From: Fibrobacteria bacterium
GTDB lineage: Bacteria > Fibrobacterota > Fibrobacteria > UBA11236
Assembly (NCBI GenBank): GCA_041483475.1
Contig: JBGPFT010000001.1
Coordinates: 1-35,026 of the forward strand
Reading direction: 5' to 3'
Length of the DNA stretch: 35,026 nucleotides
Position numbers and translations under genes: made by a program. The notes below the pieces were generated by a model, which did not search any database, was not told where the DNA came from, and was given only the letters and a program-made list of their open reading frames with translations. Positions 1-35,026 of the stretch are shown one piece after another. Every line of letters begins with the position of its first letter. Position 1 is the first letter of the stretch.

Positions 1-427
1 CTTTCAGAAAGGCGGCGCCGCCCGCCGGCTCGGCGGGGAAGAATTTCACCACGGAGAATCCCATTTCCATGGCCATGGCCATTTCGGAAGGGGTCATCAC
101 GCCGGGGATGAAGGGAAATTTTTTCTCCAGTGCCCGGGCCGCGGTTTTGGGATTGAAATTCGGCGCCAGGCCGAAACGCGCGCCGGCGTCCATGGCCTGA
201 TCCACCTGTTCGGGCCTGAGCACCGTTCCCGCGCCGGGCAGCAGCCCCGGCACCTTGGCCATGGCGGTTATGGCCTTGGCTGCGGCGGCGGTGCGGAGGG
301 TGATTTCCGCCAGAGGCAATCCGCCGGCCATCAAGGCTTCGGCGATGGGGCGGGCGTCCTCTTCTTTTTCCACCGTGAGCACGGGCATGAGGCCCGCCTT
401 GCCGATAAGAGCGAACAGATCTTCCAT
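1..427 (-). CDS. eda: KDPG / 4-hydroxy-2-oxoglutarate aldolase (Eda family); C-terminus runs off the window start
   Basis: Manual minus-strand translation from ATG (425-427): MEDLFALIGKAGLMPVLTVEKEEDARPIAEALMAGGLPLAEITLRT...GAGTV...FIPGVMTPSEM...VKFFPAEPAGG. This is the canonical Eda pattern. It is absent from the ORF track because the gene is truncated by the window edge. It starts 7 nt after the SDR stop. Confidence 0.85.
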   Translation of the reverse strand, partial: MEDLFALIGKAGLMPVLTVEKEEDARPIAEALMAGGLPLAEITLRTAAAAKAITAMAKVPGLLPGAGTVLRPEQVDQAMDAGARFGLAPNFNPKTAARALEKKFPFIPGVMTPSEMAMAMEMGFSVVKFFPAEPAGGAAFLK

Positions 428-434
428 TTTCTCT

Positions 435-1208
435 CTACAATCTAGGCAAGGTCAGGCCTCCGTCCACGTGCAGGACGGATCCGGTGCTATAGGGGAGATC
501 GCCCCGCGCCAGCATGGCGGCGGCGCGGCCCACATCTTCGGGCGTCCCCCAGCGCGGCTCCACAAGCAATCCCTTTTCAATCAAGTCGTCGTACTTGGCC
601 TTAACTCCCGCGGTCATGTCGGTTTGGATGATGCCGGGACGGATTTCGTAAACCGGAATACCGAATTCCCCCAGCCGCGCGGCGAAAAGCTTCGTGGCCA
701 TGCCCAATCCCGCCTTGCTCACGCAATAATCGCCCCGCGACACTGAAGCCGTTTCGGCGGAAATCGAGGTCACGTTGATGACGCAGCCAGCGAAGGATGC
801 GTCCGCCTTTTTCTGCCGAATCATCCAGTTGGCGGTGGCTTGGGTCAGGAAATACGGACCTTGGAGGTTGATGCGCAGGAGACGCTCGAAGCTTTCCTCC
901 GAGGCTTCCAAAATGTCAGCGCGGGTTTCCGGGGCTACCCCGGCATTGTTCACCAAAACGTGCAGGGCCCCGAATTTTTCCTCGACGGCTTTAAGGAGAG
1001 CGGTCCGATCCGCCTTGGAACCGACATCGGCTCTTACATAGAGAACCTCCGCCCCGGTGGTTCGCAACTTGGCCAGCGATTCCTCCGCGCCTTCGGCGGG
1101 GCGCAAACCGCATACACAGAGGTTGAAACCTTCCCGCCCCAGCGCAGAGGCGATGCCGAAGCCTATGCCCCGGGTTCCTCCCGTGATTAATGCCGTCCGT
1201 TTTGCCAT
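435..1208 (-). CDS. Short-chain dehydrogenase/reductase (SDR); KduD/DhuD-like role inferred from context only
   Basis: 257 aa. Contains the TGGTRGIG Rossmann motif, NNAG and the catalytic YCVSK (YxxxK). It lies between the GH88-like gene and eda with 6-7 nt spacers. Confidence 0.85.
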   Translation of the reverse strand: MAKRTALITGGTRGIGFGIASALGREGFNLCVCGLRPAEGAEESLAKLRTTGAEVLYVRADVGSKADRTALLKAVEEKFGALHVLVNNAGVAPETRADILEASEESFERLLRINLQGPYFLTQATANWMIRQKKADASFAGCVINVTSISAETASVSRGDYCVSKAGLGMATKLFAARLGEFGIPVYEIRPGIIQTDMTAGVKAKYDDLIEKGLLVEPRWGTPEDVGRAAAMLARGDLPYSTGSVLHVDGGLTLPRL

Positions 1209-1214
1209 GGTCGT

Positions 1215-2591
1215 TCAGGCCGAAGGGCCGAAGAAAACGTAATAGGGCTTTCCCTCCGCCAACCGTTGCGCCAACAGGGCCGCCTCGCGCAAGTGATAAT
1301 CGCCCCATTGGCAGGCTTCGCCGCAGGGTACGGATCTCCCTTCGGGGATATGATCCCAGCCGTTGGGGCGGTGGTAAACGGAGTGGAGCAACAAACCCTG
1401 GTGATTCAAGTCTGTCGCCAAATAGGGTTCCTCCAACAATCCGCACAGAACCGTGAGCCCGGCTTGGAAATAAGTCTTGGCCGCCGCCGCCTCGGGTTTT
1501 TCCAGATATTTTCCGAGGCGTAAAAGCCCTTGGCAGGCTATGGCCGCCGCCGAACTGTCCACCGGCTCATAAGGATTAAAAGGATCGGCGGGTTTGCCTT
1601 TCCAATCCCCGAGCTTGTGCAAGGCGGGCGCGCCGTCGTCCCAATAGGGAATGCCGTCGTCCGGCGTGCTGCCGATCCAGAAATCGCAGGTGGCCCGGGC
1701 GGCTTTGAGAAGCGGGGCCGTCGCGGCATCGCGTCCGCCGAACGGGGCGAATTCCGCATCCCGCAGCGAAGCCAGGAATTCCAACTCCTCGGTGAAACCC
1801 AGCATGGCCCAGGCCAGGCCCCGGGTCCAGGTGGAAAAAGGCGAGTAACCCTGCTGAGAATTCGGACAGCGGTAGCTGCCGTCGTTCACGTTGAATACGC
1901 TTTCATGCGCCGTCCTGCCGCGCACGTCGTAGGCGTCGCGGCCTTCGCCGTAATACACGGCGTATTTCGCCGTGGCATGGGCATGCTGGAGCAAACGCCC
2001 CAGCAGCGAAATCTTTTCGTCCTTCTCGCCCATCAGCGCATGTCCCAGCGCATGCGACAGGGCCAAGGCGCGCAGCGACCGGATCGCATCCACGAACAGG
2101 GAATGCGGGCCGTTGAAGGAGTGGATGTACCCTCCGCCGGGAATGGCGGTCCAGCGCGCGGCCTGCACCGCGCCCGAGCATTTCAGGGCCAAATCGTAAA
2201 AGTGACTTTCGTATTCCGTCGCCCCGAACCGCCCTTCGCGCGCGAGCCGCCGGAGCGCGCCATAGGTGCCGACGTTGTTGAAGCCGTGATCGTGCACCCC
2301 GACATGGGTGAGATGCGGCGCCATCACCTTGAGCGTACGCTCGCGGCACAGATCGAGGAATTCCTTTTCGTCCGTGGCGTCGAATTGCAGGGCCATGGAG
2401 CCATACTGGAATCCCTGCGTCCATTCGGTCCAGCCGCGCGCGGCATAACGTCCCTTCACCGTAAACACCGGCGAGGGCGATCCGGGGGGGCAGGTCTTTT
2501 CCAGAGACTGGATTTTGACCGCCGACAGCTCCCACAGGCGGACGAGCTGGGGCTTTAGATGGGAAGGTTGAAGGTCGTCACGGACGCGCAT
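1215..2591 (-). CDS. Glycoside hydrolase family 88-like unsaturated glucuronyl hydrolase, cytoplasmic
   Basis: 458 aa. Blocks match remembered Bacillus UGL hallmarks: WTQGF, VHDHGF (DHHDIGF in UGL), STWTRGLAW..GF, PYWD, DSSAAAIACQGLL, WGDYHLREA. No signal peptide. Confidence 0.8.
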   Translation of the reverse strand: MRVRDDLQPSHLKPQLVRLWELSAVKIQSLEKTCPPGSPSPVFTVKGRYAARGWTEWTQGFQYGSMALQFDATDEKEFLDLCRERTLKVMAPHLTHVGVHDHGFNNVGTYGALRRLAREGRFGATEYESHFYDLALKCSGAVQAARWTAIPGGGYIHSFNGPHSLFVDAIRSLRALALSHALGHALMGEKDEKISLLGRLLQHAHATAKYAVYYGEGRDAYDVRGRTAHESVFNVNDGSYRCPNSQQGYSPFSTWTRGLAWAMLGFTEELEFLASLRDAEFAPFGGRDAATAPLLKAARATCDFWIGSTPDDGIPYWDDGAPALHKLGDWKGKPADPFNPYEPVDSSAAAIACQGLLRLGKYLEKPEAAAAKTYFQAGLTVLCGLLEEPYLATDLNHQGLLLHSVYHRPNGWDHIPEGRSVPCGEACQWGDYHLREAALLAQRLAEGKPYYVFFGPSA

Positions 2592-2595
2592 GGCC

Positions 2596-3129
2596 CTACA
2601 TCTTTTTGCCCTTATGCAGGTGCAGCAATATGATTTTGCAGTCCTGCAGGACGCGGTACTCGTGCTTCAGCATGGCGTCGAATTGGATGGAGTCCCCTTC
2701 CTTCAGGGTATAGCGATCCGGCCCCACGGAAAGTTCGATGCTGCCGGAGACCACCCAGCACACCTCGATGTCGTTGTGGTGGATCTCAGGCCGGCTCACC
2801 TTGGCGCCGGCCAGGGCCGTGCCGAGGAAAAGCTGGAGATTCATGAAGTTTATGTTCTGGAACTGGAAGCCGCCCGAAGTGTATTGCTGGGTGACGGCCA
2901 TTTGCGCCGAACGGCGTTCCGCCAATCCCAGGAGATCCGTGGCCGAGATGCCGAATACCTTGGCCAGGCGCGCCAGGGTTTCCAGCTCGGGCATGGCCTG
3001 GTTGCGCTCGATGCGCGAGATCACCGCCGTGGAAATGCCCGAGTTCTCGGCGATATCGGCGATGGTGTAGCCCTGCGTTTTGCGCAGGGTTCTCAGGATG
3101 GTGAAGTCGTAGCTTTGTGCGCTGCGCAT
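2596..3129 (-). CDS. XRE-family HTH transcriptional regulator with C-terminal cupin sensor domain
   Basis: 177 aa. The N-terminus (LRKTQGYTIADIAENSGISTAVISRIERNQAMPELETLARLAKVFG) is a classic HTH_3. The C-terminus (HHNDIEVCWVVSGSIEL...GDSIQFD...HEY) is cupin-like. The gene sits inside the operon, 4 nt upstream of the GH88 gene and 18 nt downstream of the MFS gene. Confidence 0.85.
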   Translation of the reverse strand: MRSAQSYDFTILRTLRKTQGYTIADIAENSGISTAVISRIERNQAMPELETLARLAKVFGISATDLLGLAERRSAQMAVTQQYTSGGFQFQNINFMNLQLFLGTALAGAKVSRPEIHHNDIEVCWVVSGSIELSVGPDRYTLKEGDSIQFDAMLKHEYRVLQDCKIILLHLHKGKKM

Positions 3130-3147
3130 GGTGTTCTCTCCGTTCCT

Positions 3148-4467
3148 CTATTCCGGCAGGGGTTTCCCCTTGGTTTCGGGCGCCAGCCAAATCAGGATCA
3201 GCCCTACGGCGTATACCAGGCTAATCACCGAACACATTTTGCCGAAGTCCCCGTGGAAATGTTTCACCAGCGCGCCGCTCCCTAAAGTTCCGGCGGCGGC
3301 CAAAAGCCGGCCGGCGTTGAAAGTGAATCCCGAGCCCATGGCCCGCATGCGGGTGGGGAACAGCTCGGGCAGATACAGCGGCAGCCAGCCGTAGAAACCG
3401 GCGGTGAGTCCGCCCACGAGAAAAGTCCAGACTAGGAACCAGTTTCCGAAACCGATCTCGCTGCGAAACAGCCATTGACAGGCCAGCAGGGAAAGCAGTC
3501 CCAGCGTGAAATACGTGCGGCGCCGGTTCGTCTTCTCCGCGATCAGGGCCACCAGAATCGAGAAGACGATCGCTCCCAACGCCGAACAGATTTGTGCCGA
3601 TTCGCGCGCCCCATGGGCCTTGTCAGCCAGCTTGTCGGCCCAGGCGGGAATCCACTGCACGGATCCCCATGTGCCCAAAAGCGCCACCGCGCCCAGTCCC
3701 GCGCCCAGCAAGGTAAAGCGCGCCATGCCGCCCCGGAACAAATCGCCCATCCCGGTTTTAGCCGCTACGCTCTGGGAGGATTTTTCCCACATTTCGGATT
3801 CGGGCACGAAGATGCGGATGAAGAAGGTGAGCAGGGCCGGCAAAGCCCCGAGCAGCATCAGCAGCCTCCAGGCGCGGTTGGCGACCAGCGCGTCCGCGAG
3901 GGCGGCGGGCAGGACGGCGTGGAGCAGCCCGCTCACCGAAGTGATGAAGCTGGCCAGGCCCAGGGACAACAAGGCGATCAACAGGAATCCGACGTTCGCC
4001 GAAGCCCCGATGATGCCGGCCATCATGGGCCGGGATTTGGAGGGCCAAATCTCCATGACCAGGGCGACGCCCAAAGCCCATTGGCCTCCCATTCCGAGCG
4101 CGGCCAGGAATCGCAGCGCGGCGATTTGCCAGGGCGCATTGGAAAACGCGCATAAACCCGAGAATACGGAATAGGCCAGTACGCTCCATACCATGGCCCG
4201 CGTGCGGCCGATGCGATCTCCCAGCCAACCGAGCAATATGCCGCCGCAGGCCGCGCCCACCAGGAAAACGGCGATGATGACCGAGAACCAGAAACCGCTG
4301 GCCTCGTCGGAGCCCGTGAATTCCAGCATGGCCGGCCGCCCCACCAGGGGGAACAGGCCCATTTCCAGGCCGTCGAACATCCAACCGAGGATGGCGGCGG
4401 CCAGGGCCAGCCATTTCGCGGATTCCAAGGTGCGTCCGCCGTTGGCGGCGAAAGGAACGGAATTCAT
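3148..4467 (-). CDS. MFS transporter
   Basis: 439 aa and highly hydrophobic, with about 12 predicted helices. Contains the MFS signature GWLGDRIGRTRAM between TM2 and TM3. Its ATG overlaps the stop of the upstream enolase-like gene (ATGA). Confidence 0.85.
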   Translation of the reverse strand: MNSVPFAANGGRTLESAKWLALAAAILGWMFDGLEMGLFPLVGRPAMLEFTGSDEASGFWFSVIIAVFLVGAACGGILLGWLGDRIGRTRAMVWSVLAYSVFSGLCAFSNAPWQIAALRFLAALGMGGQWALGVALVMEIWPSKSRPMMAGIIGASANVGFLLIALLSLGLASFITSVSGLLHAVLPAALADALVANRAWRLLMLLGALPALLTFFIRIFVPESEMWEKSSQSVAAKTGMGDLFRGGMARFTLLGAGLGAVALLGTWGSVQWIPAWADKLADKAHGARESAQICSALGAIVFSILVALIAEKTNRRRTYFTLGLLSLLACQWLFRSEIGFGNWFLVWTFLVGGLTAGFYGWLPLYLPELFPTRMRAMGSGFTFNAGRLLAAAGTLGSGALVKHFHGDFGKMCSVISLVYAVGLILIWLAPETKGKPLPE

Positions 4468-5894
4468 CGTGAACCTCCTAGCGCAAGTGATTTGGATGGG
4501 AAAAGCTCGATGGATTCCAGCGCGGACCAGTCTGGCCAGGAGCTGGAGCCGAATCCCGGCGCGGCGTTCACCTCGTCAAGGCGAAACCCGCCGTTTTCGA
4601 CGCGGACCTTCGCTCCCGCCTGGGCATCGGGTTCGTACAGGGACGGATAGTGCGCCAGGGCGTCCTGCCGTTCCGCCGGCGAAAGAAAGGCGAAGCCGCG
4701 GATGTAATGATGGCCGTTGCGCTCGCTATGGGTGATCCCCAAAGCCGCGGCCAAGGCCAAATCCTGTTGCAGCGGATGCACCGGCACCGTGGTGAGATCC
4801 TCGCTGGACAGGATGAGATAATTGCCCCCCGACTGGGCCGCGCGACGTAGGCGCAGGAAATGGGAGACGGATCGGAACAAACCCTTGCACAGCTTGGAGG
4901 AAACCCCGGCGTAACCCAGTGCCAGGGCGCGTTCCAAAGCATCGCCTTCATCGTCGCTTTCGTCGATGATCACCGGCTTGAACGCCGACACCTTGGCCAG
5001 CGCGGGAGCGGATCGGGGCTCCAAAGCGGAGTCGCGCGCCACCGGCTGCTCGATCCAAAGGATGCGCTTCAGGAATCCCTTCATCGCGGTTTCGTTCCAG
5101 AGGCGATCCAAAAAGGCGGCAAAGGCGTCCATGTCGGGGAATTGCTCGTTGCCGTCCAGCGTCGAGGAATAGTTTCCCGCCTCGCGGTCCAGGATTTCCG
5201 CGATCCGCCGCAGGCGCGGAAGGCTTTCGGCCGCGTCTCCGCTGATTTTAATCTTGAAAAAGGCGGGGCGATGGGTCCGCACCACTTCCTCCAGCGTTTC
5301 CGGAAGCCCGTCGTGCAGGGGGTCCCGCACGTCCGGCGCTGAAAGCGCGTCGGCGAGCCCCACCGTGTGCCGGAGCTTGATATGGGAAAGAGGCTTTTCG
5401 GGAAGCTGCGCGGAATCGACAGGGGAAAGACCCAGGGCTCCACCCCGCAGCGCGGTAGAAAAGGATTGTCCTCGCAAGCGGCACAGCCCGTCCACGACGG
5501 CGGCTTCGACCAGGGCGGCGCCGAAACCCGCTGCCAGCGGGGCCATGTCCTCCGCCGCCAGGCGCCGCCGCAACGGCTCGGTGACGGCGCGATGCAAATC
5601 CCAGGCGCTGCCTGGTCCCGCGTCCTCGTAGGCTTCCACGGCCTCGGACAGGGAACGCCGCAAATCGGTTTCATTGTCGCGGGGCGTTTTTCCCGGCCGC
5701 TTGTCGAACCAAAGCGGCGGAATGCCCGAAGCTGAAACGCCCGGGAAAGATGCGCCGCTTTCGGATTCCAAGGGGACGCGGAGGTAGAAAATCTGCATCT
5801 CGGTCATGTTGGCTTTGCCGAAGCGGAACGGAAACCTCGTCCGCATCGTCCTGCGGTACAGTTTCGCTTCCGGTGCGCGGAGGCGTATTTTCAT
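4464..5894 (-). CDS. Enolase-superfamily (mandelate racemase/muconate-lactonizing enzyme-like) protein, unusually long, substrate unknown
   Basis: 476 aa. An ordered series of barrel motifs is present: FFKIKISG (KxK), LDGNEQF (metal Asp), WIEQP (metal Glu), IIDESD (third acidic ligand), SKLCKG, ERNGHHY. It is the first gene of the operon. Confidence 0.6.
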   Translation of the reverse strand: MKIRLRAPEAKLYRRTMRTRFPFRFGKANMTEMQIFYLRVPLESESGASFPGVSASGIPPLWFDKRPGKTPRDNETDLRRSLSEAVEAYEDAGPGSAWDLHRAVTEPLRRRLAAEDMAPLAAGFGAALVEAAVVDGLCRLRGQSFSTALRGGALGLSPVDSAQLPEKPLSHIKLRHTVGLADALSAPDVRDPLHDGLPETLEEVVRTHRPAFFKIKISGDAAESLPRLRRIAEILDREAGNYSSTLDGNEQFPDMDAFAAFLDRLWNETAMKGFLKRILWIEQPVARDSALEPRSAPALAKVSAFKPVIIDESDDEGDALERALALGYAGVSSKLCKGLFRSVSHFLRLRRAAQSGGNYLILSSEDLTTVPVHPLQQDLALAAALGITHSERNGHHYIRGFAFLSPAERQDALAHYPSLYEPDAQAGAKVRVENGGFRLDEVNAAPGFGSSSWPDWSALESIELFPSKSLALGGSR

Positions 5895-5932
5895 GCCGGT
5901 GTACTCCGAGAAAGAAAATTTTCCAGAAAAAC

Positions 5933-5944
5933 TTTTACGTAAAA
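5933..5944. promoter_or_regulatory. Perfect 12-bp palindrome TTTTACGTAAAA; candidate operator in the divergent control region
   Basis: Read directly from the sequence and self-complementary. It lies in the only AT-rich stretch of the window, between divergent start codons at 5894 and 6009, and overlaps a -35-like hexamer. Confidence 0.35.
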
Positions 5945-5963
5945 AATACTTTGTAGATATAAT
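5934..5963 (+). promoter_or_regulatory. Sigma-70-like promoter candidate for the OYE gene (TTTACG, 18 bp spacer, TATAAT)
   Basis: TTTACG at 5934-5939 and a perfect TATAAT at 5958-5963, about 45 nt upstream of the ATG at 6009. The 18-bp spacer is slightly long, and the host promoter grammar is unknown. Confidence 0.3.
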
Positions 5964-6008
5964 ATAGGCATATATTTAGCGCGGAAGATACGGATAGAAT
6001 TAAAAAAC

Positions 6009-7499
6009 ATGGAATTCATAGAAATCAGGAAGCTGACGTCCCTGAAAAATCCGGCCGCATTCCGGGAAAGGGCGGCGTTTCTGGGCTTGGATGTTCCTTG
6101 CGAGGACGCCGTGGAAAAGGCCCCGGATTCGCCCTTGGCGAAAACCCTGGACATCGGCGGTTTCAAGGTGGGGAATCGTTACTGCATTCATCCCATGGAA
6201 GGGTGGGACGCCACCGAGGACGGCAAACCCACCGAGGACGTGATCCGGCGCTGGGAACGCTTCGGCGAAAGCGGGGCGAAATTCCTCTGGGGCATGGAAG
6301 CCATGGCCGTGCGCGCCGATGGTCGGGCCAATCCCCATCAAATCGTGTTGTCGGAAGAGAACGCCCCGGCCATCCGCGCCGCAGCGGATAAAGCCCTGGA
6401 GGCGCATGCGCGCCGTTTCGGTTCGACGGACGATCTGTTGTGGGGATACCAACTCACCCATTCGGGCCGCTTTTCGCGTCCGCATGACAAACAACGCCTG
6501 GAACCGTTGCTGGCCTATTCGCATCCCATCCTGAATCCGCGTTTCCATCTGCCGGAAAACCAACCGGCGCTCAGCGACGATGACGTGAAGCGCCTGATCG
6601 ACGATTACGTGGCCGCCGCCATCCGGGCGGAAAAAACGGGCGCGCCCTTCGTGGACGTCAAGCAATGCCACGGATATCTCGGACATGAATTCCTCTCGGC
6701 CTTTTCGCGAAAAGGGGTCTATGGGGGCCCGGCTTTGGAGGAACGCGCGCGCTTCGCCCGGGAAATCATCCAGGGAATACGGCAGGCCGCTCCCCGGCTC
6801 ATCATCGGCGTGCGCCTTTCGGCCTTCGACTTCGTCCCCTTCCACCAAAACGGGGGCGGGGCCGGCGTCCCGGAGGAATTCGCGCACCTGCTCCCCTACC
6901 GATACGGATTCGGCGTGCGCGCCGACAACCCCTTGGAAATTGATCTTGAGGAACCGACCCGCTATCTGCGCATGCTCAAGTCCTGGGGCGTGGCGGTGGT
7001 CAACGTTTCTTGCGGCTCACCCTATTACAACCCGCATATCCAGCGCCCGGCCCTGTATCCGCCCTCGGACGGCTACCAGCCGCCGGAGGATCCGTTGGTG
7101 GGCGTGGCGCGCCAAGTGGGCGTGGTGAAAGCGTTGAAGAAAGCCGTTCCCGAAATGCCCCTGGTGAGTTCGGGCCTCACTTACTTGCAGGAATTTTTGC
7201 CCCTGGTGGCCCAGGCGTTGGTGCGCCAGGGCTACACGGACATCGCCGGCATCGGCCGCATGATTCTCTCTTATCCCGGCATCGTGGCGGATTCCCTGGA
7301 AAAAGGCTCCCTGGAAGCCAAACGCATTTGCCGCACCTTCTCCGATTGCACCACGGCGCCCCGCAACGGACTCAAATCAGGTTGCTTCCCCCTGGACGCG
7401 CATTACAAAACCATGCCGGAATTCGGCGTGCTCAAGGAGATCAAGCAAGCGGCCCGCGGAAAAGCGAAGGCCAAGGCCGAGGAATCGTCGCTGGCTTAA
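6009..7499 (+). CDS. NADH:flavin oxidoreductase, Old Yellow Enzyme / Oxidored_FMN family, with C-terminal extension
   Basis: 496 aa. Motifs: CIHPMEG, YQLTHSGR, FVDVKQCHGYLGHEFLS, GVRLSAFD, GIGRM. The C-terminal part carries a Cys triad (C-x5-C-x11-C) and a Lys/Ala-rich tail. Confidence 0.8.
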   Translation: MEFIEIRKLTSLKNPAAFRERAAFLGLDVPCEDAVEKAPDSPLAKTLDIGGFKVGNRYCIHPMEGWDATEDGKPTEDVIRRWERFGESGAKFLWGMEAMAVRADGRANPHQIVLSEENAPAIRAAADKALEAHARRFGSTDDLLWGYQLTHSGRFSRPHDKQRLEPLLAYSHPILNPRFHLPENQPALSDDDVKRLIDDYVAAAIRAEKTGAPFVDVKQCHGYLGHEFLSAFSRKGVYGGPALEERARFAREIIQGIRQAAPRLIIGVRLSAFDFVPFHQNGGGAGVPEEFAHLLPYRYGFGVRADNPLEIDLEEPTRYLRMLKSWGVAVVNVSCGSPYYNPHIQRPALYPPSDGYQPPEDPLVGVARQVGVVKALKKAVPEMPLVSSGLTYLQEFLPLVAQALVRQGYTDIAGIGRMILSYPGIVADSLEKGSLEAKRICRTFSDCTTAPRNGLKSGCFPLDAHYKTMPEFGVLKEIKQAARGKAKAKAEESSLA

Positions 7500-9124
7500 T
7501 CCTTGACGAGCTTCCTCGCCGCCTTGCCCTCGGCGGAAGAAAAATTCAATAGATAAACTCCCGGCGTTTTCAGATCGCTGAAGGAATATCGGGCTTGACC
7601 CTTTCCCTGGCGGAAGGCCACGGTTTTACCCTGAAGATCCCGTACTTCCAAGGAATGATTCCCCGAAGTCAGAACGGAAACTTCCAATCCCCGTAGTTCA
7701 AGCAGGTTCCTTGCGCCGGCACGTAGATCCGGAAGTATCGGGGTGGAGGGGCGGCAGGTGCCGCGGTATTCGACGCGGTAAAGGCCGGTGGCGGCGCTGG
7801 TGGTCCGGTAGCCCGCATAATTGATGACGTACAGCGCTCCGTCCGTTCCCATGTTCAAATCGGTGAGCGCGTTCAGGTTGGCCAGGTTGGCCGTGGTGCC
7901 GAAGCGTTGCCGGGCCGTGATGGCCGTGCCGGTCGGGTTGAGCTGGATGCCGTCGATCCATTCGGTGTTGAAATCGCCGACGATCCAGGCACCGTCGAAA
8001 TGCGGCGGAAATTTGATCGTGGAAGTCGAGGCGCCGTTGTAGTAATACACCGGTCCGGTGATGGCGCAGTTCTTTCCGTAAGGACTGATGGCCGCCCGGG
8101 CGGGCGGGAGATTGACGATGCCGGTATTGTCGGCGCGGTTGTTCACCGGGGCGGCAGGCGTCCCGTATCCGGCCTGAAGCTGGATTTGGTTGCCCGCCCA
8201 GAAAGGCCAGCCGAAATTGCCGGGGGTGGTGGTAAAATCGTGTTCCTCGCTCCATTCGGCGGGATTGGTGGATCCCGTGGGGAAAACGTCGGGCCCGACG
8301 TCGCCCCAAACGAGACCGCGGCGCACCGAGTCGATGGCGATGGTGAAGGGATTGCGCGTGCCCATCACGTAGATTTCGGGCAAGGTCAGGGCCGTGCCCG
8401 GGGCGAAAAGGTTTCCCGTGGGAATGGTATAGGTGGTGCCGACGCCGGGCGCCGGCGTCTGGTTGTCGGGAAAGGCGATGGGATGGATGCGCAGGATCTT
8501 TCCATTGTAGCTGTTGGTGTTGGCGGCCAGATAGGGGTTGGTCAAGTCGGGGCCGGCGGGGGTGGTGGCGCCGTCATTGTCCGCCGAGGAGATAAAAAGA
8601 TTTCCGGCCCAGTCGAATTTCAAGGCCCCCGCCACGTGCTGGGCGATGGCGTTGGTGGTGAACCGGAAAATCACTTTTTCCGAGGCCAGGTTCAGCGTGT
8701 TTCCCGTCAAGGTGAAGCGGGACACCCACCAGGTGGTTCCCATGCCGAAGTACAGGAATATCCAACCGTTGGTGGTGAAGGCGGGATCCAAGGCGATGCC
8801 GACCATGCCTTCACTGCGAGCGGCGGTCAGCGTGAGGGCGAAATTCGCCAGCGTCACCGTGGTCCGCGTGGCGCCGACGTATTTGCGCAGCCGGCCGGCG
8901 CGCTGGACGAAATACACGTCCACGTTGCCCAGGGCATCCGTACCCACGGCCATTTTCAGGGGTTCCTGCGTGGTGGCGTCGGTGGCGTTGGTGACCAGGG
9001 GCACCATGGCGAAATCCGCCGGGACCACATTGGGACATCCGTTGTAGGTGAGCTGTGCGAACGACGGCGCCGCCGCCGCCAACATCAGGGTTGCGATGAT
9101 TTTTTTCCACATTGCGTTTTTCAT
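7496..9124 (-). CDS. Secreted PQQ-dependent sugar dehydrogenase-like (GSDH family) beta-propeller with T9SS-type C-terminal sorting domain
   Basis: 542 aa. Signal peptide MKNAMWKKIIATLMLAAAAPSFAQ. GSDH blocks: EGMVGIALDPAF..NGWIFLYF, NGKILRIHP, IPTGNLF, EIYVMGTRNPFTIAID, LVWGDVGPD. The last ~70 aa (HSLEVRDLQGKTVAF...GVYLLNF...KLVKD) fit the Por_Secre_tail pattern. Its ATG overlaps the upstream stop (ATGA). Confidence 0.8.
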   Translation of the reverse strand: MKNAMWKKIIATLMLAAAAPSFAQLTYNGCPNVVPADFAMVPLVTNATDATTQEPLKMAVGTDALGNVDVYFVQRAGRLRKYVGATRTTVTLANFALTLTAARSEGMVGIALDPAFTTNGWIFLYFGMGTTWWVSRFTLTGNTLNLASEKVIFRFTTNAIAQHVAGALKFDWAGNLFISSADNDGATTPAGPDLTNPYLAANTNSYNGKILRIHPIAFPDNQTPAPGVGTTYTIPTGNLFAPGTALTLPEIYVMGTRNPFTIAIDSVRRGLVWGDVGPDVFPTGSTNPAEWSEEHDFTTTPGNFGWPFWAGNQIQLQAGYGTPAAPVNNRADNTGIVNLPPARAAISPYGKNCAITGPVYYYNGASTSTIKFPPHFDGAWIVGDFNTEWIDGIQLNPTGTAITARQRFGTTANLANLNALTDLNMGTDGALYVINYAGYRTTSAATGLYRVEYRGTCRPSTPILPDLRAGARNLLELRGLEVSVLTSGNHSLEVRDLQGKTVAFRQGKGQARYSFSDLKTPGVYLLNFSSAEGKAARKLVKD

Positions 9125-10569
9125 GGGGTCCTCGCTTGTAGTGATTGATGGACAGTTTTTTCCTTGCGCCCGGTAGTGTTATGATAATAACCCGAGATCC
9201 AAAAAACAGGTGTCAGGAATCGGGCCTCCGCGGAAAAAATACCGAGTCGCTGATTCGCGCGCGGCGGGTACAAAGCCGTAGTCGCAGGCAGGAAGGCGAA
9301 TTTAATCCCCGTGCTGTAATTGGTGTAATGCACGTAATCCCCGTACATCCACAGCAAGGCGCGACGCGGATTGCTTTGCCCCGTTACGGCCCAAGGGAGG
9401 ATGGGGCGCACGTTGTTCTTGGCCGAACCCGCGGTGATGCCCTGGGTGGTCCAGGTGGCGCCGAGATCGGTTGTGTACCAGCGTTCGATTTCGAAAATTC
9501 CACCCACGACGCCGTTCGGGGGCCGGGACAGGAACACCTCGGAAGGATCCTCGGGGTTCAGGATGATGCCTCCCGAATATTGCGGCTCGGGTTCCGTGGT
9601 GGCAACGGGGGTTTGGGGGAACCAGCGCCCGGCCGGGCACATTTGCCGCGCCAGCCATCGCGTGCCGTTCCACCGGGCGTACCAGTAATAGTGACTGGAA
9701 TCGGTGGGCATGACGGTAAACACCAGCACCGGCCGGCTCTGGGCGTCGAGCGCGATGTCCCAGATCCACGCCTTACCCTGGGTGGCGCCATCATAGACCT
9801 TGTCCGCCTCGATCGGTTGCACGGGAACCTGGGCCACGGTTTTGATCTGGGTCCCGTTGGCGTGGTAAAAGGCGCCGGCTTCGTAATAGGCGTAATAGAT
9901 GCTGTTGGTGGGGACATCGCGCGGATGCCCGTCGGTGAAGGCGAGGTGGATGCGCGAAAGCCCGTCGCCGCGGTACTTGATATAGGGCCGGGCCGCTCCT
10001 CCGCCTATCCATTGCGCCGGCGTTCCCCAGGTGACACCTTCGTCGTTCGAGGTGGTCGCGGTGGGATGCCAGTTGATGACGCGGTCGAACAGGTAGAGGC
10101 GATTGCTTTCGTTCGCCAGCCGGATGGGATTGGCGTAGGTGACGTTGTCGGGCATGACGAGGGTCCGCTCCGCCCCCCAGGCGCGGATGTCCTCCGGGTT
10201 CACCGTGGTGCGGATGTACACGTTGCGATCCACGGTGTGGCGCTGGTAGAAGGCGGTGAGGCGGCCGTCAGTGCGAACGTACAGGGCGGGGAGATCGTGA
10301 TCATCCACCTCCAACCCGACATGCAAGGTGGCGGTGTCGATGGCACCGGAGGCGTAATCATAGGACCAGGCGCGCGTCGAGCCCTGCCGGGTTATGAAGG
10401 CGAGATAGATCTTCTCTCTTTGGTTCTTGTAATAGACGGCCCGGGGATCGGTAAAGAATGTCCAGGCTCCGTTGGGGTCAGCCCAGGAGTAGTTCTGTCC
10501 CGGTGCCGGCGGAACGACCTGGGAATAGGAAGCTGAGAAGGGGAAGAAAAACAGGAAGACTTTTTTCAA
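9121..10569 (-). CDS. BNR-4 repeat-containing (sialidase-fold beta-propeller) secreted protein
   Basis: About 482 aa from a TTG start at 10569, giving (M)KKVFLFFFPFSASYSQ as the signal peptide. Blocks remembered from the BNR_4 family: HLAFTDGHPRD, NSIYYAYYEAGAFYHANG, SNDEGVTWG, RPYIKYRGDG. The track ORF start at 10782 would overlap the upstream gene by more than 200 nt. TTG sits in a TTGA overlap with that gene's stop. Confidence 0.7.
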   Translation of the reverse strand: MKKVFLFFFPFSASYSQVVPPAPGQNYSWADPNGAWTFFTDPRAVYYKNQREKIYLAFITRQGSTRAWSYDYASGAIDTATLHVGLEVDDHDLPALYVRTDGRLTAFYQRHTVDRNVYIRTTVNPEDIRAWGAERTLVMPDNVTYANPIRLANESNRLYLFDRVINWHPTATTSNDEGVTWGTPAQWIGGGAARPYIKYRGDGLSRIHLAFTDGHPRDVPTNSIYYAYYEAGAFYHANGTQIKTVAQVPVQPIEADKVYDGATQGKAWIWDIALDAQSRPVLVFTVMPTDSSHYYWYARWNGTRWLARQMCPAGRWFPQTPVATTEPEPQYSGGIILNPEDPSEVFLSRPPNGVVGGIFEIERWYTTDLGATWTTQGITAGSAKNNVRPILPWAVTGQSNPRRALLWMYGDYVHYTNYSTGIKFAFLPATTALYPPRANQRLGIFSAEARFLTPVFWISGYYHNTTGRKEKTVHQSLQARTP

Positions 10570-12398
10570 GGTAACACCACGGTGCGTCGCAGGTTTTGTC
10601 CATCGCCTTCGGCCTCGACGACAGCGAAGCGGCCATGGATCGCGGACAGGCGAAAGGCATGGACCTCCGGCCCGAAGCCCGAAACCGAGGTCAGCAGCGA
10701 ACCGCGCAAATCGCGGACGCGAATCGTATGCGGTCCGCGAAAAGGCGCGCGCACCACGAGGTTCCCGCCCTCCACGCCCCATTGCAGTTGATTGAGGAGC
10801 TGGGCGCGAAATGCCTCCGGATCCACCACCGGCGTGGGATCGAAGGGATTGCCCGAACCGAGGGCGTTCAGGGTGTACCAGGCCTCCGGCGTCCAGGAAT
10901 TTTGCGCGGCGTTGGCCTGGGGATGGACGTTCAGCAGGCGGATGTACACGATACGCTGCTGGTTACCGGTGCGCGGTTGCAGGCCGGACAGGGCCAGGTA
11001 GATCCTGAGCCGATCCGACGACACCAGGACGGAGGTCGGCGTCAACGTGGTCACCGCTTGTTTGGCCCCCCCGTAGCTGGACGTGGGCAGGTAGTAATAG
11101 GTTTGCACCTGATAATTGGCGGCTTGTTCAGCGCTGGTTCCCACCGGTTCGGAGAATTCGATTTCCATGCCAGCCGGTCTTGAGCGCACCGCCAGCATTT
11201 CGAAAGTGGTGGTGTTGTTGTACCGGAGCTTTTGCAATCCGTACATCTGGCCGTTCCAGGTCCAATCGTTCGCCGCGCCGAGCATGCCCAGGTACAACAT
11301 GCCGTCGGGGCCCCAGGCCATGCGCCATACGCCCGATTCCAAACCACCCGTGAAAACGAAGACGGCTCCCTGGTATTGGCCCTGAATGTTTTCAATGAAG
11401 AGGCGCTGCACCCCTCCGTAGCTCACGTCGCCCATGAAGAATTGTCCCGCATAGGGGCCGGTAGGAATGTAAAGCGGCGCCCCCGGGCAAAGCGAGATGT
11501 CGGTCAAAGTGTCGGTTTGAGGCAGAAAGACGGCGGCGGGGGATTCCGCCATGTTGTCCCAGCTTTCCGCGGGGGTATGATGGAAGCCGTAATACCTTCC
11601 GGCCTGGAGGTTGATCAGCTTGTTGGTCGGCAGCCAATGCCCCTGGATGTCGGCGGACCAAAGCGAATTGCCGGGGCCGAAAGCGAGCCCGGTGGGATGC
11701 CGCAGGCCCATGGACAGGATTTGGTAATTGCCGCGGATTCCATTTCCGGGAGTCACCGAGAGATGGACGCCGCGGCGAGGATTGATTTGCGTGACATCCG
11801 TAGCGTTGTACATCGAATTGGCGTTGACGTAGAAGGTCCCGTTCCGGTTCAGCAGCCCGTACATCCATTCGCTGCGGCCCTTGATCGGATGCAGCGAGTC
11901 GACGCCGCTGGCGGGCGTTCCCGGATAGGTGAAGATCGTGTCCGTCCGGTCGGCGACGCCGTTGCGATCGGCGTCCACCAGGCGGACGATGTTGTTGCCT
12001 CCCGACACGTAAATCGTGTCGCCCGCCACGGTAAGGCCCATGGGATCCTCAAGGCCGGTGGCGAAGGTCTGAATCGTGACGTTGGGGGTGTTGCCGGTCA
12101 CTCCGCTCAAAAGGGAAACCCGCCCCAGGCGCTGGCGGTTGCCGACATTGCCTCCGGGGCAGCAACCCGCCCGGGTGCCCCCCCATTCCGCCACCACGAG
12201 GCGGCCGTCGGAAAGGAAGTCCAGTCCGCTCACCTCGGGCTGGAAGGTAGAGGGGCGGATATTGATGAGGCTCCAGCTGGGATGCACCGAGGGCGCGGCC
12301 TTCGCGCATGGCGAACCGGCCAAGCCGGAAGCCATCGCCGCAAGGAGGGTCGCCGATCGAAGCGGAAAAGATCCCGGGTTCCCGGAATCGCGCAGCAT
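10566..12398 (-). CDS. Secreted beta-propeller protein (glucose/sorbosone-dehydrogenase-like / membrane-bound-dehydrogenase-domain-like) with T9SS-type C-terminal domain; paralog B
   Basis: 610 aa with a signal peptide. Blocks: GLEDPMGLTV.GDTIYVSGG..IVRLVDADRNGVAD, GLRHPTGLAFGP, HWLPTNKLINLQAGRYYGFHH, MAWGPDGMLYLG, FEMLAVRSRPAGMEIEF. The tail (HTIRVRDLRGSLL...GRFAVVEAEGDG..LRRTVVLP) resembles a T9SS CTD. Confidence 0.65.
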   Translation of the reverse strand: MLRDSGNPGSFPLRSATLLAAMASGLAGSPCAKAAPSVHPSWSLINIRPSTFQPEVSGLDFLSDGRLVVAEWGGTRAGCCPGGNVGNRQRLGRVSLLSGVTGNTPNVTIQTFATGLEDPMGLTVAGDTIYVSGGNNIVRLVDADRNGVADRTDTIFTYPGTPASGVDSLHPIKGRSEWMYGLLNRNGTFYVNANSMYNATDVTQINPRRGVHLSVTPGNGIRGNYQILSMGLRHPTGLAFGPGNSLWSADIQGHWLPTNKLINLQAGRYYGFHHTPAESWDNMAESPAAVFLPQTDTLTDISLCPGAPLYIPTGPYAGQFFMGDVSYGGVQRLFIENIQGQYQGAVFVFTGGLESGVWRMAWGPDGMLYLGMLGAANDWTWNGQMYGLQKLRYNNTTTFEMLAVRSRPAGMEIEFSEPVGTSAEQAANYQVQTYYYLPTSSYGGAKQAVTTLTPTSVLVSSDRLRIYLALSGLQPRTGNQQRIVYIRLLNVHPQANAAQNSWTPEAWYTLNALGSGNPFDPTPVVDPEAFRAQLLNQLQWGVEGGNLVVRAPFRGPHTIRVRDLRGSLLTSVSGFGPEVHAFRLSAIHGRFAVVEAEGDGQNLRRTVVLP

Positions 12399-12423
12399 AT
12401 CATCCCTCCAAAAAATTCACGGT

Positions 12424-14208
12424 TCAGGGCAGGTTGACCGCGCGCCTGAGGCGCGTCCCGTCTCCCACGGCCTCCACCACGGCGAACCTCCCGCGCACGC
12501 CGGACAGGGAAAACGAATGCAGGCTCGGGCCAAAGCCCGAGGAGGTGGCCAGCACGGAGCCGCGCAAGTCGAGCAGCTTGATTTCATGCGATCCGCGGAA
12601 GGGGGAGCGGACGATCAGATTGTTCCCCTCCACCGACCATTGCAGGCGATTCAGCAGCGCGGCGTGGGCGAGTTTCGGATCCACCACCGGGACCGCGGAA
12701 CAAGCGGCGCCGCTTCCCATGGCGTTGTTGGCGTAAACGGTTTCCCGGGTCCAAAGCACGGAGTTATCGGCGGCCTGGAAGGTGGCGAAACCGGGCACTC
12801 GCAAATAATAGATGCGGCCCGCCGTGAAATTCGCGACGGGAAGAAAAACCCGGCGGTTGTCGGAACAAACCTGAATAGCGCCCACGGCATCGGTGCGAAC
12901 CCCTGTCGGATCATTAGCGTAATTGATGGTGGACGTGACGATCATGCTTTGCACGCTATAGTTTGCCGCTACTGACGCTGTGGCGCCTATCGGCTTATTG
13001 AACTCGATTTCCAGGCCGCCCGGCCGAGAGCGAACGGCCAGCATCTCGTAGGCGTTGGTGGTTCCATTGTACCGCAGCTTCTGCAGGCCGAAGGCCTGGG
13101 GGCCCCAGTTCCAATCGCCGTTGTCGGCGAGGCCGCCGGCATACAGCATGCCATCGGGGCCCCAGGCCAAACGGAACATCCCGACTTCGAGCCCGCCCGT
13201 GAATTGGAATACGGCGCCCTGATATTCGTTGTTCACCTTTTCCAGGAAATACCTCTGGATGCCGCCGTAATGCACATCGCCCATGAGCATTTGCCCGGCA
13301 TAAGGGCCGGTGGTGACGTACAAGGGATTACTGACCGCTGCGGCCATGCCATACGTAAGCTCTTCATCGGGCATATACACGGCCGGGGGGCTTTCCGGTT
13401 GGCTTTCGAAGGGGGGGACAGTGAGTCCCGCATAGGCGGCGTCCGGGGTATGGTGGAAGCCGTAGAAATGGCCTTGCTGCACATGGATGAGCTTGTTGGT
13501 GGGCACCCAGTTTCCCGCCACGTCGCCGGAGAAAAGATCGCCGTTGGGGCCGAAGCCGAGGCCGGTGGGTTCGCGCAATCCGCTGGCGATCACCGAGAAC
13601 GCCCCGGTGGTCGGATTCACCGACATCGACGTTCCGCGGTTGGGGCTTCTGATCAAATCCGCCGGGGTGAGATCCAATTTGGTCGAGGAAACGTTCATGT
13701 AGAAGGTACCGCTGCGCTGTGTCAGCCCGAAGGTGAATTCATGGCGCTGATGGATGCCGATCCCGGGCGTGTAAGGAACGGAGCATATGATCCGTGTGCC
13801 ATCGGAAATCCCGTCGCCGTTGGCGTCGAGCAATTGGACCACCTTGTTTCCACCGCTGACATAGATCTGGTCGCTGACCACGGCCAGCCCCATGAGGTCC
13901 TCGATTCCGGTGGCGAAGGTGCGCACCGTGGGCGAAGGCGCATTGCCGGTGACGCCGCTCAGTATGTACACGATGCTGTTGACCTGGGCCAAGGCCACAT
14001 TGTCGTGGATGCCGCCCCAATGACCCACCACGAGATCCCCGTTGGAGAGGAAATCCAATCCCGATACCCGGGGTTGAAATCCGGCGGCGGCGCCGACGCG
14101 CAAATTGATGCGGGTCCAATCGGGATGTACGGTGGTAAGCGGGGTGGTGCCGGCGAAGCCGCCGACGCAGAAAACGAGGATGAATTTGGAAACGGCTGAC
14201 TTGTGCAT
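12424..14208 (-). CDS. Secreted beta-propeller protein, paralog A of 10566-12398, with T9SS-type C-terminal domain
   Basis: 594 aa. Signal peptide MHKSAVSKFILVFCVGGFAG. Collinear with the 610-aa neighbour along its whole length and shares the same motif blocks and a near-identical tail (GRFAVVEAVGDGTRLRRAVNLP). Confidence 0.65.
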   Translation of the reverse strand: MHKSAVSKFILVFCVGGFAGTTPLTTVHPDWTRINLRVGAAAGFQPRVSGLDFLSNGDLVVGHWGGIHDNVALAQVNSIVYILSGVTGNAPSPTVRTFATGIEDLMGLAVVSDQIYVSGGNKVVQLLDANGDGISDGTRIICSVPYTPGIGIHQRHEFTFGLTQRSGTFYMNVSSTKLDLTPADLIRSPNRGTSMSVNPTTGAFSVIASGLREPTGLGFGPNGDLFSGDVAGNWVPTNKLIHVQQGHFYGFHHTPDAAYAGLTVPPFESQPESPPAVYMPDEELTYGMAAAVSNPLYVTTGPYAGQMLMGDVHYGGIQRYFLEKVNNEYQGAVFQFTGGLEVGMFRLAWGPDGMLYAGGLADNGDWNWGPQAFGLQKLRYNGTTNAYEMLAVRSRPGGLEIEFNKPIGATASVAANYSVQSMIVTSTINYANDPTGVRTDAVGAIQVCSDNRRVFLPVANFTAGRIYYLRVPGFATFQAADNSVLWTRETVYANNAMGSGAACSAVPVVDPKLAHAALLNRLQWSVEGNNLIVRSPFRGSHEIKLLDLRGSVLATSSGFGPSLHSFSLSGVRGRFAVVEAVGDGTRLRRAVNLP

Positions 14209-14393
14209 TTTGGTCCTTTATGCGGCCATGGAAATCACGGCACGCCCGCCAAAACGGCGCTTCCCCTAATATAACGCCGGCCTTCCCGCAGCCGGGCAGG
14301 CATTCGGGAAATTCGCATAGCCATGCGGAATGGCTAAAAAAAGGTGCGGCGGCGACACAAACTTCGCGGATTTTGCGCCCGAAACGGTATAAT

Positions 14394-14410
14394 CCGGGTC
14401 AATAACCCGG
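14394..14410 (-). terminator. Weak hairpin downstream of the Mla-operon barrel gene (CCGGGT-5 nt-ACCCGG); possible terminator
   Basis: A 6-bp GC-rich stem located 31 nt after the stop at 14441. On the minus strand it is followed by ATTATACCGTTT, which is a poor U-tract. Confidence 0.3.
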
Positions 14411-14440
14411 GATAAAAACGGAAAACCGCGCTTTTGATCA

Positions 14441-16084
14441 TCAATAGTTGAAACTCAGGCGCAGCGACAGGCTGTGCTTGCGGGGGTAGCGGTTGGCCAC
14501 CTGATCGAGACGCTCGCTGATCTGGAAGAGGTATCCGAGTTCCACGTTGCGGGAGAGGAAAAGGCGGAAATCCGCCTCCGATTCCTGCAACTGGATTTTT
14601 TCGGGTTGCGCGTTTTCGGCGAAGATCTCCGCGCGGAGATCCAAGGTGAAGCGGGTGGACAAGCGCAATTTGCCGGTGAGGATGCCTTCCACGCCCACGC
14701 TGTAGCTGGAAACGGATTTCTCGAAGGTGTTGGAGGTGCGTGCCACGTAATCGCCCATCGAAATTTGCTGATGCGCGGCCAGGCCCAACTGGGTCGAAAG
14801 TTCCAATTCGTACCGCGTCAACAATTCCAGATTCACGCCCGCGCCTTCGGCCAGGGAAACGGGAAAGAAGGAGGGTTTGACGCGGAAGGATCCGGAGGTG
14901 TCGAGGGTGCTGTCGACGCGCGTCGCGCTGGAGGTATCGACATAAGTCCGGACCCGGTACACGGTATCCAATGTCACCTTGTTGGGGAAGAGATGAGTGG
15001 AAGCCTGACCCCGGACATAGGGTCCCACCCACGCGTTCAAGCGCCGGACCCAGGTGGAGCGCAATTGCGCGTCGTCGAGAGAGATGTTGATGGGCTTTCC
15101 CTTGTCCTTGAGGAATCCGTCCTGGAGGAAGAACTCGTTGATTCCGAAAAAACTCGGCCGGTCGTAACGGGCCCGGGTGCGCAGGTCGGTGGACAACAGA
15201 ACGTTTTCCTGGTGCAGGGCGGTTTCGTCCACCTCCTGGGTCAGCCCCAGGTTGCCTCCTGCGCGCAGGCCGTAGGTCCAATGCCGCCCCACCCGCGTGC
15301 GGGTGTTGAGGGATTTGGCGCCTCCGGCGATGAGGTTGCCATCGACCTCCTTGTCGAAGACGAGTTCGACGGAATGCAATTCTCCGGAGTTGATCTGCAC
15401 GGTGATGTAATTCCTCAGCGAGTTGTAGCTCTCGCCCACCTTGGAAAGCCGGTAAAGTCCGGGCGGCAACACCCATACCTTGATATCCTGGAGGCGCTCG
15501 TCCTTGAAACCGGCGCCGCGGCCGTAATTGACCCAACGCTCCATCCGCAGCAGTTCGTATTGGCCGTCGATATAGGCTCCGGCATCGAGGAGGGTTTCCA
15601 CCAACAAAGCGCCCCAGGTCGGAGCCACGACGGTGGTATGCCCTTCCTCCACGCGCGCGGAGGCGCGCAGGCGCCGCTCGGTGACTCCGGATCCGAATTG
15701 AAGTTCGTAGGTGCCCGAATCCAGGAGGATGCGATGTCCGGTTTGCCCTACCGCGGCCAGTCGTCCAGAACGGCTGTACACCGCCACCTCGGGTTCGCGC
15801 CGGGGTTCGCTGAAGCAGGGGACGAACACCGCTCCCTTGCCCAAGGTGAGCAAGGTGCCGTCGCGGTTCATTTGTTCTTCTACCGCCGGGGCCGCCCAGT
15901 TCATACCCCTTCCCGAGTCCGGCGGTTGGGCCCGAGGTTGGGGCGGGGGAGCCGCCGTGCGAGGTTGGGAAACCACTTCTTCTCCGGGCAATCCCTCGGG
16001 CAGGCTGGCAAAGATCGGGGAAAGGAAAAACAGAACGGCGAAAAAGGCCCTCACCCGACGGACTGGAGGGTGAGGTGAGGACAT
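14441..16084 (-). CDS. Outer-membrane beta-barrel protein of unknown function with N-terminal beta-sandwich-like modules (DUF3078-like barrel)
   Basis: 547 aa. Signal peptide (RVRAFFAVLFFLSPIFA) followed by a Pro-rich linker. The C-terminal ~300 aa show an alternating amphipathic strand pattern. It ends in the OMP beta-signal-like LSLRLSFNY. The start is 1 nt after the PqiC-like stop. Confidence 0.6.
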   Translation of the reverse strand: MSSPHPPVRRVRAFFAVLFFLSPIFASLPEGLPGEEVVSQPRTAAPPPQPRAQPPDSGRGMNWAAPAVEEQMNRDGTLLTLGKGAVFVPCFSEPRREPEVAVYSRSGRLAAVGQTGHRILLDSGTYELQFGSGVTERRLRASARVEEGHTTVVAPTWGALLVETLLDAGAYIDGQYELLRMERWVNYGRGAGFKDERLQDIKVWVLPPGLYRLSKVGESYNSLRNYITVQINSGELHSVELVFDKEVDGNLIAGGAKSLNTRTRVGRHWTYGLRAGGNLGLTQEVDETALHQENVLLSTDLRTRARYDRPSFFGINEFFLQDGFLKDKGKPINISLDDAQLRSTWVRRLNAWVGPYVRGQASTHLFPNKVTLDTVYRVRTYVDTSSATRVDSTLDTSGSFRVKPSFFPVSLAEGAGVNLELLTRYELELSTQLGLAAHQQISMGDYVARTSNTFEKSVSSYSVGVEGILTGKLRLSTRFTLDLRAEIFAENAQPEKIQLQESEADFRLFLSRNVELGYLFQISERLDQVANRYPRKHSLSLRLSFNY

Positions 16085-16085
16085 A

Positions 16086-16718
16086 TCACTTCCCGGGCGC
16101 GGCGCGGAACTTGGCCTCGTCGAGAGCGACTTCCAAATCCTGGCTTAGCCGTTCATGCGCGGTTTCGAGCAAGGCGGAAAGCTCGCGCACCACGTAAACG
16201 GGTTCCTGCTGCGACACGGTTTTGCGCAGGTCGTAAAGTTTTTTCCAGAGCACCTGGCCGTTTTTCTCCTCGATGAGCTGGTATTCCAACGCCAGATGGG
16301 CGTACCAGGTTCCGCCCGGCCCGTCGTATTCCTCGATGGCCTGCACGTCGCAGGTGAGCTGGAAATCCGGGGCGAAGGAATCCGTCGAGCGGATCACGTT
16401 GTCGAACAGGCGCGCGGCGCGGAGATGCTTGAGCAGGAGATCGCCGATCATGCGATCGGGATCCACCGACCAGAGATGGTAGGAATAGAACTGGATTTGG
16501 TAGGCGCTTTGGCGGTACACGATCTGGCTGCGCCGGTAGGTTTCGGCGATGGTGGGTTCCCGCAGCCGGAGGACGAAGGGATAGGGCCCTTTTTGCAGCC
16601 GCTCCGGCGGGGGCGTAGGCTGGTAATCGAGCATGTAATACTTGGTTTCGGGGACCTTCCCGAAAAAGCACGCGGAGAGGACGCCGCCGCCCAGGACGGC
16701 CAGGACCCGGCGTTTCAT
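16086..16718 (-). CDS. ABC-type transport auxiliary lipoprotein (PqiC / ABC_trans_aux family)
   Basis: 210 aa. Lipobox VLSAC. Family pattern: KYYMLDY...PFVLRLREPTIAETYRRSQIVYR...YHLWSVDPDRMIGDLLLKHL. Its ATG overlaps the mlaD stop (ATGA). Confidence 0.8.
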   Translation of the reverse strand: MKRRVLAVLGGGVLSACFFGKVPETKYYMLDYQPTPPPERLQKGPYPFVLRLREPTIAETYRRSQIVYRQSAYQIQFYSYHLWSVDPDRMIGDLLLKHLRAARLFDNVIRSTDSFAPDFQLTCDVQAIEEYDGPGGTWYAHLALEYQLIEEKNGQVLWKKLYDLRKTVSQQEPVYVVRELSALLETAHERLSQDLEVALDEAKFRAAPGK

Positions 16719-17599
16719 TGGCGGCGCTCCTGCTTGTCCTCGCCGCGCAACAGCACGGCGGGGTTGTCCTTGATCTGGCGGCTGAAGGTGTTCATGTTCT
16801 TCATGGCCTCCTTGAGGTTCGCCAGGGCGACGGCCAATTCCTCCTGCGCGCGCTTGGCCGTGGCGTCCATGGTGGTCGCCACCTTTTGCATATCCTGGGC
16901 CGCGACGCGGTATTCCTTCAGCGTGCCTTCCACATCGGCCTTCCGGGCTTGTTCGCGCATGGCGTCCACGGCCGCTTCCACGCTTCCGAGTATGCGGTCC
17001 ACGCGCTTGCCGGGGCGGACGCTTTGCACGTCGCGCACCAAGGAATCCATCGCGATCGAAAGCGCCGCCGAGGATTGCATGAGCCGGTCGAGGCTTTTGC
17101 GGTTCTGGGCTTCGGTGATGGAGATGGCGTTCCCGAGCAGGCGATCCACCTTGATGGCGATGGAGTCGGCCCGCAAGGTGATGCGGCCCAGCATGGAGAG
17201 GCCGGCTCTAACTTCGCCGCCCGGAGACACATCCGGCGATCCGTAGCTGCCGCCGGTGATCTCCAAGTATTTGAGGCCGGTGATGCCGTAGCTGCCCAAG
17301 GTGGCCACCATGTCGGTTTTCATGGGCGTGCCGCGCGCAACCTTGAAATGGACGATGGATTTACGGATGTCCCCACTGTCGGTGGAGATGGCGGCGACTT
17401 GTCCGATGTCGACGCCGTTCTGCTTCACGGGCGTTCCGGGCTCGAGCCCGGTCACCGATTCTTCCAGGCGCGCGAAATAGGCGTCGGTTTTCGCGGTAAG
17501 CTTGCGACCCACTAGGTAAATCAGCGAGGCTGCCAGGGCTGCTCCGGTGATCAAGAGGAACATGCCCAGTCGGGTTTTTTCGGCGCGGGTGGCTTCCAT
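16715..17599 (-). CDS. mlaD: MlaD-family MCE-domain protein with long C-terminal helical extension
   Basis: 294 aa. N-terminal TM anchor, then an MCE domain (GLEPGTPVKQNGVDIGQVAAI...GITGLKYLEITGG), then a Q/A/K/E-rich predicted helical tail of more than 100 aa. Confidence 0.85.
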   Translation of the reverse strand: MEATRAEKTRLGMFLLITGAALAASLIYLVGRKLTAKTDAYFARLEESVTGLEPGTPVKQNGVDIGQVAAISTDSGDIRKSIVHFKVARGTPMKTDMVATLGSYGITGLKYLEITGGSYGSPDVSPGGEVRAGLSMLGRITLRADSIAIKVDRLLGNAISITEAQNRKSLDRLMQSSAALSIAMDSLVRDVQSVRPGKRVDRILGSVEAAVDAMREQARKADVEGTLKEYRVAAQDMQKVATTMDATAKRAQEELAVALANLKEAMKNMNTFSRQIKDNPAVLLRGEDKQERRQ

Positions 17600-18391
17600 T
17601 CACTGCTCGAAATGAAAGGCCATGGCGGCCGTTTCCCCGTAACGCTCGTCGGGTCTTCGCGCCAGGAAATCCCGCACTTCCTGCGGACCGGCGGATTCGG
17701 CCTCTGCCAAGGTCCCGTCGAAAACCACCTTGCCGCCGGAGAGGAAGGTGACGCGATCGGCCAAGGCGCGTATGGAATCGAGTTCGTGGGTGACCACCAC
17801 CATGGTGATGTCCAAAGTCTTGCGCAGTTCCAACAGCAAATCGTCGAGTCCGCGCGAGGTGACCGGGTCCAGCCCTGCGGAGGGTTCGTCGCAGAACAAC
17901 AGTTCGGGATCGGCGGCCAAGGCCCGCGCCAAACCGGCGCGCTTGCGCATACCGCCCGAAAGCTCGCCGGGGAATTTTTCCTCGGCGCCTTCCAGGCGTA
18001 CTTGTCCCAGTTTCAGGCGCACCAATTCGCGCAGCACCCCGCCGGGAATTTCCGGGTGCCGGATGCGCAGCGGCAAAGCCACGTTTTCGGCCACGGTCAG
18101 GGAGGAAAGCAAAGCCCCTCCCTGGAACAGGACTCCGATTTTCCCGAACACATCATCGGCGGGCCGGCCCTCCGACCAATCCAGTTTTTGCCCGAGCAAT
18201 TCCACCGTGCCTTCCCAAGGTCGTTCCAGTCCGGCGGCGTTTTTGAGCAAAGTGGACTTGCCGCAACCCGATCCGCCCAGCACCACCCGGATCTCACCCT
18301 TATTCACTTCCAGGTCCACGCCGTCGAGTACGGGAAATCCGTCGTATCCGGCCTTGAGGCCTTGTACGCGCAATGCCGGGGTGTCGTTCAT
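17600..18391 (-). CDS. mlaF: MlaF-like ABC transporter ATP-binding protein
   Basis: 263 aa. Walker A GGSGCGKST, ABC signature LSGGMRKR, Walker B LLFCDEPSAGLD. It directly abuts the mlaD start. Confidence 0.9.
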   Translation of the reverse strand: MNDTPALRVQGLKAGYDGFPVLDGVDLEVNKGEIRVVLGGSGCGKSTLLKNAAGLERPWEGTVELLGQKLDWSEGRPADDVFGKIGVLFQGGALLSSLTVAENVALPLRIRHPEIPGGVLRELVRLKLGQVRLEGAEEKFPGELSGGMRKRAGLARALAADPELLFCDEPSAGLDPVTSRGLDDLLLELRKTLDITMVVVTHELDSIRALADRVTFLSGGKVVFDGTLAEAESAGPQEVRDFLARRPDERYGETAAMAFHFEQ

Positions 18392-18397
18392 GGCCGG

Positions 18398-19465
18398 TTA
18401 AAGGTAGAACAGGAAGGAAAACACCGCGTCGGCGAGGATGATGGCGAAAATGCAATGCACCACGCAGGCCGTGACGACGCGGCCCACGGCGTCGGCGCCT
18501 CCGCGTACGCCCAGGCCCTTGGTGACGGCGATGAAGACGATAATCCAGGAAAAGGTCAGCGATTTCACCGCTGCCTGCCAGACATAGGTGAAAGGCAGGG
18601 ACTGGCGCAATTCCCCCAGGAAACTGGCGGCGGAAAGCTTGAAGAACAGCATGCCCACCAACATGCCGGTGGCGATTCCGGCCAGGCAGGAAGCTGCGGT
18701 GAGCAGGGGTTGGGTGATGCTCATGGCCCAAAAGCGCGGCAGTGCGAGGAAATGAAGAGGGTTGATCGCCAGGGAGCGCAAGGCCGCCACTTCCTCCTGC
18801 ACCGTCATGGCGGCGATTTCCGCGGTGATGGCGCTGCCGGAGCGGCCCGCGAGGATGACGGCGGTCATCACGGGGCCTATTTCCGTGACCATGCTGACAC
18901 CGATGCCGTCGGCCAGGAACAATGCGGCCCCGTATTTCTGCAATTGCAATCCGGATTGCAACGCCAAGGTGAATCCGATCAGGATGGAAAGCAGGAGGAC
19001 GATGGGCATGGCGCTGCTGCCGAGGCGGATCATTTGCATCGCCGTCGTTCCGCGCAAAAGGGTTTTCGGCCGATGCAGGCCCAGCGTGGAATGGAACAGC
19101 GCTTCGGACAGCATCAGTCCGAGACTGAGGATTTCCCGCCCTGCCGAAAGGGCCGCTTCCCCTGCCCGCTCGGCCAGAGAGGGTTCGCGGCTTCGCTCCG
19201 AAACTCCGGAGCCGGGCGTGCGGATCCCGCGCAGGGCTTCGCGCAACTCGGGTTTGAGGCCGCGCAAGGTCAAGCTCCGACCCCGCCGATCGGCTTCGGC
19301 CTGCAGATGGGAAAGGAAGGCCAGCGCCAGGGAATCCAGCCGACGGAGGCGGGCGCAGTCCAGCTCCAAATCGCCGGCCCCCAGGGTAGCTTGCGCGGTA
19401 CGGGTGGCCCGGGCCGTGAAATCCGGGGACAAAGTTTCCGGCAATGACAACGGGCCGTCGGACAT
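18398..19465 (-). CDS. mlaE: MlaE-family ABC permease with fused N-terminal STAS (MlaB-like) domain
   Basis: 355 aa. The first ~100 aa (LELDCARLRRLDSLALAFLSHLQAEADRRGRSLTLRGLKPELREAL) are STAS-like. The remainder is a multi-TM MlaE-type permease. Confidence 0.85.
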   Translation of the reverse strand: MSDGPLSLPETLSPDFTARATRTAQATLGAGDLELDCARLRRLDSLALAFLSHLQAEADRRGRSLTLRGLKPELREALRGIRTPGSGVSERSREPSLAERAGEAALSAGREILSLGLMLSEALFHSTLGLHRPKTLLRGTTAMQMIRLGSSAMPIVLLLSILIGFTLALQSGLQLQKYGAALFLADGIGVSMVTEIGPVMTAVILAGRSGSAITAEIAAMTVQEEVAALRSLAINPLHFLALPRFWAMSITQPLLTAASCLAGIATGMLVGMLFFKLSAASFLGELRQSLPFTYVWQAAVKSLTFSWIIVFIAVTKGLGVRGGADAVGRVVTACVVHCIFAIILADAVFSFLFYL

Positions 19466-19500
19466 GGGAATAAAATGCCTTTTCTAGATTCTGTTCACGC

Positions 19501-20943
19501 ATGCTTCCCCGAATTCCCATCCCTTTTGGAGGCGTCGCCGCTTTCGCCTTGATCATGGCCGGAGCCGGGGAATCCACGCATTCACTTCCCACGATCCCCT
19601 TGAACTGCGCTGCGGTGGAAAGCCTGGCCCTGGAACGCCATCCCATGCTCGCGGAGAAGGCGTTGGAGGTGGACAAGTCGCGGGAGAAATTGCGCGACCT
19701 CGACATGGGAGCCATACTTCCCAAATTTGAAGTGCAAACCGGCATGGGTCCGGCCCCGGGAATTCGTGAAATACCGGACACGTCGCTGTTCTACGTGAAC
19801 GGCCTGGGGCAGCCCATTCCTCGCAGTGTGAAGGAATTCGATTACACCGATTGGGGTCCCTTTTTCGGCATCGAAGCCACCTTGGTCCAGCCCTTGAACG
19901 TAGGACGCTTTCGCGCCGGCAGGCGGGCGGCCAAATTGCAAATCGAGATTTCCTCCGCCGAATTTCAGAAGGAGAGGCTGGACGTGTCGGAAGAGGCGCA
20001 GACTTTGTATTACCAGCGCCTATACGCCCTGACCATGCGCCGGGTACTCGAGTCCGCGCGCCGCGATTTGGACAAAGCGCAAAAAAAACTGGCCGAGCAG
20101 CTCGACGAAGGGGATAAGGACGTTTCCCAAACCGATTTGTTGCAGATGAAGGCCGGCCGCTATGCCCTCGACCAGGGCTGGAACGAAGCCGTGCTGGGAA
20201 TTTCGCGCACCGACCTGGGCCTGCGATTTTTGCTGGGTTGGGCGGATTCCTCGTCCCCGGCGCTGGCGGATACGCTGTTGTCCCAGCGGGCGGAGGCGAT
20301 GCCTTCGCTCGATTCGCTCAAGGTGTTCACCTTGCGCGATCATCCCGATCTGGCCAGATTGCGCAACGGTCTGGCGGCGCGCAGGGAATTGCTCAAGGTG
20401 GCGCAGGGGGAACTGGGCCCGGACATTTTTCTTTTCGGCAGTTTCAAGTACACCAAGGCCTGGTCCTCGGATCGGCAATCCGGGGGACGCGATCCCTTCG
20501 CACGCGATCCCTTGAACGAGTTGACGGGCGTGGCTGGACTGGGCATGCGCTTGCAGCTCAATTTCTGGCAGCGCTATCAGAAATACCGCAAGGAGAGGCT
20601 GGAGTTGCGCCAATTGGAGCGCACCGAGGTCTATGCCGCCCGGGGACTTTTGCTCAAAACCGAGGATGCCTATGTCCGATGGGTGAAGTCCAAGTCGGAC
20701 GCGGAAGAGGCGCAAAAGGCCCTGCGCGCGGCCGAGGCTTGGCTGAAGGGCGTGGCCATGAAATACGATCTGGATCCTTCCATCGGCAAGGATCTGATCG
20801 CTCCATTCAAGCAGTCGTTGACGGCCAAGCGCGACTATTACCAGGCCGTGTTGGAATACGACCTGTCGGTGGCCCGCTTGTTCAAGGCGGTGGGTTGGAC
20901 GATGCCCGACCATCTTCGTAGCTTGGTCGGTGGAAAGGGATGA
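19501..20943 (+). CDS. TolC-family outer membrane protein (OEP repeats)
   Basis: 480 aa with a signal peptide. Typical OEP opening: LNCAAVESLALERHPMLAEKALEVDKSREKLRDLDMGAILPKFEV. Two helical repeat halves. Divergent from mlaE across only 35 bp. Confidence 0.8.
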   Translation: MLPRIPIPFGGVAAFALIMAGAGESTHSLPTIPLNCAAVESLALERHPMLAEKALEVDKSREKLRDLDMGAILPKFEVQTGMGPAPGIREIPDTSLFYVNGLGQPIPRSVKEFDYTDWGPFFGIEATLVQPLNVGRFRAGRRAAKLQIEISSAEFQKERLDVSEEAQTLYYQRLYALTMRRVLESARRDLDKAQKKLAEQLDEGDKDVSQTDLLQMKAGRYALDQGWNEAVLGISRTDLGLRFLLGWADSSSPALADTLLSQRAEAMPSLDSLKVFTLRDHPDLARLRNGLAARRELLKVAQGELGPDIFLFGSFKYTKAWSSDRQSGGRDPFARDPLNELTGVAGLGMRLQLNFWQRYQKYRKERLELRQLERTEVYAARGLLLKTEDAYVRWVKSKSDAEEAQKALRAAEAWLKGVAMKYDLDPSIGKDLIAPFKQSLTAKRDYYQAVLEYDLSVARLFKAVGWTMPDHLRSLVGGKG

Positions 20944-21635
20944 CGAAAATGCGCGCGTGGAAGCAGGTATTGGCGGCGGCGGTCGGGGCGGTCCTCGTGG
21001 CCGTCCCGATCGCCGCGGCGGATTCGGCAAAAGCCGCCATCCCCGATCCGGTCGAAGTGATCCGGACCAAGGACGCCGAGCTGCAAAAGCTTTTGCGCGA
21101 CAAGGAAAAGAAAACCGATCGCATCAAGGCGCTGATCAACGGCATTTTCGACTTCGAAGAGCTCGGGCGGCGCGCCCTGGGACCCGCCCAATGGGGCAAG
21201 ATGGCCGCGGCCCAGCAAGTCCGTTTCGTGAAAGCCTTTCGGGAGATGGTGGAGAACTCCTCGGTCAAGAAACTCGAGGCCTATGTCAGCGATTCGACCC
21301 GTTATGACAAGCCGGAGGGAAGCGAGGAAAAAACCAATGTCACCGCCCATGTTTTCTCCAAGGGAACGGAATCGGTGGTCACCTACAAGCTGCTTCTGAA
21401 ACAGGGGGTTTGGAGGGCCTGGGATCTTGTGATCGACGATCTCAGCACGGCGGGAAATTACGGCGACCAGTTCCGGAAAATCCTGGAAAAAAACACCCTT
21501 GATGGTCTCATCGCCAAGCTGGAAAAGAAGGCCAACAGCGGGACGACTTCCAAGACCGCCGACAACGTGAAAGCCAAATCCGAGAAGACGAGCAAAGCCT
21601 CGGTGGCGAAGAAAACCCCCTCCTCGGGATCCTGA
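20940..21635 (+). CDS. mlaC: MlaC / Ttg2D-family periplasmic phospholipid-binding protein
   Basis: 231 aa with a signal peptide. Motifs: FDFEELGRRALGPAQWGKM..QQVRFVKAF, VWRAWDLVIDDLSTAGNYGDQF. K/S/T-rich tail. Its ATG overlaps the TolC stop (ATGA). Confidence 0.85.
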   Translation: MTKMRAWKQVLAAAVGAVLVAVPIAAADSAKAAIPDPVEVIRTKDAELQKLLRDKEKKTDRIKALINGIFDFEELGRRALGPAQWGKMAAAQQVRFVKAFREMVENSSVKKLEAYVSDSTRYDKPEGSEEKTNVTAHVFSKGTESVVTYKLLLKQGVWRAWDLVIDDLSTAGNYGDQFRKILEKNTLDGLIAKLEKKANSGTTSKTADNVKAKSEKTSKASVAKKTPSSGS

Positions 21636-21650
21636 ACGTTCCCCGATCCC

Positions 21651-22247
21651 ATGCCGTTCTGGGCGATCGTCCTTGCGTTCGCGGCCATTCCCGCCGTTTT
21701 CTTTTTTCTCTTCCGCCTGCGCTACCGCTTCGACTGGGCGGGCGGAAAAACCTGGTCGGCCGCGCTCGAATACGGCCTGCCCGGATTCATGCGCACGCGC
21801 CGCTTTTCCTCCGCCCCGGCACCGGGCCAAGCCGGTTTTATCGACCTGCCGTCTTTTTTTCGCCTGGATCCCAAGCGGCTGCGACGCGCGCTATTCCGCA
21901 TGGCTATGGACGTTTCCCTGCTCCGGGCGTTGGCCCGCTTCGCTGTTCGGGGATCAGGAGCGACATTCCGACTCCTGGATTTTCGGATGCGCTGCGCGGT
22001 GAGCCATCCCGATCCCGCCTTACTGGGGCGTTTCGTCGGGTATTATCACGCGGCGCTGGTTCTTCCCGGCGCGCGCCGAATCGACCTGCGCTTCCGGTTC
22101 CAGGACCGGCATGTCGCCGCGGCCGTGAGCGCATGGGGCGGTTTTTCCGCCGCGCGCTTCCTGATCTTCCTCCTCGGGGCGATGGCTGCCTTTCCCTGGC
22201 GGCCGCTGCTTCGCAGCGTCTGGCGCGGTTGGCCAAGGGATAGTTAA
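21651..22247 (+). CDS. Hypothetical membrane protein (N- and C-terminal hydrophobic segments, Arg-rich core)
   Basis: 198 aa, starting 16 nt after the mlaC stop. N-terminal TM segment WAIVLAFAAIPAVFFFLF and C-terminal hydrophobic segment FLIFLLGAMAAF. No family confidently recognised, with only a loose resemblance to DUF2953. Confidence 0.5.
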   Translation: MPFWAIVLAFAAIPAVFFFLFRLRYRFDWAGGKTWSAALEYGLPGFMRTRRFSSAPAPGQAGFIDLPSFFRLDPKRLRRALFRMAMDVSLLRALARFAVRGSGATFRLLDFRMRCAVSHPDPALLGRFVGYYHAALVLPGARRIDLRFRFQDRHVAAAVSAWGGFSAARFLIFLLGAMAAFPWRPLLRSVWRGWPRDS

Positions 22248-22258
22248 ATTCCCGCCCG

Positions 22259-22690
22259 ATGAGTTTCCTGGAAAAAGAGGACGCGAAACCCTCGACGTTT
22301 TGGGATTGGGTGATCGGCGTAGCCTTATTGTGCCTGGTCGGCGGCTTCACCTACTTCTATCAATATCAGAAGCGTTATTCCCGGCAGAAATTCCAGGCGG
22401 CCGATTCGCTGTTCCAGGCGGGCAAATTTCCGGAGGCGGAGCGGGCCTACGAGGAGCTCAAGGGTGCCCAGTACCTGACCACATCCCATGACAGCCTGAT
22501 TTACGCCCGGCTGGATTCGGTGTCATCCATGGAGGACGGGGAAAAGGAAACCCTGGCCCGTGCGCGCGCCAAGCTGGCTGCCGGGGACACGACCGGCGCC
22601 CGGGCCGAAATCAAAGCGCGCATCTTCCGCGGCCTGCTGCGGGACGAGGATCAGGCTGCGCTGGATTCGATCAAGGTGATTTTGCGCTGA
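22259..22690 (+). CDS. Hypothetical single-pass membrane protein with TPR-like helical ectodomain
   Basis: 143 aa. TM segment WVIGVALLCLVGGFTYF, followed by ADSLFQAGKFPEAERAYEEL (TPR-like). It starts 11 nt after the preceding stop. Confidence 0.5.
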   Translation: MSFLEKEDAKPSTFWDWVIGVALLCLVGGFTYFYQYQKRYSRQKFQAADSLFQAGKFPEAERAYEELKGAQYLTTSHDSLIYARLDSVSSMEDGEKETLARARAKLAAGDTTGARAEIKARIFRGLLRDEDQAALDSIKVILR

Positions 22691-22692
22691 TC

Positions 22693-22734
22693 CGCTCACC
22701 TCGATATGGCCCTGTCGGGCCTACTCGGTGAGCG
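22693..22734. terminator. Two-tier hairpin between convergent genes (outer CGCTCACC/GGTGAGCG, inner GGCCC-TGTC-GGGCC)
   Basis: Read directly. The outer 8-bp stem is at 22693-22700 and 22727-22734, and the inner 5-bp stem is at 22708-22721. It spans the 30-bp gap between the 143-aa gene stop and the tsaE stop. No U-tract. Confidence 0.3.
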
Positions 22735-23140
22735 TGCTTCCTTGTATTTGAATTTGCCGTTCGGATTCCCCGGTCGGTTTCAGCTCGATTCGGTGGGTAA
22801 AATTTTGCCTTTCGGGCGGCAGCCGCTCAGGCCATTCGATCAGGCAAATCCCCTCGCCGTGGAGATAGTGATCGAGGCCGATTTCCTCCCAATCCGCGTT
22901 GGGAGCCAAGCGGTAAAGGTCCAGGTGATAAACGGGAATGCGCGCCGCGTACTCGTGAACCAGCGCGTAGGTGGGCGAAGCGATGTCGCCCGTATACCCC
23001 AGCGCACGCGCGACGCCCCGGGAGAAAAGCGTTTTGCCCGCCCCCAAAGGGCCTTGCAGCGCCACCACGTCGCCGGGTTTTAAGGAGGCGGCGAAACGGG
23101 CGGCGATGGAGAGGGTCTCAGTCTCGGAATGGGAGATCAC
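22721..23140 (-). CDS. tsaE: tRNA t6A37 threonylcarbamoyltransferase complex ATPase TsaE
   Basis: 139 aa from a GTG at 23140 that overlaps the porX stop (GTGA). Walker A GPLGAGKT. Family blocks SPTYALVHEY, YHLDLYRL, IEWPE. The 541-aa track ORF is an artefactual upstream extension. Confidence 0.85.
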   Translation of the reverse strand: MISHSETETLSIAARFAASLKPGDVVALQGPLGAGKTLFSRGVARALGYTGDIASPTYALVHEYAARIPVYHLDLYRLAPNADWEEIGLDHYLHGEGICLIEWPERLPPERQNFTHRIELKPTGESERQIQIQGSTLTE

Positions 23141-24693
23141 CTGGGATGCAGCGTCGCCAGCGGCACCAGCATCTCCTCCAGGGAGAGCCCGCCGCTGACC
23201 AATTGCTCCTTGAACTGGGTCACGAAGTACTGAAACTTGTTCGGATAGACGAAATAGAGGTTTTCCTTGGCGATGGCGTAGGTGATGCCGGTTTCCCCCG
23301 GCAGCCCGTATTGGGCGGGGGCCTCGACGAACAAAGCGTGGCGCTCGTCGCAGGAAATACCGGTGCCGATTTTGACGCGCGGGTGCGGAGATTGTTCCTC
23401 CTGGCAGAAGACCTCCGCGGGGGTGTCGACGCGCACGGCCCCGTGATCGCTGGTCAAGACCACGGTGCGTTTTCGCTCCGCCAGCGCCTTCAAGGCCTCG
23501 AAGAGCCGGGAGGAACGGAACCAGTTCAGGGTCAATTCCCGCAAGCCTTTTTCGTCGGGCACGATTTCCAGGAGCAATCCCCCTTGCGCGGACCGGAGGG
23601 CGTTCAGCATCTCCAGGAACTCCACCACCACCACGAGCAGGGGAGCGTCGCCGTGCCGGTCCAGCTCCGCGCCCAGGAGTTCGCTGTCTTCGTAGGTCCT
23701 GAGGTGGATCAGGCGCGGCTCCCCGACGTCGAGTCCGTTCATGCGGAGTTGCATCTTGAGCAGTTCGCGCTCGCAGGCGATTTCGTCCCCGCCCTCCCGC
23801 AGCCGTTTCCACAGTTCCGGTTGGTTCAGGCTCACATCGCGGGGCAACTGGCCGGAGAACAGGGCCGCGCGGCCAATGGTCTTTTCGGTGGGGAGCAGGG
23901 CCCAGGCCATTCCGTTTTCCACCCGGAAATGGGGCTCCAGCAGTTTTTGCAGCAGCAGCCATTGGTCGAGGCGGAATCCGGCCAACACCACCAGCGCGCA
24001 GGCTTCCCCCTTCTTGAGCAGGGGGAAAACCCGGCGGCGCAGCGTCTGGGTATGCAGATTGGGATTCCCGCCTTTTTTGCTCACCCAATGGATGTAATTC
24101 TCCTCCACGAAGGAGACGAACCGCTTCGAAAGCTCGCGCTTGTTGCCGCGGTGGGTTTCCTCCAAGCCGGGATCGGAAAGGTTCTGGAACTCCACGTCCC
24201 ATTTGCAGAGCTGGAAATGGATTTTCTCCCATTTGGAGTGAGTGGGGTTGGCGAGCAACCCGGCTTTGAGCTCGGCATGTTCCCGCACGTAGGCGGAAGT
24301 GACATGACTGTTGCGGATGGCGCTTGAGTGCAGGATTCTTTTGCAAGTCGAGAGCACCTGGGACGGGTTCACCGGCTTGATCAGGTAGCTGCTGATGTTG
24401 CGCCCGAAGGCCGCCTCCATGAGGCGCTCTTCCTCGATTTTGGTCACCATCACCACCGGGAGTTGGGCGTCCATGGCCCGGATCTCTTCCAAAGTGGTAA
24501 GCCCGTCCTTGCCGGGCATTTGCTCGTCGAGCAAAACGAGATCGTAAGGGCGGGATCGAATCAAGGCCAGGCCGTCGTCGCCGTTGGTAGCTTTCTCCAC
24601 CACATAACCGTGCTCCTCGAGAAACAGGATATGGGCGCGGAGGAATTCAATCTCGTCGTCCACCCACAGGAGGCGCTTGGGAGCGACATTCAT
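23137..24693 (-). CDS. porX: PorX-like response regulator: CheY receiver fused to a PglZ / alkaline-phosphatase-superfamily domain
   Basis: 518 aa. Receiver: LLWVDDE...DLVLLDEQMPGKDG...YLIKP. PglZ hallmarks: LLPTEKTIGRAALFSG and VVLTSDHGAV. The architecture and length match the T9SS regulator PorX. Confidence 0.85.
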   Translation of the reverse strand: MNVAPKRLLWVDDEIEFLRAHILFLEEHGYVVEKATNGDDGLALIRSRPYDLVLLDEQMPGKDGLTTLEEIRAMDAQLPVVMVTKIEEERLMEAAFGRNISSYLIKPVNPSQVLSTCKRILHSSAIRNSHVTSAYVREHAELKAGLLANPTHSKWEKIHFQLCKWDVEFQNLSDPGLEETHRGNKRELSKRFVSFVEENYIHWVSKKGGNPNLHTQTLRRRVFPLLKKGEACALVVLAGFRLDQWLLLQKLLEPHFRVENGMAWALLPTEKTIGRAALFSGQLPRDVSLNQPELWKRLREGGDEIACERELLKMQLRMNGLDVGEPRLIHLRTYEDSELLGAELDRHGDAPLLVVVVEFLEMLNALRSAQGGLLLEIVPDEKGLRELTLNWFRSSRLFEALKALAERKRTVVLTSDHGAVRVDTPAEVFCQEEQSPHPRVKIGTGISCDERHALFVEAPAQYGLPGETGITYAIAKENLYFVYPNKFQYFVTQFKEQLVSGGLSLEEMLVPLATLHPR

Positions 24694-25991
24694 GCGGGAG
24701 AGCCCTCTTCCAGCCGCGCGGGCAGCACGACCTGGAACGTCGTTCCCTTATCCTTCACGCTGCGCTCCACGTAAATTCTTCCTCCGTGGTATTCCTCCAC
24801 GATGCGGCGGCACAACGAAAGTCCCAGCCCCCAGCCGCGTTTCTTGGTGGTGAAACCGGGGCTGAAAACGGCCTGGAAATGTTCCCGGGATATGCCTTTT
24901 CCGTTGTCCTCGACCCCAAGGCGAACCTCGCCTTTCACCGCTTCGAAGCGGGTGGATATAATAATTAAACCCTCCTGCGCCTCGATCGCGTCCACCGCGT
25001 TGCGAATGAGGTTCTCAATCACCCAGCCGATCAACTCGGCGCTGAGACGGATCTCCGGGATCTCTTCCAGCTTTTCCTCGATGCGGATGCGCTTGCCCAG
25101 ATGCGGCAGCCGTGCCTGGAAGTATTTCGTCGCGAAGCGGACGATATCGTTCAGGTCCTCCATTTTCAATTCCGGCAGCGATCCGATTTTCGAGAAGCGC
25201 GTGGCCACCCGGTTCAGGCGCGCGATGTCGCTTTCCATTTCTCCCAGCACGCGCAGGCTTTTTTCCTGGCCGAGCGCCTCTTCCAGCCGCATGCGCAGGA
25301 TGTCGATCCAACCCAGGAGCGAGGAGATGGGGGTGCCGAGCTGATGCGCGGTTTCCTTGGCCAGTCCCACCCACAGCAAGGTCTGCTCGCCGCTGCGGAT
25401 GATGGCGAAGCCGAAATAGCCGATGAAGCAGAAGAGCAAGGTGATGAAGAGTTCGGCCAGGGGCGTCCAACGCAGGACGCGCACCACCGGCGGGTCGCCG
25501 TAATGCAGGGCGCCGAAGGCCATGCCCTCCACCTCCAGCGGCAGGGCATGACGCTTGGCGTCCATGCGTCCAAGCCATTGCAGGAGGAAGCGCTGATCTT
25601 CCGGGGAAAGTCCGAAAAAGGAGGAAGTGGCGGGGGCGCGGTTCCGGCCCCACCATCCCCCGCCGAGGTTGTTCCAGTTCACCGGCGTGCCATGCGGATC
25701 GGTGATGATCATAGGCGCTTCCGACTTGCGCACGATTTCATTGAAGATGACGTTGATCTCCTCGCGTGCCAGCTGCTCGGAGATGGCCACCGCGAACAGG
25801 CGGGCCTCCTTGTCGTTGATGGACTCGGCATGCGCGCGCAACTGGGAAAGGAAAACCTGGTTGAGCGCAGTGAAGCCCGCCAGCAGGGCCAACGAGCCGC
25901 CGAACAACACAGCCCGGGCTCCCGGAACCGGGATGGCCGTCAGCCGGTCGCGCAGCGCGCGCAACCTCCACAGTCCGGGCAGGCGCAGCAT
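24690..25991 (-). CDS. Sensor histidine kinase, PorY-like (two TM segments, periplasmic loop, HisKA + HATPase_c, no HAMP)
   Basis: 433 aa from the ATG at 25991, which lies 2 nt after the serS stop. H-box ETAHQLGTPISSL, N-box IENLIRNAVDA, G-boxes DNGKGI and GWGLGLSL. Its stop overlaps the porX ATG (ATGA). Confidence 0.85.
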   Translation of the reverse strand: MLRLPGLWRLRALRDRLTAIPVPGARAVLFGGSLALLAGFTALNQVFLSQLRAHAESINDKEARLFAVAISEQLAREEINVIFNEIVRKSEAPMIITDPHGTPVNWNNLGGGWWGRNRAPATSSFFGLSPEDQRFLLQWLGRMDAKRHALPLEVEGMAFGALHYGDPPVVRVLRWTPLAELFITLLFCFIGYFGFAIIRSGEQTLLWVGLAKETAHQLGTPISSLLGWIDILRMRLEEALGQEKSLRVLGEMESDIARLNRVATRFSKIGSLPELKMEDLNDIVRFATKYFQARLPHLGKRIRIEEKLEEIPEIRLSAELIGWVIENLIRNAVDAIEAQEGLIIISTRFEAVKGEVRLGVEDNGKGISREHFQAVFSPGFTTKKRGWGLGLSLCRRIVEEYHGGRIYVERSVKDKGTTFQVVLPARLEEGSPA

Positions 25992-25993
25992 TC

Positions 25994-27262
25994 CTAGGGT
26001 GGCCCTATTTCCTCGAGCCCGCCGAAATAAGGCCGCAGCACCGTCGGCAGGCGTACGGTTCCCTTTTCGGTGTAATGGTTTTCCAGGAACGCCACCAGGA
26101 TGCGCGGCGTGGCCAAACCCGAGCCGTTCAGGGTGTGAACGAATAGCGGCTTGCCCTGGATCTTGGCGCGGATATCGGCGCGGCGCGCTTGGAAGTCCTC
26201 GAAGTTGGAACAGGAAGAGACCTCCAGCCATTTCTTTTCCGCGGGCGCCCAGACTTCCAAGTCATAACATTTTGCCGCGCCGAAGCCGAGGTCGCCGGTG
26301 CAAAGTTCCAACACGCGGTAGGGGAGTTCCAGTCGGCGCAGCAATTCCTCGCCCTGTTCGCGCAGCTTCTCCAATTCCCCGTAGGATTTTTCGGGGAGCG
26401 AAAATTTCACCATCTCCACCTTGTCGAACTGATGCAAGCGCAGGAAGCCCCGCGTATCCGCGCCCCAGGAACCGGCCTCGCGGCGAAAGCAGGCGGTGTA
26501 GGCGCAATAGGATAGGGGCAGGGAAGCCGCGTCGAGGATTTCCCCGGCGTGCATGTTGGTGACGGGAACTTCGGCGGTGGGGACGAGGAAGAGATCGTCG
26601 TCGCCGCAGCGGTACATGTCCTCCTCGAACTTGGGAAGCTGGCCGGTGCCGGTCATGGAAGCGCGCGACACGAGCTGGGGCGGGGAGATCTCGGTGAAAC
26701 CGGACGCCACGTGGAAGTCGAGGAAAAAATTGATCAAAGCGCGTTCCAGCCGGGCGCCCATGCCAGTATAGATGGGGAAACCCCGCCCCGAGATCTTGGC
26801 GCCGCGCTCGAAGTCGAACAGTTTCAGCTTCGCTCCGATTTCCAAATGATCGGGGAAGGATTTTTCGGCGGAAGGAATTTCGCCCCAGGTTTTGACCACT
26901 TTATTGTCGGCCGAACTTTTCCCGTCCGGGACGGAAGCGTGGGGAAGGTTGGGGCAAAGCAAGGCCAAGGATCTCCAGTTTTCCTCGGCGGCGTCGGCCT
27001 TGTCCTGAATTTCCTTGATGCGATTGCCTAGGGACCGGGTTTTTTCGATGGCGGCAGCCGCATCTCCGCCCGATCTTTTGAGTTGGGCGATGGCCTCCGA
27101 TGCGCTGTTGCGTTCGGCCTTGAGACCGTCAAGTTCGGCGCCCAAGGCCCGCTTTTCCTGGTCGAGGCGCAGCAGGGCGTCCAGGTCAAAGCCCTTTCCC
27201 CGTCGAAGCAGGGCCGCCCGCACTTGTTCGGGATCTTCGCGATAGAGTTTGGGATCGAGCAT
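25994..27262 (-). CDS. serS: Serine--tRNA ligase
   Basis: 422 aa from the ATG at 27262 (MLDPKLYREDPEQV...). N-terminal coiled coil and class II motifs (FRREAGS.G.DTRG, TLNGSGLATPR). The extra 33 codons in the track ORF come from reading into a REP hairpin. Confidence 0.92.
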   Translation of the reverse strand: MLDPKLYREDPEQVRAALLRRGKGFDLDALLRLDQEKRALGAELDGLKAERNSASEAIAQLKRSGGDAAAAIEKTRSLGNRIKEIQDKADAAEENWRSLALLCPNLPHASVPDGKSSADNKVVKTWGEIPSAEKSFPDHLEIGAKLKLFDFERGAKISGRGFPIYTGMGARLERALINFFLDFHVASGFTEISPPQLVSRASMTGTGQLPKFEEDMYRCGDDDLFLVPTAEVPVTNMHAGEILDAASLPLSYCAYTACFRREAGSWGADTRGFLRLHQFDKVEMVKFSLPEKSYGELEKLREQGEELLRRLELPYRVLELCTGDLGFGAAKCYDLEVWAPAEKKWLEVSSCSNFEDFQARRADIRAKIQGKPLFVHTLNGSGLATPRILVAFLENHYTEKGTVRLPTVLRPYFGGLEEIGPP

Positions 27263-27300
27263 GGGAGATCTCTTCTGGGGGCGTAAATCTAGAACAGCGA

Positions 27301-27344
27301 GCCCCTCACCCCTGACCCCTCTCCCACGGTAGTGGGAGAGGGGG
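27301..27344. repeat. REP-like element copy 1: flank GCCCCTCACCCCTGA plus perfect 12-bp stem / 4-nt loop hairpin
   Basis: CCCCTCTCCCAC-GGTA-GTGGGAGAGGGG at 27316-27343. It lies upstream of serS. Confidence 0.7.
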
Positions 27345-27445
27345 ATCCTTGCGTGGCTCATACGTTCTTCCCTTCCCCCGATTTTAAATTCGCATTTCGT
27401 TTTAGCGGATTCTTCGCACGGAAAGAATGTGAGCCCGGAAACACC

Positions 27446-27488
27446 TCCCCTCTCCCACTACTGTGGGAGAGGGGCTGGGGGTGAGGGC
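27446..27488. repeat. REP-like element copy 2, inverted relative to copy 1
   Basis: CCCCTCTCCCAC-TACT-GTGGGAGAGGGG at 27447-27474, followed by CTGGGGGTGAGGGC. The reverse complement aligns with copy 1 with only a few mismatches or indels over about 44 nt. Confidence 0.7.
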
Positions 27489-27516
27489 CTTGTTAGTTTG
27501 TTCTCCCCGACACCCC

Positions 27517-29955
27517 ATGAATCATCGTCTCCCTTTCTTTCCTGTTTTCCTGCTCGGCATGGTATCTGCGATTTTTTCCCAGACTTACGACCTGGTGGGC
27601 CTGGTGATGGATTCCGAGCGCGGCGAACCCGTGGCCGGAGTCGAGATCCGGACCTTGGAAGGCCAGAAGCTCGGGGTGAGCCAAAGCACGGGCCGCTTCG
27701 AGGTGACGGTGAACAACCGCCGTATCCATATCCTGTTTCGCCGCCAGGGGTACAAGGATCTCGAAGTGGATTTGGGCGAGTTGCCCAATCTCATCGACGT
27801 CGAGATCACCATGGAATCTGCGGTGCAGGAATTGGGCGAGGTCACGACCTATGCTTCGCAGCACGGCCACGATCCCACCCAGGCCCAAAGCATCGAGGAA
27901 TTGGAATCGATGCAGGGCATGCGCATGGACTTGAACGATCATCTGCGCCAAATGCACGGCGTGGCGGGCATGAACGAATTCACCGGCGACATCTCCGTGC
28001 ACGGGTCGCGCACCCGCGACGTGACCCATTACCTGGGCCGGAGCCGCATCCCCAGCCTGCGCCATCTCGATTTTGGTTTCCCCGGAAACCAGAGCGTGCT
28101 GAACCCGCGCCTGCTCAAGTCTGTGACCCTTTCCGACAACCCGGCCAAGGGCCCCGTGAACCAGGGCAACGCCTCGGCCTTGGTGTACGACTTGCGCGAC
28201 GGCGATCCCGAGGCCATCCACGGGGATCTCATCCTGGGGTCGACGAACTGGGAGGGCAACCTCAACGGGTATTGGGGGGGGCGCACCTTGCTCGGCAGCT
28301 TCCGCTATTTGGATCCCAACGCTCTCGGCGCCCTGGGACGACAATTCTTCACCACGCCCAAGGACGCGCGCCTGCGCCAGGGCGGGCAACCTTGCAATTC
28401 CGCCAATCCCTGCCAGCAACTGACCGATCCATTTCAGTTCACCACCGGCGACTTATTTTTGGGCACCTTCCTCCGCGACACTTCCGGCGCCTTCCGCCGC
28501 CACAGTCTGGTGGTGGTGGACGACAATTACCGCATCGATCAGGACGTGGGGGCCACTCAGCAACAGGTCACGCCCCAAACCTTGGTGAAGGGGTTCCAGG
28601 GAGCCTGGCTGTACTCCTACGAGGCCGTGCAGTCCTCGGCCTCGGGCGAATGGGAATGGGGACTGTCCATGCTCAGTCGCGATAATGACGACTCCTACAG
28701 CGACACCTTGCCGCCGAAGCTCCAGTCGGAGGCTGCCTTGTACTGGCCCTGGTATGTCGACGGGCCAGCCGGCTCCTCGACCCATAATTTATTAGGGGAC
28801 GGCAGCCGCAAGGAGCTTCAGTCCATTTTTTCCCTACAATGGTCGCCCACGACCAAGGTGTTCGGGGCGCAGATGGGTTACGGCTTAGAGCTGGAATACT
28901 TTCGGCAGGAACGGGTCGTTTTAGACCTCAGCACCGGCGGCAATAGCAACGCGGAGATGCGCCGCGATTTGGCCCAGGCCGATTTGCTTTACCGCCTGCG
29001 ATGGAAGACGGCGGATCGGGGGAGTTGGGATGCGTCGCTGGGCGCGGTGTTGGGAAACGACGCGCCTTTTCGAGGGGACGACGGTGGCCTACTGATGCCC
29101 TTGCCCCTGGCCTCGCTCCGCTATGCGTATCCGCTGGCCAAGGAGCACCAGGTTTTCGGCGAAGTAGCGATGCGCCAATCGTTGGGCTTGGAACCGGAGG
29201 GCTTCAACCGCGTCGCGGCCAAACCCACTTCCAGCGCCGAGTTCAAGTTCGGTGGCGACGGCGCCTTCGGAGGAGCGTTCCAGTATGCCTGGAGCGGCTA
29301 CACCCGTTGGTATCGCGATCCCGCCCTGCCGACGCCCGAGGCGTTCTGGAACTATGCCGAAGTCCATTCCTCCGATTTCGCCTACGTGGACGGCGGCAAC
29401 GCCACCGCGCATTGGCTCCCGAGCCATCACGCCGGCCTGGGAATCAACGCTTCGGTGATCCAGGGGGATTATCACCTGCGTTCCGGAGGCTTCCTGCCCT
29501 GGGAATCGAACCGCACCTTGGATCTTTCCTCGAACCTGCGCGTATTGCCGCGCAGCGATTCCCTGTTGAGCTTCATACTCACTTACGGCATCAACAACGG
29601 CGCGCCGTTGTATGAATACCGCGGGCTGTGGAATTCGGCCACCGGCAGTTCAACTGGAACACGCGCCGTTTACTCCAGCTCCAATTTTCCCGAGTTATCA
29701 CGCCAACGCATGGACGTGCGCATCAACCTCGATTTGAAAAGCCATTGGCGCCCCCTGGAATCGATGCGCTTTTTCTTCGAGGCCGACAATCTATTCGCCG
29801 ACTACGACGGCACCTGGGCCGGGTGGCTGGGCGGCACCAATCAGCGCCGCCGCGGCTGGACGCGCACCGACGTCGCCGGCGATCTTCAGCCCGTGGTGAC
29901 CCGAGGCCTCGGCTTCTTCATCATGTTCGGGCTGGAGGGGAAGCTGAAGATTTAG
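27517..29955 (+). CDS. TonB-dependent-receptor-like outer membrane protein with N-terminal carboxypeptidase-regulatory-like domain
   Basis: 812 aa from the ATG at 27517, with signal peptide MNHRLPFFPVFLLGMVSAIFSQ. It has a CarbopepD_reg-like module (LVGLVMDSERGEPVAGVEI...GRFEV), a plug-like segment (ISVHGSRTRD) and a long Gly/Tyr/Trp-rich barrel. Confidence 0.7.
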   Translation: MNHRLPFFPVFLLGMVSAIFSQTYDLVGLVMDSERGEPVAGVEIRTLEGQKLGVSQSTGRFEVTVNNRRIHILFRRQGYKDLEVDLGELPNLIDVEITMESAVQELGEVTTYASQHGHDPTQAQSIEELESMQGMRMDLNDHLRQMHGVAGMNEFTGDISVHGSRTRDVTHYLGRSRIPSLRHLDFGFPGNQSVLNPRLLKSVTLSDNPAKGPVNQGNASALVYDLRDGDPEAIHGDLILGSTNWEGNLNGYWGGRTLLGSFRYLDPNALGALGRQFFTTPKDARLRQGGQPCNSANPCQQLTDPFQFTTGDLFLGTFLRDTSGAFRRHSLVVVDDNYRIDQDVGATQQQVTPQTLVKGFQGAWLYSYEAVQSSASGEWEWGLSMLSRDNDDSYSDTLPPKLQSEAALYWPWYVDGPAGSSTHNLLGDGSRKELQSIFSLQWSPTTKVFGAQMGYGLELEYFRQERVVLDLSTGGNSNAEMRRDLAQADLLYRLRWKTADRGSWDASLGAVLGNDAPFRGDDGGLLMPLPLASLRYAYPLAKEHQVFGEVAMRQSLGLEPEGFNRVAAKPTSSAEFKFGGDGAFGGAFQYAWSGYTRWYRDPALPTPEAFWNYAEVHSSDFAYVDGGNATAHWLPSHHAGLGINASVIQGDYHLRSGGFLPWESNRTLDLSSNLRVLPRSDSLLSFILTYGINNGAPLYEYRGLWNSATGSSTGTRAVYSSSNFPELSRQRMDVRINLDLKSHWRPLESMRFFFEADNLFADYDGTWAGWLGGTNQRRRGWTRTDVAGDLQPVVTRGLGFFIMFGLEGKLKI

Positions 29956-29975
29956 CCTCACCCCCGCAGGTGAGG
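29956..29975. terminator. Hairpin that exactly fills the gap between convergent stops (CCTCACC-CCCGCA-GGTGAGG)
   Basis: A 7-bp stem and 6-nt loop between the TAG at 29953-29955 and the degP TAA at 29976-29978. No clear U-tract on either strand. Confidence 0.4.
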
Positions 29976-31526
29976 TTACTCCCCCGCTCTCAGCGCCCGC
30001 AAATCCGTCTTTCCCTTGTAGAACACCTTGAAGGCGATGTTTTCTCCCGCCGCCAGCGATTTCACGGCCTCCAAAAGTTGCTTGGGCTGCTTCACCGCTT
30101 GGAAGGAGGGATCCTGCTTGCGCTTGTAATGGGTGATGACCATGCCTTCCAGCATGCCGTTCTCGGCCGCGGAGGATCCGTCCAGGATCTCCAACACCAC
30201 CGCCCCGCCCACGTCTTCCTTGATTTCGTAACGGGTGCGGGCGTCGGCGTCCAATGCCCCGAAGCGCAGGCCCAGCTTCCGGGAACTGAAGCCGCCGGAG
30301 GCGTCTTCGCCTTCGGGGCTGGCGGTGTTTTCCTCGGAGCCTTCCTCTCCGCCATCGGGCTTGGATCCGACTTTCACGTCGAGGGTGATTTTCTTGCCGT
30401 CCCGCCAGATGTCGAAGGCGTATGACTTCGCGGGATGGAGATCAGCCACCAGATTGCGCAGATGCGCCGCGTCCAGCACTTGGGCTCCGTCGACCTTGAG
30501 GACGATGTCGCCGTTCTTGAGGCCGCCCTTGGCGGCGGGCGATCCCGGCATCACCTCGCGCACCAAGCACCCTTGCGACCCCGGAAGCCCCAGTGCGCCC
30601 GCCAGGTTCTCGTCCACGTTGTCGATGCCCACGCCCAGATAACCGCGCGTGACCTTGCCTTCAAAGATGAGATCCTCCGCCACTTTCACGGCCATGTTGA
30701 TGGGGATGGCGAAACTCACGCCCATGTACCCGCCTGTGCGGGTGTAGATGCTGGAATTGATGCCCACCACTTCGCCGCGCAGGTTCACCAGGGGCCCGCC
30801 GGAATTTCCCGGATTCACGGCCGCATCGGTTTGGATGAAATCCTGGTAGGAATCCGCGCCGTTGAATTGGTCACGACGGCCTTTCGCCGAGACGATGCCC
30901 GTGGTCACGGTATTCTGCAGGGCGAAGGGATTGCCGATGGCCAGCACCCATTCCCCGATTTGCAATTTGCGTGAATCCCCGAACACCGCGGGTTTGAGGT
31001 CGCCCGCCGCCGCGTCGATTTTCAAAACCGCCACGTCGGCCTTCTTGTCCACTCCCACCACCTTGGCGGTGTAGCTCTTGTTGTTGGAAAGCGCCACCTT
31101 GACGATGTCGGCGCCTTCCACGACGTGGGCGTTGGTGAAGACGTACCCCTCCTTGGCGATGATGAAGCCGGAGCCCCCGCCCAGGGGGATGTTGCGCTTG
31201 GGGGATTTATCCTCCGGGCCGCCCGGCTGCTGGGGCATGCCGAAGAATTCGAACAGGGGATTGTTGAGCTGCTGTTGCTGCGCGCTCCATTTCTTTTCCG
31301 TGGTCACCGACACCACGCTGGGGGTGACGGATTCCACCACCTTGCCGAACAGCCGGTTGAGCTCGTCCACCTTGGCCGGATCGGTTTGTGCCGCCGATCC
31401 CTTTCCCAGTTCGATGCTGCCGCGCTTGGGGCGCGGCTCTTCCTTTGAATCCTTGGCCGGAGCGGCGAAGGCGATGGGGGTCAAGGCGCAAAGGGCGAAA
31501 AGTCGTGTCCAGCGTAGGGCGAACAT
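29976..31526 (-). CDS. degP: Periplasmic serine endoprotease DegP/HtrA family (trypsin-like domain + two PDZ domains)
   Basis: 516 aa from the ATG at 31526, with signal peptide MFALRWTRLFALCALTPIAFA. Catalytic triad context: TNAHVV, DVAVLKI, GNSGGPL. Two PDZ-like regions follow. An AAGGAA motif lies upstream of the ATG. Confidence 0.9.
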   Translation of the reverse strand: MFALRWTRLFALCALTPIAFAAPAKDSKEEPRPKRGSIELGKGSAAQTDPAKVDELNRLFGKVVESVTPSVVSVTTEKKWSAQQQQLNNPLFEFFGMPQQPGGPEDKSPKRNIPLGGGSGFIIAKEGYVFTNAHVVEGADIVKVALSNNKSYTAKVVGVDKKADVAVLKIDAAAGDLKPAVFGDSRKLQIGEWVLAIGNPFALQNTVTTGIVSAKGRRDQFNGADSYQDFIQTDAAVNPGNSGGPLVNLRGEVVGINSSIYTRTGGYMGVSFAIPINMAVKVAEDLIFEGKVTRGYLGVGIDNVDENLAGALGLPGSQGCLVREVMPGSPAAKGGLKNGDIVLKVDGAQVLDAAHLRNLVADLHPAKSYAFDIWRDGKKITLDVKVGSKPDGGEEGSEENTASPEGEDASGGFSSRKLGLRFGALDADARTRYEIKEDVGGAVVLEILDGSSAAENGMLEGMVITHYKRKQDPSFQAVKQPKQLLEAVKSLAAGENIAFKVFYKGKTDLRALRAGE

Positions 31527-31611
31527 GGGATTCCTTTCAGGGTTTGGGGATAGTTTACAAAGCTCCCCAGGAACGGCCCGTAACAATGCGTATCAGCTAT
31601 CGGGCGAAATG

Positions 31612-31645
31612 AAAAAAACGGCCGGACCCGCATTGGACCCGGCCG
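31612..31645 (-). terminator. Rho-independent terminator candidate downstream of the tandem-CMD gene
   Basis: The minus strand reads CGGCCGG-13 nt-CCGGCCG followed by TTTTTTT. It lies about 20 nt after the TAA at 31665-31667. Confidence 0.55.
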
Positions 31646-31664
31646 CTGAAGAAGCGCGGTTCGG

Positions 31665-32570
31665 TTATTTCGGCTTGTTGGCCGCCGCCGTTTGGGTGGC
31701 TTTGACTAACCGGGCGATGTCGTTGTGGAACTGGCCTTGATCGACCTGCATGCCGTTGAGCAAGGTGCTCATTTGGCGGGTGAAGGCCGCCATGGCGATG
31801 GCTTCGTCGATTTCGGCCTCGGTGGCCCCGTCCAGTTTGGCGAGTTCGGTGTGGTGGATGATGCAGAACCGGCAGGGAATTTGGGAGGCCACCGCGAGAC
31901 CGATGAGTTCCTTGTCCTTGGGAGAAACCGCGGTGTTGGGATTCATCTCGACTTCTTTCATTGTCCTCCAAGCCGAGGCGCGGGCCGCGTCCGGGAAGCG
32001 TTTGAAGAACTCGGGAACGAAGCCGATGCTTTGCGCGATATCCTTCAGCGCGCTTTGGCCGTCGACCACGGCGATGGGCGCTGGGGCCGGGGCTTTGCTG
32101 GCCATGGCTTTCCGGATATTGCTGACGACGCGGGCGGCGTCGGCGCGGAACTTGGCTTCATCGGTTTGGATCCCGTTGAGTACGGTGCTCCAATGCCGCG
32201 TGATGGCGGCCATGCCCACGGCGTCGCCCAGTTCGGCTTCGCTGGCTCCGTTGAGCTTGGCGAATTCGGTGTGGGCTTCGATGCAATATTTGCAGGGGAT
32301 TTGCGCCGCGACTCCCAGGCCGATCAATTCCTTCACCTTGCCGGGCAAGGCCGTATTGGGATTCATTTGCAGCGTCTTCATCTCCTCCCAAGTGCCCGGT
32401 AACATCTGCTCCGGAAATTCGAGGAAGAAATGCGGCACGAAGCCGAGCGTCTTTTGGATGTCGGCGCGAGCTTCCGCCGCTGCCGGATTGCTTTCACTTC
32501 CCCGGGCCGCGGTCAATGCCGCTCCCAGCAATAAGAGGGTGGCGCTGAGGGTTGCGATATACTTTTTCAT
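31665..32570 (-). CDS. Secreted protein with two tandem carboxymuconolactone-decarboxylase / AhpD-like domains, each with CxxCxxxH
   Basis: 301 aa. Signal peptide MKKYIATLSATLLLLGAALTAA. Two collinear halves carry GFVP.FF..FP, MNPNTA, KELIGL.VA.QIPC(K/R)(Y/F)CI..HT and A.L.GA.EAE. The SD AGGAGA lies 6 nt before the ATG. Confidence 0.8.
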   Translation of the reverse strand: MKKYIATLSATLLLLGAALTAARGSESNPAAAEARADIQKTLGFVPHFFLEFPEQMLPGTWEEMKTLQMNPNTALPGKVKELIGLGVAAQIPCKYCIEAHTEFAKLNGASEAELGDAVGMAAITRHWSTVLNGIQTDEAKFRADAARVVSNIRKAMASKAPAPAPIAVVDGQSALKDIAQSIGFVPEFFKRFPDAARASAWRTMKEVEMNPNTAVSPKDKELIGLAVASQIPCRFCIIHHTELAKLDGATEAEIDEAIAMAAFTRQMSTLLNGMQVDQGQFHNDIARLVKATQTAAANKPK

Positions 32571-32573
32571 TTT

Positions 32574-32642
32574 GTTCTCCTGTTTGGGTTGGTGGTTTTT
32601 TCCCGTCGGGCTCCGTTGTGGCTCCCTTCGGATGAGGAGAAC
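32574..32642 (-). promoter_or_regulatory. Possible SD-sequestering stem in the 5' leader of the tandem-CMD gene
   Basis: On the mRNA, GTTCTCCT (complement of 32635-32642) can pair with AGGAGAAC (complement of 32574-32581). The latter contains the Shine-Dalgarno sequence. The stem is 8 bp with a loop of about 53 nt. Confidence 0.25.
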
Positions 32643-32715
32643 TTAGGGGGCGCGCGTGTGCATCCCCGTGGGTAGAAGCGTGGAAATGGATTGGGTGCGT
32701 AAAACCGGGGATTTT

Positions 32716-32738
32716 CCCGTGAAAAACGGGTTTTTATT
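32716..32738 (+). terminator. Terminator-shaped hairpin oriented on the plus strand (CCCGT-GAAAA-ACGGG-TTTTTATTT), immediately 3' of the minus-strand STAND gene stop
   Basis: Read directly. The U-tract is on the plus strand only. On the minus strand the same hairpin is preceded by an A-tract and followed by AAAATCCCCGGTTTT. Confidence 0.3.
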
Positions 32739-35026
32739 TCAAATCGGATTACCCAAACCCATAGCCAATTCTTCCACGAGTCCGTGAATTCGGCTCGGCA
32801 ACGGATCGGGGGATTTCAACGCTTGCTGGATTTTGGCCCATTGAGATACGGCTTCTTCCTTTCGCCCCGCTTTCAAGGCCGTCAATCCGAGCAGGCAGCG
32901 GGCCCAGGTCGGCTCGGTGACGCGATTCAAGGGTTCGCAGCGTTCGATGGCTTCCCGGCAACGCCCGTGTATGTCCTTCAGCAATCCGGCCCGCAAGTCG
33001 AGTTCGCTCCAGAACAGCAGCACATACGAAGTGATGACCTTGCAATCGTCGGCCCGCAGTCGTTCCAGGCTTCGGTTGAATTTGGCCTCGGCGTCGGGTT
33101 CTCCCAGAATGCGATAGGCGAGGGAAGCGAGGGCGTCGGGGAAATGCCGATCCGCCGATTTTTGCACCACGTCTTCCAGCGCCCGCATCTTTTCCGCGCA
33201 GGCCAGAGCCTCCACGGGAGCGTCGTCTTCCAATTCCAGGCGCGTCAACGAGCAATAGATCTGATGCTCGAAATGGGGGAGATTTTTCGCCCGCATCAAC
33301 ACCTGGGCCTTGGCGAGATGGGAACGGGCTTCGTCCAGACGGCCCTCGCGATGCGCCAACCATCCATGCGACGTGCGGGTGTCCGCCTCGTCCATATCGT
33401 GTTCGGCGCAGATCTTTTCCGCTTCCCGGATCAACTGCATGGCCCGGGGAATTTCCTGGTCCGTGGCGATCAGGCATAACGCCATTCCGGACAGGGAATA
33501 GGCGCGCGCGGACGGATCCTCGATTCCGGAAACCACTTCCCGCATTTGCAAGGCGGCTTCGCGCAAATCCCCAGGCTGGTTTTGCACGTAGCGCACCGTG
33601 GCCATGGCGTAAAGCGCGGCCATCAAAGTTTCTTGCTGTCCCTGTTCCTTGGCTTTCACAATCAGCCGGTTCAGGCGCGTTTCCAAACTTTCATGCAATC
33701 GCCCCATGCAATGCACCACCCGGGTGGTCATGAGGCAGAATTCACGCTGTTGGACCCAATGATCGCCCAGTCTGTCGAGATGATCCAGACCGGACTCCAC
33801 CAGTTTTTCGACGGCCTCGAAGGCGCGCAGCCGGAAGCAATGCTGGCTCGCTTCCAGGCAGGCTTCGGCGGCCAATTCCCATTGTTCCCCGTGTTCCGCG
33901 TGATGCGCGACTTCCTCCCAACCGCGCCGGAGCGACGGATTCTGTTTCAGGATTTGCGCCACGTGGGCATGCATGCGCATGCGTCGTGGAGCTGAAAGCG
34001 AGGCTTGCGCGCGCTGGCGTATGAGATCGTGGCCGAACAAGTATTCCATGCCGGCATCGCCTTCCACCACTTGCATCAACCCTTGAGCTTCCAACAATTC
34101 CAGGGACGAGAGCAAGGCGTGGACGGGCAGGTCCAACAAAGTTTCCATCAGCGCGGGAGGAAGGCCGCGGCCAAGCAAGGAAGCCCATTGCAAAATATCC
34201 CGCCCGGTTTCGCCCGCCATGCGAATGCGTTCATCCAGCATCGCTTCCAACGAAGCGCGCGCCCCTTGATCCTCCCCGCCGCCTTCCAACGCCAAGGCGA
34301 TGGAAGCTAAGGGATGTCCGGCGCTTTTCGCGAACACCGCACCGGGATCGCGTTGCGAACCGACCAATCTCAACAAATCGGCCGTGCCTTCCGCGCTGAG
34401 CGGACCGATGTCCCAGGTTTCCGACCACCCCTCCCGTTGCAGCAGGCGCCGAAAGGCTTCCACGCTTTTATCCTGCGGCGAGGCCACGGAGCGCAGGCTT
34501 CCCAACATCAAACGAAAGGGGCGGTCCGGATCGCGGATCAGGTATTGCAGCAAAGCCACGGAGGACGGATCCAGCCAATGCAAGTCGTCGAAGATCAAGA
34601 CCAGCGGCGCCGACCGGGACAATTCGCCCAACCAATCTTTCACCGCTTCAAAAAGGGCGATGGGGTCGAGGCCGCCTTCCGGCAAACTGGAAGGGCGAAG
34701 CAAAGGGCCGCCGGCTTCGGCGCGCTCCGAGGCGATGGCGCGGGCCGCGTCGATCCAAGGCCCGAAAGCGCGGCCCCTTTCCGCTTCGAAGGCTCGGCCC
34801 CGCAATTGGATCCATCCCTGGGCCGTCAACACCTTCCCCATCTCCTGCAACAAACGGGTTTTTCCGATGCCGGGTTCTCCGCTGAGCAAATGCAATTTCC
34901 CGTCCGGGGTTTGCGAGGCAGCGGATAACAGGGCGGAGAAACGCTCCATCTCTTTTTCGCGCCCGGCCATGGGCGGCTGGGCCGGGGAAGCTGGAGCCCG
35001 GGATTTTTTTTCTGGAGTACCCTGTA
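32739..35026 (-). CDS. STAND-type NTPase (AAA_16 P-loop domain) with C-terminal TPR-like helical repeats; reading frame open to the window end
   Basis: 743 aa from the first ATG (34970). Walker A GEPGIGKT, Walker B plus signature LVLIFDDLHWLD, then a long helical repeat region. The frame stays stop-free upstream of the ATG to position 35026 (QGTPEKKSRAPASPAQPP), so an additional N-terminal domain outside the window is possible. Confidence 0.75.
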   Translation of the reverse strand, partial: QGTPEKKSRAPASPAQPPMAGREKEMERFSALLSAASQTPDGKLHLLSGEPGIGKTRLLQEMGKVLTAQGWIQLRGRAFEAERGRAFGPWIDAARAIASERAEAGGPLLRPSSLPEGGLDPIALFEAVKDWLGELSRSAPLVLIFDDLHWLDPSSVALLQYLIRDPDRPFRLMLGSLRSVASPQDKSVEAFRRLLQREGWSETWDIGPLSAEGTADLLRLVGSQRDPGAVFAKSAGHPLASIALALEGGGEDQGARASLEAMLDERIRMAGETGRDILQWASLLGRGLPPALMETLLDLPVHALLSSLELLEAQGLMQVVEGDAGMEYLFGHDLIRQRAQASLSAPRRMRMHAHVAQILKQNPSLRRGWEEVAHHAEHGEQWELAAEACLEASQHCFRLRAFEAVEKLVESGLDHLDRLGDHWVQQREFCLMTTRVVHCMGRLHESLETRLNRLIVKAKEQGQQETLMAALYAMATVRYVQNQPGDLREAALQMREVVSGIEDPSARAYSLSGMALCLIATDQEIPRAMQLIREAEKICAEHDMDEADTRTSHGWLAHREGRLDEARSHLAKAQVLMRAKNLPHFEHQIYCSLTRLELEDDAPVEALACAEKMRALEDVVQKSADRHFPDALASLAYRILGEPDAEAKFNRSLERLRADDCKVITSYVLLFWSELDLRAGLLKDIHGRCREAIERCEPLNRVTEPTWARCLLGLTALKAGRKEEAVSQWAKIQQALKSPDPLPSRIHGLVEELAMGLGNPI

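What the first reader, a model, noticed from the sequence alone, without database searches (positions are those of the whole stretch)
14441..22690. Hybrid Mla/Pqi-type MCE lipid-transport locus with TolC-family duct, PqiC-like lipoprotein and orphan beta-barrel, but no MlaA
Two divergent, tightly coupled operons are separated by only 35 bp. The minus arm encodes STAS-MlaE, MlaF, a 294-aa MlaD, an ABC_trans_aux (PqiC-like) lipoprotein and a 547-aa beta-barrel. The plus arm encodes a TolC-family OMP, MlaC and two small membrane proteins. In the E. coli paradigm, MlaFEDB, MlaC and MlaA-OmpC/F form a shuttle system, while PqiABC and LetAB form bridges, and TolC partners with efflux or T1SS pumps rather than MCE systems. 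This locus combines a shuttle protein (MlaC), a bridge-type accessory lipoprotein (PqiC-like) and two different OM beta-barrels. No MlaA/VacJ-like gene is present in the window. That suggests a trans-envelope lipid or hydrophobic-molecule transporter of an architecture I do not recognise as characterised.
Basis: partly seen in the sequence, partly recalled or inferred. Interest (0 to 1): 0.7.

Follow-up and report, generated by a model that had tools for sequence, protein, structure and literature searches.

The report
MCE lipid transporter with dedicated outer-membrane barrel
This Fibrobacterota locus encodes a known kind of envelope-spanning lipid transporter (Mla-type pump, needle-shaped MCE protein, PqiC-like lipoprotein), plus an undescribed outer-membrane barrel protein that other bacteria fuse to the PqiC-like lipoprotein, which makes the barrel a candidate for the outer-membrane partner that has not yet been identified for such systems.

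Summary
All nine genes, their tight junctions and the 35-bp divergent gap are real, and every proposed Pfam assignment holds.

The "hybrid Mla/Pqi" core is not a new architecture. STAS-MlaE, MlaF, a 294-aa needle-type MlaD and the PqiC-like lipoprotein are a homologue of P. aeruginosa PA3211-PA3214 (PDB 13hr, 2026) and of the Brucella "Mla-Pqi chimeric" Mpc system (2025).

The new part is the 547-aa "orphan" protein. It has a signal peptide, two Ig-like beta-sandwiches and a barrel of about 14 strands.
- It follows pqiC directly in 45 of 45 assessable Fibrobacterota genomes.
- Its family has 529 representative clusters, and every context examined lies in an MCE operon.
- In 31 of the 147 best clusters it is fused to an N-terminal PqiC-like lipoprotein domain, for example in a Desulfobacterales MAG.
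- I found no paper that describes it. The 2026 PA3214 paper states that the OM partner is unknown.

The TolC-like/MlaC/two-small-protein arm is conserved next to the MCE arm only within one Fibrobacteria clade (22 of 23). It is absent from L036, from termite-gut Fibrimonadales and from all six non-Fibrobacterota contexts. Its membership in the same machine is unproven.

No MlaA was found in the window, and published data list none in cultured Fibrobacterota.

Verdict: a new variant of a known kind; interest 0.6.

The parts
18398..19465 (-). STAS-MlaE fusion: an MlaB-like STAS domain at residues 6-79, and the MlaE permease at residues 143-351.
   Evidence: Pfam STAS_2 3e-13 and MlaE 4e-61. TIGR00056 1.5e-56. 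PDB MlaE chains 7ch8_G 4e-31 and 6xbd_G 2.5e-26. The same fusion is present in L051, L052, L053, L055 and L056.
17600..18391 (-). MlaF-type ABC ATPase.
   Evidence: Pfam ABC_tran 2e-27. The MlaF model PRK11831 is tied for best NCBIfam hit at 2e-45, below its cutoff. The gene is syntenic between mlaE and mlaD in 26 Fibrobacterota loci.
16715..17599 (-). Needle-type MlaD: an N-terminal TM helix, one MCE domain, a helical region of about 160 aa, and the C-terminal tail ...NPAVLLRGEDKQERRQ.
   Evidence: Pfam MlaD 2e-13. Full-length alignment to PA3213 (PDB 13hr_I, residues 4-290 against 3-307 of 312, E 5e-17). Sequence. Relatives carry a weak PF28544 Helical_needle hit.
16086..16718 (-). PqiC-like (ABC_trans_aux) outer-membrane lipoprotein, with lipobox LSA-C17.
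   Evidence: Pfam PF03886 1.5e-18. PDB 13hr_A (PA3214) 3e-4. Sequence. It lies directly upstream of the barrel gene in 45 of 45 loci.
14441..16084 (-). MCE-associated outer-membrane protein. In order: signal peptide, conserved DLPGEE motif, Pro-rich disordered linker (residues 26-59), two Ig-like beta-sandwich domains (about 80-260), a beta-barrel of about 14 strands (269-546), and a C-terminal ...LSFNY.
   Evidence: AF2 pLDDT 82; N-terminal domain model pLDDT 92. Foldseek returns only generic OM barrels and Ig/pilin-like sandwiches. The family has 529 representative clusters. Fusions to PqiC-like domains are shown. MCE operon contexts are shown.
19466..19500 (.). 35-bp divergent intergenic region between the two start codons.
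   Evidence: Sequence. The equivalent gap is 20-292 bp in 22 related loci. No sigma-70-like promoter was detected there and there is no Rfam hit.
19501..20943 (+). Deeply divergent TolC/OEP-family outer-membrane protein, with a signal peptide and no lipobox.
   Evidence: Pfam OEP 1e-31 with two repeats. TIGR01844 scores 40 bits against a cutoff of 225. There is no PDB hit by sequence, and the profile hits only CmeC at E 0.0045. It is divergent to STAS-mlaE in 22 of 23 assessable loci.
20940..21635 (+). Periplasmic MlaC-family lipid-binding protein, with a signal peptide and a Lys/Ser-rich C-terminal tail.
   Evidence: Pfam MlaC 4e-30. The best NCBIfam hit is HpnM at 59.6 bits, below its cutoff. 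PDB hits to Ttg2D/MlaC-like chains are at 1e-4. Sequence. It accompanies the TolC-like gene in 22 of 22 loci.
21651..22247 (+). Conserved membrane-anchored protein of unknown family. It has an N-terminal TM helix, a variable low-complexity insert in relatives, and a conserved C-terminal domain of about 130 aa (G-x-P/E-D-P..LGR, FPW).
   Evidence: No Pfam or NCBIfam hit. Alignment of 21 homologues from syntenic loci.
22259..22690 (+). Conserved small membrane-anchored protein: MSFLEKED..WDW, one TM helix, then a TPR-like helical hairpin.
   Evidence: Sub-threshold TPR_4 and TPR_14 hits. Alignment of 22 homologues, 36-66% identical by tblastn.

Best explanation
The minus arm encodes a five-component, envelope-spanning MCE ABC transporter of the PA3211-PA3214 / Mpc type. 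By homology to solved systems, a STAS-MlaE dimer with an MlaF dimer powers a hexamer of single-MCE MlaD. The long C-terminal helices of MlaD form a needle across the periplasm. The needle tip and its C-terminal peptides are captured by a ring of the PqiC-like lipoprotein under the outer membrane.

In this lineage, and in many other bacteria, the lipoprotein works with a dedicated outer-membrane protein made of two periplasmic Ig-like domains and a barrel of about 14 strands. This protein is encoded next to pqiC, or is fused to it. I infer that it binds the PqiC-like ring and anchors or opens the outer-membrane end of the bridge. It would thus replace MlaA-OmpC/F as the place where lipid (or another hydrophobic molecule) leaves or enters the outer membrane. 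By analogy with every characterised MlaE-type system (Mla, Mce1/4, TGD), the likely direction is toward the inner membrane.

The divergent TolC-like/MlaC/orf198/orf143 operon is a clade-specific neighbour. It is probably co-regulated and also concerned with envelope lipids, but it has not been shown to be part of the same complex.

Shown here: the homologies, the operon structure, the synteny, the gene fusions and the fold predictions. Inferred: the stoichiometry, the physical contact between the barrel and the PqiC-like lipoprotein, the substrate and the direction of transport.
For: MlaD aligns end to end with PA3213, and the lipoprotein aligns with PA3214 of the cryo-EM entry 13hr. The architecture of that system (hexameric needle, octameric lipoprotein ring, essential C-terminal peptide) is described in PMC13631591.

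The genes are translationally coupled, with overlaps or gaps of 0 to 6 bp.

The pqiC-barrel adjacency holds in 45 of 45 assessable Fibrobacterota species genomes, and mlaD is directly upstream in all 40 assessable, down to 32% barrel identity.

The barrel family has 529 representative clusters. Of the 147 best, 31 carry an N-terminal PF03886 lipoprotein domain fused to the same sandwich-and-barrel region, each with a lipobox.

Six non-Fibrobacterota contexts all place the barrel in an mlaE/mlaF operon, five of them next to MlaD and/or a PqiC-like gene or domain, with permuted gene order: L051 (Desulfobacterales), L052, L053, L054, L055 and L056.

The AF2 models are confident (pLDDT 82 and 92) and show periplasmic domains followed by a barrel.

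The authors of the PA3214 structure state that an unknown OM partner is one open possibility.
Against: No complex prediction or experiment links the barrel physically to the PqiC-like ring.

A 1:1 fusion implies up to eight barrels per octameric ring, an arrangement with no precedent.

A barrel of about 14 strands has a narrow lumen, and Foldseek gives only generic barrel matches (TM 0.2-0.6), so no transport mechanism can be read from the fold.

Pseudomonas, Xanthomonas and Brucella operons of this class are described with four genes and no barrel, so the barrel is not required for the class.

In Fibrimonadales, mlaD-pqiC-barrel lies apart from any mlaEF.

Substrate and direction are pure analogy.
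Confidence: 0.7

Rival explanations
1. All nine genes build one machine with two routes. A bridge runs from the MlaD needle to the PqiC-like ring and the barrel. A shuttle route uses MlaC, which docks on the TolC-like trimer in place of MlaA-OmpC/F. The two small membrane proteins act as adaptors.
For: The divergent tolC-mlaC-orf198-orf143 arm sits 20-292 bp from STAS-mlaE in 22 of 23 assessable Fibrobacteria genomes and in 7 of 7 TolC-anchored metagenome contigs of that clade, down to about 35% barrel identity. No MFP or RND pump gene lies next to the TolC-like gene in any locus scanned with Pfam. TolC also follows mlaEFD in all Negativicutes (PMC10665443). In some Fibrimonadales contigs an MlaF-like ATPase or a STAS-less MlaE lies near the TolC-like orthologue. 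Published data list no MlaA but one MlaC in Fibrobacter.
Against: The five-gene MCE module occurs without TolC or MlaC in L036, in 10 Fibrimonadales genomes and in six non-Fibrobacterota contexts. The TolC-like orthologue occurs without MlaC (0 of 39) or STAS-mlaE (0 of 34) in termite-gut contigs, where a small OMP_b-brl protein follows it instead. In the E. coli paradigm as summarised in PMC12436622 and PMC10665443, MlaC shuttles lipid to the inner-membrane MlaFEDB complex; I infer that a needle-type MlaD leaves no free MCE-ring face for it to dock on, and its roughly 170-Angstrom needle leaves no room for a TolC periplasmic tunnel in series.
Confidence: 0.2
2. The system is a nutrient or xenobiotic importer rather than an outer-membrane lipid-homeostasis device. 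The barrel would act as a FadL/TodX-like uptake channel for exogenous hydrophobic compounds, which pass to the needle and are imported by the ABC engine, as in mycobacterial Mce1/Mce4.
For: FadL and TodX are among the Foldseek barrel hits. Mycobacterial Mce systems with MlaE/MlaD-type parts are implicated in fatty-acid and cholesterol transport across the mycobacterial envelope (PMC9882608 abstract), and 8fed chains match MlaD and MlaE here. The window neighbours are catabolic or uptake genes: GSDH, BNR_4, MFS and a weak GH88 hit.
Against: TM-scores to FadL and TodX are low (about 0.22-0.25 relative to the query) and no better than to porins or autotransporter barrels. In other relatives the neighbourhood is envelope biogenesis: lpxC/fabZ/lpxA-like genes, glycosyltransferases and a CDP-alcohol phosphatidyltransferase. 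The catabolic neighbours are not conserved.
Confidence: 0.2
3. The 547-aa protein is an unrelated porin or adhesin-type OMP that merely shares a transcript with the MCE genes.
For: It has no Pfam, NCBIfam or PDB sequence match. Its N-terminal domains resemble pilin/adhesin Ig-like folds.
Against: The adjacency holds in 45 of 45 genomes. Gene fusions with PqiC-like domains recur in 31 representative clusters. The barrel co-occurs with MCE genes in every context examined, even where gene order is permuted.
Confidence: 0.04

Closest known systems
Pseudomonas aeruginosa PA3211-PA3214 (cryo-EM, PDB 13hr/13hq; PMC13631591), and the homologous Xanthomonas XCC0632 operon
   Same: It has an MlaE-type permease, an ABC ATPase, a single-MCE protein with a long helical needle and a C-terminal peptide, and a PqiC-like OM lipoprotein encoded last. 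The window's MlaD and lipoprotein match 13hr chains I and A over their full length.
   Different: It is described as a four-gene operon whose OM partner is unknown. Here a dedicated beta-sandwich-and-barrel OMP follows the lipoprotein gene, and the permease carries an N-terminal STAS domain. Whether PA3211 carries a STAS domain was not checked.
Brucella abortus MpcEFDA, the 'Mla-Pqi chimeric' system (PMC12436622)
   Same: It combines an Mla-type ABC engine, a needle-type MlaD and a PqiC-like lipoprotein, with no MlaA. It is proposed to bridge the inner and outer membranes.
   Different: Brucella has no MlaC. No barrel or TolC-like partner is reported for it.
E. coli MlaFEDB-MlaC-MlaA/OmpC
   Same: MlaE, MlaF, the MlaD MCE domain, the STAS partner and an MlaC-family protein are all present.
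   Different: MlaD here is 294 aa with a needle, not a short ring-only protein. The STAS domain is fused to MlaE. No MlaA is present. The OM end is a PqiC-like lipoprotein plus a barrel.
E. coli PqiABC
   Same: It has a PqiC-family lipoprotein that caps a helical MCE needle (PMC10897342, PMC13631591).
   Different: There is no PqiA here. The MCE protein has one MCE domain, not three. An ABC engine drives the system. The PqiC NCBIfam model scores 16.8 bits against a cutoff of 200.
Veillonella parvula / Negativicutes mlaEFD-tolC-tamB cluster, whose MlaD carries a barrel (PMC10665443)
   Same: It is an MlaEFD core without MlaA, with a barrel at the OM end of an MCE bridge and a TolC homologue encoded beside the mla genes.
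   Different: There the barrel is the C-terminus of MlaD itself, and there is no lipoprotein and no MlaC. Here the barrel is a separate protein, or is fused to PqiC. Homology between the two barrels was not tested.
PelC-PelB and LptE-LptD: lipoproteins with the PqiC-like alpha/beta fold that work with an OM beta-barrel (as summarised in PMC13631591)
   Same: A lipoprotein with a PqiC-like fold is paired with a beta-barrel to move a hydrophobic or polymeric substrate at the OM.
   Different: The barrels are unrelated and the substrates differ. LptE plugs a 26-strand barrel, which a barrel of about 14 strands could not accommodate.
Chloroplast TGD1/2/3 with the outer-envelope barrel TGD4 (from my own knowledge; PMC13631591 mentions 'porin-like beta-barrel' partners of MCE systems)
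   Same: An MlaE/MlaF/MlaD-type ABC system is partnered with a beta-barrel in the outer membrane.
   Different: TGD4 is a different barrel family, and no PqiC-like lipoprotein is involved.

Membership tests
PA3211-PA3214 / Mpc-type MCE ABC transporter | An MlaE-family permease and an ABC ATPase encoded together. | tested here: met
   MlaE 4e-61 and ABC_tran 2e-27, in adjacent genes.
PA3211-PA3214 / Mpc-type MCE ABC transporter | A single-MCE protein with a TM anchor, a long C-terminal helical needle and a C-terminal peptide. | tested here: met
   End-to-end alignment with PA3213 (13hr_I, residues 4-290 against 3-307 of 312, E 5e-17), including the conserved ..NPA..L.G..K tail.
PA3211-PA3214 / Mpc-type MCE ABC transporter | A PqiC-like (PF03886) OM lipoprotein encoded downstream of the MCE gene. 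| tested here: met
   PF03886 1.5e-18, lipobox LSAC, 4-bp overlap with mlaD, match to 13hr_A at 3e-4.
PA3211-PA3214 / Mpc-type MCE ABC transporter | A 2:2:6:8 complex that spans the periplasm. | not testable with these tools
   This needs multimer modelling or cryo-EM.
Canonical Mla pathway (MlaFEDB-MlaC-MlaA) | An MlaA/VacJ lipoprotein (PF04333). | tested here: not met
   No hit among the 29 main ORFs of the window. Published data list zero MlaA in Fibrobacter, Chitinivibrio and Chitinispirillum. The rest of this MAG could not be searched.
Canonical Mla pathway (MlaFEDB-MlaC-MlaA) | A short, ring-only MlaD (about 180 aa) and a separate MlaB. | tested here: not met
   MlaD is 294 aa with a helical extension. 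TIGR04430 scores 43 bits against a cutoff of 135. The STAS domain is fused to MlaE.
Canonical Mla pathway (MlaFEDB-MlaC-MlaA) | A periplasmic MlaC. | tested here: met
   PF05494 4e-30 and a signal peptide. The score is below the NCBIfam MlaC and HpnM cutoffs.
PqiABC | PqiA and a three-MCE PqiB. | tested here: not met
   There is one MCE domain only, and none of the main ORFs scanned across the window was identified as PqiA.
TolC/OEP outer-membrane factor | Two OEP repeats. | tested here: met
   PF02321 1e-31 with two stretches.
TolC/OEP outer-membrane factor | Membership of a curated TolC/NodT subfamily, and partnership with an MFP and an inner-membrane pump. | tested here: not met
   TIGR01844 scores 40 bits against 225, and TIGR01845 scores 17 against 210. 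The profile hits only CmeC at E 0.0045. No MFP or RND gene is adjacent in the window or in the Pfam-scanned relatives. A pump encoded elsewhere in the genome cannot be excluded.
MCE-associated PqiC-linked barrel family (proposed here) | Tandem beta-sandwich domains plus a barrel, encoded in an MCE operon or fused to a PF03886 domain. | tested here: met
   The window protein seeds the family: 529 clusters, 31 of the 147 best are fusions, and MCE genes are present in every context examined.
Veillonella-type barrel-bearing MlaD | A beta-barrel that forms the C-terminus of MlaD. | tested here: not met
   MlaD ends after the helical tail. Published data report no barrel in MlaD of the FCB group. 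Homology between that barrel and this one was not tested.

The most novel reading that the evidence does not exclude
The nine genes form a dual-route lipid machine in which a TolC-family trimer, not MlaA-porin, is the outer-membrane receptor for an MlaC shuttle. This route runs alongside a needle/PqiC-ring bridge crowned by dedicated barrels, and the two small membrane proteins couple the two routes. That would give TolC-family proteins a role in lipid trafficking, and it would also explain the mlaEFD-tolC linkage in Negativicutes.
Probability: 0.15. Interest if true: 0.85.

Novelty: new variant of a known kind. Interest (0 to 1): 0.6.

Why it matters
How MCE bridges (PqiABC, PA3211-14, Mpc, Let, Mce1) hand lipids to or from the outer membrane is an openly stated gap. 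The 2026 PA3214 structure paper lists "unknown OM binding partners" as one possibility.

The barrel family found here is genetically locked to PqiC-like lipoproteins. It is adjacent to pqiC in every assessable Fibrobacterota genome, and it is fused to a PqiC-like domain in Desulfobacterales and in many unassigned lineages.

This gives a concrete candidate that can be tested, with a natural 1:1 fusion suitable for structural work. It also shows that the five-component variant is widespread rather than a peculiarity of one MAG.

The TolC/MlaC neighbour adds a second lead, still weak, on TolC-family proteins in lipid transport.

Tried and rejected
- **Is the N-terminal region of the 547-aa protein itself PqiC-like?** Some sources name homologues "ABC-type ... 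auxiliary component". Rejected: there is no Pfam hit, the confident model is all-beta, and Foldseek finds only Ig/pilin-like sandwiches. The source names probably come from the fused relatives.
- **PDB searches.** Sequence and profile searches with the barrel family found nothing. The TolC-like protein found nothing by sequence and only CmeC (E 0.0045) by profile.
- **The OEP gene near mlaD in L037.** I tested it as an orthologue of the window's TolC-like protein. Rejected: 20% identity, and it does not hit the family HMM.
- **The 242-aa gene after the TolC-like orthologue in Fibrimonadales.** I tested it as a divergent MlaC or orf198. Rejected: no similarity, and only a weak OMP_b-brl hit.
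- **Homologue search with MlaC to find outgroup contexts.** It returned only close Fibrobacterota relatives and was not informative.
- **Promoter and terminator scan of 14000-23300.** Counts were at the level of shuffled sequence, and nothing lay in the 35-bp gap. Rfam found no match in the window.
- **Taxonomy of non-Fibrobacterota family members from cluster names.** Only one informative name emerged, Desulfobacterales.
- **Literature searches** for PqiC-barrel fusions, PF03886/DUF330 architectures and DUF3078 found no description of this family.
- **Multimer or fusion-protein structure prediction** could not be run.

Full report
**Observation.** The window is a 35-kb contig of about 61% GC from an uncultured Fibrobacterota bacterium (source names; composition). 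The nine ORFs lie exactly where the finding places them, and they are tightly packed. On the minus strand, STAS-mlaE, mlaF, mlaD, pqiC-like and the 547-aa gene are separated by 6, 0, -4 and 1 bp. On the plus strand, tolC-like, mlaC, orf198 and orf143 are separated by -4, 15 and 11 bp. The two arms start 35 bp apart.

Pfam confirms every proposed domain, with E-values from 1e-13 to 1e-61. NCBIfam places the proteins in the right superfamilies, but below every equivalog cutoff. The lipoprotein has a lipobox. MlaC and the TolC-like protein have signal peptides. No MlaA hit was found among the 29 main ORFs of the window. The plus arm ends at 22690, where a convergent tsaE begins.

**The core is a known class.** The 294-aa MlaD is not an E. 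coli-type ring protein. It aligns end to end with chain I of PDB 13hr (E 5e-17, residues 4-290 against 3-307 of 312), and the lipoprotein matches chain A of the same entry. Entry 13hr is the P. aeruginosa PA3213-PA3214 subcomplex. There, a hexameric single-MCE protein forms a needle of about 170 Angstroms. An octameric ring of a PqiC-like lipoprotein captures the needle tip and its C-terminal peptides, and an MlaE/MlaF-type engine (PA3211/PA3212) drives the system (PMC13631591). The STAS domain fused to MlaE is a regular feature of this variant in the relatives examined.

**The 547-aa protein.** AlphaFold2 with a 36-sequence alignment (pLDDT 82) predicts a signal peptide, a disordered Pro-rich linker (residues 26-59), a beta-rich region (83-257) and a barrel of about 14 strands (269-546) that ends in ...LSFNY. 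The N-terminal region modelled alone (pLDDT 92, pTM 0.86) is a tandem of Ig/transthyretin-like sandwiches with only generic Foldseek matches. The barrel likewise matches only generic OM barrels: autotransporter translocators, FapF, NanC, FadL and porins. No Pfam, NCBIfam or PDB sequence relative exists.

**Synteny within the phylum.** A scan of one genome per GTDB species found 48 loci, all Fibrobacterota. They are soil and freshwater Fibrobacteria MAGs, termite-gut Candidatus Fibrimonadales, and one MAG labelled Fibrobacter sp.. Family HMMs were run over all ORFs of these loci, with these results:
- pqiC-like lies directly upstream of the barrel gene in 45 of 45 assessable loci.
- mlaD lies upstream of pqiC in all 40 assessable loci. 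A strict automatic rule counts 38; the other two are ORF-boundary artefacts.
- STAS-mlaE/mlaF is present in 26 of 36 loci. All ten absences are of the Fibrimonadales type.
- The divergent tolC-like gene is present in 22 of 23 loci (absent in L036, where icd sits instead). mlaC follows tolC in 22 of 22.

The reverse test used 55 metagenome contigs anchored on the TolC-like protein. In the Fibrobacteria-type clade, MlaC was present in 8 of 8 and the divergent STAS-mlaE in 7 of 7. In about 40 termite-gut contigs neither was present. There the TolC-like orthologue is followed by a small OMP_b-brl protein, sometimes with an MlaF-like ATPase or a STAS-less MlaE nearby.

**The barrel family beyond the phylum.** A profile search of 1.84 billion representative proteins found 529 clusters (222 with E <= 1e-30). 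Many are about 520 aa long, and a distinct class is 690-810 aa long, with the match starting at residue 210-300. These long proteins carry an N-terminal PF03886 (PqiC-like) domain with a lipobox. This applies to 31 of the 147 best clusters. One of them is annotated as "PqiC" in a Desulfobacterales MAG.

Contexts outside Fibrobacterota:
- L051 and L052: STAS-MlaE, MlaF, MlaD, PqiC::barrel fusion.
- L055: the same five separate genes as in the window.
- L056: barrel first, then STAS-MlaE, MlaF, MlaD, PqiC-like.
- L053: a PqiC-like fragment, barrel, STAS-MlaE, MlaF.
- L054: MlaD, a small PqiC-like ORF, barrel, MlaE, MlaF.

None has TolC or MlaC nearby. Recurrent gene fusion, together with linkage that survives changes in gene order, is strong comparative evidence that the barrel protein and the PqiC-like lipoprotein act together.

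I found no paper that describes this. The PA3214 paper says it is unclear how translocation at the OM occurs. It names "unknown OM binding partners" as one possibility and draws the analogy to PelC-PelB and LptE-LptD, which are lipoproteins with the PqiC-like fold that work with barrels.

**Mechanism.** Shown: the homology of four components to a structurally characterised bridge, the operon coupling, and the genetic lock between the lipoprotein and the barrel. Inferred: MlaD forms a hexameric needle capped by a ring of the lipoprotein, and the barrel protein binds that ring through its periplasmic Ig-like domains. In the split Fibrobacterota form it may bind through its conserved DLPGEE N-terminus, which is missing from the fused relatives and from the ~520-aa family members of unassigned lineage. 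The barrel would anchor the tip in the OM and provide or gate the site where lipid enters or leaves it, taking the role that MlaA-OmpC/F plays in E. coli. The direction (toward the inner membrane) and the substrate (phospholipid or another hydrophobic molecule) rest only on analogy with Mla, Mce1/4 and TGD. A 1:1 fusion implies as many barrels as ring subunits, which is unusual and needs structural testing.

**The TolC-like/MlaC arm.** The OEP assignment is solid at Pfam level, but the protein is a very divergent branch. It scores below the TolC and NodT cutoffs, has no PDB hit by sequence, and hits CmeC at E 0.0045 by profile. Its linkage to the MCE arm is stable across one Fibrobacteria clade, and no efflux pump gene accompanies it. 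The MCE module and the TolC-like gene each occur without the other in sister lineages. A needle-type MlaD also offers neither an obvious docking face for MlaC nor room for a TolC tunnel in series. TolC next to mlaEFD was already noted in Negativicutes. I therefore treat this arm as a probably co-regulated envelope module whose membership in the machine is unproven, at a probability of about 0.2.

Published phylogenomic data list no MlaA in Fibrobacter, Chitinivibrio or Chitinispirillum, and a single MlaC in Fibrobacter.

**Verdict.** The locus is a new variant of a known kind: a PA3211-14/Mpc-type MCE bridge with a dedicated, previously undescribed OM barrel partner that is widespread and often fused to PqiC. 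Interest is 0.6. It is not categorically new, but it makes the open question of the OM end of MCE bridges directly testable.

Noticed in passing
window 22721-23130 (-), 23137-24693 (-), 24690-26231 (-): A tsaE gene (PF02367, E 1e-37) lies convergent to orf143, so the 125-aa ORF at 22706-23083 (+) is its shadow. Next come a response regulator with a PglZ domain and a histidine kinase. This trio stays syntenic with the plus arm even in the most distant Fibrobacteria loci (L002, L057), so it may regulate the locus.
   Followed up: partly
window 10566-12398 (-) and 12424-14208 (-): Two paralogous proteins of about 600 aa (one with a weak DUF7133 hit) follow the barrel gene after a 232-bp gap. An orthologue follows the barrel only in about 10 closely related loci, so they are not part of the conserved module.
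   Followed up: partly
P0510 (1109 aa; Logan assembly, same 90% cluster as P0480): This ORF reads as an MlaD::PqiC-like::barrel triple fusion (MlaD 4e-12 and ABC_trans_aux 2e-15 by Pfam; barrel by HMM). It could be a real three-way fusion or a frameshift or assembly artefact.
   Followed up: no
L078, L087, L088, L110, L044 (termite-gut Fibrimonadales contigs): In these contigs the TolC-like orthologue is followed, with an overlapping start, by a 242-aa protein with a weak OMP_b-brl hit instead of MlaC. Some contigs then carry an MlaF-like ATPase, or a STAS-less MlaE about 3 kb away. This is a second, different loose link between TolC-like and Mla genes.
   Followed up: partly
window 15907-16000 (-), residues about 28-60 of the 547-aa protein: An invariant L-P-G(-E-E) motif sits at the mature N-terminus, followed by a Pro-rich disordered linker. 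It is conserved in the split Fibrobacterota proteins. In PqiC-fused and ~520-aa family members of unassigned lineage the profile match starts only at about position 50. It may be a docking peptide that replaces the covalent link.
   Followed up: no
L002 and L057 (about 19-21.7 kb); L055 (13.8-16.9 kb): In distant relatives the module sits near envelope-biogenesis genes: lpxC, fabZ and lpxA/D-like hexapeptide transferases, GT1/GT9 glycosyltransferases and a CDP-alcohol phosphatidyltransferase. This fits an envelope-lipid role, but the neighbours are not conserved in the window.
   Followed up: no
window 19466-19500: The divergent start codons are only 35 bp apart (20-292 bp in relatives), and no sigma-70-like promoter was detected. 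The promoters must overlap the coding regions or follow a non-sigma-70 consensus, as in other members of the FCB group.
   Followed up: partly
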